Part shown: positions 1-64,000 of the stretch, piece by piece
How the letters are laid out: each line of letters begins with the position of its first letter
Numbering within the stretch: the stretch's first letter is position 1
NCBI GenBank assembly: GCA_043826565.1
Contig: JBDRPX010000015.1
Span: 3,317 to 67,316, forward strand
Direction of reading: 5' to 3'
Source: Candidatus Omnitrophota bacterium
GTDB taxonomy: Bacteria > Omnitrophota > Gorgyraeia > B26-G9
DNA: 64,000 nt
Translations under genes and position numbers: made by a program
Notes under the pieces: model-generated
What the model saw: only the letters and a program-made list of their open reading frames with translations
The model's database searches: none
Told to the model about the DNA's origin: nothing

Positions 1-150
1 ACGCGACCCAGGGGTATTCCGCGTGATAACTGTGCACAAGCAAAATCTTTTTTCTCACGCCGGAAGCGCCCTCCTGCGCGAACAGCGCGGCTACGCTGAT
101 AAACAAAAGCAGGCTTACTACTACACTAATCTTTAGTATTTTTTTGTTCA
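1..150 (-). CDS. N-terminal fragment of a secreted protein truncated by the window edge (possibly another periplasmic binding protein)
   Basis: ATG at 150 on minus strand, translation MNKKILKISVVVSLLLFISVAALFAQEGASG... is signal-peptide-like; overlaps kinase stop by 25 bp; runs off the window. Confidence 0.3.
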
Positions 151-2276
151 TATCCGTCATCTCCTGTCTGTTCTTTTAAGGCATCAAAAACATCTTTTTC
201 TTTCACTAATTTCTTATTAACCAATATTTCCCCGATTTTTTTCTTTTCCTTGATAAAGTTTTTATCAATAGGAATGGTAAAATAAAAGGCGGCGCCTTCC
301 CCGAGGATAGATTCAACCCATATTTTACCTTTATGCATTTCTACGATCTTTTTAGCTATGGTCAATCCGGCCCCGGTTCCTTCGGTATCTTCTCTTCTTC
401 CTAGACGCTGAAAGATACCAAATACTTTTTCAAAATATTTTTCTTCTATCCCCGGGCCATTATCTTTTACATAAAATTCATAATACGGATCTTTCTTTGC
501 GCATCCAATTTCAACCACTGCCTTTTCTTTATCTAAAAATTTAACCGCGTTAGAAACAAGGTTTACAAATACTTCGGTTAAGCGAATCCGGTCACAATAG
601 ACTTTAGGCAATCTGCCCCGAATAAGCATCTCAACATTTTTCTCCTTTATCGCGTACTCAAGCCTAAGCTGTACCTCGGCAAGGATTTGACTGATTTCAA
701 TTTCTTCAAACGGATTTTTCTTTCGTTCAATGCGGGATATTTCCAGCAGATCTTCTATGAGCGCCTGCATGCGATGAGCGTTTGCCTGGATCCGCGCAAG
801 AAAATCCCGGCCTTCTTCACCAAGATTATCCTGGTAGTCATCAATAACAAATTTACTAAACGCGTGAATAGACCTTAACGGCTCTTTCAAATCATGTGAG
901 ATTATATACGTAAAATCATCCAGCTCCTTATTCACTTCCTCTATTTGCTTAGTGTAACTTTGCAAAGCCTGTTCTGCTTTTATCCTTTCGGTAATATCTT
1001 TAGCTATCCCCACTATCCCGATAGGAACCCCCGCCTTATTACACATCATCGATCCGGAAAAAAGCATCGGGATTCTACTGCCGTTTTTTCTTTTATACTC
1101 CACCTCATAATTACTGATAACTCCCTGCGCTAATACTTTTTGCAGCAGGATTTCCGCATCAGCGATAAGACTAATCTGCTGGCCCTGCAATTCCGATTCT
1201 GTATATCCTAATAATTGCTTAGTAATAACATTAACCCTCTGAATTTTTCCTTCGGTACTAAAAACAATTAAAGTGTCCAGGAAATTAGCAATAATATTTT
1301 CGATGTAGGTATTGACTTCTTCTAAGTCTTTCATCATATTAAGCGTTGCCTTCTGCGAATGCGAAAGCTCCTGGGTTCGATCATCAACTTTTTGCTCCAG
1401 AGTCCGGGACCAGTCTTCAATTTTTTCCTTAGCTTCAATTAACTCATCCCGAGATTTCTTTATGGAAGCAGTCATAACATTAAAAGAAGCTGCCAATTGG
1501 CCGATTTCATCACCGGACTTAATTGATACTGTTGTTGTTAAATCTCCGGCAGCCAGCCGGCGCGTTCCTTCCGCAAGCTTTAGAATGGGAACTGTCGAGA
1601 TCCTGGCTAAGACCATTGTAACCATTCCCGCGAACACAATAATTATTAAAGTAATAATTGTTCCTGTTCTCTGCGCCGCCAGAAGCAGGGCATCGGCTTT
1701 TTCCAAAGACAAAACTATGTGGACCCGGCCAATTGTTTTTTTGATAACTGTTTTCTGGTCTACAGCTAATCTTAACTCTTTTCCCGGCATAGCGTTATCA
1801 TCAGCATAAAACAAGCCTTCTTCATTCTGGTAAAGAGTTATTCCTTCGCTCTGCACTAGCGCGCAAACTTCGTAATATCTTGTATTATTAGTTCCGCGAA
1901 ACATTTGGACATGCGTTTTTTCAGCAAGCTGGGCTTCTTCAAAAATCTCTTTAGGGATTTGAAACTGCATTTCTTTTGCCCATTTTACAGCTAACCCCTT
2001 ACCTAAATTATCATATACCGAGCAATAAACAATCTCCGCCGATCTTAAACGATCGGTCAGCAGTTCATCCAGACTTGTTTGATTGTCTGTAAGCACCCCA
2101 TACTCCGCTTCGGAAGCAAGGTTCTCGGCCAATACAACCCCCTGCTCTTTATGGTTCTGGTAAATCATCTGACGTTCATGCCGAATAAAAAACACCCCTA
2201 AAACCCCCGCCACCGCAATAACAATAGCGGTGACAATTATAATAAATTTAAAATATAGACCGATTCTAATATTCAT
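126..2276 (-). CDS. sensor histidine kinase (periplasmic sensor domain, TM, HAMP, PAS, HisKA, HATPase_c)
   Basis: two TM segments flank a roughly 170-aa periplasmic region; HAMP-like linker; H-box SHDLKEPLRSI; G-boxes DNGPGI and GTGAGLTIAK. Confidence 0.9.
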   Translation of the reverse strand: MNIRIGLYFKFIIIVTAIVIAVAGVLGVFFIRHERQMIYQNHKEQGVVLAENLASEAEYGVLTDNQTSLDELLTDRLRSAEIVYCSVYDNLGKGLAVKWAKEMQFQIPKEIFEEAQLAEKTHVQMFRGTNNTRYYEVCALVQSEGITLYQNEEGLFYADDNAMPGKELRLAVDQKTVIKKTIGRVHIVLSLEKADALLLAAQRTGTIITLIIIVFAGMVTMVLARISTVPILKLAEGTRRLAAGDLTTTVSIKSGDEIGQLAASFNVMTASIKKSRDELIEAKEKIEDWSRTLEQKVDDRTQELSHSQKATLNMMKDLEEVNTYIENIIANFLDTLIVFSTEGKIQRVNVITKQLLGYTESELQGQQISLIADAEILLQKVLAQGVISNYEVEYKRKNGSRIPMLFSGSMMCNKAGVPIGIVGIAKDITERIKAEQALQSYTKQIEEVNKELDDFTYIISHDLKEPLRSIHAFSKFVIDDYQDNLGEEGRDFLARIQANAHRMQALIEDLLEISRIERKKNPFEEIEISQILAEVQLRLEYAIKEKNVEMLIRGRLPKVYCDRIRLTEVFVNLVSNAVKFLDKEKAVVEIGCAKKDPYYEFYVKDNGPGIEEKYFEKVFGIFQRLGRREDTEGTGAGLTIAKKIVEMHKGKIWVESILGEGAAFYFTIPIDKNFIKEKKKIGEILVNKKLVKEKDVFDALKEQTGDDGYEQKNTKD

Positions 2277-2303
2277 CGTAAAAACAAACTCCTTAACCTT
2301 ATC

Positions 2304-3266
2304 TTAATAAACAATATCTGCTTCATCAAAAACTGTTTCTGATAATTCAACCTGAATGGTTTTCGCGGTTTTTTGATTTACAGATAATAATGTTTTACGC
2401 GGAAATTCGACAGAAATACTTTCAATATTTTGACCGCCCAGTATTTTTATGGCCATTTGCGCTGCCTGCCGGCCGATATCATTATAATCACTTTCTAGAG
2501 CAAACAATGCCCCCCCTTTTACATACGCCGAAGAAAACGCCATAAACGGACATTTATTTCTTAGAGTTGCCAGTAAAATTTTTTGGGTTGTATTTGGATT
2601 AAATATTAATGGGTCAACCCCTCCCCACAAACACTCACTTTCTTTTAACACCATCTCCAGGTTCGGCATTACTTGGGCAGAGTTATTTACCGGAACAGCC
2701 TGCAGCTCAAAACCATACTGGCCGGCCGCGGCTTGGGCCTCCTCCGCCATCAATGTTTTAACCTCAGACTGATAGAGCATACCGATTTTTTTCACTTCAG
2801 GAAGAAATTTTTTTATATATTTAAACTGCTCGGCAATCGGGATATTTAAGGCAACTCCGGTAATATTTTTATTCCTGCCCCCGGAGATGATGCCGCTTTC
2901 CTCAGGGTTTAAAACCATAAAAAAGATTATCGGGATCCCGGGAATATTTTCTTTAGCAAATACCGCTGCTTTTGTTCCTAAAGCGATTATACTATCCGGA
3001 GCGGATTTATTGATTTCCTGAAGAATTTGACCAAACTCAGCTTCCGGGATTCGACTCAAATCATACTCCCGGTAAAAAGCCGGAACATTATTATCTTTTA
3101 GCTCCTGCTTAAAGCCGCTAAGCGCCTGGTTATATTGTAAAATTACCCGCGAATTAAGAACTACGATATTTGCTTTCTCTTGAGCAACCCCTGGGGTTAA
3201 GCGCCACCCCCAAAAGAGAAAAAAAGCAAAAATTAGAAATCCAATCTTATAAAAATGTTTTTTCAT
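2304..3266 (-). CDS. periplasmic substrate-binding protein of the ABC-type uncharacterized transport family often paired with sensor kinases
   Basis: signal peptide; periplasmic-binding fold pattern (IVVLNS..IIALGTKAA..GVALNIPIAEQ); 27 bp upstream of kinase gene. Confidence 0.6.
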   Translation of the reverse strand: MKKHFYKIGFLIFAFFLFWGWRLTPGVAQEKANIVVLNSRVILQYNQALSGFKQELKDNNVPAFYREYDLSRIPEAEFGQILQEINKSAPDSIIALGTKAAVFAKENIPGIPIIFFMVLNPEESGIISGGRNKNITGVALNIPIAEQFKYIKKFLPEVKKIGMLYQSEVKTLMAEEAQAAAGQYGFELQAVPVNNSAQVMPNLEMVLKESECLWGGVDPLIFNPNTTQKILLATLRNKCPFMAFSSAYVKGGALFALESDYNDIGRQAAQMAIKILGGQNIESISVEFPRKTLLSVNQKTAKTIQVELSETVFDEADIVY

Positions 3267-3540
3267 ATGACAAGACTTTATTAAATTGTTTAAGTTGGAA
3301 TTAAAAAAAATCCCGAATCACTGTTCAAAAAATGAACATTTCCCCGGGCTTAAGCATTGATCAATTGTTTTTCTCTTTCAGAAATAATACTTTGCATATT
3401 AGTACCCTTCATTAGAGGTCAAACAATATAATTTGGCGTTAAAATACCTCAAAACACAAGCAGAAACACATATATTGTTGTATTCTATATTATATTATGC
3501 TATTGTTTGATGTCAACGTTTTTCTTTAATACACATCTAA

Positions 3541-3574
3541 TAAAAAAGGCGGTCAAGCTGAAAGCTTGACCGCC
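3541..3574 (-). terminator. intrinsic terminator downstream of response regulator gene
   Basis: GGCGGTCAAGCT-GAAA-AGCTTGACCGCC hairpin preceded by A-run on plus strand (T-run in minus sense). Confidence 0.5.
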
Positions 3575-3590
3575 TTAACTGCTTTAGCTA

Positions 3591-4202
3591 TCACTCAGAA
3601 TCACCTTCTCCAAAACTAGGTCTTTTAGAAGGAGCATTATTAAACGCATCAGAAATTATTGTCTTCATTTCATATAAGTCGAACGGTTTAGCCAAAGAAG
3701 TATACGCGCCCATTTTCGCCGCCTCCAGATTCGTCTGCAATGTGCGATGAGCGCTTAGCATTATTACAGCAATATTGATATCTATTTCCTTAATTCTTTT
3801 TAATGTTTCTATCCCATCGATTCCCGGCATGCGGATATCCAGCAAAACCAGATCAGGCCGGTCTTTGCGCACAATTTCCAAAGCTTCGGTTCCATTGGAA
3901 GCCTTAAGCACTCGATATTCCTTTAATACTCTTTCAAAATAATCCTGAATTGTTTGGTCATCATCAACAATCAGGACAGTCTTAGCCCCTTTTGCATTGC
4001 TAACCGTATTAAACTGTTCAAGCTCCGGCTTTTCTTTAAATTGGCTCATCAGCCAAGCATCGATTAAGTCTTTGCGGAAACGCCATTCACTAGCAACTTT
4101 AAACGCGGGGATTTTCCCCTGCCTGGCCAGTTTATAAATAGTCATCTTATTCATTTGAAGATATTCTGCCACTTGAGCTATGTCCAGCAAATTTTCCGCC
4201 AT
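3591..4202 (-). CDS. response regulator with N-terminal excisionase/MerR-type HTH (HTH_17) and C-terminal receiver domain
   Basis: N-terminus IAQVAEYLQMNKMTIYKLARQGKIPAFKV matches excisionase-family HTH; the C-terminal half (LIVDDD..LLDIRMPGIDG..) is a CheY-like receiver. Confidence 0.8.
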   Translation of the reverse strand: MAENLLDIAQVAEYLQMNKMTIYKLARQGKIPAFKVASEWRFRKDLIDAWLMSQFKEKPELEQFNTVSNAKGAKTVLIVDDDQTIQDYFERVLKEYRVLKASNGTEALEIVRKDRPDLVLLDIRMPGIDGIETLKRIKEIDINIAVIMLSAHRTLQTNLEAAKMGAYTSLAKPFDLYEMKTIISDAFNNAPSKRPSFGEGDSE

Positions 4203-4505
4203 TTTACATCTCCTATTTTTTAACTGATATACCTTTCGCTCACTATTATATAATATCCTATAATATTATAATTTAATTTACACAAAAATTTCGTTTTTGT
4301 CAAGCACTTTATCTTGAACATGGCAGGATTTTAAACTGCCCTATTTTTTAGCAGAATTTTTGATTCTTTCTTGTTTTTCCTGAACTTGAAAGAACCTGAT
4401 TACTGTGATTAAAAACCCGATTACATCGATAACTAATTTAAAAATAATCTTTGTAATCTTTACCCTAATCTGTGTAATCAAGGGGCATTCTTAAATTCAG
4501 CTTAA

Positions 4506-6605
4506 TTAAGAATGGCCCGAATTTTTTCTTTTTTCTTCTACAATTGTTTCCGATATCGCAAACGGGACTTCTACATATTTTTCAAAATGCATGGAATATG
4601 TAGCACGTCCACTACTTAAAGAACGAATATCGCTGGCATAACCAAACATTTCCGATAGCGGCGCTTCCGCGGCGACAATCTGCTGTTTTCCTTTAATTTC
4701 CATACCCAGAACTTTTCCTCTGCGCCGGCAAACATCACCGACAATATCACCCACAGATTCCTCCGGGGTAGTTATTTCCAAAGACATATGGGGCTCCAGC
4801 AAAATCGGAGCGCCTTTCAGAAATGCCCGCTTAAAACATTCCGCTCCGGCAACCTTGAAAGCCATTTCCGAAGAATCAACTTCATGATAAGAACCATCCA
4901 CCAGGTCAACCCGGACATCAACAACCGGATACCCAGCATAGATTCCTTTTTTCATAACACTGATTATTCCCTTTTCTATCGCTGGAATATATTCGCGGGG
5001 GATAGATCCTCCGGTAATCTTATTATTAAATTCAAATCCATGGCCCGGCTCAGTAGGGTATATCTCAATTTTAACATGCGCGTATTGCCCCTTACCCCCG
5101 GTTTGCTTAACATGCTTATGGTTTTCCATGGCATTTTTAACAATAGTTTCCTTGTAAGCAACTTTTGGCTGACCGACAACAGCATCAACCTTAAACTCAT
5201 GTTTTAATCTGTCTATAATAATTTCCAGATGAAGCTCTCCCATTCCGGAAAGAATAGTTTCTTCTGTTTCCTGGTCTGTTGATATTGTAAACGTCGGGTC
5301 TTCTTCGGCAAGCCTGACCAGCCCCCTGCCAAGCCTTTCCTGATCCTGACGGCTTTGCGGATTAATACTCATGGACATTACCGGTGCCGGAAATTCTATG
5401 GCCTCCAAAATAACCTGCTTATCCGGATCGCACAAAGTATCTCCGGTAACCGTACGGTCTAATCCCACAACCGCGGCAATCTCTCCGGCATAAATAGCTT
5501 CAATGATCTCTCTTTGATTAGCATGCATCTGTAGAATTCTGCCCACACGCTCTTTTTTTCCTTTAGTCGAATTATACACATAGGAACCGGCTTTTAATTC
5601 TCCGGAGTAAACCCGCACATACACCAATTTACCCATATGCGGGTCAGCCTGTACTTTAAAAGCAAGTGCGGCAAAAGGCTCACTATCCTCCGGCTTGCGG
5701 GTAATCTTTTTTTCCGCATCATCAGGGTCTTTCCCTTCAATCGCCCCGATATCACTTGGTGATGGCAAATAATTAATGACCGCATCCAATAATTTCTGTA
5801 CTCCTTTGTTTTTAAATGCTGCCCCGCAAAGCACCGGAACAATCTTATTAGCAATCGTTCCAATACGAATTGCCTTTATTAACTCTTCTTTAGTAATTGA
5901 TTTTTCATCCTCAAGATATTTTTCCATGATAGAGTCATCTAATTCTGCTGCCTTCTCGATCATGATATGATAATATTCCTGGGCTATTTTTTTATATTCT
6001 TCCGGGATTTCTTCCTCATGAAAATTTTTCCCGAAAGAATCATCATCATAAATATACGCTTTCATTTCTATCAGATCAACAATTCCCCGAAAATTGTCTT
6101 CAGCCCCGATAGGAATCTGTAACGGAATTACATTCGCTTCCAGATTATGCTCTATTTCTTTTATAACTTCAAAAAAATCCGCGCCTATTCTATCCATCTT
6201 ATTAATAAAAGCCAGTTTCGGAACTTCATATTTATTAGACTGACGCCATACTGTCTCTGACTGCGGCTCCACACCCCCCACCGCGCAAAAAACCGCGATT
6301 GCTCCGTCTAAAATACGCAAACTGCGCTCAACCTCTACCGTAAAATCAACGTGTCCGGGAGTATCAATAATATTGATTCTAGTATCTTTCCAAAAACAGG
6401 TTGTTGCCGCAGAAGTGATTGTAATTCCTCTCTCCTGCTCCTGCTTCATCCAGTCCATCTGCGCTTTTCCGTCATGAACCTCGCCGATTTTATGCGAACG
6501 CCCGGTGTAAAACAGAATACGCTCGGTAACTGTAGTTTTTCCGGCATCAATATGCGCCATAATCCCAATGTTTCTTACTTTACTTAATTCGATTGTACGT
6601 GCCAT
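4506..6605 (-). CDS. fusA: translation elongation factor G (stand-alone copy, outside an rpsL-rpsG-fusA-tuf operon)
   Basis: G1-G4 motifs [21 protein letters not shown]; full five-domain length of 699 aa. Confidence 0.9.
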
Positions 6606-6764
6606 TTGTTTTCTCTCCTTTTTACAGCAATACGATATTATATTCTATAATAACATAAACACCTAATAGAATAGGCAAAGAATAAAATATACCCTATATT
6701 AAAGACTTTTGCAAGGAGAAATAATTATTTTATTATCTCCGGCTAAACAAAAACCCCTAATATC

Positions 6765-9700
6765 CTATATGGACTGGCTCACAAGACTCTGCGGGGACAT
6801 ACTGCTAATTGATTGTTTTGCTACTTCCGGAGATCTTCCCGTCTGTTCAGTTTTTCTTGGCCCAATAACCCCTAAAGCATTAAGCATCTCTATTAATTGT
6901 TTAATATCTTCCTGATACTCTTGCATGTTCGGAAGTCTTTTCCCTATTTCTACCCAACGCTGCTGACTATGCTCCCACTCTCCGCGGGCCGCGTCAATAT
7001 CCCCGGCATTAGCAAACTGCAACACATGAACAAATAATGGTCTGACTTTTTTGTGCAGCCTTTGTAATATTTTTTGTTGTTCTTCGGTCAATCCATGTAA
7101 TGGATCAACGGCGAATCTCTTTTGTTCTTTTTGTCTATATTGATTAATTTCTTTTTCAATAGACTCTCGCAATGCCCTTACGGCATGTTGGACTGCCGAA
7201 GATAATCGCCCGGGATTAGGGAATTCCTGCTCTAACATTATCAATACATTATTACATTCTTCTGCGCTATTTGCCTCTTGCAAATATTCCTCTATCAAAC
7301 TTAATGCTGCTTGAGCTTCTTTGGAAATTTCTCCTTCTTTGGCCCGCATGGGGACTGGCGCTGAAGGCTCAAGGATTTCCGGAGGAATTTCTCTTTGTCT
7401 TCTTCCGGGATATTCGCCGCGAGGTTTTTGTAAACTTTCTGCCAGATTAACCGCGGCTTCGACATCCGGAAATTTTTTACATAAATCCAAAAGCTCTTGG
7501 TTTTGCCCGTGCTTGTTTTTATCTCGGTAATGCGTGCGCTCTATTTTTGAACGCCAAGACATAAAAACCATGGCCCTTCTTTGGGTTATCTGAGAAGATC
7601 CTTCAGACAGTAATTGCTGACGCGCATCCTTAATGGCCTGATTTTGTTTAACTGCTGCTGGAATTTCTACTGCTTCTAAATCTTGCTGAAAATCTTGAAC
7701 ATTCCCATATTTCGTTTGCTCAACTGCCTCTAAAACCCGAACTCCTTCTTGTATTACTCTTGCCTCAATGTCAGCTACTAGAGGGTCTACAATTTTTTGG
7801 ACAACGATCATTCCACGAATCCCTTCAGGAAAAATCGCCGTGATTTGTTCGCGAACTTGCGCCATCGTGCTGCACTGCTGCGGATCAAACTGTACTGCTT
7901 TTTCTTTTGCCTGTTCTATCTGCTGAACGATCTCTTTAAACTGAGCCATTCTTTGTTCTGCCTGAGCAATTCTCTCCTGCTCTTGCCTGATCTTTGCCTT
8001 ATAAGTATCTTTTGCCTGCTCTAATAATGGGCGGGCCTCCGGAAAGTCTTTTACTTTTTCAAATGCTTCACGCGCACCGGTGATAAACTTTTCAATGTTG
8101 TCTATAGACACGCTTTGAAGTTCTGCAAGCGTTTGCCGGAATTCCTGCAAAGCTAAGTTTTTTCGCACTAATGTTTTGAATTCTTCTTTCTTTTGTTCTA
8201 CCCATTCCAGCAGCTTTGCCGCGGCTTCAACTTTTTTGTTTTCCTTTAAAATATCCGGGATCAACCTCTCAATTTTATCATCAACATCATTCTCCGCAGC
8301 GCAACTTGCCAAACTAAAATTTTCTATAGTTTGTTTTGTTTGCTGAATTGCCCCATTAATTCGCCTTTGTTTTTCTTCTTGGTCTAAACGGTCCTGCACC
8401 TGCCATCTCAGCTTTATTGTTTTTTCCCTCAGCCAACTAAAAAATGCTCTTGCCTCTTTGTCTAAACGGTTATCTCGAAGAACTTGCGGAACTAAAGCCT
8501 CAATCATTGTATCCGCAACATCAAGTGTCTCACATTGCGTAGAATCAAAATCTTCAATAGCTTTTGTTACAGCAACAATAGCTGCATCAATATTTCTTCT
8601 TAATGTTTCAGCTTGCTGTGTTTCTTTTTCTACTCTCACGGCAACTTCAGCCTGTTTTCCCAGCTTAATTGTTTCTAGCTCACCCATTAGCCGCATTACC
8701 CGAGGATCATTAGAATTACGCCGAAGCAATTTAGGAATAAGGCCATTTATTGCCCTATTAACATCTTCTGCGCTTATCAATCTGCTTGTATCTAAGTTCT
8801 GCGCATCATCTCGACATTCAGCAATTTTCGTTCCAATTAGAGGTTCTCTCTGCTCATCAGCATCAGCCTTTTTATCCAGAGCTTTAAGCCTCGCTTCTGC
8901 CGCCACAACTCCCGGACGATGTTTACTAACAAATGTCTCCACTATCTGCTGTGCCTGATAATCTTTTTTTAATTCAGCAGGCAAGGCTTCTGCAACTGCA
9001 GTATCAAAACCCCTTGTTTCCATAAACGAATCTATTTGCTCGGCCACTTGAGCTAAATTTACTCTAAGCTGTTCAATTTGATCTTTTCTTTCCTGCCGCG
9101 CCTGCTGGAAAATCTTTATCTTTGCCTCTGCGCCTTCCATTACCTGCCTTACCTTTGCTTTTACCTTTTCATTATCTTTTAAGTTCTTTGGGATCATTTT
9201 CTGTAAAGCCTTTAAAGCTGCTTCCACACTCTCATGTTCTTCAACTTTAAAATTACCCAGCTTTACACGTAATCCTTGGGGGAATTTTTTTTGTAGTTTT
9301 TCCCGGCGTTTTTGCTTAGCAGCTTCTGCTTTTTCTGCGTGCAATTGTTTATTTTCTTTGGCTTCTTTTTCTTTTTTTCTTTTATTAATCAAGCGCTCAA
9401 AAAATCTCTGGGTTTCATAATTAAACAACAAAAAACCAACGACAGCCACGCCCACAGTAATGGCTGTAGCAATATATTTATCCGGGATAGTTGCATAGCA
9501 AACAACTCCCACTCCTGTAACCACTCCTAAATATATGAGCGCAATATCTTTAGATCCTTTAGCAAAACGATACTTACCAATTTTCATGCGTTGCGGAACA
9601 TATCGTGGTTTATGGGAAAAACCCTGATCTTGAGAAGTCTTTTTTATCTGGATATATATCTGGGAGAAATTTTGTCCAAGAACTTGATTGCTAATTTGCA

Positions 9701-9833
9701 GCTTCGGAGATAAACACTCTGCAGCCCCAGAAAAGACAACACTCCCTGCTCCGGCCCAAGCAAAATCAAGCAAAAGAAAGGCCTGGATCAATATAATTGC
9801 GGTGATTTTAAGCCACTTATGTCTTTTAATCAT
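6765..9833 (-). CDS. membrane-anchored giant coiled-coil protein (1022 aa), function unknown
   Basis: N-terminal hydrophobic segment plus two TM helices at about residues 95-140, then roughly 850 aa of K/E/Q/A-rich heptad-like sequence; single long ORF. Confidence 0.6.
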   Translation of the reverse strand: MIKRHKWLKITAIILIQAFLLLDFAWAGAGSVVFSGAAECLSPKLQISNQVLGQNFSQIYIQIKKTSQDQGFSHKPRYVPQRMKIGKYRFAKGSKDIALIYLGVVTGVGVVCYATIPDKYIATAITVGVAVVGFLLFNYETQRFFERLINKRKKEKEAKENKQLHAEKAEAAKQKRREKLQKKFPQGLRVKLGNFKVEEHESVEAALKALQKMIPKNLKDNEKVKAKVRQVMEGAEAKIKIFQQARQERKDQIEQLRVNLAQVAEQIDSFMETRGFDTAVAEALPAELKKDYQAQQIVETFVSKHRPGVVAAEARLKALDKKADADEQREPLIGTKIAECRDDAQNLDTSRLISAEDVNRAINGLIPKLLRRNSNDPRVMRLMGELETIKLGKQAEVAVRVEKETQQAETLRRNIDAAIVAVTKAIEDFDSTQCETLDVADTMIEALVPQVLRDNRLDKEARAFFSWLREKTIKLRWQVQDRLDQEEKQRRINGAIQQTKQTIENFSLASCAAENDVDDKIERLIPDILKENKKVEAAAKLLEWVEQKKEEFKTLVRKNLALQEFRQTLAELQSVSIDNIEKFITGAREAFEKVKDFPEARPLLEQAKDTYKAKIRQEQERIAQAEQRMAQFKEIVQQIEQAKEKAVQFDPQQCSTMAQVREQITAIFPEGIRGMIVVQKIVDPLVADIEARVIQEGVRVLEAVEQTKYGNVQDFQQDLEAVEIPAAVKQNQAIKDARQQLLSEGSSQITQRRAMVFMSWRSKIERTHYRDKNKHGQNQELLDLCKKFPDVEAAVNLAESLQKPRGEYPGRRQREIPPEILEPSAPVPMRAKEGEISKEAQAALSLIEEYLQEANSAEECNNVLIMLEQEFPNPGRLSSAVQHAVRALRESIEKEINQYRQKEQKRFAVDPLHGLTEEQQKILQRLHKKVRPLFVHVLQFANAGDIDAARGEWEHSQQRWVEIGKRLPNMQEYQEDIKQLIEMLNALGVIGPRKTEQTGRSPEVAKQSISSMSPQSLVSQSI

Positions 9834-9988
9834 AATTAGTTAGCGTTTTCCCATTACATGAGCACAAGTCTACAATTTAAAAAGATTATAAAGTGTACCA
9901 CAAAAAGAAGGTTTAAGCAAATTAAACGATTGGCGTAACTGGCTAGAAATAAATTCGTTACATTTGTAATTAGGGGGAATAATAGAGG

Positions 9989-10297
9989 CTATTTCTTTTG
10001 GGCTTTAACGCGTTCAATATATTTAAACGCATTGAAGGATGCCTTTTCTTCCTGCCGCAGTAATTTATAAAACTCACAGTTAACACAGTTTTTCTCTTTG
10101 TCTTTTTGCGCGCCCTCAACAATTCCTACGCAAAAAGTCCCGCAGATATAAACACAGGCCCGGCCGCCGTTAGTGCCGCCGCAAAATCCCTGCGCCTCTT
10201 TTGCTTGCGCCGCCGGACAAACACCTAATTCCTTAGATTTAGCCCCATTAATGTTTCTGCCGCAGCCTTTAAATTCCCAACAATTCTGTTTTAACAT
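9989..10297 (-). CDS. small cysteine-rich protein, two-CW-domain-like (paralog 1)
   Basis: NCWEFKGCG..GTNGGRACVYICG..CVNCEFYKLLRQEE; shares motif order with the 32404..32703 product. Confidence 0.6.
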   Translation of the reverse strand: MLKQNCWEFKGCGRNINGAKSKELGVCPAAQAKEAQGFCGGTNGGRACVYICGTFCVGIVEGAQKDKEKNCVNCEFYKLLRQEEKASFNAFKYIERVKAQKK

Positions 10298-10365
10298 TAC
10301 CCTGCCTTTTTTAATAATAGTCTTATTTCTTATTATACTCCCAAAAAAAAGAAGAAGGCAATACT

Positions 10366-10414
10366 AAAAAATAAAGAGCAGCTTCTACATAATAAAAGCT
10401 GCTCTTTATTTTTC
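10366..10414. terminator. bidirectional intrinsic terminator
   Basis: AAAGAGCAGCTT...AAGCTGCTCTTT hairpin flanked by A-run and T-run. Confidence 0.45.
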
Positions 10415-10437
10415 CCCTTTTTCACACAAGCTCTTAG

Positions 10438-10641
10438 CTAGTAACTATCTTCTTCCGATGCATCAGCATTATCAAAATACCCATCCAGGGTACTACAAGC
10501 CTTCAAACGAACCGGAGCAACAGCGATAATTTCAAATTCTAGGTCGCAAATGGAACAATATAAAAGATCGCCAACATCTAGATCGTCATCCCTTTCTTCA
10601 ATAACCCTTTTACATTGCAAACATTTCACACTGGCACTCAT
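10438..10641 (-). CDS. LysW-like zinc-ribbon protein with acidic C-terminal tail
   Basis: CxxC..(7 aa)..VGDLLYCxxC..EFEIIAVAPVRL.. then acidic tail ADASEEDSY; pattern parallels amino-group carrier protein LysW. Confidence 0.45.
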   Translation of the reverse strand: MSASVKCLQCKRVIEERDDDLDVGDLLYCSICDLEFEIIAVAPVRLKACSTLDGYFDNADASEEDSY

Positions 10642-10852
10642 ATATCTCTCCTGGTATAATCTTCAATCCTCTGATGGATTATACCTGATTAAAACGATTA
10701 TTAATAGATTGCAAAGATTAAACCATTAATCTTCTATAACTAATTCCACTGAGAAAAGATCTCTTTTTTTAATCACTGTAATCTCCTCTTTAATCTATGG
10801 AATCAAGACATCCTGACCTTTATAGGATGTCTTCAGCAGATTATCTTAGCGT

Positions 10853-11122
10853 TTATAAATAATTATAGTCTACAGCAACAAGCCCTTCTTCTGTCGTATT
10901 AACAATAACTTCTATCTCATCCCCTTCTTCTAAATCAACTGAATATTCAAAATCCTCCGGGATCATAATTACTTTTCCGCTCACAGTTATAGAACTTCCA
11001 TCCTCCGCAATTGCCTCCACTGTCCCGGTAATGGTTGTGCTGGCTGATTGCGCAAAAGCCGCGTTAAAGGTGATCCCTAAACACAAAACAACAGCGCAAA
11101 GAACAAACATTTTCTTAAACAT
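10853..11122 (-). CDS. small secreted protein (89 aa), hypothetical
   Basis: signal peptide MFKKMFVLCAVVLCLGITFNAAFA; acidic beta-rich remainder. Confidence 0.5.
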   Translation of the reverse strand: MFKKMFVLCAVVLCLGITFNAAFAQSASTTITGTVEAIAEDGSSITVSGKVIMIPEDFEYSVDLEEGDEIEVIVNTTEEGLVAVDYNYL

Positions 11123-11412
11123 GACACTCCCTTTCTATCTACCCTAAATACTTCAGAGCAGGTACTCTTATTTAGTCTGTCGGAACGTTCCGATAGCTTT
11201 ATTTCTTTTTTGCTTTAACTGCTTTTTTTGCTTTAGCTGGTTTAGCTTTCTTCACTGCCACTATGCTCACCCCCCTATTTTTTAAGAACAAGCCTATATG
11301 TTCATATTGGAATATGTCCATATATTTATATACTATAACAGTGTATGTTTGTCAAGCTAAAAATCTTGGTTTTTTGATAAAAACATAGAGTGAAAACATG
11401 GTTTGGGAAAAA

Positions 11413-11742
11413 CTAGTTTTTGGGCCTTTGCAGAGACTTTTTATCTATCTTTAAAGAAGGGATATCTTTGCATTGGGCCTGTAAAAAGGCGACTATTTCA
11501 TATTGGAAAGAATCTGTTTTATTGGTTAAGGTGTAAAATACTCTATTGCCCCGGCGCCGGTCTGTGACAATTTTCAAAAAACGCAACCGGCTAAGATGTT
11601 TAGAAATAACCGACTGCGATACTTTGAGCGTCCGGCAGATCTCGCCTACCGGGAGTTCTTCCCCTTCGAGAAGGCTTATAATCCTCAAACGCGTATCTTC
11701 CGCGCACGCTTTTAAAACTAATCTTACTTTTTTTACCGACAT
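11413..11742 (-). CDS. ArsR/SmtB-family winged-helix transcriptional regulator
   Basis: LKACAEDTRLRIISLL..ELPVGEICRTLKVSQSVISKHLSRLRFLKIV. Confidence 0.8.
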   Translation of the reverse strand: MSVKKVRLVLKACAEDTRLRIISLLEGEELPVGEICRTLKVSQSVISKHLSRLRFLKIVTDRRRGNRVFYTLTNKTDSFQYEIVAFLQAQCKDIPSLKIDKKSLQRPKN

Positions 11743-11820
11743 AAAACCACCTAAAAATCATTATTGCTTTATGAACATATTAGCATATACTTCTCTATTT
11801 GTCAATACAGGAAGCCGGCC

Positions 11821-13473
11821 CTAATACCACTCATATTTTTTGACCCGAGCTATTTTAAAAATATTTATTATTTTGCTTATAATAAACCGGGGGTATTCTG
11901 CGGATTTCTTATTAATAAAAACCGTAATATATTCTAACTCGCCCTCATACGAAACATAACCGGCAAATCTCGCCAAAGGACACATCTTGGCCTCTAGTTC
12001 CGCCAGGCGATTAATTTGACTGCGTCCATTTTCCGATTTTAGTTCCGGAAGAAGCAGGCCATATTGCCGTACTAAAGAATCTTTTAGTGGCCAAGCGGAA
12101 TTTTTATTTTTGCTTACCAATATAAAAACATCAAAATCCGGCACAGCCGAATAGATCTCCGGGTCAGGGAAACCAGCTCCGCCAATAGTCTGCGCATAAC
12201 CCCGGGTTTTTAAATCCCGGGAAAGCCTTTCGGCTAAAACCATTTCCCAGGAATCACGAAATATCCCGATCCTGGAATTTTGGTTTTTTAAAGCATCTAG
12301 CGTAGCAATATAATTCACAATGTTTTCTGTGGCTATTTCTCCTATTTGGGGATAAGTCTTTCGGCTTTTTGCGTTTACTTCCGTGAAAAAAGGATAAGCT
12401 GCCAGCGTTAAAATAAGCAGTATCGCATAGATATTATCTTTATATTTTTTAGAATAAACCCCCAGCATAACCGCGGCTTGCGGCAAGGCCGGCGCCAGAT
12501 AAAACCAGTGAAACCATTTTCCGCGCACATCAAACAAACTAAAAAAAACCAGACAAAACAATAATGATGAGCCGATCAATACTGCGAAAGTTTCTTTGCG
12601 GGCAAGCATCCGGATACAAACATAGATCCATAAGCATAAAATCGGCAAAGAAAAACATATTTTTAATCCGATCAGATAATGCGTAAGTTCCCGGATAAAA
12701 TTATGGCCGCCGGGCATAAACGCCTCGCACAAATAAAAGCCGGCCTGATGCGCAGTGAACAACAAAACCCCGGATAATAAAAAAGCAATCCCCCCATAAC
12801 TGATGTTTTTTACGTTAACCGATTTTATTTTTTTTATAAACATAAAAATTATGACCACGGCCGGGCCGATAAAAAAAAGAAAAAACTGCTCTTTCATCAG
12901 AACACCCAACCCAAAGACAATACCAAAAGCTATGGAGAATTTTCTTCGGGAAAAATATTCACTTCGCAGCAAGTAATAAAACGCTGTTATGGTTAAGGCG
13001 ATTTGTCCGGCATATAATGTCAGTCCCTCAGCATGCAAAACAATTCCCGGAAGGATACTAAGAAAAAGCGCGGCGATTATTCCGCTCCCCGGGCATAGAT
13101 ATTCCCCGGTTTTAAAGGTAAAGATAATTGTCACCACAAAAAAGATTAGGGGTAAAATATATAATTCCGTAAGCAAAAGATTCCCGACAAATAAATCCGT
13201 TGTCACCGCAGAGAAAAAATACAATGGCGGACGGTGAATAATATGATTTAAACTATAGATTATTTCCCAGAGAACGCCCCCTAAATTTTGACCGGCAAAA
13301 ATAGTTGCGAGATGATTTTGGATCATTACATTGGCCGCATGGTGAGTTTCCGCATCATGCCCAAACAACCCAAAAAAAGTTTTTGCGGAGATTGCATTGC
13401 GATAACTGAAGATTAAGATAATCACAAAAATCAGGATCAGGGGAACCAAATTCGCGCGTTTTTTCTTAAGCAT
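11821..13473 (-). CDS. GT-C fold polytopic membrane glycosyltransferase (ArnT/PMT-like) with C-terminal periplasmic domain
   Basis: about 11 predicted TM helices over 330 aa then roughly 200-aa soluble domain; overlaps upstream oxidoreductase gene by 8 bp (operon). Confidence 0.6.
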   Translation of the reverse strand: MLKKKRANLVPLILIFVIILIFSYRNAISAKTFFGLFGHDAETHHAANVMIQNHLATIFAGQNLGGVLWEIIYSLNHIIHRPPLYFFSAVTTDLFVGNLLLTELYILPLIFFVVTIIFTFKTGEYLCPGSGIIAALFLSILPGIVLHAEGLTLYAGQIALTITAFYYLLRSEYFSRRKFSIAFGIVFGLGVLMKEQFFLFFIGPAVVIIFMFIKKIKSVNVKNISYGGIAFLLSGVLLFTAHQAGFYLCEAFMPGGHNFIRELTHYLIGLKICFSLPILCLWIYVCIRMLARKETFAVLIGSSLLFCLVFFSLFDVRGKWFHWFYLAPALPQAAVMLGVYSKKYKDNIYAILLILTLAAYPFFTEVNAKSRKTYPQIGEIATENIVNYIATLDALKNQNSRIGIFRDSWEMVLAERLSRDLKTRGYAQTIGGAGFPDPEIYSAVPDFDVFILVSKNKNSAWPLKDSLVRQYGLLLPELKSENGRSQINRLAELEAKMCPLARFAGYVSYEGELEYITVFINKKSAEYPRFIISKIINIFKIARVKKYEWY

Positions 13474-14935
13474 GGGTATTTACTGCTCCGTTTGCTAATT
13501 TTTCCGCAACCTCCATAGCTGAAAGCATGGCCGCATCAGTATTGCAATATTCATGCTGCCCGTTTCTGCCGATAAGAAACAAGTTCTTGGTCGTATTGAT
13601 AAATACCCCGAGTTGGGCTAATTCGCCCTGCTCTAGGCCATGAACCGGATAGGCTTTTTCCTGTCGGATGACAACTCCATCAATGAAATCATTCGGGTCA
13701 ATAAAATCAAGCCTGGCTAAATCGCGGATTGTTTGTTTTACCAGCACATCATCCTGCTTTTCCCATAATTGGCTTTCCTCCGAACAAAAATATTCTGCGC
13801 CAAGCAAAACATGCTCTTTGTCTTTAACTAGAAATTCGCTCCAATTGTTAAATATTTGAAGCCTTCCCATGGCAATATCTTTATTGTGTATATAAATCCA
13901 TTGGTCCGGCAAGGTGCTTACATTTCTTTTTGAAACATTAAGTTTGGATTTTTTTAAGATCAGGCCCACTATAATTACATTCCTATAGATAAGTTTTTCG
14001 GCCGCGCTAAGTATTGACTCGGGCACCTTGTTTTCAAAAGCACTAACCAGCTCACCCAGGGGGATTGAAGAAATAAAATAATCACCCGGCTCAACAGAAA
14101 TCTTCTTTGTTGATAAATTCATAATTTTGGCACTATGGATATTCTCCTGATTATTGAGCCCGATCATTTTATGGCCTAAGAAAATCTTTCCGCCCTTTTC
14201 GATAATCCTGGCGGCAATGGTTTCCCATAACTGTCCCGCGCCTTTAGCCGGATACAAAAACTGTTCGGTTAAGCTGGGAGGAACAGACCCCGGCATTAGC
14301 CCCAAGGCTTTTCTGGGAAAAACTTTCTTAATCGCATGATCAAGGATAGATTTTATAGATACTGATTGAATGCGCCCTTTCGCCCATTGAGCGCTAATAA
14401 GATTACACGGCAGGCCCCACACTTTTTGAGTATAATCCTGAAAAAACGTCCGGTAAAGCTCTTCGCCAAACCGCATTATAAGCAAATCTTCCAAGGAATT
14501 AATTTGTTTGCGCGGAAATAGTTGGGATTTCAAATAACTTAATAAAATTTTGCCTATTTTCCGAAACCCCAGAGCTTTTAAGATCTGATGATTTATTTTC
14601 AGCGGATACCGAATAAAGGCATTCCCGAAAACAATCCGGGAAATACGCTTTTTCAGAATCAGGCATTGCTCCGCAGGAATATTTAGAGGAAGAGCCTTTA
14701 ACCACCATTTTAATATTTTTTGTGATGTCGTAAAATAACGATGCCCCCCGATATCCAAGCGATTCCCTTTATAATCAATAGTGCGGCAAAGCCCTCCAAC
14801 TATATTTTGAGTTTCAAAAACCAAAGGCTGGATATTAGTCTTGGTTAACAGTTCGTGAGCTAAGGTTAGTCCGGCGGGCCCTGCTCCGAAAATAATGGCT
14901 TTTTGTGGTTTGTTTTTCAATTTCTCGTTTACCAA
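13466..14935 (-). CDS. FAD/NAD(P)-binding oxidoreductase (amine-oxidase / UDP-galactopyranose-mutase-like fold)
   Basis: N-terminal dinucleotide-binding motif IIFGAGPAGLTLA plus GGLCRTIDYKGNRLDIGGHRYF. Confidence 0.75.
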   Translation of the reverse strand: MVNEKLKNKPQKAIIFGAGPAGLTLAHELLTKTNIQPLVFETQNIVGGLCRTIDYKGNRLDIGGHRYFTTSQKILKWWLKALPLNIPAEQCLILKKRISRIVFGNAFIRYPLKINHQILKALGFRKIGKILLSYLKSQLFPRKQINSLEDLLIMRFGEELYRTFFQDYTQKVWGLPCNLISAQWAKGRIQSVSIKSILDHAIKKVFPRKALGLMPGSVPPSLTEQFLYPAKGAGQLWETIAARIIEKGGKIFLGHKMIGLNNQENIHSAKIMNLSTKKISVEPGDYFISSIPLGELVSAFENKVPESILSAAEKLIYRNVIIVGLILKKSKLNVSKRNVSTLPDQWIYIHNKDIAMGRLQIFNNWSEFLVKDKEHVLLGAEYFCSEESQLWEKQDDVLVKQTIRDLARLDFIDPNDFIDGVVIRQEKAYPVHGLEQGELAQLGVFINTTKNLFLIGRNGQHEYCNTDAAMLSAMEVAEKLANGAVNTHA

Positions 14936-15030
14936 TTACTCTCCTATCTGCAGGATAAGCCTGTAAGTATTTAGGCTGTTTATTCGATCAAAAGACGGGA
15001 ACAAAAAATTCGTCCACTTTATTAGGACCT

Positions 15031-15110
15031 ATTTCATCACGACTTTAACTCCCTTCAAACAATATATGATTTTAGCAAGAAAGGTAGTCTTTAGGCAAGG
15101 ATTTAAGGAA
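15031..15110 (-). repeat. conserved roughly 80-bp leader-like repeat, copy 1 (between OM protein gene and oxidoreductase operon)
   Basis: about 90% identical to 16283..16361; minus-sense copy contains TTGCTA..TATATT and AAGGGAG-N8-GTGATG. Confidence 0.6.
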
Positions 15111-15163
15111 GCTACGACTTTATTTTTCTGTTATCCTTTGTTTAAACTGGCGAAGAATGTGTG

Positions 15164-16066
15164 CTACCACTTAATGCTGATGCCTCCGATTACTCCGCGG
15201 CGGTTATGATAACCGAAAATAGCTGTCATGTCACTTTGGAAAAGATATCGCGCTTGAGCAGAGACAGTTATATTGTTCTCCGTTGTTTCTCCGGACTCAT
15301 AAAGATTTCCCGTTGCATTGTCCCGAGATACCGAGATTTTATCCTGACGAGAAATTCCCAGCGTAGCGGCCCAAAACCAACGTTTCTTGAACCGCCTACC
15401 AAAAACCCCGAATAGCTCAAATTCATCACTAAGATTCTTATCTCCTAGAGCAGTAAGCCCCGGAGGCGGGGCGCTGACAATAAAAGATGTATTGTCAAGC
15501 TCATCTGTCTGCATCCAACAACCCCCTGCCCCATAGAGAATGTTCCCTTTTATTCTCCCTAGCTCAAGCGCCATGCTGGAGCCATCAGCTACTCCTCCGC
15601 CTCCGGCAGTCAAACCGACATATCCAAACGAAGTATTCCGTTCTGCTTTTTTATCTATACTTATAAGCACCCGGTTAACCAAATCGTTTTCCGCATTTGT
15701 ACTTGTTAGCTGTTTGTTCTCTATCCGCGCTAATACATCACTTGCTTCTTTTGCTTCATTCGTTTCCGGATACTCATACAGAAGTATCTCCAGATAGACG
15801 CTTGCCTTCTTTAGCTCCTCAATGAGAATTAACTTTTTACCTATGTCTAAAAGTTGGGCCGCACTCATTTTCCCATGGTAGCCCGTGTTCTTTTCCAGGA
15901 TACGCTCTAAGCGGTTAATTTTTATCATCAATGCTGTATTTTGTGATTGCATTTTCTCGATGTCCGGAGCGGAAACACGGTCAAAGACAACCACGCATAA
16001 AAGCACTACCAGCATTGTCAGCAAAAGTAATTTTTTAATTTGGGATCTTTTTTTCTTTTTCATCAA
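15164..16066 (-). CDS. putative outer-membrane protein: N-terminal anchor, coiled-coil region, C-terminal beta domain ending in W
   Basis: MMKKKKRSQIKKLLLLTMLVVLLCVVVF anchor; C-terminus ...GGISIKW typical of OM beta-barrel terminal aromatic. Confidence 0.5.
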   Translation of the reverse strand: MMKKKKRSQIKKLLLLTMLVVLLCVVVFDRVSAPDIEKMQSQNTALMIKINRLERILEKNTGYHGKMSAAQLLDIGKKLILIEELKKASVYLEILLYEYPETNEAKEASDVLARIENKQLTSTNAENDLVNRVLISIDKKAERNTSFGYVGLTAGGGGVADGSSMALELGRIKGNILYGAGGCWMQTDELDNTSFIVSAPPPGLTALGDKNLSDEFELFGVFGRRFKKRWFWAATLGISRQDKISVSRDNATGNLYESGETTENNITVSAQARYLFQSDMTAIFGYHNRRGVIGGISIKW

Positions 16067-16282
16067 GTATTAGAAGTTGCGTGTCCCCTTCAGGGTACAA
16101 ATAAAAAAAGACAAACACATCCGTGATTGCCCGATTAAATCCTTATGGACAAATGCTACACCTTTGCTATTAGTTAGTCAATAAAAAAGGGATATCTCAC
16201 ACGGTCTCTACGTTTAGAACTACTCGTTCTCCGCCGACAATCAATCCTGTTTTTAGAATTGTTTGTTTTTTTAAGCTCCACA

Positions 16283-16361
16283 ATTTCATCACGTATTTAA
16301 CTCCCTTCAAACAATATATAATTTTAGCAAGAAAGGTGGTCTTTAGGCAAGGATTTGAGGA
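16283..16361 (-). repeat. conserved roughly 80-bp leader-like repeat, copy 2
   Basis: see 15031..15110; here the RBS-GTGATG is followed by a roughly 30-codon ORF, truncated to MK-stop in copy 1. Confidence 0.6.
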
Positions 16362-16394
16362 AAGAGCTTGCTGGCTTCTACGGATGTGCGGATA

Positions 16395-17054
16395 TTACCA
16401 GTTAGCACCCAGACCCACAATAACCTGATCAGCGTCAAAGTTTATACTTCCGTCTTCTTTATCCATATCCTGGCGATATTCAACCACAAAAAACATTTTT
16501 GATTTCTCTCGGCCTAACTCAACTCCCAGGCAATTACTCCAGAAAGACCCGTCAAAATCAGATTTTGTGGTATTTAATCCATAGTGCCGGCCGCCGTAAA
16601 TATCCAGGCCTAAGTATGAGCCTTGTGAATTTCTTTCCGCTTCTCCGGAAAAATAACCATAGCCTGCGCCGACATATGGAGACAATGTCCAGCCTGATTT
16701 AAAGATATTCACGGATTTCAGCGGATAAGCGCGCGCGGTAATACGGGTATCCCACATATGCGCGTTAATGGCATCTTTGGTGTGCGGAAAATAATGGGTG
16801 GCGTTTTCTGTGGAATAATTAACCTTGCCTCCGCTCTTGCCGCGAAGAAACCCCAGCCCCCAGGACAAATCTACCATATCAAAATATTTATGAGAACGCA
16901 ATTCCGTTTCAAAATAACCCGTAGCATCTTTATGATAATAATCATCAAACCCGGTATCTTTTTTAAAACCATAGTCTCCCATGCGCAAGGAACAACCTGA
17001 AACACTCAACCCGATCATCATTATTATAATTATTTTAATAATCTGTTTCATCAA
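16395..17054 (-). CDS. outer-membrane beta-barrel lipoprotein
   Basis: lipobox LSVSGC after signal peptide; alternating Y/G-rich beta strands; C-terminal GLGANW. Confidence 0.55.
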   Translation of the reverse strand: MMKQIIKIIIIMMIGLSVSGCSLRMGDYGFKKDTGFDDYYHKDATGYFETELRSHKYFDMVDLSWGLGFLRGKSGGKVNYSTENATHYFPHTKDAINAHMWDTRITARAYPLKSVNIFKSGWTLSPYVGAGYGYFSGEAERNSQGSYLGLDIYGGRHYGLNTTKSDFDGSFWSNCLGVELGREKSKMFFVVEYRQDMDKEDGSINFDADQVIVGLGANW

Positions 17055-17217
17055 TATCTCCTTTTCTAAACAAAAAAACCATCACTTCCGTGATTGCTTG
17101 GACAAAATTTCTTTGTAAATTATACTATTTTTATATAAATCCGTCAACTAGGTTTTTCGGAAATTAAGACTCAAAACTAATGGGCCTGGTATACGTTATC
17201 CCCTAAACGCCGGATTT

Positions 17218-20200
17218 TCATATCGCCTGTTCCACCAGAGCAGAAATGCCGGTCATCGGATTAGCATTAATTTCCGATTGTAATCCACTATTGTTTGTTT
17301 CTCCGAGAAGAACATCAATCCTCACGATCTTCTTATCTCTCAGCTGATGCGCAATATTTTCATCAGTAATGGTGTCGCCAACAAATACCGCGGCAAGGTC
17401 TTTCCCTTCCAAATCTCGATAAATTCTGATCTGCTGTGGAACCACCGCACCTTCTCCAAAGGTATCCTTAAAATTTCCATCCAGGCTTAAAACATTATGA
17501 TAGACCAGTAAAGTATTTTTAAACTGTTTCGCGGCAAAGCTGCCCCGAGGCAAAACAATCTGTTTTTTCTCCCCGTTAACCATAAAAACCGCTTCCTCTT
17601 CCTGTGCCAGGAATAACTCGCCTGACAAACAAGGACTATAAGTAAATTGTTCCTGCCCCTGATTGTTTACACTAAAATAAGTCTCTCCCCAGAGCAGTTT
17701 TTCCAAAAACCATTTCATTACTTCGGAGTTATAACCGGAAAACCGGGCATAGTGTCCACGGCCTTCTTCATCCTGGTATGAGACATTCTGAAAGAAAGCA
17801 CGTCCGTAAACCAGCTCATCCATATACGGCGCGATATTGCGATGAATATCCGCGTAAAACTCGCTGATCAGTCCTGCTCCCAGCAATTCCGTCATGAATT
17901 TCCCTTCCTGATGTTTAAACGCACCATTCTCCAGATGCCCGCGCGGAAATACACTTTTCCGCCTTGTTACCAATTCCACCTCATCATCTTCAGTCAACGG
18001 TTCATTCAACCGATAATTGCCTGTCTGCGCGTTATACAGCTGTGTCTGCTGTACTTTCCGGTAGACTTCCCGGGCCTGCTGCGGATTTTCTGCGGTCTGT
18101 AAATCTCCGACAACGCCTTCCAGAAAAAGCGGCAATGACTTCCTGACAAACTTTTTGGCTTGGACCGCGGGAAAATCTTCCGCGGCCATTATTTCTTTGC
18201 CGCTCTGGTCGCGCAAGATCTCATATTCAGTCATATCATAATAAAAATACGCATGTGTTAATCCACTCTGCGGATCTTTTGCTTTGTCCAAAGCAGCACG
18301 CAGTTTCTTTTTTCCATCATTTAAAAAAGCTTTGATCTCCGCCACGGTTACGCGGTCGGTTTTTCCGGAAACACCCAGTCGTGTCTGAGCATTATATTCT
18401 TCCTGAAAGATATTGCTTTTATCCCAGAAATCGAAGCATTCCGTATCAGACTGAAAATCTTTTTTATCCACATGCTGATCCAGGACATCGGCAAGCTTCC
18501 GGAAATACGCAGCTTTTTCTTCTGAAACCGCCACCGTATCCGTCCCATTAAACTGCATAGCGTCAAAATACTGCTCCCAGGATTCAAAAAGAAGATATAA
18601 GTCTGTAGTGACCCGTGCCGATGAGCCGAAATAGGCAGCCAGTTTGCTTAAGGAGTCATCCCACCCAGGCTTACCCGCTTTAAATTCCACGCCCACTCCA
18701 TGCGGATCAAGATCGGCAATTTTCATCAGCAAAGTCAGCATTTTCTCAAAAGCAGAACTATAAAAAATATCCCCGGTTTCGTAATCGTAACCGGTATGCA
18801 CTTTATCTCTTGCCTCTTTCTGCCGGGATTCATTTCGCCTGCTTCTTTCTTCTACATGTTCCAGCACTTTTCGCTGTAGAGGTTTACCGTCTACTAAAGC
18901 ATATCTGCCGTTTGCCCCATAGCGGGGTTTTACTTGCACCGTAGATTCAAAGGCCGTAAGCTGAGTTTGGAAAAGAAGTTCTCTAAATCTTTTTCTATTC
19001 TCCTCTTTATCCAGAGGAAATAAACGTATAAAATTCTTAAAAAAATCGTTAATATATCCCACGCTATGATCCTGCCAATATCCCTCGCCAAAATCAGCCT
19101 GCTGAATAACCTCGGAAGAAGCGATTAGATCACGTAAAAACGCGTCTTTATCCTTGATCTTAATACCTTCTTTATCGATAAATTCCACTAATTTACGCAA
19201 TATAAAACCGTTTCGCAAAAAATCAGCCAGTTTATAAACATCTTTCCCTTTGACATAAGTTAATAAAAACCGGGGCAATCTTTTTTTCCCTCCGGCATAT
19301 TTCAATATTCCCGCCCCAACTCCCATGGGATTATATCCGTCTAATTGGACTAAAGACAGAAACCGCAGAATATCCGTTTCCGCCAGATCCGGATCGACCA
19401 GCATATTTGTCCGCCGGTTTTGCAGCACATCACGAAAATTACCCATACCTTCTTCCCGGTCAATGATGACAAAATTACCGTAATCACGTTCCTGATCAGC
19501 GTGCTTTACCTTGTTTTCATATTCCACGACAATGCGCCCATCCTTAGTTCGATATTCTGCTTTCACCGCCGGCATACCGCCCCGCAAATAATTTTCCAGT
19601 TTGCTCTGAGCAAACCAGGCATTAAGTTTCTTATCCCGGGAATGTATCCAGGCATCTTCGTATAACCATTGTTCGATGATCGCATCCATTTCCGCTCTTT
19701 TTTGCCGGAAATATTCTTTATTTAAAATTTTCCCCTCAAGCGCGGCAATCTTCGGGTCAAGCTCTCCGCTTTTTAACTTTTCCTGCGCTGATATCTGTCC
19801 ATAATATGAATAAATCGTATGTTCATTTCTACCTTCTCCCAAACGCACCCGGGCAAAATTCATAGCGCAGAAATGCTGGCCGCCGTCTTTATTATTCAAA
19901 CGATCGGACTGCTGCCGGGATTGGAATTCTCCAAAATCAGCGCCAAAAAAACGCGATGCCACCCGCCGGTCACCTTCCCCGAATACCCTGTCTTTATCCC
20001 AAACCGGAGAAATGGTTACAGAAGCATCAGAACTGAAGCTGGTATAAAAATTATTCAACTCATCGACAACCGGCTTCCCTCTCACATTGTCAACATTATC
20101 TTCTATTGCCCTGGCCCGGGTGAGCACAGTATTGCCTCTGAGCTCAACGGAATTGAAATACTGCCCGGTATGGGACATATTGTCCCGGGTCCATTTATTC

Positions 20201-20988
20201 TGCCCCGGGGACATGATCTTGCGCATTCCTTCCAGCACCTCATACTCTATTGCCGCTTGTTCAAACCCGGGTAACTTTCTCACTGTAAATTCCCGCGCGA
20301 ACAAAGGAACTCCTTCCCGCGGAACTTGATTATATGTGACTTCGACTTCTATACCTAAGGTAAGGTTTCTCTCCCGGATCTTTTTCTTTCCATTGCCGAG
20401 ATATTCAATTAATTCATTTTCTATTTCATAACCTCTTTGCAAAGAATCTTCCGGAAGAAAAGGAATATAATCAAGAACCATGTCTTCGCCGCCAAACAAA
20501 GTCCTGACCTTGAGAAAGGTTCCAAACCCCTGATTCAATACTTGTTCCATAGCCCTGTCCTTAGGCAAAAACTCCATGATCGGATCATCTTTAGTGGTAA
20601 CGTTGATACTGCTGATCTGCTCTCCTTTATTTACACTGAAAATCCCCAAACTTCCGCCGACCGGGGTGATCGTATCAGCGTATACAGGGAATTTATCGAA
20701 ATTTTTTATGACTACGCATTTATTTTCCGCGTCATAAACAGCCTCAGTTTGTCTTTTTTCATCAAGCTCCCGCATCCTTTGATCTATCAGATAAGCAACA
20801 TGTAATACTTCGGCAGTTTTCACCATGTGAAATGCCTGAAGAAAAACTGCATTATCTATTTCGATCCGGGGAGATAAACAGTTTTCAGAAACCGGCTCAG
20901 CGTACGCATGACTCTGCGGTAGGAAAAATAAGTTCTGGTTGAGTAAAAAAACGCTGATAAGAAAAATGCCGATATATTTGTTCCGCAT
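17218..20988 (-). CDS. large secreted protein (1256 aa), function unknown (possibly carbohydrate-active)
   Basis: signal peptide MRNKYIGIFLISVFLLNQNLFFLPQSHAYA; single long ORF with no low-complexity regions. Confidence 0.7.
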   Translation of the reverse strand: MRNKYIGIFLISVFLLNQNLFFLPQSHAYAEPVSENCLSPRIEIDNAVFLQAFHMVKTAEVLHVAYLIDQRMRELDEKRQTEAVYDAENKCVVIKNFDKFPVYADTITPVGGSLGIFSVNKGEQISSINVTTKDDPIMEFLPKDRAMEQVLNQGFGTFLKVRTLFGGEDMVLDYIPFLPEDSLQRGYEIENELIEYLGNGKKKIRERNLTLGIEVEVTYNQVPREGVPLFAREFTVRKLPGFEQAAIEYEVLEGMRKIMSPGQNKWTRDNMSHTGQYFNSVELRGNTVLTRARAIEDNVDNVRGKPVVDELNNFYTSFSSDASVTISPVWDKDRVFGEGDRRVASRFFGADFGEFQSRQQSDRLNNKDGGQHFCAMNFARVRLGEGRNEHTIYSYYGQISAQEKLKSGELDPKIAALEGKILNKEYFRQKRAEMDAIIEQWLYEDAWIHSRDKKLNAWFAQSKLENYLRGGMPAVKAEYRTKDGRIVVEYENKVKHADQERDYGNFVIIDREEGMGNFRDVLQNRRTNMLVDPDLAETDILRFLSLVQLDGYNPMGVGAGILKYAGGKKRLPRFLLTYVKGKDVYKLADFLRNGFILRKLVEFIDKEGIKIKDKDAFLRDLIASSEVIQQADFGEGYWQDHSVGYINDFFKNFIRLFPLDKEENRKRFRELLFQTQLTAFESTVQVKPRYGANGRYALVDGKPLQRKVLEHVEERSRRNESRQKEARDKVHTGYDYETGDIFYSSAFEKMLTLLMKIADLDPHGVGVEFKAGKPGWDDSLSKLAAYFGSSARVTTDLYLLFESWEQYFDAMQFNGTDTVAVSEEKAAYFRKLADVLDQHVDKKDFQSDTECFDFWDKSNIFQEEYNAQTRLGVSGKTDRVTVAEIKAFLNDGKKKLRAALDKAKDPQSGLTHAYFYYDMTEYEILRDQSGKEIMAAEDFPAVQAKKFVRKSLPLFLEGVVGDLQTAENPQQAREVYRKVQQTQLYNAQTGNYRLNEPLTEDDEVELVTRRKSVFPRGHLENGAFKHQEGKFMTELLGAGLISEFYADIHRNIAPYMDELVYGRAFFQNVSYQDEEGRGHYARFSGYNSEVMKWFLEKLLWGETYFSVNNQGQEQFTYSPCLSGELFLAQEEEAVFMVNGEKKQIVLPRGSFAAKQFKNTLLVYHNVLSLDGNFKDTFGEGAVVPQQIRIYRDLEGKDLAAVFVGDTITDENIAHQLRDKKIVRIDVLLGETNNSGLQSEINANPMTGISALVEQAI

Positions 20989-21198
20989 ACAATAATTCTC
21001 CCTATATACTCTTATTTTATTTTAATTTATTAAGTTAGAAACAAAAGGACTCAAAAGTATACCTGACGAACTATTTTTTGTCAAGACAGGGAGAAATAAA
21101 ACATCCTATTATCCCGCAATGGGTTGCGATATTTTAAGGGAAGATAAGATAAGGAGGAAACAGAGAGATTTTCCTTTGCCGCTTCTTTATCGCGTTTC

Positions 21199-21387
21199 TT
21201 ATTTTATTTTTCTAAAAACAAACACAGCAATTGCAATTACTATGATCACAACCAAGACCGTTATTGCAATAACCCGGGAGGAAAGTTCTTGCCCTCCTTG
21301 CTTTAACTTAGACACAAGCGCGAAGATCACGGTTCCGACGCAAACGATCAATCCTGTTTGTAATCCTTCTTTTATAAACTTATCCAT
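21199..21387 (-). CDS. small two-TM membrane protein (62 aa), hypothetical
   Basis: two hydrophobic helices; weak evidence only. Confidence 0.25.
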   Translation of the reverse strand: MDKFIKEGLQTGLIVCVGTVIFALVSKLKQGGQELSSRVIAITVLVVIIVIAIAVFVFRKIK

Positions 21388-21516
21388 TTCTTTCCTATCC
21401 TTTGTTTATACAATATCTTACAATATTGGAAGGTATTTTACAACAATTTCCCCTTGGATGCCCGCCAAACCTGACAGCTTGGCGAGGTCTCGCCGTTATT
21501 TGGCGGAGGCACCGTT

Positions 21517-22860
21517 TTATTTTGATGAAACACGCTTTTTTAATTGATTATGTGGGATATAATAAAATTTCCTTCCTTTTTTAGTTTTTATTAAGAATTG
21601 TTTTTTAGTCAAATATAATAGGTCTCTTCTGGCCGCTTCATACGTTACACTATGATAATTTTGATGCGTGTTCATAGTATACTGCGCATTTGGATTATCC
21701 AATGCATGTTTCACGAGTGCCTTTTGCCGCTCATTCAATTCTGGGTATTTTTTAAGCATATAAGTTATTTGTTTGGATTCTTCCTGTTTTTTCGCAATAT
21801 ACTTAATAAAGGAGTTGATTGCCATCTCCACTACTCTCAGATTAAAACAGATAAAATACGTTAAATCCGAGTCATCCATTTCAGTATGCAAGAAAGCTCT
21901 TGCGTATTTAGCTGGAGCTTTTAAAAAAATTCTCGAAATCGGTAAAAATTGAAAAATCCAATATTTATTTTTCAACATATACCAATAAAATAGTGCTCTG
22001 GCTGTACGCCCATTACCATCCATGAAAGGATGTATGTATGATAAATAAAAATGTAAAATAATCGCCCTTATCACAGGGTGAGTAAACTTTTTACTAAAAG
22101 TGTCATTTGCATAATCACATAAATTTTTTATCATCCCGGGAATAGCTTCACTTGAAGGAGGTTCGTATAGTATTTGCCCCTCGTTATCACGCACACAAAT
22201 AGAATCGTCTGTAGGAATGCGAAAACGTCCACATGTAAGAGGATCATCCATGGTATCGTTTGTCATAGATTTATGTAATTCTAAAATTACTTTTTCCGAT
22301 AATGGTTGTTTTATCATATCTCTTATCATCATGATCGTTTGAAAATTATTATATATCATTTTCTCAGCATAGTTATTTGGTTTTCGCCCTGATCGTAACA
22401 TTTCTTTAGCAACTTTTCTTGTAGTCGCAGCCCCCTCAAGCCTACTAGATGCTATCGCTTCTTCCATTAAGGAATTTATAACGTATCTTTTCTCTTCTGA
22501 TTTATGAACTGAAGCATCCCCAACTAATATATGCCCACCAGCAAATTTATCCACAAAAGATAGCCGTTCTAATACCATATCCGGCAACCCATAAAAAAAT
22601 GAGTCATTTCCCTTTGTTAAAAAACAAGTTTTTCTTCTGTCTGCCTGCCTTCTTAGTTTTAAATATGACCAAACAACCTCAGGAGAAAATGATTCAGGCA
22701 TATTTAAATGTTTTAGCTTATCCCAATATATATATCCATGCCGCTGTTCCGCTGTTAAAATAAAATTATTAAGCAAATCGGTTTTTTTTCCTTCAAATAT
22801 TTGCTCCCAATTATCCTTTAGTAAAGAAGTCCACTCTGGTGTTTTTTCTGGAATTTTCAT
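21517..22860 (-). CDS. Fic/DOC family protein (AMPylation-type Fic domain)
   Basis: canonical Fic motif IHPFMDGNGRTARAL. Confidence 0.9.
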   Translation of the reverse strand: MKIPEKTPEWTSLLKDNWEQIFEGKKTDLLNNFILTAEQRHGYIYWDKLKHLNMPESFSPEVVWSYLKLRRQADRRKTCFLTKGNDSFFYGLPDMVLERLSFVDKFAGGHILVGDASVHKSEEKRYVINSLMEEAIASSRLEGAATTRKVAKEMLRSGRKPNNYAEKMIYNNFQTIMMIRDMIKQPLSEKVILELHKSMTNDTMDDPLTCGRFRIPTDDSICVRDNEGQILYEPPSSEAIPGMIKNLCDYANDTFSKKFTHPVIRAIILHFYLSYIHPFMDGNGRTARALFYWYMLKNKYWIFQFLPISRIFLKAPAKYARAFLHTEMDDSDLTYFICFNLRVVEMAINSFIKYIAKKQEESKQITYMLKKYPELNERQKALVKHALDNPNAQYTMNTHQNYHSVTYEAARRDLLYLTKKQFLIKTKKGRKFYYIPHNQLKKRVSSK

Positions 22861-22930
22861 TTTAGCTCCTTCTGTTATTACGTATTACTATTAAAAATAG
22901 TACACCATTTCTATTAGCTTGTCAACCAAA

Positions 22931-22968
22931 TACTACTATAGTAGTTAGTAGTAGTTAAGTAGTAGTTG
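22931..22968. promoter_or_regulatory. palindromic TAGTAGT-iteron site 1 upstream of fic
   Basis: perfect 14-bp palindrome ACTACTATAGTAGT followed by TAGTAGTAGTT(AAG)TAGTAGTT; about 70-110 bp upstream of fic start. Confidence 0.5.
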
Positions 22969-23126
22969 GCATTTTATTTTTTTGCAACACGTTGAAAATA
23001 AATGTATTACACAACCTACTTTTACTGCCCAGCTTATTCATAAAAAATACACTAACTTTCTTTTACTGTTCAATGATTAATCTATGCAACAATTACCCCG
23101 CACCTAATACAACTAACATAAACGGT

Positions 23127-23165
23127 AACTACTATAGTAGTAGTTAGTAGTAGTTGCGTAGTATT
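23127..23165. promoter_or_regulatory. palindromic TAGTAGT-iteron site 2
   Basis: second copy of ACTACTATAGTAGT + TAGTTAGTAGTAGTT about 195 bp from site 1. Confidence 0.5.
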
Positions 23166-23214
23166 TGTGCTATCCGTTGATCTTGATTTTCGATTAAATG
23201 TAGGATTATTTGTC

Positions 23215-24174
23215 CTAAGTCATTAATATCTTCAGCCCAAATATCCCGCTTAGGAAAAGTAATATTGTTGAGGGTTCGGGGATAGGGTTAAGGAGAAAGG
23301 CTCTCCTTGTTGAATACTCATATTGCCCCCATCCAACTATTTGACCTTTGTTATTTATCGCATAAGCCTCTCTTAGATCCCACCATCCACTATCATAATC
23401 TAAAAAATCATTAAGATAAACAATCTTTCCGTCTTCCCAAAAAAATGCTTTATTGTGACATCGCCCAACAATCTGCCCGCTATTATTGATATCATAAGCT
23501 TCCCCTAGCACTCCTAATTCATCAAGAAATTCAATCTGCCCATTTTCCCATAAACACGGCCGGCCATGAGCCTGTCCCACCACTTGCCCAGCATCATTAA
23601 TCCCAAAGGCTTTATTTACGTTGTTAATTATTGAAAAATCACCGTTATCCCAAATAAATGCTTCTCCTGAAGATTCTCCGACAATTACTCCTTTTTCATT
23701 TATATCCCGCGCTTCACCCCATGTTTCATCCAAAACGGTAATATTACCATTTTCCCATAAACACGGATAGCTATCCTTAATTCCTACTATTTGTCCTGCA
23801 TCATTAATAGCGTAACTAAATATATTTTGAAGGGATGTCTTTGTTTTTGTTTTTAAATCAAATAACACTTCTCCCACAACTTGCCTTTTATTGTTAATAT
23901 CTGCTGCTGCCGGCATCGGAAGTGCCTGCAGTCTTCCTTCTTGCCAGACAAATCCTAGTTCTCCTCCATTCACTAAAATATCAAAACCCACTACCTCTCC
24001 ATTATCATTAATTCCTAAAGCTTGACTCCGCCGAAAATCAGAATCTGGGAAGGTAGGGTCATCAAAATGTCCCAAATCAATAATTTCATAATCAAAGGCA
24101 AAACAGGATTGTAAACAAAGAAAAAAACTAAAAGATAGGATGAACACCGATATGATTGTTTTTTTAAAAAACAT
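23215..24174 (-). CDS. HAF-repeat extracellular protein with PEP-CTERM sorting signal
   Basis: signal peptide; five repeats of the (G/A)IN(D/N)xGQ(I/V)VG type; C-terminus PIPEPSTILLFLSGIFGLKILMT is PEP-CTERM. Confidence 0.8.
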   Translation of the reverse strand: MFFKKTIISVFILSFSFFLCLQSCFAFDYEIIDLGHFDDPTFPDSDFRRSQALGINDNGEVVGFDILVNGGELGFVWQEGRLQALPMPAAADINNKRQVVGEVLFDLKTKTKTSLQNIFSYAINDAGQIVGIKDSYPCLWENGNITVLDETWGEARDINEKGVIVGESSGEAFIWDNGDFSIINNVNKAFGINDAGQVVGQAHGRPCLWENGQIEFLDELGVLGEAYDINNSGQIVGRCHNKAFFWEDGKIVYLNDFLDYDSGWWDLREAYAINNKGQIVGWGQYEYSTRRAFLLNPIPEPSTILLFLSGIFGLKILMT

Positions 24175-24226
24175 TTCAGACCTCTGAATATATCATACCG
24201 CCTGGTCGCTAAACACGCAAGAGTTG

Positions 24227-24300
24227 TTATTGCTTTTTTCTAAACCAGCACACCCCAAATATTCCGCTTAAGAAAAGTAATATTGTGGGTAGATAAAATA
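24227..24300 (-). pseudogene. duplicated fragment of PEP-CTERM C-terminal coding segment
   Basis: about 35 bp cccaaatattccgcttaagaaaagtaatattgt nearly identical to the 3' end of the HAF gene; encodes ...LPTILLFLSGIFG in a 63-aa ORF. Confidence 0.4.
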
Positions 24301-24350
24301 AAATGGCGGATCCGCCTTGAGGCGAGATCTCGCCAAATTTTCCAAAAATT
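24301..24350. repeat. GC-rich palindromic module immediately 3' of tRNA-Ser(CGA)
   Basis: contains palindromes GGCGGATCCGCC and GGCGAGATCTCGCC; same palindromes recur at 21462, 33421 and 47196. Confidence 0.55.
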
Positions 24351-24440
24351 TGGCGGAGAGTGAAGGATTCGAACCTTCGGTCCGGTTGCCCGGACAACGG
24401 TTTTCGAGACCGCCACATTAAACCGCTCTGCCAACTCTCC
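24351..24440 (-). tRNA. tRNA-Ser (anticodon CGA), long variable arm
   Basis: minus-sense GGAGAGT..anticodon loop CTCGAAA..variable arm..T-arm GAAGGTTCGAATCCTTC..ACTCTCC-G-CCA. Confidence 0.85.
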
Positions 24441-24539
24441 GCGAATAATCGTAGATTATGAGCGGATATCGAACTCTGTTTTATAGAGTGAGATATCTTT
24501 TTATTCTAATCTTAAAATTTGTCAGCTAAATCTAGCTTT

Positions 24540-24743
24540 TTATCTCGCCGATCTATAATTACCACATTTTTCCTTATGTATAAGCTTTAGCGGTTTTCTG
24601 TATCTTGTGTAACGACACTTAGTTGTCGTATTATGCTCTTTTATTCGCTTATCAACATCTAATGCTATGCCCACATACAGACTTTTATCCCTGCACTCTG
24701 CTATATAAACAAACCATTGTTTTTGAAATACCTGCTTGTCCAT
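24540..24743 (-). CDS. small GIY-YIG nuclease-domain protein (paralog A)
   Basis: MDKQVFQKQWFVYIAECRDKSLYVGIALDVDKRIKEHN matches GIY-YIG motif; start placed at the Met aligning with paralog B. Confidence 0.75.
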   Translation of the reverse strand: MDKQVFQKQWFVYIAECRDKSLYVGIALDVDKRIKEHNTTTKCRYTRYRKPLKLIHKEKCGNYRSAR

Positions 24744-24774
24744 AATCAATGAGTTTTTGGCTCTCACCCTGCTA

Positions 24775-24900
24775 CACAGGGATTCGACCTCATTTGCATA
24801 AAACGCAAATGACCAACTCTCCGAGTTTTTACGCAGTAAAAACGAGGACTTCGAACCTGCCTTTCAGGTGAGAAGTCTTTTATCCCTCTCGCTATGCTCG
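24775..24900 (-). other. tRNA-like remnant / structured leader upstream of GIY-YIG A
   Basis: minus-sense GGAGAGTTGG (same as tRNA-Ser 5' end), 7-bp stem with 7-nt loop, GGTCGAATCC T-loop-like segment, plus hairpin GACTTCTCACCTGAAAGGCAGGTTCGAAGTC also present at 33338. Confidence 0.3.
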
Positions 24901-24991
24901 AGGTGATTTGTTTAACAGCACAAATCAGAACCCGGTTTTTCAGAGTGAGATATCTTCTCTCAGTTACTTTGGTTAAGATTCCTCGCTTCGC

Positions 24992-26161
24992 TCACTTCAT
25001 TATTGAAGAAAACAATTCATCAATTGCTTTGTAACTAATAACTTTTGTGTCGGAACGAGACTGGTTATCCTTTCCGCCATAGACTAGATAACCCGTCTTA
25101 CTTTTCGGATTAAGCTTATAATAATAATTCAGTCCCTTAAAAAAATCAGTGTTTATTGTTTTGCCTGATTTTATTTCCAGAGGAATAACTTTTGTTCCGC
25201 AATCTATTAATAAATCCACCTCATTACCGATATTATCACGAAAATAATAAATATTACTGGTATTCCCGGAATTAAAAAGAGCTTTCAAAATTTCAATAAC
25301 AATAAATGTCTCAAATAACGCGCCTTTTAACGGATGAGCGTCAATATGAGAAAGATTTTTTATGTCCAGCAAATATGCCGCAAGGCCCGGATCTGTAAAA
25401 TATAATTTTGGAGATTTAATAAGTCTCTTTCTAAAATTATTATAATGAGGTTTAAGCAGGTATACTATATAACTTGCCTCCAAAACACTCAGCCAGCTTT
25501 TCGCGGTATTATGATTTATCCCGCAATCATTAGCCAAGCCGGAAATATTAAGAATTTGGCCGGTACGTGCCGCGCATAGTTTCAAAAAAATCTCAAATTT
25601 CGAAAGATCTTTTATATTAATTAATGTCCGGACATCTCTTTCTAAATAAGTACTAACGTAAAAAGATAATGCCTCGGTAGGATTAAGTTTTTTATCATGA
25701 ATCCGCGGATAAAACCCCTTATATAATATCTCATTCACGGGAACAGATGTTTTTTTATATATCTCACTGTATGAAAACGGCAGTAATGTCGCCAAGGCTG
25801 TTCTACCAGCTAAAGATTGACTTATCGTGTTCATAACCTGGAAATTCTGACTGCCCGTAAGAATAAAAAGTCCCGGCTTATTTTTTTCATCTACAATTGT
25901 TTGAATATAAGAAGTTAAGTCCGGAACTCTTTGAATCTCATCAATTATCGCGCCCTTTTTGAAGCAGTCATGTAAAAATCCTTTGGGATCATTCCGCGCA
26001 TAATTACGCGTGTCGATATCCTCCAAAGAAAAGTACTGCAGTTTAGGAAATAACATTCTGCATAAAGTAGTTTTTCCGGACTGGCGAGGACCGGTAATCG
26101 TGACTACCGGATAATGTTTAAAATACGATAAGATTTTGGTCGCGATATTTCTTTCTATCAT
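24992..26161 (-). CDS. AAA-family ATPase with DUF4143-type C-terminal domain
   Basis: Walker A GPRQSGKTT; typical length and architecture. Confidence 0.8.
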   Translation of the reverse strand: MIERNIATKILSYFKHYPVVTITGPRQSGKTTLCRMLFPKLQYFSLEDIDTRNYARNDPKGFLHDCFKKGAIIDEIQRVPDLTSYIQTIVDEKNKPGLFILTGSQNFQVMNTISQSLAGRTALATLLPFSYSEIYKKTSVPVNEILYKGFYPRIHDKKLNPTEALSFYVSTYLERDVRTLINIKDLSKFEIFLKLCAARTGQILNISGLANDCGINHNTAKSWLSVLEASYIVYLLKPHYNNFRKRLIKSPKLYFTDPGLAAYLLDIKNLSHIDAHPLKGALFETFIVIEILKALFNSGNTSNIYYFRDNIGNEVDLLIDCGTKVIPLEIKSGKTINTDFFKGLNYYYKLNPKSKTGYLVYGGKDNQSRSDTKVISYKAIDELFSSIMK

Positions 26162-26247
26162 AATTATAGTATATCATATCTTTACATATTGTCAATCCAA
26201 ACATAAATATGTAAAGATGCCCGGAAAAAGCAAATTGGCAAGATATT

Positions 26248-26610
26248 TCAGATAAGTTTTTTTATTTCTTCGATCACTGATTCACCCCGATTACTTTTAG
26301 TTGTAAAAGCATCCGGATGCGAAGGGAAAATTTTAAACGGCGAAGCCCCTTCAACTTTATCGGTCATAATAATTACCGGGGTTTTTAATTTTTTTGTCTG
26401 CTTAACAAACCGGCATATTTTATGCCCGTCTATATCCGCAAGCATTACATCTGTAACAATCAGATCCGGAGAATGTGTTTCAATCTTTTCTAATCCGGAC
26501 TGGCCGCTTGTCGCGGTAATGACTTCATAACCTTCCCCAGATAACTTATCTCTTAAAACAGCAAGGATCAGCTCATCATCATCAATAACCAGGATTTTTT
26601 TCTTTTGCAT
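26248..26610 (-). CDS. single-domain response regulator (CheY-like receiver)
   Basis: KKILVIDDDELI..VTDVMLADIDG.. Confidence 0.8.
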   Translation of the reverse strand: MQKKKILVIDDDELILAVLRDKLSGEGYEVITATSGQSGLEKIETHSPDLIVTDVMLADIDGHKICRFVKQTKKLKTPVIIMTDKVEGASPFKIFPSHPDAFTTKSNRGESVIEEIKKLI

Positions 26611-26698
26611 AGTATTGTCTTATAATTATTGTTTACAAACAATTCAATGTATCATTATATAACATTATATGCCTTGCTGTGCTTAAAAACAAGTAGTT

Positions 26699-27460
26699 TT
26701 AAGAAATTTTCGATATACCGCAAACAGGACATGCCTGCATTTTTAAAGGTTTTTCCAGACTGCTAAGACGCAGAAGAGCTTCATCCTGCAAGATTTCTTG
26801 GGTAGGGCCGTCAGCAGTAATCCGGCCCTGATGCAGAACTATTGTTCTCTGGCAAACATCCATCGCCATATCTAAATCATGCGTCGCAATAATTTTTGTA
26901 TGCTGAAATTTTTTTAACAGCTCGATCAGGCCGCGCCGTGATTTTGGATCCAGGCTTGAAGTCGGCTCATCCATAACCAGAATATCCGGTGACATTGCCA
27001 AAACAGTCGCGATCGCTACCGATCTTTTTTCTCCCTGGGAAAGCTTGTAAGGCGGCCGTTTGCTTAGATGCTGTGCCTGTACTGTTTCCAGCGCCTGGCT
27101 AACTGCTTTTTCTACTTCTTCCCGGGTAAAACCAAGATTTAGCGGGCCAAACGCAACATCATCAAAGACTGTGGGCATGAATAATTGATCATCCGAATTT
27201 TGAAATACCATACCCACGCTCCGGCGTACTGCATCAAGATTCTTGATTGTAATAACATGTTCGCCAATGCGCACTTCTCCCTGCGAAGGAGATAAATAAC
27301 CATTTAACTGAAGCAAAAGAGTTGACTTGCCCGCACCATTTTCTCCGACCACAGCCACCGACTCTCCATGCAATATTCGAAAAGAAACTCCGTCTAAGCC
27401 CGCAGTCCCGTCCGGATATTTATAGTGAAGATCGCGCGCTTCCACAATATGATGACTCAT
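26699..27460 (-). CDS. cbiO: ECF-type cobalt/nickel transporter ATPase component
   Basis: Walker A GENGAGKST, signature LSQGEKRSVAIA, Walker B ILVMDEP; start set at MSHH where ATG overlaps cbiQ stop (ATGA), good RBS spacing. Confidence 0.85.
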   Translation of the reverse strand: MSHHIVEARDLHYKYPDGTAGLDGVSFRILHGESVAVVGENGAGKSTLLLQLNGYLSPSQGEVRIGEHVITIKNLDAVRRSVGMVFQNSDDQLFMPTVFDDVAFGPLNLGFTREEVEKAVSQALETVQAQHLSKRPPYKLSQGEKRSVAIATVLAMSPDILVMDEPTSSLDPKSRRGLIELLKKFQHTKIIATHDLDMAMDVCQRTIVLHQGRITADGPTQEILQDEALLRLSSLEKPLKMQACPVCGISKIS

Positions 27461-28269
27461 TTCCATGCTCCTATTAAAAGTTCTCCTATTTTCATCGGAA
27501 TGTTTATGCCTCTGAATAACGCGAATACCCCGATCCACGCAAGCGTAAAAATAATTTCCTGCCGGCGGATTTTCATTGTTTTAAGCATCCGGACATTGCC
27601 GTCAAACCCCCGGCAGCACATAGCCAGATAAATTCTCTCGGCTCTGTCTAAAGTCCGCAAAAGCAAATGGCCGATCAAAGGAATGAAAGTTTTAAACCCC
27701 ATGACCCCGGATTTAAATGTCCTCATCGCCCTGGCCCGCACCATGCGCTCAGCCTCATCGGTCAGAACAAATATATACCGGTAAAAAAACAAGAGCTGTA
27801 CCACAAAATATTTAGGCACCCCAAGTTTTAGCAATGCCTGAGCAACCGCGTTGAATCCGGTAAGAGAAACCAAGATCAGCGCGGCTGTGACCGTTAAAAG
27901 ACAGCGTATAAATATGGATAAAAAGGATATCCAGCCTCCGGAAACGCCTATGGGGCCTAACTGCAAAAGTATCTCTTGATCAATCAGCGGATTAAACATT
28001 CCGACTAATATCGCAAAAGGAGACGCCCATAATACTTTCTTAAATAAATATAACCGCGGCAGACGAGCGAAAGTTATTAATATTACCGGATAGATAAAGA
28101 ACGGCGTCAACGCGGAAAGCGCATACTTATCAAAAGATACCACGCTCAAAATAAAAACCAACGTAGTAATTAATTTAGCCCGCGGATCCAAACGATGCAA
28201 AAAGCTGTTCCCGGAAGCTAGGGTATCCATCTGTCCAATATCAAAATAATTTTTACCGATATTATTCAT
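27457..28269 (-). CDS. cbiQ: ECF transporter transmembrane T component
   Basis: multi-TM; position between cbiM and cbiO. Confidence 0.8.
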   Translation of the reverse strand: MNNIGKNYFDIGQMDTLASGNSFLHRLDPRAKLITTLVFILSVVSFDKYALSALTPFFIYPVILITFARLPRLYLFKKVLWASPFAILVGMFNPLIDQEILLQLGPIGVSGGWISFLSIFIRCLLTVTAALILVSLTGFNAVAQALLKLGVPKYFVVQLLFFYRYIFVLTDEAERMVRARAMRTFKSGVMGFKTFIPLIGHLLLRTLDRAERIYLAMCCRGFDGNVRMLKTMKIRRQEIIFTLAWIGVFALFRGINIPMKIGELLIGAWK

Positions 28270-28283
28270 AAACCCGATCTTTT

Positions 28284-29321
28284 TTAAGCTAAGCTTTTTC
28301 TTTGGCTTTGCAATCCCCAGCCAATACCGGCCGCCAGCAAAAGCGTTAATGCTCCTCCAATCAAACCGGACAGGGAAGTTCCCGCGTCAATTACCGGCCA
28401 TGATTGTTTTTGTTCTTGTTCCGGATTGGCAATATCCTCGGCTTGTTTAAATCCATAGTCCGGGAAAAAAGCCGTCTTCTCCTGCACTGAGGATAAAGAA
28501 ACATGCATTGCCTTACTGCTTTCCAGCTCTTCCTGTCCGGAAGTTTTAAACATCGCCCACTCCAGTCCATCCGGATTAGATGACGCAAACCAACTTAAAA
28601 TCCCTCCGGTAAATACCGCGGCAATTAGCAGCCCCGTTAAAACTTTCCGTGTATTACCGGTTTCGGCTGGTTTCTTGTGATTAGCTGTTTTTAAAATTTC
28701 CGGACGCGCGTTCCAAATAAACATAACCACCGCGGCAGTAACCAGGCCCTCCACAATACCGATAGCCAGATGAATCGGCTGCATTAAAACAACAAATGTC
28801 TTAAACGGCAGTTCCGATATTCCCGAGCCCAGGGTTTCCAATACAACGCTAAAAGCTCCCAGCTGCAGGCCAATGATCGAGGCAATAACCGCAGCGATCA
28901 TAATTTTTCCCCGGGCAGAACTGTCCCCGGCAATCTTGCGATAAAGAAACGGATACGCGATAAAACAAGAAAAAAATCCCATATTAAAAATATTACATCC
29001 TAAGGCTAAAAGTCCGCCGTCGGCAAAAAACAGCGCCTGGATTATGAGAACCGATGCCATTACCAAAAAAGCCGCGTAGGGCCCCAGAAGAATCGCCAAG
29101 ATCATTCCTCCGCCCAAATGTCCGCTGGACCCGGTAGCCGGAATACTGAAATTAATCATCTGCGCGGCAAAGATAAACGCTCCCAATACTCCCATTAAGG
29201 GAATTTTGCGCTCATCTGCTTCTTCCTTAACTTTTTTCGCGCTAAACCCGATAAACCCCGCAGTAGCCGCCCACATCCCCACGCCCACTGCCGGAGAAAT
29301 CAAAGCATCTGCCATATGCAT
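28284..29321 (-). CDS. cbiM: cobalt/nickel ECF substrate-capture component CbiM fused to a PDGLE-type (CbiN/NikN-like) C-terminal extension
   Basis: N-terminus MHMADALISPAVG..., GSSGHLGGG motif; C-terminal part contains SSNPDGLEWA and an extra TM. Confidence 0.8.
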   Translation of the reverse strand: MHMADALISPAVGVGMWAATAGFIGFSAKKVKEEADERKIPLMGVLGAFIFAAQMINFSIPATGSSGHLGGGMILAILLGPYAAFLVMASVLIIQALFFADGGLLALGCNIFNMGFFSCFIAYPFLYRKIAGDSSARGKIMIAAVIASIIGLQLGAFSVVLETLGSGISELPFKTFVVLMQPIHLAIGIVEGLVTAAVVMFIWNARPEILKTANHKKPAETGNTRKVLTGLLIAAVFTGGILSWFASSNPDGLEWAMFKTSGQEELESSKAMHVSLSSVQEKTAFFPDYGFKQAEDIANPEQEQKQSWPVIDAGTSLSGLIGGALTLLLAAGIGWGLQSQRKSLA

Positions 29322-29402
29322 AATTGTCTCCTTTCTTCTAATTTAATCTCGCCATGCTTTCCGCCATAAAGCATGGCGGACAAGTGTGGCTGGTGTTTAT
29401 TT

Positions 29403-30617
29403 TTAAAAATCAATCTGTGTCCGGATTCCGCCAACCAAGATTGTAGATGTTCCATTAACCGCATCCTTACCATAAGGATTCGTGATCATCTGAATATCCG
29501 GAGTTACGGACAAATTTTCATTTACCCGGTAATTATAATAAAGCTCTGCGTGTCCTTCGGTTTTAGCCTGTAAATTCCCGGCTTTTTTATATTCATCAGA
29601 AGGATATATAAACCCATAGGCAAAACCCAAGACATCTTCGTCCCTTCCCCATAAAGTTCCGTTAAACTGCATTCCCGCACTGTAAGAACTTTCCAAAGAA
29701 AAGGTTGTTGTATCCAAAGCCGCCTCATCCTGCTGCCAGCCGCAGCGTAAAAATATTCCGACATCATCGGTGATTTCCTGGTCAAAGCTTACACCAAAAC
29801 CGCTACCCTCTTCTTTTATCTTAGCAGCAGCATTCCACTTGGTATGCGGTGCGTCATTGTACCAATAATACACGCGGTAATTCCCCGCACGGCCCATTAA
29901 TTCCGGTTTTAAATTAGCCTGAACTGCCCACCAAAGAGAATCTGCGATCTGATTAAAATCAGCATCACCGTCAGCAGTTATAGCTTCTATTTCCACGACA
30001 TCTGCTGCCAATACTCCCAGCCTAATCCCGATAGTATTGTCCGGGAACTCAATTACCGGAGAGCGCTTGAACATACTGCCCAAAAACTGCGCGCATTCAT
30101 CGCCCGCGTATTCATTAGCATCAATATAACTACTGCTATCAATCTTACCAAAAGTCAAAATCGCGGTATCATCAAAATTCTGCTCCCAGAATAATTCCGA
30201 AACCATCATAACCCCAGCGGCAGGGTTCGCGTCCTGATTGACATTAGAAAATAATTCCAGATCATCTGTAACGCCATTGCCTTCGCCGGTTTCTAAATGC
30301 AAAAACGCTTTGGCTCCATTATCAAATTCTTTTTCTAATTCAATATCCGCGGAATAGCTCGCGTCCGTAGTCTCATTTCCTTTATACCCGATATTATTCG
30401 CGGTAATTCCTGAACCATTGGCATTACTTGTTCCCTGAATAACCATTGTCGCGCCTACGCCCAGGTTTAATCCGTCCAATAAATTGGACCCTTCCAGCTT
30501 TTCTTCCAAAGCCGCAACCCTTGATTCTAAATCGTTCGCAGCTTGCGCGCAGCCACAGCTGGCCGCTAGTAACAGCCCCGCGGCAAAAACAACACCCCAC
30601 ACTTTACTAACCGGCAT
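29403..30617 (-). CDS. putative outer-membrane porin with N-terminal coiled-coil segment
   Basis: signal peptide; NDLESRVAALEEKLEG coiled-coil; alternating amphipathic strands; terminal F (..RTQIDF); directly upstream of cbiM. Confidence 0.55.
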   Translation of the reverse strand: MPVSKVWGVVFAAGLLLAASCGCAQAANDLESRVAALEEKLEGSNLLDGLNLGVGATMVIQGTSNANGSGITANNIGYKGNETTDASYSADIELEKEFDNGAKAFLHLETGEGNGVTDDLELFSNVNQDANPAAGVMMVSELFWEQNFDDTAILTFGKIDSSSYIDANEYAGDECAQFLGSMFKRSPVIEFPDNTIGIRLGVLAADVVEIEAITADGDADFNQIADSLWWAVQANLKPELMGRAGNYRVYYWYNDAPHTKWNAAAKIKEEGSGFGVSFDQEITDDVGIFLRCGWQQDEAALDTTTFSLESSYSAGMQFNGTLWGRDEDVLGFAYGFIYPSDEYKKAGNLQAKTEGHAELYYNYRVNENLSVTPDIQMITNPYGKDAVNGTSTILVGGIRTQIDF

Positions 30618-30704
30618 TACTCTCCTCCTTTAATACTCGCATCTTCCGGAGGCCCGGTCAGAATACAAAAATTTTCAATCAACATCTACGGGTGTAGTCT
30701 GTTA

Positions 30705-30866
30705 CTATTATCATGGAAACCGTTTTTTCTCTCTTTTCTCAATCTGAACCACCTTTGAATCATGCACGGTAATAACCACTTCTCCGTATTTGATCTTTTT
30801 TAAAGAGAGTACGATTTCGTCGATCACATCCTGGCTTATTTTCTGATTGGAATTTAAATCTTTCAT
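30705..30866 (-). CDS. YezD/DUF2292-family small protein (53 aa), not in ORF track
   Basis: translation [51 protein letters not shown] fits the YezD pattern ..YGsVtItVhdgkVvQIE..EK.R. Confidence 0.55.
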
Positions 30867-30938
30867 TTATAGTAGCACGTTTTTTATAATAGTAACACGA
30901 AAGAGTGAAATGTCAAGAATTTTTACTAGGCGGGTTAT

Positions 30939-32354
30939 TTAATGCCGGGGTTTGCATTCTCTCCCAAAAACTTCAAACTCCCACAAAGAATGGCCGAATT
31001 CTGTTCCGCGCTCAATAGCATACATACTTATATACCGCGCCGGAGCATTAAGATTGGTGATCTCTTCAGTTTTTCCTTTTCCGTTTTGCGTAGAATAAAT
31101 TGTCTGCCATTCTACGGCATTTTCGGAAACCTGTATTTCATAGGTCGTAGCGTATGCCACTTCCCAGCTTAAGCGAACAGCTTTAATCCAATAGGTTTCG
31201 CCTAAATCGATCTGGATCCATTGCGAGTCCGCAAAGTGAGAAGACCAGCGGGTATCCGGATTTCCGTCAACCGCAGATTCCGGAGGGTATTGGGCTGATT
31301 CAACCGTGGAAGAACTTACCTGTTTGTTTTGGGAAATCAAATGCGGCGCCCCCGGAGACACAACAAAGTGAGCTTTTATCTGTTTGTGCGCGTTCATTTT
31401 GATTATTGCCGGGTTTTCTCTTCCGGTTAAATCTCCGCTCCAATGACTGAATTCATATCCGATAGACGGGCTTACCGTAAGGCTAACACTATCTCCTTCT
31501 TTATACACCTCTTGCTGAGGGTCAGCAGTAATATGCCCGTTTTGAGTATATGTCGTTAAAAAATATGCCCCGGGAACTTCTTTCGCGTAAATACGCACAT
31601 AATCGATCTCATGATATTGCGGAAATTCTGTAGCACTGTTAGGGCTTCCCGGCCAGTTACCGCCGACTGCTGTATTCAGAATTAAGTAAAACGGCTCCTG
31701 CGGGATATTGTCCGTTTCCAGAAAGCATTGCACTCCGTCAACATACCAGCACAATTCCTGGGGGGTCCATGCTAAAGCAAATGTGTGAAAATCATCAGAA
31801 AAATCCGGGCCGGTATACATAGAGGCCTGGTGTTTTTTATTCGGCCAGATGCCCCAGTGGTGGGTCGTATAAATAGTATTGGGCGAATGCCCTAAGAGCT
31901 CCATAATGTCTATTTCCGGAGGCCATTCTCCGCTTGCCGGCAGCATCCAATGCGCTGCCCATAAACCTTTTCCTTTAGGCAGTTTTGCTCTTATTTCAAA
32001 ATATCCGTATTGTCTGGCAAATCGATCTATTGTTTCTACTAGTCCGGAGGTGTATTGCCGGCCTTTCATTAATCTTTTCTGACTGCGTAAAACAAGAACC
32101 CCGTCCTGCAAATAGACATCTTCCGGAGTATAATATTGAAGCTCATTATTTTTAAACAGAGCCGCGTCTTCAATTCTCCATTTAGTCAGGTCTAATGATT
32201 CTCCTTCAAATTCATCCTGCCAGAGAAGACACCAATTTTCTTTAATTTCCCGGGGAGTCGTTTGCGCGTATACTGTAATACCTGATATTAAAAATAGTCC
32301 TGCGGCGAGGAAAACAATGGGCAGGGATTTATATATTAAACAACGCTTTTTCAT
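30939..32354 (-). CDS. secreted glycoside hydrolase family 16 (laminarinase/beta-glucanase-type) with C-terminal F5/8 type C (discoidin/CBM32-like) domain
   Basis: signal peptide; GH16 catalytic motif EIDIME; C-terminal ..NPDTRWSS..WIQIDLGETYWI.. Confidence 0.85.
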   Translation of the reverse strand: MKKRCLIYKSLPIVFLAAGLFLISGITVYAQTTPREIKENWCLLWQDEFEGESLDLTKWRIEDAALFKNNELQYYTPEDVYLQDGVLVLRSQKRLMKGRQYTSGLVETIDRFARQYGYFEIRAKLPKGKGLWAAHWMLPASGEWPPEIDIMELLGHSPNTIYTTHHWGIWPNKKHQASMYTGPDFSDDFHTFALAWTPQELCWYVDGVQCFLETDNIPQEPFYLILNTAVGGNWPGSPNSATEFPQYHEIDYVRIYAKEVPGAYFLTTYTQNGHITADPQQEVYKEGDSVSLTVSPSIGYEFSHWSGDLTGRENPAIIKMNAHKQIKAHFVVSPGAPHLISQNKQVSSSTVESAQYPPESAVDGNPDTRWSSHFADSQWIQIDLGETYWIKAVRLSWEVAYATTYEIQVSENAVEWQTIYSTQNGKGKTEEITNLNAPARYISMYAIERGTEFGHSLWEFEVFGRECKPRH

Positions 32355-32403
32355 TTTATAATCATCTCGCCAGGCAACAGATCTCTATTAAATGTCTTTT
32401 CTT

Positions 32404-32703
32404 CTATTTAATTTTAGACATTATTGTTTTTGCTCCGACAAAGTCGCTTCCCTCTTCCTGACGCACAACCTTGTAAAACTCACAGCTTAAACATTTACTT
32501 AGCTTTACAGCAAATGAAGCTTGTTTTTCACCGTCACAAAGAGTATCCATGATCGCCCAGCAGGCCCGGCCGCCGTTTTTCCCATGGTTAATTCCCTCTG
32601 TTCTTTTTTCTGTTGCCGCCGTACATACCCCGCATTTTTCCGCATTTGCACCGCCCGGCTGGCATCCGCATTTTTTAAATTCCCAGCAATTAATTTTTAC
32701 CAT
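32404..32703 (-). CDS. small cysteine-rich protein, two-CW-domain-like (paralog 2)
   Basis: NCWEFKKCG..GKNGGRACWAIMDTLC..CLSCEFYKVVRQEE; two CW dipeptides. Confidence 0.6.
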   Translation of the reverse strand: MVKINCWEFKKCGCQPGGANAEKCGVCTAATEKRTEGINHGKNGGRACWAIMDTLCDGEKQASFAVKLSKCLSCEFYKVVRQEEGSDFVGAKTIMSKIK

Positions 32704-32958
32704 AAATTACCCCCAAGTAGAAACATAATATTCTCTCCTTTTATATCAGAAATTCACTAAAAAAGCAACCCTTAAAGACCTCCGCCGCATCGCCCGCCCC
32801 TTGCTTTTCCAAAAAATTTATGCTATCTTATGCACGTACCGTTAGTTTTGATCGTATGATCTTTTGCGGAAAAATACCTGGGCGGTGATCTGAGCGTAAG
32901 CGAAGATCATCTCGAACAGAGTGAGAGATCTTCAAAAAGCCTACAGGATAAGAATATC

Positions 32959-33291
32959 TTGATGAATAAAGATATATTTGTAAAACCTTGGTTTTTATAT
33001 ATCGCAAAATGTCGAGATGGGACACTTTATGTTGGTGTTGCGCAAGATGTATATAAAAGAATAAAGGAACATAATACAACCAATCGATGTAGATATACGC
33101 GGTTCCGCAAGCCACTAATATTGATATATAAGGAAAAATCTGATAATTATAGCTTAGTGCGAAAAAGAGAATCAGAAGTAAAGAAATTTAGTCGGAAGAA
33201 AAAGCTAGCGCTAATAGAACAAAGAATCTCAGAGAAGCTATCTCACCCCAAAGAACGGGGTTCGATATCCGCTGATCGAAGCAAAAGTTGA
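32959..33291 (+). CDS. small GIY-YIG nuclease-domain protein (paralog B) with basic C-terminal tail
   Basis: MNKDIFVKPWFLYIAKCRDGTLYVGVAQDVYKRIKEHN..; flanked by about 31-bp imperfect direct repeats. Confidence 0.75.
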   Translation: MMNKDIFVKPWFLYIAKCRDGTLYVGVAQDVYKRIKEHNTTNRCRYTRFRKPLILIYKEKSDNYSLVRKRESEVKKFSRKKKLALIEQRISEKLSHPKERGSISADRSKS

Positions 33292-33392
33292 GATCATCTC
33301 GAGCAAACGCGAGAGATCTGATTATATTTAGACATAAGACTTCTCACCTGAAAAACAGGTTCGACGTCCGCTCAAAATTATTAGCATAATTA

Positions 33393-33418
33393 TTCGCGGA
33401 GGAATGGCTGAGCGGTTG
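33393..33418 (+). repeat. 26-bp duplicate of the 5' end of tRNA-Ser(UGA) gene (ttcgc + acceptor/D-arm)
   Basis: ttcgcggaggaatggctgagcggttg identical to 33635..33660; not followed by the rest of a tRNA. Confidence 0.6.
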
Positions 33419-33639
33419 TCCGCCGGGAGGACACAGAGAAGTTGCCTACGGCGAGATCTCGCCCGGCCTAATAAGAAAAATTTTTGATTTTGGCCGAGGC
33501 GGAAATGCGGCTGGTCTTGCGAAGCGAATGAAATGAGCGGAGTCCCGCAAGGATGCTTAAATAAGAGCACTGTCGCGGGGCAAACCGTTGTAACAACGGA
33601 ATACATAGTATACTTAAACAAAAATTTAATATTTTTCGC

Positions 33640-33727
33640 GGAGGAATGGCTGAGCGGTTGAAAGCGGCGGTCTTGAAAACCGTTGTACTGCAAGGTACCG
33701 TGGGTTCGAATCCTACTTCCTCCGCCA
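33640..33727 (+). tRNA. tRNA-Ser (anticodon UGA), long variable arm
   Basis: GGAGGAA..anticodon loop CTTGAAA..variable arm TGTACTGCAAGGTAC..T-arm GTGGGTTCGAATCCTAC..TTCCTCC-G-CCA. Confidence 0.85.
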
Positions 33728-34032
33728 GAACATCAAACCCCCTTCATGGGGGTTTTTATTTTCTAGTCGTGGATGAGGAGGATGAGAACCCAAAAAGAGG
33801 ATTTTAAGGAGGAGGATTGTTCCTTCTTATCGGCGCACGTGAACCCCACGCGGAAGGAAAAGGAACAGCCCGAAGGGCGATAGGGAAAAACCATGAGGGT
33901 TTTTCTCTATAGAGTAAGCGGACCGCAATACCGGCAAAGCCGGTTGTAGGGAAGCGACACGACGGGGGCGTAATCCTACTTCCTCCGCCAGAAAAGCGCC
34001 TTTCACTGAAAGCCTTCTTTCTGGTATAATAA
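33721..34032 (+). repeat. structured non-coding repeat element copy 1, starting at tRNA-Ser 3' end (terminator, hairpin-rich core, duplicated tRNA 3' end, extended -10)
   Basis: about 90% identical to 38747..39045; reading frames not conserved between copies; ends with aatcctacttcctccgcca (19-bp repeat of tRNA 3' end) then TGGTATAAT. Confidence 0.6.
33735..33764 (+). terminator. intrinsic terminator after tRNA-Ser(UGA)
   Basis: AAACCCCCTTCATGGGGGTTTTTATTTTC. Confidence 0.6.
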
Positions 34033-34056
34033 CACATATTTAAAAAGGAAATTTTT

Positions 34057-34911
34057 ATGAAAAAATTAAAACCAAAAGAACCATTACTGGCGCTATTATT
34101 AGCCTGTCTTTTCCCAGGATTAGGACAAGTGTATGCAGGACAGACAAAACGCGGGATTAAATTCTTTTGCCTTTTAGTTGTCTTGCCGTTAATCCCCATC
34201 TTGTATCTTTTACATCCTCAGACAGGGATACCTGCTGTTTTAGGATATGCTTTTCTGGCAATGCTTGGCTTTCTGGTTATTTTAAGTTTTGTTGTGCTTG
34301 TAGACGCATATAAATGTGCAAAATCGTTCAATCGGCATCGTAATATTAAAATAACTACTTCTCGGTCAAAAAAGTTTTGGCTAATTATCTACATTATCTT
34401 TTTTCTCTTCGTGTTCAATCCTAGTTCTCTCGTTGGGCTTTATGTGAAAACATCGGTGATTCAAGCCTTTAAAATCCCGGTAGGCTCAATGATGCCTACA
34501 CTTATTGCAGGAGATCGTATTATTTGTAATAAACTGGCTTATAAAAAATCCGCACCGAAAAGAGGTGATGTTATAATTTTTAAATTTCCGGAAAACCCTA
34601 AAATTGTTTTTATTAAAAGACTCGTGGGATTTCCCGGAGAAACATTAGAAATTCGGAGTGGACAGATTATCATTAATGGCAAAACACTTAAAGAGCCTAA
34701 AGCAATAACACAAACGTTTTATCATAATCGCGGAGAATATGGACAGGAAGAACAAGCTATTACAATCCCAGAAGATAGTTATTTTTGCCTGGGAGATAAC
34801 AGCTATAATAGCAGAGATTCCCGTTATTGGGGGTTTGTCCCGAAAAAGAACCTTATAGGTAAAGCATATAAGATTTATTGGCCTTTTGATAGATCGGGGC
34901 CAATAGAATAA
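34057..34911 (+). CDS. lepB: signal peptidase I with extended multi-TM N-terminal region
   Basis: boxes GSMMPTL (Ser), KRLVGFPGE (Lys), GDNSYNSRDSRYWGFV; about 115-aa N-terminal membrane extension. Confidence 0.85.
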   Translation: MKKLKPKEPLLALLLACLFPGLGQVYAGQTKRGIKFFCLLVVLPLIPILYLLHPQTGIPAVLGYAFLAMLGFLVILSFVVLVDAYKCAKSFNRHRNIKITTSRSKKFWLIIYIIFFLFVFNPSSLVGLYVKTSVIQAFKIPVGSMMPTLIAGDRIICNKLAYKKSAPKRGDVIIFKFPENPKIVFIKRLVGFPGETLEIRSGQIIINGKTLKEPKAITQTFYHNRGEYGQEEQAITIPEDSYFCLGDNSYNSRDSRYWGFVPKKNLIGKAYKIYWPFDRSGPIE

Positions 34912-34925
34912 GAAAGGCATTTAAT

Positions 34926-36413
34926 ATGCGAGTAAACATTTTTGTTGGATTAGTAGTATTAGGACTTGGCCTTTATTGGCTTATCCCGTGGATTCGAAAA
35001 CTTAACGATAAATACATTAAAGGAGAATTTATTGTTAAGAAATATCCTTTGAAGGAAATTTGGAGTCAGATTATTGGCAATAAGGAAGTTTTAAAACGGC
35101 TTTTAATTACCGTTACAATTTTGATTTTAATACGCATGGCTTACCATATCCCCTTACCCTGTATTGACACAACTCCTATGAGGGACTTTTTTTCTAAACA
35201 CTCTACAATGAGCTCTTCTTATCCACAAATATATGTTCTAAATTTAGGGTTATTGCCTTTTACGGGAATGTGTGGTCTTTTGCTTTTGTTTTCAATTATT
35301 ATTCCTCCCCTGCGCAGAAACGTCTTTGGGGGCGAAAAAGGCCGTAATAAATTAATAAAACATACCTTGTTCGGCGCAGCAATACTAGCAATCTTCCAAT
35401 CCTACTCCTTTATGTCTTATGTGTTTGAACAGAATTTAGTCACAATCAACGGCCCTTATATTAATTTTATTATTATAAGTATAACAACTTTGTTAGCTGG
35501 AGTTTTTTGTTTAATTGTTGCCGCAGAAACTATTAATCGATTTGGAATTGGAAATGGATATGCCCTAATTATATCTGAGGCTATTCTGTTAGGAATCATA
35601 TCCAAATTGTATAAACTTCAATCCCTTTTACCTATACTTATGGTTCTTGGAATTCTTTTTGTACTTGGTTATTTTACCCGACTGATAAAACCTGAAGAAA
35701 TAATAAATAAAAAAGGAGAAAAAACAACACTGAAATTCCGGCTTAGCTGGGTTGGACTTGGCCCGCTCCTGCTGGCAAGCACAATTATCATGCCCTTATA
35801 CACTTTAACCCATTTTTGGAATGCTCGATGGATAAGTCATTATTATATTTTTGACATATTGACAGCTTTATTAATTATCCCTACTACTTTTTTATATAGC
35901 AGCATAGTCTTTGACCCCCAATATGTTTCGAAGCTTTTAAATAAATACGGCTATTCCTTTGCAAATAACCCTAAAGAGTTGACTCCAAGCCGCTATCTAG
36001 AAAAAACCGTGCTTAAAGTCCTTCCCATAACCGCTGTTTTATTATGCTTGGGCTATATGCTTCCAAAACTTTTGGTGCATACGAAACTTTATTCAGGATC
36101 AACGATGGTAGTCGTAATCGGAGGAAGATTAGGTCTTTGGGGCTTAACTGGTGCTTTTCTTGATTTACTCGACCAGTTAGAGTTTTTTCATAAAAAGAAA
36201 CTAGCTGGAATAAAAGAATGGGGAATTTGCTATGTAGCCCAGGACGAAATAGAAGCTAGCATAAAAAGTGGATACTTGAGATCACAAGAAATAAAGGCCT
36301 TAGTTAAACCCTATAGATATACTTGGGGCTTACCCATTAGAACAATGGTCGATAAATATGAAATTTATGTACCTCAAGAGCGAGTACAAAAGGCGCGGGA
36401 ACTGATCGTTTAA
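34926..36413 (+). CDS. SecY-homologous translocon-like membrane protein with extra N-terminal TM helix and C-terminal DUF2007-like soluble domain
   Basis: aligns with SecY blocks: LKRLLITVTILILIRMAYHIPLPCID, LGLLPF..IIPPLRR..GGEKGRNKLIKHTLFGAAILAIFQS, GIGNG, FDPQ..LNKYGY, C-terminal TM10-like VVVIGG..LDLLDQLE; then roughly 90 extra residues (EIYVPQERVQKARELIV). Confidence 0.7.
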   Translation: MRVNIFVGLVVLGLGLYWLIPWIRKLNDKYIKGEFIVKKYPLKEIWSQIIGNKEVLKRLLITVTILILIRMAYHIPLPCIDTTPMRDFFSKHSTMSSSYPQIYVLNLGLLPFTGMCGLLLLFSIIIPPLRRNVFGGEKGRNKLIKHTLFGAAILAIFQSYSFMSYVFEQNLVTINGPYINFIIISITTLLAGVFCLIVAAETINRFGIGNGYALIISEAILLGIISKLYKLQSLLPILMVLGILFVLGYFTRLIKPEEIINKKGEKTTLKFRLSWVGLGPLLLASTIIMPLYTLTHFWNARWISHYYIFDILTALLIIPTTFLYSSIVFDPQYVSKLLNKYGYSFANNPKELTPSRYLEKTVLKVLPITAVLLCLGYMLPKLLVHTKLYSGSTMVVVIGGRLGLWGLTGAFLDLLDQLEFFHKKKLAGIKEWGICYVAQDEIEASIKSGYLRSQEIKALVKPYRYTWGLPIRTMVDKYEIYVPQERVQKARELIV

Positions 36414-36432
36414 AACAAAAGGACGCTATTTA

Positions 36433-36879
36433 ATGAAACATCTTAGAAAAAGGTTATGTTTTTTTATACTACTAAGCGCTCTTATTTCTTACAGTTTTGC
36501 TTACGGAAGAGTATCAAGCATTAAGATTAATGAGCAGGCATATGAAGTTATCTATGGGGAGGAAATGACTATATACCTAGGCAAGCCCGCAAATCCACCG
36601 ACCCAACTTATAGCAAAACTTAAAGAATATTTCAAAACTAATAAAAAAATAGAATCTGCATACCTCGCACAAATGGCTGTGCCTCAAGAAAAACAACCTT
36701 CTCATCCAGTAATTGGAATAAAGATGTCTGGTCAAATTGAGACCATTTTAGATACACTGTTTTCTCTGGCAAAAGGATCATTAAGAAAGACCGACTTTGT
36801 TGATTTCATTCCCATTGAGCCTGGGACTACAATCTCAGAGTATATGCTTAAAGAAGTGGAGCCGTTTTATGAAAAATAA
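36433..36879 (+). CDS. secreted hypothetical protein (148 aa)
   Basis: signal peptide MKHLRKRLCFFILLSALISYSFA. Confidence 0.5.
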   Translation: MKHLRKRLCFFILLSALISYSFAYGRVSSIKINEQAYEVIYGEEMTIYLGKPANPPTQLIAKLKEYFKTNKKIESAYLAQMAVPQEKQPSHPVIGIKMSGQIETILDTLFSLAKGSLRKTDFVDFIPIEPGTTISEYMLKEVEPFYEK

Positions 36880-37582
36880 ATTCTTATTGTGTGCATTATT
36901 GTTGGCTATCGTCCTCGCCCCTGCCACCAATGCAATGTCCGAAGTAAAAAGCATTAAAGGCAGAAGCACAATTAAAACAGTTATGCGTGTAAGGTCTTTT
37001 AACTTTTCTGAGATAGAAAATTTGATGGGTAAAAGATGGAAAGAGGTTATTACGCTAAGACCCGATGTTCAAATCCTTTCAATGGGGCCTGATAATGTTG
37101 ATTTAACCCCTGACATTAACATTCCCCAAAAAGGGCTGATAGAGCAGGTATCCGACAAAGATTCCTTACATACAATTATGTATGCCTTTGAAGCTGGAGT
37201 TTTAGAATCTATAAGCATTGCCGGTAAAATCAATCACGTTGAAAGATCAAAAGTGATTGAACAGTCTCTTGCAAAATATGGTGATTATGATGCTATAGAG
37301 GGGGCAGTAACAGAAAAAAATATTGGTGTTTTAAAATGGGATAAGGGAAAGCGTCATATTAAACTTTGGCTGCCTTATTCGAGCAAAAACAAGGAGCAGA
37401 CATTTGCATTGCAGTTTTTATCGCAAAAAGCTCATGAAAAGTTTCAAACCGTAGAAAATGAAATCAAGGCAAAGAAAAAATCCATTACTGGTCAGGTCAC
37501 CCTAGACATCCCCCAAAATACCAAGATAAAAGCACTAAAAGACGAGATAGAAAATATCAAAAAAGCTCATGACAATAGATAA
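36869..37582 (+). CDS. secreted hypothetical protein with post-signal motif SEVKSIKGRSTI
   Basis: start reset to MKNKFLLCALLLAIVLAPATNA (RBS GTGGAG); shares the post-signal motif with the 46028..46666 product. Confidence 0.55.
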   Translation: MKNKFLLCALLLAIVLAPATNAMSEVKSIKGRSTIKTVMRVRSFNFSEIENLMGKRWKEVITLRPDVQILSMGPDNVDLTPDINIPQKGLIEQVSDKDSLHTIMYAFEAGVLESISIAGKINHVERSKVIEQSLAKYGDYDAIEGAVTEKNIGVLKWDKGKRHIKLWLPYSSKNKEQTFALQFLSQKAHEKFQTVENEIKAKKKSITGQVTLDIPQNTKIKALKDEIENIKKAHDNR

Positions 37583-37702
37583 AGCATGTTTACCCTCCCC
37601 TGTTTATCCAAAACAGTTTTCAGGGGGGATTAACGCTGTCCCCTTTAAGCATAATGACAGCAGAATCTTTTGCTAAAGGAATAAGTATGAAAGGAGAAGC
37701 TT

Positions 37703-38479
37703 GTGAAAATTTTTAAAATAATTACATGCCTTTTGGTCTTTTTATTGCTGGCAATTAACATGTCTTACGCTTCCCCAAACAAGGACTATTGTAATAAGAG
37801 GATGGGGTCTGATTATCAAGGGATCGGACGAGAATCTGAAAAATTGCAGGAAGTTGAGTTATTTTATGTTTTGGTGCAAAAACATTTAGAACCAACAAAA
37901 AATGTTGTAGTTGAAAATGCGCGAACTATTTATTTGCTTAAAGGAATAGAGCATGCAAGCAAAGGAAAGTATGATAAAGCAATTGAACAATTTAAAAAAG
38001 CACTTATTCTTAATCCTAAAGATGCCCTAGCACATAATTGCCTTGGGGGAGCTTATAAAAGCAAGGGCATGCTTGATGAAGCAATTAAAGCATACAAAAA
38101 AGCACTTATTCTTAATCCTAAAGATGCCCGCGCACATACTAGCCTTGCAGCAGTATATGAACGCAAAAAAATGCGTGATGAAGCAATCGAAGAATACAAA
38201 AAGGCTATCGCCATTGACCCCGAATATTTCAGGCCTCATTATGACCTTGGAGTAGCCTATAAATGCAAAGGAATGGTTGATGAAGCAATTGAAGAATACA
38301 AAAAAGCTCTTGTCATCGATCCTAACAATGCCAAGACACATTACGAATTGGCATTGTTATATTGCAATAAAAAGCAATATGACCTATCTATTGAACATTG
38401 TGATAAAGCAATTAAGTATGGTAAAAAAAGTTCTATGCTTTTAAAGCGGTTAGCTCCATTCCGAAATAAAGACTATTAA
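37703..38479 (+). CDS. secreted TPR-repeat protein
   Basis: signal peptide; five or more 34-aa repeats of the A..YKKAL.LNPKDA..H..LG.AY type. Confidence 0.8.
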   Translation: MKIFKIITCLLVFLLLAINMSYASPNKDYCNKRMGSDYQGIGRESEKLQEVELFYVLVQKHLEPTKNVVVENARTIYLLKGIEHASKGKYDKAIEQFKKALILNPKDALAHNCLGGAYKSKGMLDEAIKAYKKALILNPKDARAHTSLAAVYERKKMRDEAIEEYKKAIAIDPEYFRPHYDLGVAYKCKGMVDEAIEEYKKALVIDPNNAKTHYELALLYCNKKQYDLSIEHCDKAIKYGKKSSMLLKRLAPFRNKDY

Positions 38480-38491
38480 TCCAAAACATGC

Positions 38492-38731
38492 TTATTCCCC
38501 TCCCCTTCTAATATGCCGAATCGCCCTAATAACAGTCTTTTTACTAACCTTCAGACTCTGGGCTATATCTATGTAGTTCATGCCTAATAGGCATAATTGT
38601 GTGGCTTTTGGGGCTATCTTTTGATATAAAGGGATTTGTTGTGTTGGAAGTACTTTGATATGTGCGTTGATTTCGGCTGCACATTCGACAGGCTCAGTGT
38701 GCCCGGTGGTCACGGTGCGAATTGGTTGCAA
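38492..38731 (-). CDS. small HTH-domain protein (transposase-N-terminus / sigma-70 region-4-like HTH), paralog 1, TTG start
   Basis: LQPIRTVTTGHTEPVECAAEINAHIKVLP...LLGMNYIDIAQSLKVSKKTVIRAI; about 75% identical to the 46947..47186 product; first roughly 90 nt nearly identical at DNA level. Confidence 0.5.
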   Translation of the reverse strand: MQPIRTVTTGHTEPVECAAEINAHIKVLPTQQIPLYQKIAPKATQLCLLGMNYIDIAQSLKVSKKTVIRAIRHIRRGGE

Positions 38732-38746
38732 CTGCGTCCGCCAGAA

Positions 38747-39045
38747 AATCAAACCCCCTTCATGGGGGTTTTTATTTTCTAGTCGTGAATGAGGAGGATG
38801 AGAACCCAAAAAGAGGATTTTAAGGAGGAAGATTGTTCCTCCTTGTCGGCGCACGTACCCCCACCCGGAAGGAAAAGGAACAGCCCGAAGGGCGATAGGG
38901 AAAAACCATGAGGGTTTTCCTCTATGGAGTGAGCGGACCGCAATACCGGCAAAGCCGGTTGTAGGGAAGCGACACGATGGGGGCGTAATCCTACTTCCTC
39001 CGCCAAAAGCACCTTTCTCCAAAAGCCTTCTTTCTGGTATAATAA
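38747..39045 (+). repeat. structured non-coding repeat element copy 2 (terminator, core, tRNA-Ser 3'-end-like segment, extended -10)
   Basis: see 33721..34032; here it abuts the 5' end of the small HTH gene at ...gcgtccgcca. Confidence 0.6.
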
Positions 39046-39131
39046 AAAACACCGACAACCCGAAGAAAACTTATGGTTATGTGGTAGGAATTCTGGAGAA
39101 TTGGGATAAAAAAAATAACTACAGTTTAAAT

Positions 39132-41000
39132 TTAATCCATCACTTTATATAGTATTATCGGATATTTCACTCCGCCTTCCCACTCCTTAAGCTTTTTAAA
39201 TATTTCCGGATGTTCCCGCGCCCAGAAATAATCCTTATGCACTGCTCCTTTATTCCAATGCGGAACCCAGGCAAAGAAATAATTTGCCCCGTGTTTTTCA
39301 AGCTGCGCTGCCCATTCTTCATAAGATTGGGCAACAAAACTTTCTTTATATAGAGTTTTATAAGCAGGGACCTGCACAATATCATGTTGTAATCTCTGTC
39401 CATACAAAGGAGTTGTCAGTTCCTGATGACTGTAAGCAATAACGCTTCCGTCAGGAGCATTATCATTCATCCATTCCCAGGCATTAGCAATACTGCCATA
39501 TATCATCTTATAATACTTATATTGTGATACCTTTTTTGTTTTAAAATATTCGCCTGATATATTTGCCTGATACGGAACAAGCCGCGGCAAAGAAGTGATG
39601 AAAGAAAAAAACAAGCAGTACAGAATTAATCCTCCCATGATTTTCTTCTGCCAGGTGTTTAAATCGTCATATACATAAGCAGTAGCAACTGCTGTTATAC
39701 TGCAAATAAATACTATATACCGCGGAACCGGGCAATTATTGGAAATAAGCCAAAAAAAGATAAGCACAGGAAACAACATGAAAATCAATAAGGATTGTTT
39801 GTCTTTTTTTATAACTGATAAGTATATCGAGTAAATAAGGCTTACGATTCCTAGCGCAAACTGTACCCCAAAACCATTTTCTATAGAATAAGCAAACTCC
39901 CCCCTTACCTTTTCCTTTATAGGATACAAAAACCATTCCAAGGGAGTATTCACAAACCATTTTGAGTAATCGGATGCGGAATGCACAGCAATGGTTCCTT
40001 TAAAAAGCTTAACCCCCAGGAGTTTTATGGTGTATGGAAAAACAGGGTTGCCGGTTAAGATCAGATTCCTAATATACCAAAAACCTCCTGCGGCAAATAA
40101 TAAAACCCCTCCGATAATAATATTATTCCGGGAAGTTTTCTGATTATAAGAAAAAATTAGAAATATTAGCCCTATCGGAATAGCAATAATGCCAGCCGGT
40201 TTCATGCCTGCAGACAGTCCCAAAGCAATACAACTTAACATCACAAAAAGAGGTTTTTTTGTTTGCGAATATCCGAGGATAAAGTTTATCCCTGCGACAA
40301 TAAAACATCCGAACATTAAGTCTACGTAGGAAACAGAACATAAAAGCATTACTACCGGGGTGAATAATATTATAGGTATCGTGACAGCTGGGTTCTTTAT
40401 ATTCAGTTTTTTAGCTATACTGTACGTTGAAAGAGCAAAAATAAAAGCAAAAGGTATTTGAATGAGGTTTAGAATATGCATATTCTTACTTGTAATGTAT
40501 GCCCAAAGCATAACAAGCGATCCGTTTTGAGGAAAATAAGAAGTGTCTCTCAGGGGTTGGATCATCGTTAATCTCTCCGTTTTTACCCATTGGGCAACTG
40601 CGAGGAGATGATATGAAATGCTGTCCCAAGCGTATGGAGGAATGAGTAAACTGAGAAAAAAAATAAGGCCGTATGCTATGAGAATGAATTGGAATGCAAG
40701 AACAGTCTCTATTGGTATTGCTTTACAGTAAAAAGAGGATATTAACTTTTTCCATTCAATCTTGCTGCTTGTACATACGAGGATAAACAATGATATTGCG
40801 ATATTTGAGGAAACAACCAATACTGAATTTAAAAATCCAAGGATCCCGAGAATAGCTTGCGTCACTATGATCTGAAAAACAAACAAGGTAAAGCCAGCAA
40901 TTATAATATCACTTTTCTCTTCCAATCTCGTGGCAAAATACTTAAGATAAGAGAATGTAATGAATAATGATATTGATAACAATATGATCAGGTATGCCAT
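39132..41000 (-). CDS. GT-C fold polytopic membrane glycosyltransferase-like protein with C-terminal soluble domain
   Basis: at least 12 TM helices over about 450 aa then hydrophilic C-terminal domain; architecture like ArnT/PMT-type enzymes. Confidence 0.55.
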   Translation of the reverse strand: MAYLIILLSISLFITFSYLKYFATRLEEKSDIIIAGFTLFVFQIIVTQAILGILGFLNSVLVVSSNIAISLFILVCTSSKIEWKKLISSFYCKAIPIETVLAFQFILIAYGLIFFLSLLIPPYAWDSISYHLLAVAQWVKTERLTMIQPLRDTSYFPQNGSLVMLWAYITSKNMHILNLIQIPFAFIFALSTYSIAKKLNIKNPAVTIPIILFTPVVMLLCSVSYVDLMFGCFIVAGINFILGYSQTKKPLFVMLSCIALGLSAGMKPAGIIAIPIGLIFLIFSYNQKTSRNNIIIGGVLLFAAGGFWYIRNLILTGNPVFPYTIKLLGVKLFKGTIAVHSASDYSKWFVNTPLEWFLYPIKEKVRGEFAYSIENGFGVQFALGIVSLIYSIYLSVIKKDKQSLLIFMLFPVLIFFWLISNNCPVPRYIVFICSITAVATAYVYDDLNTWQKKIMGGLILYCLFFSFITSLPRLVPYQANISGEYFKTKKVSQYKYYKMIYGSIANAWEWMNDNAPDGSVIAYSHQELTTPLYGQRLQHDIVQVPAYKTLYKESFVAQSYEEWAAQLEKHGANYFFAWVPHWNKGAVHKDYFWAREHPEIFKKLKEWEGGVKYPIILYKVMD

Positions 41001-41234
41001 AATTTAATAAAAAGAGCTCCTATCCCCTGCCAAAAACAATCTGTTAATCCCCAGTGATAATACGAATAAAACAGTATAAATAATATGGCCACCACGAGGA
41101 ACAGGCTGCCGAACAACGCTTCATCCTTTTTTTCTAAAGAATCCTGATTCACCTAAAACCTCTTTCGTTTCGAAATATTGTATGTTAAAATTATAATACA
41201 TTTTTGTTAACTTTAACAAATTTAAATTATAATC

Positions 41235-42908
41235 ATGAAAAAACATTCCCCTATACCCAGAGCGCCCTCTCTAAAAAAAGACAATCTTATGTTTATCATT
41301 GTTTTGGGTCTTTGGGTTATTACCATGTTACATTTTGATCCAAAGATTTTGAGATACCTGCAAGAAAATAGTTCCTTATTCTCTCGTAGCTCTGTCATAG
41401 CCTTTGTTGTTTGTGTTAATATCTTTTGGCTATTCGGAATCTATCATCTGACAATCGCGTTTTTTGCCGCATTCATTGCGCGCCCTCCAAAAATCCATAA
41501 AAAAGGACAAAAAGAGAATCAGCCGCGCGTAGCCGTCCTCTATTTAACCATGAATGATTTTAGGGAGGAAGCTATTTGCTCTTGCTTGAAACAAGACTAT
41601 AAAAACTTTGATGTATACATCCTTGATGATAGCACCTCTGTAGAATGGCAAGCAAAAGTTGATCAATTTATCGCTATACATGAAAAGGCTATCCTTATTC
41701 GCAGGCAGACCCGGGAGCATTTTAAAGCCGGGAATCTTAATAATGCTTTCGAACAACTCTATTCGCGGTATGAATATTTTGCCGTTTCCGATTCCGATGG
41801 AATACTTCCAAAAGATTTTATCGGAAAACTTCTCCCTTATTTTTCTCTGGATAAGCAGATCGGCTTTGTTCAGGCCAATCAGCGATGGAACGAAGCTCAG
41901 GATTCTGAATTTGCTAAAGATTTAGGCATAAACACCGATATCCATTGGAAATATTATGTGCCGGCTAAAAATATGTACGGATTCCTTATGTTTTACGGCC
42001 ACGGAGCTATTATCCGAAGTGATGTCTGGAAGAAAGCCGGAGGATTTCCTCATACTATAACTGAAGACATAGCTTTTTCTTCCGTATTAAGAGAAAACGG
42101 CTACTACGGAGTTTTTGCTCCGGAAGTAGTCTGCCTGGAGGATTTTCCTATAGACTACAAATCTTTCCGGATTAGAAATGAACGCTGGATAAAAGGAACA
42201 ACTGAATATCTGTATAAATGGTATCCCCGCCTTCTTTTTTCCCGGAATGCCCCCTGGTCTGAAAAACTTGATGTCCTTGTATCCGCGGGGGTTTTATTAC
42301 AGCCGTTTGTTTTTATCTTATTCTTGTTGCTAGTAAGTATTGTTTTACCGGTAACAACAAAATTGTTTGGCTTACATATCCCTCTTGTAGCAACGTTCTC
42401 TCCTATGAAAGCAATGCTGGCAACTTACTTGTCAGGAATTTATCTGCAAACCAGCTGGACAATGGATTTCTTTTTGATTATGTTAATTGCCGCCTTTGCG
42501 CAATTTGCTCCACTTTTAATCAGTCTTATCAAAGATCCTATTAAAATCACGCGCTATATAGGAAGTTTTTTGTTTGTGTGTTTATCCTCAAGCGTGGCTT
42601 CTTTTGTGAATATATTAACTATCCTGATAACACAAAAAAGTAGATTTTTAGTAACCGGAACAAAAAAGAAAAAAGATACTCTTGAGCATAAGATTATTTA
42701 TTTATTTGAAATAATCTTTTGTGCTTTTCTGATTTTTTCTGCTTTATCTACAGGCAATCTCTGGCTGCTAACAGTAGCCATATCTGTATTTCTTAATCCC
42801 TTTGTTTATAAATCGCATTGGGACGACCCCCTATTAAGTGCGGCTATTTATCTCCCTTCCCTTATTATACTATTAATCATCCTTATGGTATCCGCTGTTT
42901 TAGTATAA
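41235..42908 (+). CDS. processive family-2 glycosyltransferase (cellulose/chitin/hyaluronan-synthase-like polysaccharide synthase)
   Basis: N-terminal TMs, GT-A core with DDS / SDSDG, processivity motif QANQRW (QxxRW), C-terminal TM bundle. Confidence 0.8.
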   Translation: MKKHSPIPRAPSLKKDNLMFIIVLGLWVITMLHFDPKILRYLQENSSLFSRSSVIAFVVCVNIFWLFGIYHLTIAFFAAFIARPPKIHKKGQKENQPRVAVLYLTMNDFREEAICSCLKQDYKNFDVYILDDSTSVEWQAKVDQFIAIHEKAILIRRQTREHFKAGNLNNAFEQLYSRYEYFAVSDSDGILPKDFIGKLLPYFSLDKQIGFVQANQRWNEAQDSEFAKDLGINTDIHWKYYVPAKNMYGFLMFYGHGAIIRSDVWKKAGGFPHTITEDIAFSSVLRENGYYGVFAPEVVCLEDFPIDYKSFRIRNERWIKGTTEYLYKWYPRLLFSRNAPWSEKLDVLVSAGVLLQPFVFILFLLLVSIVLPVTTKLFGLHIPLVATFSPMKAMLATYLSGIYLQTSWTMDFFLIMLIAAFAQFAPLLISLIKDPIKITRYIGSFLFVCLSSSVASFVNILTILITQKSRFLVTGTKKKKDTLEHKIIYLFEIIFCAFLIFSALSTGNLWLLTVAISVFLNPFVYKSHWDDPLLSAAIYLPSLIILLIILMVSAVLV

Positions 42909-43031
42909 AACAGAAAAATATTGACAAAATAAATCATAATCTGATAAAATTTAATCTATTGCTTTATATTATATGGGGTTATATTAGTGTTTTATGGCAG
43001 ATTAAAAACTACCGAAAAAAGGGAGGGTGCT

Positions 43032-43901
43032 ATGAAGAATCTATCGCGTTTTGTTATGGGAGTCCTGGTTTTTACATTAGCTGTTTTTAGTTTCGGATTT
43101 GTTGCCGGCGAAGTGGTCCTGCAAAAAAAGCTGGATATTGTTAAACAGCGCATCCCTAATCAGTGGTGGAACGGCGGTTGGGATGAAGAAGCTGATTTAC
43201 AAGACATTATCGCGCAATCCGGCAAAGACAAGAGCCAAAAAGCTCAGGCACAGTATTACATTGCCGGACAATACTATTCCAACAGAGAGCACCAAAAAGC
43301 ACTCCAGGAATATCGCAAATTAATAAAAGACTACCCCGATGCCTGGCTGGAATGCCAGAAAGCGCAGTTTGAAATCGGACAGATCAATTTATACAGGTTA
43401 AATGAGCCGGAAGAGGCAATTTATGAATACCGGAAAATAATTGACAATTACGAGAACAGTTTCATGAAACCGAAAGCACAGCTGATGATCGCAAGGGCTT
43501 ATCGCAAACAGCAACAATACGATTCAGCTCTCAAAGAATATTCTAAGGTATTAGAGTTATATCCTGAATACAGCAGCGAAGTAACCGAAACTCACCTGGA
43601 TATCGCGGAGATGAAAATTGTGCAGGCAGTACTGCCGGGAGTAAGCGCAGTGGAAAAAGAAACACTGTTAAACCAAGCAATTCTCTCTTTCAAAAAAGCT
43701 TATGAAATATGCCCGTTAAATCATCCTGAGTTTATGGAAAGAGCTTTAGACGGTGTCTGCCGCGCATTTCGCTGCTTAGACATGAATCTTGTCAGAGCCA
43801 ACAATTTTGTAAAGTTTCAGAAATACGGCGCCGCCGGCGCAGACGGCACAGAAGGAACAGACGATGACCTAATAAATCCTTTGGAGGAAATTAAATCATG
43901 A
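43032..43901 (+). CDS. secreted/membrane-anchored TPR-like repeat protein
   Basis: start at MKNLSRFVMGVLVF (RBS GGGAGGG); helical repeats with YY..A..YY..G pattern. Confidence 0.6.
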   Translation: MKNLSRFVMGVLVFTLAVFSFGFVAGEVVLQKKLDIVKQRIPNQWWNGGWDEEADLQDIIAQSGKDKSQKAQAQYYIAGQYYSNREHQKALQEYRKLIKDYPDAWLECQKAQFEIGQINLYRLNEPEEAIYEYRKIIDNYENSFMKPKAQLMIARAYRKQQQYDSALKEYSKVLELYPEYSSEVTETHLDIAEMKIVQAVLPGVSAVEKETLLNQAILSFKKAYEICPLNHPEFMERALDGVCRAFRCLDMNLVRANNFVKFQKYGAAGADGTEGTDDDLINPLEEIKS

Positions 43902-44548
43902 GGACGGCAATTAAGCTATTCATAGTAACAGCATTTATTGTTGTTATTTCGTTTCAGGTGTTAAGCATTGCCGCTTATGCGCCCTTTGATTACACCCCCT
44001 ATGTCGGATATGTCGAGCAGATTGAAGCTCAATTAGCTGCGGCAATGTATCCTGAGGCAATCCTAGGATTGCGATCGGAAGATGAAAAAAGTGAAGAGAA
44101 AGCCCAGACCCTGGCAAGTCAATTAATAAAAGATTATGAACAATTAGAAGTTAGCCCTGCACATAAACAACAGGCAATGGAAGAAGTAGCCATGTTGCTG
44201 TATAGAAAAAAAGATTATGAGCAAGCCTTAATAAAAGCGAAGACGATTTTGGAAGAATACCCGAAAGATTTGGTAGGGTCGAGGGTTTTATGGATATGTT
44301 ATCGGCTAAAAGCACAAACATCCGAAAAGCAAAAAAATTATGGAAAAGCTATAAATGAATATGAAAACATTTTAAGATATCCAGTTTTTGATAATTTTGA
44401 AGCAGCAACATATCATTTAATCGGAAAACTTTATGAGAAAAAAGAAGACAAAGAATCTGCAAAAGTATCCTATCAACATATTATTGATAATTTTCCAAAT
44501 ATGAATCTAACAAAGATCATAAAAAAGAGGATGTCAAATTTAAAATGA
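43898..44548 (+). CDS. secreted TPR-like helical-repeat protein
   Basis: signal/anchor MRTAIKLFIVTAFIVVISFQVLSIAAYA; 4-bp overlap with upstream gene. Confidence 0.55.
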   Translation: MRTAIKLFIVTAFIVVISFQVLSIAAYAPFDYTPYVGYVEQIEAQLAAAMYPEAILGLRSEDEKSEEKAQTLASQLIKDYEQLEVSPAHKQQAMEEVAMLLYRKKDYEQALIKAKTILEEYPKDLVGSRVLWICYRLKAQTSEKQKNYGKAINEYENILRYPVFDNFEAATYHLIGKLYEKKEDKESAKVSYQHIIDNFPNMNLTKIIKKRMSNLK

Positions 44549-46044
44549 AAACTCTAAAAAAAATAAATATTTTTTTACTATCCATTACATTCCTTTTTAT
44601 GTGGGCGCAAAATGTTTCGAGTTGTGAGCAGACAAGATATGCTGACATCTTCACAGAAAAGGATATAATTTCTTATAATGGGGGGAGTACTGAAATTGAC
44701 GTTTACGTTTTTGATATCGAAGAAGACTGGTATGTGGCAGGAGCAACAGTAGATCTGGAATGTTTTAAAAAAGTAGGAGAAGAAGTTACTTGGGTTGTGT
44801 TTGCTTCCGGAGTTACTGAGTATGATTATGAGGGAGGCGAATTTGGGCTACATCATACGACACTAACATTTGAAAATCCATCTAGTTATGGGATACATGA
44901 ACAGGTTATCTCAGCGAAAGAGCTTGAAGGCGGTGATTATTCTTCGGCAAGAATCGATTGCTACGAAGTTAAGATAATTGACCCCACTGAGTATCCGATA
45001 TATGTTGGGAGCAATACAACGGTTTCGCTTTACGCAACAAATTATGCGGGATCGCACGAAGACTACGAAGGAGAATTTACCTGGAGCAAAGTTAGCGGAT
45101 CAGGTGAATTATCAATGGATGTAATTCAAAATGGAAATTTTTCATGTTTGACATTTAGCACAAATACTGGAGGAACATATAAGCTAGAGGTAACTTTTTC
45201 CGGGCCAAAAATGAATGGTTCTGATGAGACTGGAGATATTTATGTGGTTCAAGCTGAATTTTTAAAGGAAGGAACCAGCACCCCCATATCCGAAGCACAT
45301 GTAGGCACAGACGGGAATTCTGCAACAACCCTTGACGGAGAAACAAAACAGATTGATATTAAAATTACGCCTAGTAATATAACAGTTGATTTTGATTTGA
45401 GCAATGGAGAAGTAGCCATAACTCCTACTAGCGGTAGCGGCACGACAACAGTAACCATTACGGGAAAGGGTTCTGGATATTCTGATTCTGAGATAATAGT
45501 TAAAAAAGATGATATGGGATTAGGCTCTTTGGATGTACAAGTACATAAGCCGGATAAGTTAGTTTACCAATACAGCAACTCATTAAGTGCTGCCCCTGGA
45601 GATGTGGGGGCAGGAAACATGTATGTTTTTGATGTAAAAGACATTCAAAATCGTGTTATTCCCAATATTGGAGGATATCGTGTGTATGAACGTATGCATA
45701 TTGATAGAAATGAAGATGGTCTAGAAGGTTATTTTTACTCTAATCTTATAGCAAAGTTAGATTGTAATCCTTATGATGGCATTGTGTTGCCAGACACGGA
45801 AATGTTTAATGATACTCTCCAGCTATGGATTCCAGACTATACAACAACAAGTGATTTATCAGCAGATGGAATCGTCCAATTGCACAATAGTTGGTATTTT
45901 ATGGACATTTATCTTAAAAGTTCTACTTATCAATATACTTGGACACCTATAATACAAGGAACCGCTGTGACAGGATTACAGATGTCGCGGTCTTTACTTA
46001 GCGATTCTCAAAAAGTTACGGAGGCTAATGATGATATCGATTAG
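44545..46044 (+). CDS. secreted beta-rich protein (499 aa), possibly Ig-like/adhesin-type
   Basis: signal peptide; T/S/G/Y-rich beta-strand-like composition; 4-bp overlap upstream. Confidence 0.6.
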   Translation: MKTLKKINIFLLSITFLFMWAQNVSSCEQTRYADIFTEKDIISYNGGSTEIDVYVFDIEEDWYVAGATVDLECFKKVGEEVTWVVFASGVTEYDYEGGEFGLHHTTLTFENPSSYGIHEQVISAKELEGGDYSSARIDCYEVKIIDPTEYPIYVGSNTTVSLYATNYAGSHEDYEGEFTWSKVSGSGELSMDVIQNGNFSCLTFSTNTGGTYKLEVTFSGPKMNGSDETGDIYVVQAEFLKEGTSTPISEAHVGTDGNSATTLDGETKQIDIKITPSNITVDFDLSNGEVAITPTSGSGTTTVTITGKGSGYSDSEIIVKKDDMGLGSLDVQVHKPDKLVYQYSNSLSAAPGDVGAGNMYVFDVKDIQNRVIPNIGGYRVYERMHIDRNEDGLEGYFYSNLIAKLDCNPYDGIVLPDTEMFNDTLQLWIPDYTTTSDLSADGIVQLHNSWYFMDIYLKSSTYQYTWTPIIQGTAVTGLQMSRSLLSDSQKVTEANDDID

Positions 46045-46666
46045 AATGCATAACATATTAATTATTCTGGTTATTTATCTATGTTTATTTGCTGTTTTCT
46101 CTGATTTTTCTTATTCTGAAGTAAAAAACATTAAAGGTGGCAGTACAATTACAGTAATGCCCAGAAAAACAAATAAGCAAGAAAAAGAACGTGTTCTAAA
46201 AGCGTTTGAGAAAAAAAATGTTGATGATATAATGTTAGATATTTATCCACGAAGATATGAAACACAAAACATATTGAAAAGTATTGTTAAATCAAAAGAA
46301 CATAGAGTAGAAACACGTATTTTAGCAGCGCAAATTTTAGGAGAGATAAGGTTAAACTATGATGTAGACATTTTAGTTAAAAATATGCGGCTAGGCTACG
46401 CAAATTCCGCTGAATTTACAGAATTAGATAAGTTTAACTTCCCTGTTGGCTATGCAATAATAAATATCGGCATTCCTGCCCGACTACATTTATTGAATGA
46501 AATAAAAAGCTCTAAAGATGAGGAGATTATTCGCCTTTGCGCGTTTGTACTAATGAAAATCGAGGATCAAGACATTGCAAAAGTTATTCTTGAGCGTGAA
46601 ATCAAAAAGGAAGAACAGATAAATCAGAAGGCTAACCTTGAGAAAGCACTATCATATTTAAAATGA
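46028..46666 (+). CDS. secreted helical-repeat protein with post-signal motif SEVKNIKGGSTI
   Basis: signal peptide then SEVKNIKGGSTITVM; HEAT/armadillo-like later part. Confidence 0.55.
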   Translation: MMISIRMHNILIILVIYLCLFAVFSDFSYSEVKNIKGGSTITVMPRKTNKQEKERVLKAFEKKNVDDIMLDIYPRRYETQNILKSIVKSKEHRVETRILAAQILGEIRLNYDVDILVKNMRLGYANSAEFTELDKFNFPVGYAIINIGIPARLHLLNEIKSSKDEEIIRLCAFVLMKIEDQDIAKVILEREIKKEEQINQKANLEKALSYLK

Positions 46667-46697
46667 ATCTCTCCTGGCTTTAGTCCGGAGTTTCTCA

Positions 46698-46733
46698 AAT
46701 TATCCGCCGCAAAACATTGGCGGATAATTTTCG
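46698..46733 (+). terminator. intrinsic terminator after secreted-protein operon 2
   Basis: ATTATCCGCC-GCAAAACATT-GGCGGATAAT hairpin followed by TTTTCGG. Confidence 0.45.
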
Positions 46734-46749
46734 GGAACAAAATGTTTAA

Positions 46750-46944
46750 TTATTTAACAATATAGTTTTTAATATATATCTCAAAAACTCCTTTTTTGAG
46801 TCTAATTTTAACTATCTTTGATTTAACTATCCACATTTTCCTGTAATTCTCCACTAAAACGGCCCTGTCTGTTTCCTTCAGTATGCGCACAGGAAGCCAG
46901 AGATATTCCGATTTTCCAAACAAAAGCCTAATAATCCAAAACAT
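46750..46944 (-). CDS. small hypothetical protein (64 aa) 3 bp downstream of small HTH gene
   Basis: ORF only; tight spacing to the 46947..47186 gene suggests co-transcription. Confidence 0.3.
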   Translation of the reverse strand: MFWIIRLLFGKSEYLWLPVRILKETDRAVLVENYRKMWIVKSKIVKIRLKKGVFEIYIKNYIVK

Positions 46945-46946
46945 AA

Positions 46947-47186
46947 TTACTCCCCTCCTTTTTTTAAATGATTAAGCGCCTTTAGGACGGTTTTCTTGCT
47001 CACTTTAAGACTCTTTGCTATGTCGGGATAGGTCATGCCTAATAAGCGCAATTGAGTTGCCTTTTGGGCTACTTTTTGGTATAAAGGAGGTGGTTGTATC
47101 GGTAATATTTTGATATGTGCGTTAATTTCGGCTGCACATTCGACAGGCTCAGTGTGCCCGGTGGTCACGGTGCGAATTGGTTGCAA
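46947..47186 (-). CDS. small HTH-domain protein, paralog 2
   Basis: MQPIRTVTTGHTEPVECAAEINAHIKILP..LLGMTYPDIAKSLKVSKKTVLKAL. Confidence 0.55.
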   Translation of the reverse strand: MQPIRTVTTGHTEPVECAAEINAHIKILPIQPPPLYQKVAQKATQLRLLGMTYPDIAKSLKVSKKTVLKALNHLKKGGE

Positions 47187-47339
47187 CTGCGTCCGCCAAG
47201 CTTTCTTGGCGGATCCGCCAGTTAATAAAAACTCCCCTTCCCTAATTATGGGATGGGAGTTTTATTTTCCGTTTGTTCTGTTTTTTATAGCCACAAGTTT
47301 TTTTCTTTGTTATAATAGGATTCAATAAAAAGAACCCTT

Positions 47340-49499
47340 ATGGACGAAAAAAAACTATCGTTTAAAGAAAAAGAAAATCCCGCGCGCGCAAAAATTGCCG
47401 GCCAGTTCGCAGCAAATTTCCTGGGACTGCTAAAAGCTATCAGCCTGTATCCTAAAGGACATCAGATGCTCGTTCAGGTGGCGGAAAAATTCTACATACA
47501 CTTAGAACAGCTCTTAACTGAATTCAAAACCCTGACCCTGCAAATCTATGCTAATAATATTTACCTTCTCGATCAATGTATCCACGCGGAAAAAGCCCCG
47601 GGCATCGAAGCTTTTATGGAAGACCTGCAAAAACGTTATATCCGCCAAATCGTTTTTTCCCAGGGAGTAAGCGTTCCTGATCTTACGACATTACTAGATA
47701 TTTTAGGCGCTGACCCAAAAGATATTATTGAAAGAGGCGGAGCAGAAGCAATGCTTGCTAATGCTTCCTCAAAGAATATTCATATAATTGAATATTACTC
47801 GCGCCGGCATATTGATTTTAAGGAAGATGATCTTCTGGCTATTATAAATAGCCGTCTTTTTCGCTTTTTTGTGGACGATCAAATAAAAATACTTACTTAT
47901 GAGCAGACTCTTCAGTTATACGATTTTCTTAAGAACTCTATTTTAATGTGCGAATTATTAAAAGCCGCTTTTAAGTTTATCACGGAAGAGCCTCAGGCAG
48001 AAGCCGCGGAAAGCCAAACAATATTAAAAATATTAAAAAAAATCAACCCCCTAATGCTTGAAGCCGGGCTTTCCGAACACGCGGAAATGAAACATATTGT
48101 CTATGATATAATTTTTTCTTTTGATAAAGAACGCTGTTTCACCCTGGCCTCAGACGACCCGAATGATTCACTTCTTGAGTATGCCGGTGTTCTTCCGGAT
48201 ATTCCTTCCCGGATTGAAGTTGGCGATATTGCTGATTTAACCGCGAAAAAACTCGCTAAAAACCCGGAAGATGACCACGTGATTATCAGTATAAAAACAT
48301 TTCTTTGTAAAATATTTATTAGCCGCAGTGCCTTTTTAGCCTTTCTCCCGGCTTTTAAAAAGAAGCTGGGGGAGAACATCCCCTCTGAAGATAAAGCGCA
48401 TGCCTTGCTTAATGATATCTGCTCCGCTTTTGGCGCCGGCTTTGCCGTAGATGATGATGTCGTCTTGGCCCTAGGGACAGTCACCAGCACAGATAACGAA
48501 GCCATTGTCACGGGATTAAATTTATTACGCACGGTGCACCTGGACATCCAGGAGGTTACCCAGCAAGTCGAAAATTTTGATATCGACACCGGACGGCTGC
48601 TAATCCTGACCGCCGTAATTTCCGCGGAAGATGATCCTGCTCTTTTAGAGATCTTTCTGCGCACATTAATTGACCTATTAACCGATTCCATCAAAACCGA
48701 CAACCCCTCAAGAAATTCCTTAATTGTAGAATTTTTGGCTCAACAAACACAAAAACGCACAGCCGCAGCCAACAAACTTATCATAAATGCCATTAAAACA
48801 CTGCCGGACATTTTATTGGAAACATTGATCATCAGCAGTCTGACTACTCTTACCCCGGATTCTGCGGTGACCTTTTTAGGGCACTTAGCCGTATTATTTG
48901 AGAAACAATTAACCGCGATTCTTATACAGCTATATATTAGCAATGACAGCATTCCGCATCAGGATATTATTTGTAAAGTCATTAGTGATTCCGGGATTTT
49001 AGATTTTGACCGTGATCTGCGCAATGAACCGTCAAAAAATCTTACCCGCATCGTCGATTTGCTCGGACATATTCGAAGCTACAAAGTCCTTCCTTTACTT
49101 TGGGAGGTCACTTTTCACGAAGATATTATTCTGGCGCTTCGCGCGCTTAAGATCCTTGCCGAACATAAATCTCATGATGCTTTTAAATTTATTATTAAGG
49201 CGCTTACACATCCAAATGTTCAGCTGGCGATGGCCAGTATTGACCATTTGGCTTTATTTAAAACCCAGGAGTCTGCCGGACACTTAGCGGCAATCGCCCG
49301 GGGCCGGGAACTTACCGGTAATCCGGAAATGGCACTAACAATGCGCCTGATGGCGATTAGATCTCTGTCTCAAATAGATCATGAGCAAACAAAACAGGTA
49401 CTAAGAAGCATTTTAAAAAATAGGCGTTTCTTAATTATTCCGATAGAACCTAAAAAATTACGGTTATTTGCCGCGGAACAATTAAAAAATATGAACTAA
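47340..49499 (+). CDS. cytoplasmic helical-repeat protein (719 aa) whose N-terminal roughly 110 aa are homologous to the N-terminal domain of the adjacent HD-GYP protein
   Basis: no signal peptide; ISLYPKGHQMLVQVAEKF.. parallels HSLYPAQHPSVLAQTKQTF.. in the next gene. Confidence 0.65.
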   Translation: MDEKKLSFKEKENPARAKIAGQFAANFLGLLKAISLYPKGHQMLVQVAEKFYIHLEQLLTEFKTLTLQIYANNIYLLDQCIHAEKAPGIEAFMEDLQKRYIRQIVFSQGVSVPDLTTLLDILGADPKDIIERGGAEAMLANASSKNIHIIEYYSRRHIDFKEDDLLAIINSRLFRFFVDDQIKILTYEQTLQLYDFLKNSILMCELLKAAFKFITEEPQAEAAESQTILKILKKINPLMLEAGLSEHAEMKHIVYDIIFSFDKERCFTLASDDPNDSLLEYAGVLPDIPSRIEVGDIADLTAKKLAKNPEDDHVIISIKTFLCKIFISRSAFLAFLPAFKKKLGENIPSEDKAHALLNDICSAFGAGFAVDDDVVLALGTVTSTDNEAIVTGLNLLRTVHLDIQEVTQQVENFDIDTGRLLILTAVISAEDDPALLEIFLRTLIDLLTDSIKTDNPSRNSLIVEFLAQQTQKRTAAANKLIINAIKTLPDILLETLIISSLTTLTPDSAVTFLGHLAVLFEKQLTAILIQLYISNDSIPHQDIICKVISDSGILDFDRDLRNEPSKNLTRIVDLLGHIRSYKVLPLLWEVTFHEDIILALRALKILAEHKSHDAFKFIIKALTHPNVQLAMASIDHLALFKTQESAGHLAAIARGRELTGNPEMALTMRLMAIRSLSQIDHEQTKQVLRSILKNRRFLIIPIEPKKLRLFAAEQLKNMN

Positions 49500-49514
49500 A
49501 ACAGGGCCATAAGT

Positions 49515-50885
49515 ATGGACAAAATCACATCAAAAAATCTGGTAAAAACTTTTGTTAAAGAATTCGCACTGCTTTGTACTGAACATTCTTTATATCCGGC
49601 ACAGCATCCCAGTGTACTTGCGCAAACAAAGCAAACATTTTCCGCGGCCGAAGCAATTTTAAGCATTATAGAATTGTTTTATATCGACATTGAAGAGGGA
49701 CAGTTTGCTTTTGAAGGCATTCCGTTATATGAAATAAGACACATTGTGGAAAAAACCGCTCAACTCCTGGATTCAAAAAAAATAAACACAATTTGTTTTA
49801 AGCGCGGAATAACTCCGCAGGAAATTACCTCCTTTATCCTGTTTGCGATAAAAACCCCCAGCCCGCAATCTCATGAACAACTGCAAGCAGCATTACAAAA
49901 ATCCGGAGTGACCAGTATCGTGTTGGAAAAAGCCCACCTATCTACAGATGTGGATACAGACTCCACAACATTTATTCCTCCGGAAAAGATTTATGGAAGC
50001 AGTGTTGAAACAAATAAATCAATTATTAAAGCCATCCAGGAAGGCAAAAAAATCCCGGTAGACCTGGTTAATAAAATATCTAAAGACATTACGGACATGA
50101 TCTCTAAGGATATGGCCGCTAGTATCGCGCTGACAACGCTTAAGGATTATGATGATTATACCTACACCCATTCGACAAATGTTGCCATATTATCCGTAAT
50201 TCTGGCGAAAAGTATTTTTGATAACGAGCAATTACTAAAAGACCTGGCCAGGGCCGCCCTATTGCATGATGTCGGAAAAACACTTCTTCCCATTGAAATC
50301 ATTCAAAAACCGGGAAAACTCGATGATCGGGAGTGGAAGATCATTCGGCAGCATCCTGTTTTAGGCGCGAAAATACTTGAACAGCAGGATCCGGTACACA
50401 CGCTTTCGGTGATCATTGCCGCTCAGCATCACATAAAATTTGATTTTAGCGGCTACCCGGGGAACATTACAAACCTGCATCCTTTAACCTTAATTGTTAA
50501 TATCTGCGATGTCTATGATGCCATAACTTCCCGGCGCCCCTATAAGGATGCTTTACAGCCGGATAAAGCTCTGGCGCTGATGATGAGCCTTGTGGGATGT
50601 GATTTTGACCCAAGATTTTTTAAAGTTTTTACGCATATGCTGGGTATTTATCCTCCGGGAAGTTTTGTACTCTTAAGTACTTCCGAGATCGCGGTTGTCC
50701 GAACGGTTAACCCTTTAGCTTTGTTACTGCCGGAAGTTAAGATCATCCGGACCGCTGATGAAAAAACAATGTTTGCACCGAAAATAATCAATCTTTTTAG
50801 TAAGGAAGACAACCCTTCCGGAATTACGATCACCGAAGTTATTGAACCTCGGGATCACGGGATCGACCCGCTTCTTTTTCTATAA
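49515..50885 (+). CDS. HD-GYP domain phosphodiesterase (likely c-di-GMP) with DUF3391-like N-terminal domain
   Basis: HD motif LLHDVGK, metal ligands HH, GYP motif FSGYPGN. Confidence 0.85.
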   Translation: MDKITSKNLVKTFVKEFALLCTEHSLYPAQHPSVLAQTKQTFSAAEAILSIIELFYIDIEEGQFAFEGIPLYEIRHIVEKTAQLLDSKKINTICFKRGITPQEITSFILFAIKTPSPQSHEQLQAALQKSGVTSIVLEKAHLSTDVDTDSTTFIPPEKIYGSSVETNKSIIKAIQEGKKIPVDLVNKISKDITDMISKDMAASIALTTLKDYDDYTYTHSTNVAILSVILAKSIFDNEQLLKDLARAALLHDVGKTLLPIEIIQKPGKLDDREWKIIRQHPVLGAKILEQQDPVHTLSVIIAAQHHIKFDFSGYPGNITNLHPLTLIVNICDVYDAITSRRPYKDALQPDKALALMMSLVGCDFDPRFFKVFTHMLGIYPPGSFVLLSTSEIAVVRTVNPLALLLPEVKIIRTADEKTMFAPKIINLFSKEDNPSGITITEVIEPRDHGIDPLLFL

Positions 50886-50902
50886 ACCAGAGGCTTCCGC
50901 GG

Positions 50903-51589
50903 CTACTTAAGCCGGCTTTTAATAAATATCCGCACCTGCGCAAACACTTCCATCGCGAAATCTTTCGCATGCACCCAGCTGCTCTGGAAAAAAACACTCA
51001 AGGAAACCTCTTTATATAAAAAACTCAGCGGAATAATTAAGATGATTATATTAACAATATAAATTAGAACCAGGGAAAAAAGATACCCGTTATCAACAAG
51101 GTCCGGCTGTTTTGTTTTTAAAGAATCCGCGGTCATCACAAAATGGAACGATAAAGAAAACCCCAAGCTAAAAATAAAAATATTTGTGTATTGGTAAGCG
51201 CCTTTCCAAAAAAAACACAGAATCAAAAAGATCAGCGACAAAGCCGCGGTATAGATCGGAAAAAAATAAGGAGCTAAACTGATAATAAAGTTTGTCTTTG
51301 TTGTCCCCACGCTTCCGCCGCCGGAAGACACTTTAAAGGATTTTACCTTTCCCCCAAAAAGCATTGCGAAGAAAGCATGCACGGATTCATGTCCTAACAC
51401 ATATAAATAGTTAAACTTAACTACAAAAAGATGTATTAATATATATGCGCCTATTCCGGAAATAAAAAAAAGGTGAGTTTTTCCTATGGCTTTTAGGGAA
51501 ACAATGGCTTCATAAAGCCCCTGGCTGACTCCGATACAAATCGGAATCAGCCCGAGGCCAATAAAAATTTTCACTATCTTAAGCAACAT
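50903..51589 (-). CDS. polytopic membrane protein with intramembrane HExxH (putative zincin-like peptidase, DUF3267-like)
   Basis: LGHESVHAF within hydrophobic segment; 5-6 TMs. Confidence 0.55.
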   Translation of the reverse strand: MLLKIVKIFIGLGLIPICIGVSQGLYEAIVSLKAIGKTHLFFISGIGAYILIHLFVVKFNYLYVLGHESVHAFFAMLFGGKVKSFKVSSGGGSVGTTKTNFIISLAPYFFPIYTAALSLIFLILCFFWKGAYQYTNIFIFSLGFSLSFHFVMTADSLKTKQPDLVDNGYLFSLVLIYIVNIIILIIPLSFLYKEVSLSVFFQSSWVHAKDFAMEVFAQVRIFIKSRLK

Positions 51590-51609
51590 ATCATTATATA
51601 AGCAAATTA

Positions 51610-51897
51610 TTATACATTACCGGTTCCATCACACTTAGGACAAGGTCGTTTCCCGTTTTTGCAGTCAGGAACATTGCAACCAACTTTTCCGCCGGAACAT
51701 TGACTATTTTGGCAATTCCCTGTTCCATTACAGTCGGGACATTGCTTTATCCCTTCACATCCTCCACCCCCGATCGTTCCCTTCCCTTTACATCTCTCAC
51801 AATCTGCAGAACCATGACAAGTAATGCAAATAATTTTTCCCTCAACACACTTACTGCAATCAATTACCCTTGTACCATAACACCCAGAACAGATCAT
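51610..51897 (-). CDS. stand-alone DnaJ-type CR zinc-finger protein (95 aa)
   Basis: repeated CxxCxGxG-type units (CSKC, CITCHGSADCERCKGKG, CPDCNGTG, CPKCDGTG); starts 1 bp after serS stop. Confidence 0.6.
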   Translation of the reverse strand: MICSGCYGTRVIDCSKCVEGKIICITCHGSADCERCKGKGTIGGGGCEGIKQCPDCNGTGNCQNSQCSGGKVGCNVPDCKNGKRPCPKCDGTGNV

Positions 51898-53190
51898 TTA
51901 CTCCTCCTTTCTTTGGTTAGGTTCAATAAGCTCCCGCCCGTCCATATACGGCCGTAAAACTTCCGGAACAATAATCGACCCGTCTTTTTGCTGATAGGTT
52001 TCCATTATCGCGATCACTGTTCTGGCCAAGGCAACACCGGAACCATTTAAAGTGTGCACAAAATTTGTTTTTCCGGTTGCGGAATCTTTATATTTAATAT
52101 TTGCCCGGCGCGCCTGAAAATCTTCAAAATTACTACAGCTGGAAACTTCCAGCCATTTCCCTACCCCCGGAGCCCACGCTTCGATATCATAACACTTAGC
52201 TGCCGCAAAGCTGATATCACCGGTTGATAAACACAGTACCCGATAAGGAAGTTTTAAAAGCTGAAGCACAGTTTCCGCGTTAGTTAATAAGGTTTCCAGC
52301 TCATTGTATGAATCCTGCGGTTTGACAAATTTAACCATTTCCACCTTATCAAACTGATGAACTCTCATCAAACCGCGGGTATCTTTACCATAAGACCCTG
52401 CTTCCCTTCTAAAGCAAGGGGTATAGGCGGTGTAATATATCGGGAGCTCCCCATCATTCAATACTTCATCTCTATGTATATTAGTTACAGGCACTTCTGC
52501 TGTTGGAATCAAAAATAAATCATCTTCACAGGCCCGATACATATCTTCTTCAAGCTTCGGAAGTTGTCCAGTCCCAGTCATGCTCGCCCTATTCACCAAA
52601 AGTGGAGGGGAAATCTCAGTATACCCGTGCTTTTGTGTGTGCAATCCCAACATAAAATTAATTAAAGCTCTTTCCATTCTGGCCCCAACACCTTTAAAAA
52701 GCACAAAATTTGACCCTGTCAACTTGGCTGCTCTGGCAAAATCTATAATATCAAGGTGTTCTGATAGAGCAATATGATCTTTTGGCGTAAAATCAAAAGA
52801 ACAGATTTCTCCCCATTTTTTAATTTCAATGTTTGCGGCGGCATCTTTTCCTATTGGTACTGATTTATGGGGTATATTTGGGACATTGATTACTATATCA
52901 GAAACTTTTTGGTTAACATCACCCACTTTTGCATCAAATTCCTTGATTTTTTGGGACAACTCCTTTAGTGTGGTTCTTTTTTCCGAAACATCTTCTTTTT
53001 TGGCTATTAGCTTAGCCATTTCATCAGAAGCCAGGTTTCTTTGACGTTTTAATTCCTCTACCTCGGTTAGTAGTTCTCTTTTTTGCTTATCCAGCGCCAG
53101 TAATTCATCAATACTAATACGCATATTGCGATTTCCTATCGCCGCTTTTACAATCTCTGGATTTTCTCTAATAAATTTTAGGTCTAACAT
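51898..53190 (-). CDS. serS: seryl-tRNA synthetase
   Basis: N-terminal coiled-coil arm, class II motifs; MLDLKFIRENPE.. typical SerRS start. Confidence 0.9.
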   Translation of the reverse strand: MLDLKFIRENPEIVKAAIGNRNMRISIDELLALDKQKRELLTEVEELKRQRNLASDEMAKLIAKKEDVSEKRTTLKELSQKIKEFDAKVGDVNQKVSDIVINVPNIPHKSVPIGKDAAANIEIKKWGEICSFDFTPKDHIALSEHLDIIDFARAAKLTGSNFVLFKGVGARMERALINFMLGLHTQKHGYTEISPPLLVNRASMTGTGQLPKLEEDMYRACEDDLFLIPTAEVPVTNIHRDEVLNDGELPIYYTAYTPCFRREAGSYGKDTRGLMRVHQFDKVEMVKFVKPQDSYNELETLLTNAETVLQLLKLPYRVLCLSTGDISFAAAKCYDIEAWAPGVGKWLEVSSCSNFEDFQARRANIKYKDSATGKTNFVHTLNGSGVALARTVIAIMETYQQKDGSIIVPEVLRPYMDGRELIEPNQRKEE

Positions 53191-53359
53191 AGAATCAGCT
53201 CCTTAATTTGCCTTGGCAAATTAACCTCGAACATATTTTAGTGAGAGGTCTCTACATTTTTATTCTTACATTTGAAAATAACATAGCCTACTAAAAAACT
53301 CAAGCAAAAACACTATTTCTTTTTTTTGTTTTAACCTGTCACTTGCGACCTGAAACCAG

Positions 53360-54808
53360 TTACCCCTTAATTACTCCCAACGGTCGCATCCGGCACACTT
53401 TTTTGGAAATTCCCGCACCGTGAACAACCTCAACCACATCATTGACATTCTTGTATGCGTCCGGAGCTTCCTCGGCGATGGTATCTCTGCCCTTGGCGCG
53501 GATAATAATACCTTTTTGTTTTAAATCGTGAATGATCTTATGTCTATCCAGAGTACGAATAGCTTCTGATCGTGATTTTAATCTTCCTGCTCCATGGCAG
53601 GTACTGCCAAAAGTTTCCTCCATAGCGTTTTGTGTTCCCACAAGCAGATAAGAATGTGTGCCCATATCACCGGGAATAATTACCGGCTGGCCGATTTTCT
53701 TATATCTATCCGGCAGATCCGGATGTCCCGGACCAAAAGCCCGGGTCGCGCCTTTTCGATGAACACAAAGTTTTTTTTCTTTACCCTCAATAATATGTTT
53801 TTCTATTTTAGCCATATTATGGGAAACATCATAGATTAAATTCATTCCCAGTTTTTCCCAGCTTTGATTAAATACTTTTTCAAAAACATCCCGAGTATAC
53901 TGCATAAGCACCTGGCGATTCGCCCAGGCATAGTTGGCCGCGCAATTCATGGCTGATAAGTATCTTTCCCCCTCTTTTGACTCTACGGGAGCACAAGCCA
54001 ATTGTTTGTCCGGAACATTAATTTCATATTTTCGTAAACAATTCAACATTGTTTTAATGTAATCCGTGCATACCTGGTGACCAAACCCCCGCGATCCGGT
54101 ATGGATCATTACCGTTATCTGCCCTTTTTCCAGATTAAGCTCACGGGCAATATCTTCATCAAATATCGTGTCTATTACCTGCACTTCCAGAAAATGGTTA
54201 CCGGAGCCCAGGGTTCCGGATTGAGGCTTTCCTCTCTCATAAGCGCGCTCGGATACTGCCTCAGGATCAGTAAAATCCATTTTTCCGCCCTCTTCCGTAC
54301 ATTCGAGGTCGGATTTTATGCCAAATCCTTTAGCAACTGCCCACGCCGCCCCCTCAGTAAGCACTTTTACAGCCTCCGCTCCTTTAAGCTTTATCTGTCC
54401 AGTTGAGCCAACTCCTGAGGGAACAACATGATAGAGCTTATTTACCAGGTCTTCCAGGCTGCCACTCATCTCATCATAAAAAAGCCTGGTTTTCATTAAT
54501 CTCACTCCACAATTAATATCAAACCCAACGCCGCCAGGGCTAATTACTCCATTTTTCTCTATATTAGTCGCCACTACTCCACCGATAGGAAAACCATAAC
54601 CCCAGTGTATATCCGGCATAGCTAGGGCGTATTTTTCAATCCCCGGCAAAAAAGTTGTATTCGCCACCTGTTCTATGGCCTTGTCTTTTAATAAACTCGG
54701 AAGTAATTTTTCGCTGGTATAGATAACACCATCTACAAGCATGCCTGGTTTATAACTTTTAGGGATGCGGTAGCGATATTCATCTATTTTTTCTAAAATA
54801 TTCAGCAT
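53360..54808 (-). CDS. rtcB: RNA 3'-phosphate/tRNA-splicing ligase RtcB
   Basis: 482 aa; conserved GSRGFGHQ, HNMA..HRKGATRAF, metal-binding His/Cys. Confidence 0.9.
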   Translation of the reverse strand: MLNILEKIDEYRYRIPKSYKPGMLVDGVIYTSEKLLPSLLKDKAIEQVANTTFLPGIEKYALAMPDIHWGYGFPIGGVVATNIEKNGVISPGGVGFDINCGVRLMKTRLFYDEMSGSLEDLVNKLYHVVPSGVGSTGQIKLKGAEAVKVLTEGAAWAVAKGFGIKSDLECTEEGGKMDFTDPEAVSERAYERGKPQSGTLGSGNHFLEVQVIDTIFDEDIARELNLEKGQITVMIHTGSRGFGHQVCTDYIKTMLNCLRKYEINVPDKQLACAPVESKEGERYLSAMNCAANYAWANRQVLMQYTRDVFEKVFNQSWEKLGMNLIYDVSHNMAKIEKHIIEGKEKKLCVHRKGATRAFGPGHPDLPDRYKKIGQPVIIPGDMGTHSYLLVGTQNAMEETFGSTCHGAGRLKSRSEAIRTLDRHKIIHDLKQKGIIIRAKGRDTIAEEAPDAYKNVNDVVEVVHGAGISKKVCRMRPLGVIKG

Positions 54809-54822
54809 AACTATCCCTTTAT

Positions 54823-55263
54823 TTATACATCAAATATTACTTCTGCTTGCCAGGAGTTGTTTACACGCGTAATTTTGAGCTGGTGATAAGTAACTGCTTT
54901 GATTTCAGTCACAGCTTCATAATTATGTTCGAGACGGGTAAAGGCAATGCTCGCCTTAAGTTCAATGCCGGAGAGTTTGGTAATGCGTATTTGGGAAGCA
55001 ACTCCCCTTTTAATATCAGCTAGGCTAAGCAGTTCGCTTAGCCAGCTAACCAGAAGTTCTTCGGCATTGTTCGCGGTAACCAACACTTTAACTTCTTCGG
55101 GCTGCCCCTTCTTTGGTTTAGGTTTTTGATCAGCAATTATGCTAAACATTCCCTGGGCCGCGTTTAAAAAAAGTTCTTTTTTGTTTTTTCCAAACGCCCG
55201 CAACCCAATATCTGCTGTGTGCTCTATAATTTCAAACTTCTTGCGTTGGCTCTTCTTCTTCAT
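54823..55263 (-). CDS. archease (RtcB activator)
   Basis: [12 protein letters not shown] archease signature; start placed at [10 protein letters not shown]..; 5' end overlaps gyrA 3' end by about 30 bp. Confidence 0.75.
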
Positions 55264-57685
55264 CTTTTGCGGCAACCCGCGCCACCGCGACAAGTTTATC
55301 TTTTTCTTTTGTCCGGATAAGTCTAACTCCCTGTGTGGACCGCCCGGTAGAACGGATATCTTTTATGGGACAGCGGACAACCATAGCGCTGGAAGTAATC
55401 AGCATTAGTTCATCATCATCTACAACAGTCCTAAACGCGACCACTCCTCCGTTTGTTACTGTTGTCTTAATATTAATTATACCTTTTCCGCCGCGGCTTT
55501 GAATGCGGTATTCCTCGAATTTTGTTCTCTTGCCAAAACCGTTCTCGGTAACGGTAAGCATGGTTCCTTCTTTTTCAACAATCTCCATTCCGATCACATA
55601 GTCTTTTTTTGCCAAGGAGATCCCGCGGACACCGGAAGCTGTCCGGCCCATATCTCTTACGTCGGTCTCGGAAAATCTTATCGCTTTACCCTCTTTTGTT
55701 GCCAGAATGATTTCCTGTTGTCCATCAGTAAGTTTACAGCCGATCAGCTGGTCTTTGTCGCGCAGGGTTATGGCGCTGATGCCGCCTTTGCGCGGATGGC
55801 TATAGGCCATTAGGTCGGTCTTTTTCACTTGACCGTTTTTGGTAGCCATGGTCAAAAACTTTCCTTCTTCAAACGATTTTACCTGTATTAACGCGCTTAT
55901 CTGCTCTCCGGATTCAAATTGGAGTAAGTTTACAATCGCTTTCCCTTTAGAAAGCCTCCCCGCCTGCGGTATTTCATAAACTTTTACCCAAAAAACCTGC
56001 CCCTTATCGGTAAATACCAGTAGATAGTCATGGGTTGAAGCGATAAACATGTGCTCGATAAAATCTTCATCTCTCATTCCCGCGCCGGTCACTCCTTTTC
56101 CTCCGCGCCGCTGCTGACGATACGCGCTAACCAGCTGACGCTTAATATAACCGGCATGGGAAATTGTAATAACAACATCTTCCTGCGCAATCAGGTCTTC
56201 TATCTCAAAGTCTTCTACCTGAGCCAGGATAAATGTTCTTCTTGCGTCTCCGTATTTTTTTTGAAGGGCGAGAAGCTCTTCCTTAATAATCGCTAAAACT
56301 TTTTTCAGATCAGCAAGAATTGCTTTAAGCAGATTAATTTTCTTTAAAAGTTCGAGATATTCATTTTCAATTTTTTCCCGTTCTAATGCTGTCAACCTCT
56401 GCAGCTGCATTTCCAGGATTGCCTGAGACTGAGCATCGGATAATCCGAAATTTTCCATTAATCCGGATTTAGCGTCCGCGGTTGTTTTAGAGCCGCGAAT
56501 AAGCTTAATGATCTTGTCCAGATTGTCCAGACAGATTTTTAGTCCTTCTAAGATGTGCGCCCTTTCCTGAGCTTTGCGCAAATCAAATTTTGTCCGGCGA
56601 ATAATAATTTCCTGGCGATGTTCAATATAGTGATGTAATATTTGTTTTAATGTTAATACCCGCGGCCGATTATCAACCAGAGCCAGCAAAATAATCCCAA
56701 AAGTTGTTTCCAACTGAGTATGCTTATATAAAAGATTTAGCACAACCTGCGCATTCGCGTCTTTTTTTAAGTCTATAACAAACCGCATACCGTCTTTATC
56801 CGATTCGTCGCGAATATCGGAAATTCCTTCAATTTTTTTAATCTGTACCAGATTGGCGATCGCTTCGATAACATTTGTTTTGTTAACCTGATAAGGAATC
56901 TCATTAATCACAATGGATTCTCGGCCGGATTTGTGTTCTTCAATAGCCGCTTTGGCGCGAACTTTTATTGTCGCCCGCCCGGTTTCATACGCCTTTTTAA
57001 TCCCTTCTTTTCCGCAAATAATCCCTCCGGTAGGAAAATCCGGGCCGGTTATGTATTGCATCAGCTCTTTTAATTTAGCTTCCGGATGATCAATTAGATA
57101 AACAATCGCGTCAATAACTTCCGTAAGATTATGCGGGGGAATGTTTGTGGCCATCCCCACAGCAATTCCACTGGATCCATTCACAAGTAATCCCGGCAAT
57201 ACCGCCGGAAGTATTTTGGGTTCTACTAAAGATTCATCAAAATTAGGGGAAAAATCCACCGTGTCTTTTTCTATATCTACAAGCATTTCTTTGGTTATTG
57301 AGGCCATCCGCGCCTCGGTATACCTCATGGCCGCGGCAGAATCACCGTCAATAGAACCAAAATTCCCCTGCCCGTCAATAAAAGGATATCGTAAAGAAAA
57401 TGTCTGCACCATTCGAACCAGAGAATCATACACCGCGGTGTCTCCGTGGGGATGATATTTACCTAAAACTTCTCCGACAATACGCGCGGATTTTTTATAG
57501 GGCTTACTGTGGTCTAGGTTTAACTCCTTCATCGCGTAAAGTATTCTGCGGTGTACGGGTTTTAACCCATCCCGGATATCCGGCAGAGCGCGCCCCACGA
57601 TTACACTCATCGCGTAATCAATATATGATCGCTTCATTTCTTCTTCAATTGGAACGATTACTATTTTTTCGTTTTCCGTGTACAT
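55232..57685 (-). CDS. gyrA: DNA gyrase subunit A
   Basis: N-terminal breakage-reunion domain with [10 protein letters not shown] active-site Tyr region; C-terminal beta-pinwheel repeats. Confidence 0.95.
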
Positions 57686-57749
57686 TGCTTTTGTGTCTCC
57701 TTGTCCTTGTCTCGGGCGGAGGCAAGCGCCGCCCCTACACTATTAATTT

Positions 57750-60275
<2,526 letters not shown>

Positions 60276-60542
60276 TTATGTGATCCACCACAAAGCATTG
60301 GCAGATAATCTTCGCCTTATTCCTCTCTGGCTTAAAAGTCAATTTTTTCTGCGTCTCGATTAAAATAAAACGTTTGTTCTTTTTATTAATGTTTTAATAG
60401 TTGTGTTTGTTTTATATTTATTCCCTTGTTTTGTGATTATTGTTGTTTTTGTTTTTGCTTTATTTTTTTTTGTATTAGAGCTAATTATTACAATAATATC
60501 ATCAAGGGTTATTGTTTTTTGTTTATCAATATAAAGAAACAT

Positions 60543-60857
60543 TTAAGTTATTTGCCCTATTTTAAAACGTATATCTTTAATTGCTTCTGTTTCATTGAAT
60601 TCTGCGGCAATAAGTTTAATTTTTTCCATTATTCGGTATTTATTTAAAGTTAATTGGTGTAACCATGCTGAATTAGAAACAACAATTATTAATATTTTAT
60701 TTTTAATCATTACTGGTTTTGTATACGGCCAGGCTTCTTCGGAAACAATTTTATCCCAATTATCTATAATTTGTGTTTTTAAAGATTCTTTTTTTGGTTT
60801 ATTCTCCTGTATAAATTTTTCAATTAAATCTTTAATAATAACCGGTTTATTCTTCAT
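60543..60857 (-). CDS. DUF721 (DciA-like) protein in the conserved slot between dnaN and gyrB
   Basis: ..WPYTKPVMIKNKILIIVVSNSAWLHQL..KIKLIAAEFNE..IKDIRFKIG pattern; genomic position. Confidence 0.5.
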   Translation of the reverse strand: MKNKPVIIKDLIEKFIQENKPKKESLKTQIIDNWDKIVSEEAWPYTKPVMIKNKILIIVVSNSAWLHQLTLNKYRIMEKIKLIAAEFNETEAIKDIRFKIGQIT

Positions 60858-60902
60858 TTTTTATCTCGAGCGGACACAAGGGCCGCCCCTACAGGTTTTA
60901 CA

Positions 60903-62009
60903 TTATGCTAACTGCATTGGTAAAACAATATACACATAAAAACTATTAAGTTCTGGAAGCTGTTCGCGGAAAACACCGGGCTTTTCTGCGTCACCGATCT
61001 CAAATTCAACAGTATCTTTTTGTAATACTTTTAATACATCAATTAAATAAAGCGGATTAAAACCAACGGTTAATTCATTTCCGCTATATTGTGTTTTGAT
61101 TTCTTCTTTTACTTCCCCAATATCCGGGGTCATTTTAGAAATAACAAGTTTGTTTTTAAAAATATCGAGTTTTATAGATTGGGAATCTAGACTTGTAAAA
61201 AGACTGGCTCTTTTTACCGCAGACATTAAACTCTCTTTATTAACTTCTATTTTTTCTTGTTTTTCTTTAGGTATAACTTGATCATAATTAGGAAATTCAC
61301 CTTCTATTAATCGGGAAATAATCATTGTTTCATCCAGCTCAAACGCTACTTGGTTTTCGGAGAAAATTATTCTTACCTGCCCCTCTTCTTTTAATATTTT
61401 ACTTAGCTCATTTATTGTTTTTAGGGGAATTATTGCCTCTCTTTTTTCAACATCAGCGGATAATTTACTTTCCGCTAAAGCTAAGCGTCTTCCATCTGTA
61501 GCAACTAACCGTAATATTTTATTCTTAAAAATAAAAAGTGTTCCATTTAAAACATACCTTGTTTCATCTCGAGACATGGCAAAACTTACTTTTTTTAATA
61601 ACTTCTTTAATAATACCTGGTCTAAAACAATTCCATCCTTACTATTGAATTTAGGGATAGATGGAAACTCTTCTTTAGGTAATCCGATCAATCGAAAGGA
61701 ACAATTACTAGAGTCAATAATCATATTATAATTTTTTCTTACATTAATCGTAACCTCTCCATTAGGAAGTTCTTTTATAATATCCGCAAAGCGTTTTGCC
61801 GGAATAGTGATATTTCCTTCGTCAATAATCTCGGCATTAGCTTTATATATGATTCCTATATCCAGATCTGTAGCGTTAAAGTTTAAGGTATCTTTTTGCC
61901 CTTCAATTAAAACATTTGATAATATTGGTAATGTTGTTTTAGTTGCTACGGCACCTTCAACTGTTTGGATCGCGTTCATTAATGTTTCTTTTGTGGATTT
62001 AAAGCGCAT
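60903..62009 (-). CDS. dnaN: DNA polymerase III beta sliding clamp
   Basis: 368 aa, three-domain clamp; MRFKSTKETLMNAIQTVEG.. typical start; downstream of dnaA. Confidence 0.9.
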   Translation of the reverse strand: MRFKSTKETLMNAIQTVEGAVATKTTLPILSNVLIEGQKDTLNFNATDLDIGIIYKANAEIIDEGNITIPAKRFADIIKELPNGEVTINVRKNYNMIIDSSNCSFRLIGLPKEEFPSIPKFNSKDGIVLDQVLLKKLLKKVSFAMSRDETRYVLNGTLFIFKNKILRLVATDGRRLALAESKLSADVEKREAIIPLKTINELSKILKEEGQVRIIFSENQVAFELDETMIISRLIEGEFPNYDQVIPKEKQEKIEVNKESLMSAVKRASLFTSLDSQSIKLDIFKNKLVISKMTPDIGEVKEEIKTQYSGNELTVGFNPLYLIDVLKVLQKDTVEFEIGDAEKPGVFREQLPELNSFYVYIVLPMQLA

Positions 62010-62149
62010 CTTATCCCCCTTTTTATTAACAGATTGTTATACTAATATTCTATTATATTATATCTAAAAATCAGCCGTCTTAGTAGTAGTACTCTTGTTA
62101 ATATGTTAATAACTAAGTTAAACCAACACACCGAACAAGGTTATATTTT

Positions 62150-63484
62150 TTATAAACTGTTGATAAGTGATGTTAATAATCCGTTAAGCTGTTCATCGTT
62201 TTGAATTTGTTTTTTTATTTTCTCGTAAGCGTGTAAAACAGTTGTGTGATCCCGGCCGCCGAAATTTTCTCCGATTTCCGCAAGAGAATGATTTGTAAGT
62301 TTACGTGATAAATACATCGCTATTTGCCGGGGGTGTGAAATAACCTTACTTCTCCCCCCTTTTTTTATGTCGGAAACTTTCACATCAAACTTTTCCGAGA
62401 TAACCCGCTGAATTTTATCAATTGTAATAACTTTTTTAGCGGAATCTTCTTTTATGGAATCTTTCAACACTTCGGCGGCAATATCAATAGAAATAGAATT
62501 GTTAGTCAATAAGGAATACGCGACAACCCTTATAAGGGCGCCTTCTAATTCTCGAATATTTGAACGGATTTTTTCGGCGATAAAAAACATTACTTCGTCA
62601 GGAACTTTAACAATTTCTCTCTCCGCCTTCTTTTTTAAAATAGCAATCCTTGTTTCCAGATCGGGCGGCTGAATATCTGTAACCAAACCCCACTCAAACC
62701 TTGAGATCAGCCGTTCTTCTAATCCGGAAATAACTTTAGGCGGACGGTCGCTGGAAACCACGATCTGTTTATGCGCGTCGTATAAAGTATTAAAAGTGTG
62801 AAAAAATTCCTCCTGGGTACTTTCCTTTCCGCCGATAAACTGGATATCATCGATTAATAAAATATCCACACTTCTATATTTTTCGCGAAAACGCGTTGTG
62901 GTTCGAGTCTGAATAGCATTAATAAGCTGATTAGTAAAACGCTCACTGGTGGTATATGACAATTTTGCTTTATTATTTTTTTCTTGAATATGGTGTCCGA
63001 TAGCCTGCATAAGATGAGTTTTTCCTAACCCCACTCCCCCATAAATAAAAAGAGGATTATACGAACGCGCCGGAGATTCCGCGACCGCAATGCTGGCAGC
63101 ATGAGCAAAGCGATTGCTGGGACCGACAACAAAACTATCAAAAGTGTATTTAGGATTTAAATAAATATCTGTACGCTGACGAGGAATCTGAAAAGAAGGA
63201 GTGTTTGTTTTTTCAATAAGTATCTCTTTACTGTTTTCAGAAATAATTAAATCCACGCGAATTTTTTTATTTAATACCTGAGTAGCCGCGCGCAGTATAT
63301 CGCCGAGATAATGATCAAGCAGCCATTCTTTGAAAAATTTATTAGGAACTTCAACAGTTAAAAATTCTTCGGAAAGCTCAACTCCAACTGTAGGCTTTAG
63401 CCAGGTTTCAAAACGCTGAGCGCTGATATCTTGTTTTAATATGGACAACACTTCGGTCCAAAGGTCTGAGGCCTTTATATTCAT
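62150..63484 (-). CDS. dnaA: chromosomal replication initiator DnaA
   Basis: Walker A GGVGLGKTHL, AAA+ boxes, C-terminal DNA-binding domain (..LAEIGENFGGRDHTTVLHA..). Confidence 0.95.
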   Translation of the reverse strand: MNIKASDLWTEVLSILKQDISAQRFETWLKPTVGVELSEEFLTVEVPNKFFKEWLLDHYLGDILRAATQVLNKKIRVDLIISENSKEILIEKTNTPSFQIPRQRTDIYLNPKYTFDSFVVGPSNRFAHAASIAVAESPARSYNPLFIYGGVGLGKTHLMQAIGHHIQEKNNKAKLSYTTSERFTNQLINAIQTRTTTRFREKYRSVDILLIDDIQFIGGKESTQEEFFHTFNTLYDAHKQIVVSSDRPPKVISGLEERLISRFEWGLVTDIQPPDLETRIAILKKKAEREIVKVPDEVMFFIAEKIRSNIRELEGALIRVVAYSLLTNNSISIDIAAEVLKDSIKEDSAKKVITIDKIQRVISEKFDVKVSDIKKGGRSKVISHPRQIAMYLSRKLTNHSLAEIGENFGGRDHTTVLHAYEKIKKQIQNDEQLNGLLTSLINSL

Positions 63485-63755
63485 ATGAGTAAGGGGTTGT
63501 GGTTAAAGTTATTAACAAAACAAAAATGTAATCAATATTGTTGTAACACCTTTAATCGGGGTAAGTTGGGGGTTTTATTTAATTTTATGTCCACAAGTTA
63601 TCCACAAGGTGCTTATGTCATTAGGGAGTAAACTCTTAATGTATTATAGCAAAAGAAACACATAATTCAAGAGTTTTTTTGTGTTTTTTATTGACTAAGC
63701 TAACTTTTATGTTATAATTCTCTCTATATCTATATAAGGAAAGGTGTAGCCGGAA
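63485..63755. other. putative oriC (dnaA-rpmH spacer) with DnaA boxes and AT-rich unwinding region
   Basis: perfect DnaA box TTATCCACA at 63598..63606 immediately preceded by TGTCCACAA-like box; AT-rich tracts 63500..63560. Confidence 0.6.
63691..63718 (+). promoter_or_regulatory. sigma-70-type promoter for rpmH-rnpA
   Basis: TTGACT - 16 bp - TATAAT about 37 bp upstream of rpmH ATG. Confidence 0.5.
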
Positions 63756-63893
63756 ATGAAAAAAAATCTTACAAGAAAATCAAATCTTAAGAGGAAAAGA
63801 AAACATGGCTTTCGCGAACGTATGAAAACTGAAGACGGCCGCGAGGTCATAAAAAGAAGAAGGCGCAAAGGGCGTAAGGTCCTCACAGCTTAA
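63756..63893 (+). CDS. rpmH: 50S ribosomal protein L34
   Basis: [45 protein letters not shown]. Confidence 0.9.
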
Positions 63894-63894
63894 A

Positions 63895-64000
63895 ATGAAG
63901 AGGTTTTGTTTTTCGAAAGAGGAACATTTATTAAAAACCTTTCAATTTAAAAGCGTCTATCAGCAGGGACGTTTGTTGAAAAGTAAATATGCGTGGATAT
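63895..64000 (+). CDS. rnpA: RNase P protein component (5' fragment, runs off window)
   Basis: starts 2 bp after rpmH; MKRFCFSKEEHLLKTFQFKSVYQQGRLLKSKYAWI.. Confidence 0.7.
   Translation, partial: MKRFCFSKEEHLLKTFQFKSVYQQGRLLKSKYAWI

Follow-up and report, generated by a model that had tools for sequence, protein, structure and literature searches.

A rare SecY-like protein with a fused C-terminal domain, encoded beside a signal peptidase I gene in an Omnitrophota genome

In the 64-kb stretch of Omnitrophota DNA analysed here (the window), a gene for a divergent SecY-like protein lies directly downstream of one for signal peptidase I (LepB) and is followed by three genes for apparently exported proteins. 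Do these genes form a secretion system of their own, as a preliminary description proposed, or does the SecY-like protein belong to something wider, with the signal peptidase a chance neighbour? The ORF coordinates and the plus strand originally given for the five genes are correct, and the locus is laid out as follows.

33640..33727, plus strand: tRNA-Ser (anticodon tga; ARAGORN; Rfam tRNA, 60.1 bits)
33721..34033, no strand: left copy of a 313-nt direct repeat (repeat search, pairwise alignment, blastn)
34002..34030, plus strand: candidate operon promoter, sigma-70-like, TTCACT-17-TG-TATAAT (best match; 10/12, extended -10)
34057..34911, plus strand: long-form signal peptidase I (LepB), 284 aa (PF10502, TIGR02227, hydropathy)
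34926..36413, plus strand: SecY-like ORF, 495 aa (ORF list; Pfam SecY)
34926..35060, plus strand: SecY-like aa 1-45, extra N-terminal TM helix (TM0) and basic linker (AF2, Kyte-Doolittle, alignment)
35061..36206, plus strand: SecY-like aa 46-427, 10-TM SecY core
36207..36413, plus strand: SecY-like aa 428-495 and stop codon, cytosolic C-terminal domain
36433..36879, plus strand: 148-aa protein with signal peptide and SseB_C domain (PF14581, 85.2 bits; N-terminal features)
36869..37582, plus strand: 237-aa signal-peptide protein, from an internal ATG (ORF list; Logan gene call)
37703..38479, plus strand: 258-aa signal-peptide protein with at least 5 TPR repeats (TPR families up to 144 bits)
38492..38731, minus strand: short HTH-like ORF fragment abutting the right repeat (HTH_23, E=9.5e-4, 19.4 bits, below cutoff)
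38737..39045, no strand: right copy of the 313-nt direct repeat (repeat search, alignment, blastn)

Organisation of the locus

The flanks consist, as first described, of a tRNA-Ser and repeats. The two repeat copies, the only ones in the window (blastn), are 94% identical and matched no family in an Rfam search. They bracket a segment of ~4.7 kb at the 3' end of the tRNA-Ser, the left copy beginning within the tRNA and sharing its last 7 nt (alignment of both copies). Three features lie inside the left copy. A hairpin at 33735-33755 resembles a terminator, and at ~33971-33990 the 3' end of the tRNA occurs once more, over 19-22 nt. The third is the sigma-70-like promoter candidate, 27 nt from the lepB start; promoter-like sites in the region are in total no more numerous than shuffling would predict, so this match is only suggestive. 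A hairpin with a T-run in the right copy (38751-38771) could terminate the operon. By their spacing, the five genes from lepB to the TPR gene look like one co-transcribed operon, since successive gaps measure 14, 19, -11 and 120 nt, with a single promoter-like site upstream and a single terminator-like hairpin downstream; RBS-like motifs are present. The tight packing of lepB against the SecY-like gene was thus rightly noted, although the gap is 14 nt and not 15.

Signal-peptide-like N-termini are seen in each of the three downstream products (sequence features), one of which is indeed rich in TPRs, its gene being built on a 102-nt tandem repeat at the DNA level. The 237-aa gene overlaps the preceding one by 11 nt; its product has no Pfam match and no homolog in any retrieved locus. 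The HTH-like fragment, with no PHROG or PADLOC match, could be what is left of a gene from a mobile element. A gene search of the window revealed no integrase with the direct repeats, and the five genes are uniform in composition, with a GC content that is no outlier. The unit had also been described as head-on to replication, unlike almost every other gene. The orientation is plausible (dnaA, dnaN, gyrB and gyrA are minus-strand genes at 55-63.5 kb, and GC skew of the plus strand is negative), but the contrast was overstated, since the plus strand carries 12 of the window's 40 genes.

A SecY-derived family with a conserved cytosolic tail

The 495-aa product is a true, though atypical, homolog of SecY, as had been argued. 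Pfam SecY recovers it at 89.2 bits and the family profile matches the SecYs of Aquifex (E=2e-92) and E. coli (E=1e-84) end to end, while the housekeeping equivalog TIGR00967 fails (79.5 bits, cutoff 253.6) and the window protein scores 524 bits with the family HMM against 132 with a canonical one. The motif blocks previously matched to SecY are real, but the alignment moves their labels: LKRLL...IPLPCID is TM1 and its loop rather than TM2, GEKGR...AIFQS falls in the TM2-TM3 loop plus TM3 rather than the TM3-TM4 loop, and FxP...K.GY, taken as plug-proximal, is the end of TM8 plus the C5 loop. The extra N-terminal helix within the first ~45 aa holds up (AF2 helix 3-31; Kyte-Doolittle TM segment 5-23). 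Canonical SecYs align to the family profile only from position ~44, and a comparable hydrophobic N-terminal segment occurs in 30 of 49 family members.

At the other end, canonical SecYs stop at profile position ~425, whereas the family continues, directly after TM10, into a soluble domain of ~68 aa (428-495) with a beta-alpha-beta-beta-alpha order. A soluble, DUF2007-like domain had been anticipated here; its length is less than the ~90 aa supposed, and the DUF2007 match is sub-threshold (14.3 bits for the whole protein, 19.3 for the domain alone, cutoff 25.7), with weak matches in 12 of 23 family C-terminal domains. The domain thus resembles DUF2007 (PF09413) by sequence yet remains below the Pfam threshold. 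The nearest solved folds are D1-type domains of SctJ, the T3SS inner-ring lipoproteins (PrgK, EscJ, MxiJ), at 13-19% sequence identity. These are periplasmic ring builders, whereas the present domain is cytosolic and fused to a channel, and the similarity, being one of small alpha/beta folds, establishes neither homology nor ring formation. A frameshift artefact as the source of the fusion was rejected, since an independent Logan assembly gives the identical 495-aa product and the fusion is family-wide.

An exhaustive HMMER search, with matches running through the C-terminal domain, found the fusion in ~75 clusters at 50% identity. We recovered 15 genome and 35 metagenome loci of the family; ~47 loci with the fusion come from MAGs of Omnitrophota, Planctomycetia, Desulfobacterota-type bacteria and Bdellovibrionota. 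Among 185,579 species genomes there were 15 matches, which at a scan sensitivity of ~63% suggests some 20-25 genomes. Canonical SecYs group in a clean clade to which no family member belongs; mean identity is 26% among family members and 41% among canonical SecYs, and 23% from one group to the other. Automatic annotation names family members SecY in UniRef and IMG and 'hypothetical protein' in the NCBI pipeline. The family is rare, apparently undescribed and, it appears, not recognised as distinct in public databases.

What the family has kept and lost bears on its role. On the plug and pore ring, whose retention had been left to structure prediction, the outcome is divided: the complete 10-TM fold is kept, together with GIGNG and the TM2, TM7 and TM10 signatures across ~75 divergent clusters, but conservation is relaxed at the FSGG plug motif and in the Ile pore ring (alignment, 49 members), the six ring positions of the window protein being L, T, Y, I, L and G. 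Such weak conservation would fit a channel with altered sealing and a loss of translocation equally well. On the cytosolic side, the tip of the C4 hairpin is gapped (a deletion of ~9 residues) and the C5 PG(I/V)RPG ('PGIRPG') motif absent in 49/49 aligned members, and arginine at the R357 position is found in none of the 49, against 31 of 33 canonical SecYs. SecA-driven translocation in E. coli depends critically on R357 of SecY, and it is through the C4 and C5 loops that SecY contacts the ribosome and SecA. Judging from the alignments, the family has lost the motifs at which SecA and the ribosome usually dock, and has acquired a conserved domain as its cytosolic tail.

The explanation that we favour, with moderate confidence, is that ORF 34926-36413 belongs to a rare family of SecY-derived paralogs acting as an accessory channel or insertase with private substrates, its adjacency to lepB being local. 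The protein would work in the membrane alongside ordinary SecYEG. Neither canonical SecA nor docking to the ribosome would drive it; it would instead be fed, gated or oligomerised via its C-terminal domain, and would probably handle a private set of envelope proteins.

In a less probable scenario, the protein is a non-conducting SecY-derived scaffold whose C-terminal domain carries the actual function, be it in signalling, in regulation or in binding either a partner or the canonical translocon. No other region of the family is as well conserved as this domain, which contrasts with a fast-evolving core, and Pfam words DUF2007, which the domain resembles, as a 'putative signal transducing protein'. 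The relaxed plug and ring, the docking motifs missing from all members and the lack of a SecE-like, SecG-like or motor gene beside the family gene in any of 52 loci also suit a scaffold. However, retention of the 10-TM architecture and its motifs over ~75 divergent clusters speaks for selection acting on the channel fold as such. In superposition, moreover, the AF2 model fits substrate-engaged SecY best, and family genes tend weakly to adjoin genes for exported proteins (18% versus 10%, p=0.03, one borderline test based on a crude heuristic).

The signal peptidase and the neighbourhoods of family genes

The LepB was correctly described as a complete signal peptidase I with a long multi-TM N-terminus: it reaches 162.5 bits with TIGR02227 (cutoff 47) and 159 bits with PF10502, the sequence contains S144 in GSMMPTL, K187 in IKRLVG and box E as GDNSYNSRDSRYWG, and four hydrophobic or TM segments precede the S26 catalytic domain (hydropathy). 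It has ~90 full-length relatives at 43-60% identity. This long form is a common Omnitrophota type and the window copy an ordinary member, with the same S26 domain, all catalytic boxes and the same neighbours. In six neighbourhoods of relatives, tRNA, TPR and PMT_2 neighbours occur as in the window, while the SecY-like gene is absent from all six; it lies next downstream only here. A tRNA-lepB-TPR neighbourhood with PMT_2 close by recurs among Omnitrophota, and in this genome it also contains the SecY-like, 148-aa and 237-aa genes.

Conversely, no LepB, SseB_C protein or homolog of the 237-aa protein was found within 7-10 kb of the family gene in ~50 loci, and in 52 family loci covering 489 kb L15, Adk and Map genes are absent and no other neighbour recurs. 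Because of these ~50 loci without LepB and the six LepB relatives without the SecY-like gene, the LepB is not dedicated to the SecY-like gene; their pairing is peculiar to the window genome, and there is no conserved LepB/SecY-like machine.

These results weigh on the preliminary description's own model, a self-contained, mobile secretion cassette whose channel exports the three downstream proteins with LepB as dedicated signal peptidase, which we now consider improbable. The co-directional, tightly packed and compositionally uniform genes, the exported look of all three downstream products and the block between direct repeats beside a tRNA, with an HTH-like fragment adjoining, speak for it. 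Nevertheless, the supposedly distinct, conserved arrangement of SecY-like protein, LepB and substrates recurs in none of the ~50 family loci, family genes have no recurrent partner of any kind, the LepB is of a common type often found with tRNA, TPR and PMT_2 genes, and there is neither an integrase nor a compositional anomaly. Furthermore, no relative of the SecY-like gene exceeds 37% identity, and hence there is no second instance of the cassette in 5.8 billion clusters.

From distribution, divergence and context we strongly infer that the SecY-like gene is a second copy, accessory to a canonical secY, and, as first observed, it stands outside a ribosomal-protein/adk/map context. That it might be the lineage's sole housekeeping SecY, diverged and relocated from the spc operon, is very improbable: the 64-kb window contains no other secY and automatic annotation in UniRef and IMG would agree, but the same divergent type is sporadic in at least four phyla and, by estimate, in 20-25 of the 185,579 species genomes. 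It groups apart from canonical SecYs, no member has the R357 motif or the C4 tip, the TIGR00967 score falls far short of the cutoff and the NCBI pipeline calls family members 'hypothetical protein'. Canonical SecYEG, moreover, has been reported in complete Omnitrophota genomes (10.1101/2023.11.21.568195).

Comparison with known translocons

Relative to housekeeping SecY (PF00344, TIGR00967), the family retains GIGNG at the start of TM5, the TM2 'G.xPF.SAC..Q' and TM10 'GV..D...Q.E' signatures and the 'P.R.S..G..P' strand after the C4 hairpin. In contrast, at a mean identity of 23%, it adds the N-terminal TM helix and the ~68-aa C-terminal domain, is without the C4 tip (~9 residues), C5 PG(I/V)RPG/R357, a conserved FSGG plug and the Ile ring, and its gene is never beside rplO, adk or map.

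The SecY2 of the Gram-positive aSec system is likewise a divergent, additional SecY homolog whose gene stands apart from the ribosomal operon, and the window locus similarly lies beside genes for exported proteins. However, aSec loci comprise SecA2, Asp1-5, glycosyltransferases and a serine-rich-repeat adhesin, all absent from the window and not recurrent in the 52 family loci. SecY2 is not known to have a fused C-terminal domain, and the hosts of the SecY-like family are diderm phyla. The distinction drawn early on from both aSec and SCY2 is therefore borne out, the window being without SecA2, Asp or Gtf genes and no gene family recurring beside the family gene. Plastid SCY2/SECA2 and yeast Ssh1 are eukaryotic or organellar examples of paralogous SecY/Sec61 channels for subsets of substrates, with dedicated partners (SECA2 for SCY2; Sbh2 and Sss1 for Ssh1). 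No partner gene of this kind was found for the SecY-like family in 52 loci, and, in contrast to these channels, the family remodels its cytosolic docking loops differently and appends a domain.

The SecY-like protein and its family

The 495-aa SecY-like protein is a member of an apparently undescribed family of SecY-derived paralogs, in which the cytosolic face is remodelled and a conserved domain has been fused to the channel. Its homology to SecY, proposed in the preliminary description with a profile-HMM search as the suggested check, is confirmed by a match to Pfam PF00344 of 89.2 bits (gathering cutoff 32.2), covering profile positions 3-300 of 306, and the protein has the ten-TM pseudo-symmetric channel fold. 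With the equivalog TIGR00967, which represents housekeeping SecY, it scores 79.5 bits, under the cutoff of 253.6. The family profile aligns end to end with SecYs of solved structure (e.g., Aquifex residues 3-423, E=2e-92), and an AlphaFold2 model of the protein, built from an alignment of 49 family sequences, has a pLDDT of 90.0 and a pTM of 0.90. Two segments lie outside the core. The N-terminal segment of about 45 residues, for which an extra TM helix had been claimed, indeed contains a hydrophobic helix (residues 3-31), followed by a Lys/Arg-rich linker, and is consistent with an added helix, TM0, whose N-terminus lies outside. At the other end, residues 428-495 form a compact beta-alpha-beta-beta-alpha domain (pLDDT 96-98). 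A soluble C-terminal extension is therefore present as described, its size in the model being about 68 aa and not about 90 aa. A frameshift artefact as the source of this fusion was ruled out, since the same product is found in the Logan assembly and the fusion is conserved in the family.

The alignment of the 49 family members with 33 canonical (housekeeping) SecYs and E. coli SecY shows that the GIGNG, TM2 and TM10 signatures are kept in the family. The C5 loop motif PG(I/V)RPG is missing from all 49 members, the C4 hairpin has lost its tip (E. coli 255-258) in 47-49 of them, and Arg or Lys at the position of E. coli R357 occurs in 0/49 family members versus 33/33 canonical SecYs. Work on the SecYs of E. 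coli and Thermus has established that SecA and the ribosome bind mainly to the C4 and C5 loops, and that translocation driven by SecA depends critically on R357. Thus, it is exactly the cytosolic docking surface that has been remodelled, and the new domain is placed there. The FSGG plug motif is not conserved in the family and is gapped in 16 of the 49 members. Residues at the six pore-ring positions are mostly hydrophobic yet variable (L, T, Y, I, L, G in the window protein), the alignment near I278 being possibly imprecise; the pore-ring isoleucines are near-invariant among canonical SecYs. When the core columns are used for a neighbour-joining tree, all canonical SecYs group in one clean clade that excludes every family member. 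The family is internally the more divergent, its members sharing 26% identity on average as against 41% for the canonical SecYs; between the groups the mean is 23%. Its best-conserved region is the C-terminal domain, with a mean consensus frequency of 0.59 versus 0.40 in the core.

Taken together, we lean towards an accessory channel or insertase, operating without canonical SecA or ribosome docking, as the most likely function of the protein. The main rival is a non-translocating, scaffold-type role, which we regard as possible, if rather doubtful.

The DUF2007-like signature previously noted in the C-terminal region proves to be a recurrent resemblance that stays under the gathering threshold. 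DUF2007 (PF09413) scores 14.3 bits on the whole protein and 19.3 bits on the domain alone, against a cutoff of 25.7, and sub-threshold matches were obtained in 12 of 23 family C-terminal domains (best E=7.9e-5). Judged from these profile scores, the resemblance to DUF2007 is remote only. Relatives of solved structure were not found when the domain was compared with PDB sequences. We infer that matches to the C-terminal domain fall on residues 428-495, the sole compact alpha/beta domain in the model, and we take them as a lead towards oligomerisation or docking and not as evidence of homology.

Other arrangements of these domains were also observed. Fragments of the C-terminal domain alone (64 aa and 31 aa, 55-61% identity) occur at two loci of a single genome, the Planctomycetales MAG CAZTCI01 (L018, 10013-10204; L020, 9992-10084), with no SecY core ORF; these may be pseudogene remnants or stand-alone mini-domains. 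Among SecY-containing proteins, P0011 has three N-terminal zinc-ribbon repeats (CPKC...CSDCH) ahead of the SecY core, P0098 and P0139 combine one N-terminal zinc ribbon with a more typical DUF2007-like tail, and P0078 is nearer to canonical SecY, yet ends in a DUF2007-like tail. Given these variant architectures, the fusion of such a domain to SecY may have happened more than once, or the variants may form a continuum.

The lepB-headed cassette beside tRNA-Ser

In this genome, a Candidatus Omnitrophota MAG (NCBI tag ABII88_04130) of which the window covers 64 kb of a 143-kb contig, the SecY-like gene lies within a probable operon that starts with lepB, encodes exported proteins and is located next to a tRNA-Ser gene. 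The ORF list agrees with the preliminary description in placing all five genes of this cassette on the plus strand:

34057-34911, plus strand: signal peptidase I (LepB), 284 aa (ORF list)
34926-36413, plus strand: SecY-like protein, 495 aa (ORF list)
36433-36879, plus strand: 148-aa protein with an SseB_C domain (85 bits) and signal-peptide features
36869-37582, plus strand: 237-aa protein with an internal ATG start, called identically in an independent Logan assembly
37703-38479, plus strand: TPR protein, 258 aa (ORF list)

The intergenic gaps measure 14, 19, -11 and 120 nt, and purine-rich RBS-like motifs are found 5' of the genes. A basic n-region, a hydrophobic h-region and small residues at -3/-1 are present in 3/3 downstream proteins, which upholds their earlier description as signal-peptide proteins. 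The TPR gene contains four tandem DNA repeats of 102 nt (34 codons) at 37957-38364, which at 64-79% identity are still recognisable at the DNA level.

The cassette is bracketed by a 313-nt direct repeat of 94% identity (33721-34033 and 38737-39045) whose first nucleotides are the final 7 nt of tRNA-Ser, so that the flanking tRNA-Ser and repeat elements reported before are substantiated. Within the repeat are a terminator-like hairpin and a stretch of 19-22 nt that duplicates the tRNA 3' end. The best promoter-like match of the region (TTCACT-17-TG-TATAAT) is located at the right edge of the repeat, 27 nt before lepB, and the right copy supplies a hairpin and T-run after the last cassette gene. 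Direct repeats with a tRNA 3' end flanking an insert, as in tRNA-associated islands, are therefore present. No integrase or recombinase was found at the cassette, the only candidate being a 79-aa HTH_23-like fragment (E=9.5e-4) on the minus strand, which abuts the right repeat copy. GC and GC3 of the cassette are about 1 SD under the window mean and are not outliers, and the five genes are compositionally uniform; compositional evidence for a foreign origin is thus not significant. The block has the look of a tRNA hotspot that underwent an insertion or duplication long ago, a recent island being disfavoured because of the missing integrase, the uniform composition and the absence of the family from viral contigs, plasmids and phages (zero members in IMG/VR, PLSDB and INPHARED, which gave canonical SecY matches only). 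We also considered the 313-nt repeat as a structured RNA, and no Rfam family apart from the tRNA matched under either the gathering or the E-value threshold. Further debris surrounds the tRNA-Ser locus (32859-33660, where Rfam families were not matched): a 30-nt copy of the tRNA-Ser 5' end at 33389-33418, 97% identical to 33631-33660, and a small GIY-YIG ORF at 32959-33291 (Pfam, 54 bits) flanked by a 36-nt imperfect direct repeat (32883-32918 and 33270-33305).

On a larger scale, dnaA, dnaN, gyrB and gyrA lie in a row on the minus strand (55232-63484), plus-strand GC skew is negative throughout the window and nears zero at its right end, and an AT-rich stretch (GC 0.315) is found at 60-62 kb. 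The chromosomal replication origin is probably located at or just past ~63.5-64 kb of the window. From the position of these four genes and the negative skew, replication probably proceeds leftward through the window, with the cassette head-on at ~25-29 kb from the origin. The head-on orientation claimed previously is thus probably correct; that it sets the cassette apart from almost every other gene is overstated, since 12 of the 40 window genes are on the plus strand. Elsewhere in the window, a 99-aa Cys-rich ORF at 32404-32703, minus strand (CWEFKKCGC…CGVC…CWAIMDTLC…CLSCEFY) has no Pfam or PHROG match, and two large minus-strand ORFs, 6765-9833 (1021 aa) and 17218-20988 (1255 aa), have no Pfam match at E<=1e-5. 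An RtcB RNA ligase gene (592 bits) adjoins that of its activator archease (53360-55293, minus strand), with seryl-tRNA synthetase downstream (51898-53190).

The first gene encodes a complete signal peptidase I, as had been recognised: LepB scores 162.5 bits on TIGR02227 (signal peptidase I, S26A; cutoff 47), and its catalytic boxes can be read from the translation (S144 in GSMMPTL, K187 in IKRLVG, box E GDNSYNSRDSRYWG). It is of a long form, with four N-terminal TM segments preceding the S26 domain, of which about 90 full-length relatives exist at 43-60% identity. A SecY-like gene is absent from six neighbourhoods of these relatives. In two of the six (L057, L061) TPR proteins lie 3' of lepB, in two (L059, L061) PMT_2 glycosyltransferases lie upstream, and in two a tRNA gene is found ~90 nt upstream of lepB (tRNA-Gln in L059, 5839-5912; tRNA-Asn in L061, 5840-5914). 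The window likewise contains tRNA-Ser, lepB, a TPR protein and a PMT_2-like gene (39132-41000). Different tRNAs take part in this recurrent linkage with lepB, which echoes the tRNA-Ser/lepB/PMT_2 arrangement of the window. The simplest reading is that of a recurrent Omnitrophota neighbourhood that here also contains the SecY-like, 148-aa and 237-aa genes. The closest LepB relative (L057) has genes for 147-aa and 239-aa proteins beside lepB; these were considered as the same gene set minus the SecY-like gene, an idea rejected given the lack of tblastn homology.

The preliminary description had suggested a LepB dedicated to the SecY-like channel, in a distinct SecY-like/LepB/substrate cassette. 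This is contradicted by tblastn searches of the window LepB, SseB_C protein and 237-aa protein against ~50 family loci (the gene neighbourhoods of family members), which detected no homolog within 7-10 kb at E<=0.1. A self-contained machine made up of LepB, the SecY-like channel and its substrates is consequently unlikely. The LepB-linked cassette appears to be a one-genome arrangement, and the claim of a LepB-dedicated cassette therefore matters less. Overall, the initial observations stand; of their interpretation, the divergent SecY-like protein is retained and the LepB-dedicated system is not.

The four-TM region of LepB (aa 1-125, 34057-34420) has a 'PGLGQVYAG' motif and weak matches to TM2, DUF6677 and DUF5683. 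This N-terminal module is kept in the ~90 Omnitrophota-type LepBs, and a separate short form of ~180 aa also exists. A defence system was considered as well: the only PADLOC match is a weak one to KwaA, the Kiwa membrane protein (24.6 bits), on this TM-rich N-terminus, and was judged probably compositional.

Distribution and gene neighbourhoods of the family

A word-indexed search recovered just two relatives of the SecY-like protein (32-35% identity), and its repetition with the 49-sequence alignment added hardly any further members; exhaustive search and DNA-pattern scans were therefore used to define the family. When 1.84 billion representatives were searched exhaustively with HMMER, matches that run through the C-terminal domain came from ~75 clusters (50% identity); those of canonical SecYs score lower and end at profile position ~425. 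Scans of DNA for C-terminal motifs specific to the family yielded loci both in species-representative genomes (15) and in JGI metagenomes (35). Among the carriers are GCA_028719205.1, MHFR01 (Ca. Danuiimicrobium aquiferis, protein OGX04460.1), PLNR01, JAZDEX01, CAMDWQ01 and JAFGNJ01. All 15 genome loci belong to MAGs, from Omnitrophota, Planctomycetia, Deltaproteobacteria/Thermodesulfobacteriota and Pseudobdellovibrionaceae. Of the 49 aligned members, 31 are matched by the scan patterns, so that the family is probably present in only ~20-25 of 185,579 species genomes. NCBI names its members 'hypothetical protein', and UniRef and IMG auto-label them SecY. We found no paper in the literature describing the family, joining SecY with DUF2007, or reporting an extra SecY in these phyla.

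As initially stated, the SecY-like gene is outside a ribosomal-protein/adk/map operon according to the window annotation, and L15, Adk or Map do not recur as neighbours of the family gene in 52 loci covering 489 kb. In L007, a locus with a family member, the gene lies between leuB-like and asd-like housekeeping genes. A canonical secY was found neither within the 64-kb window nor in 55 loci. That the SecY-like protein is the sole housekeeping SecY of this genome is very improbable: the family is rare, scattered over at least four phyla and separate from the canonical clade, the score on the housekeeping equivalog TIGR00967 is below its cutoff and universal housekeeping motifs are missing, the family gene in the 52 loci never adjoins those of L15, Adk or Map and in L007 has the setting just described, and canonical SecYEG is reported from complete Omnitrophota genomes (10.1101/2023.11.21.568195).

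All-against-all clustering of the family neighbours revealed no recurrent gene family beyond generic SDR and response-regulator genes and a pair confined to one subclade. This conserved pair follows the family gene in a Desulfobacterota-type subclade (L012, 10337-11092; L014, 3465-4238; three further metagenome loci) and consists of the gene for a 133-aa protein and that for a Cys-rich one of 97-112 aa (…GYCPLMS…CKKERCSWW…); it is the sole subclade-specific conserved neighbourhood found. Signal-peptide-like genes, counted by a crude heuristic over non-redundant family loci, make up 24 of 132 genes at two or fewer positions from the family gene versus 23 of 233 farther away (odds ratio 2.0, Fisher p=0.03), an enrichment of exported proteins that is suggestive only.

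Comparison with known accessory Sec systems

SecY is among the most conserved proteins in biology, and to our knowledge its sole recognised bacterial paralog is the SecY2 of Gram-positive aSec systems. A family that keeps the channel, drops the SecA and ribosome contact motifs and gains a conserved cytosolic domain would be a natural experiment in the re-coupling of the translocon, with another driver or regulator in place of the usual one. An export or insertion route so far unrecognised would also be indicated in Omnitrophota, Planctomycetota, Bdellovibrionota and Desulfobacterota. In addition, PF00344 matches by family genes may affect single-copy-marker estimates for MAGs.

In aSec loci, SecA2, Asp1-3 (and Asp4/5), glycosyltransferases and a serine-rich-repeat substrate are co-located. 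In contrast, the window contains no SecA-type or Asp-type protein and neither type forms a recurrent neighbour family in the family loci, so that the dissimilarity to aSec pointed out in the preliminary description is maintained. We tentatively put forward a more specific scenario, itself improbable as a whole. In this genome, an operon headed by lepB would have taken up the gene along with three of its clients, and the channel, which has lost the canonical docking loops for SecA and the ribosome, would serve the export or insertion of envelope proteins private to it. One candidate partner would be the scaffold-less SecA_DEAD domains, which have been described both from giant proteins of Omnitrophota and from the secondary SecA-like proteins that PVC bacteria encode. 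The family, which would be specific to diderm lineages with unusual envelopes or predatory/symbiotic lifestyles, might then represent a third class of accessory protein-conducting channel, after the aSec SecY2 and the plastid SCY2, in which the conserved cytosolic alpha/beta domain would recruit a non-canonical motor or targeting factor, or would oligomerise, in the service of private envelope clients.
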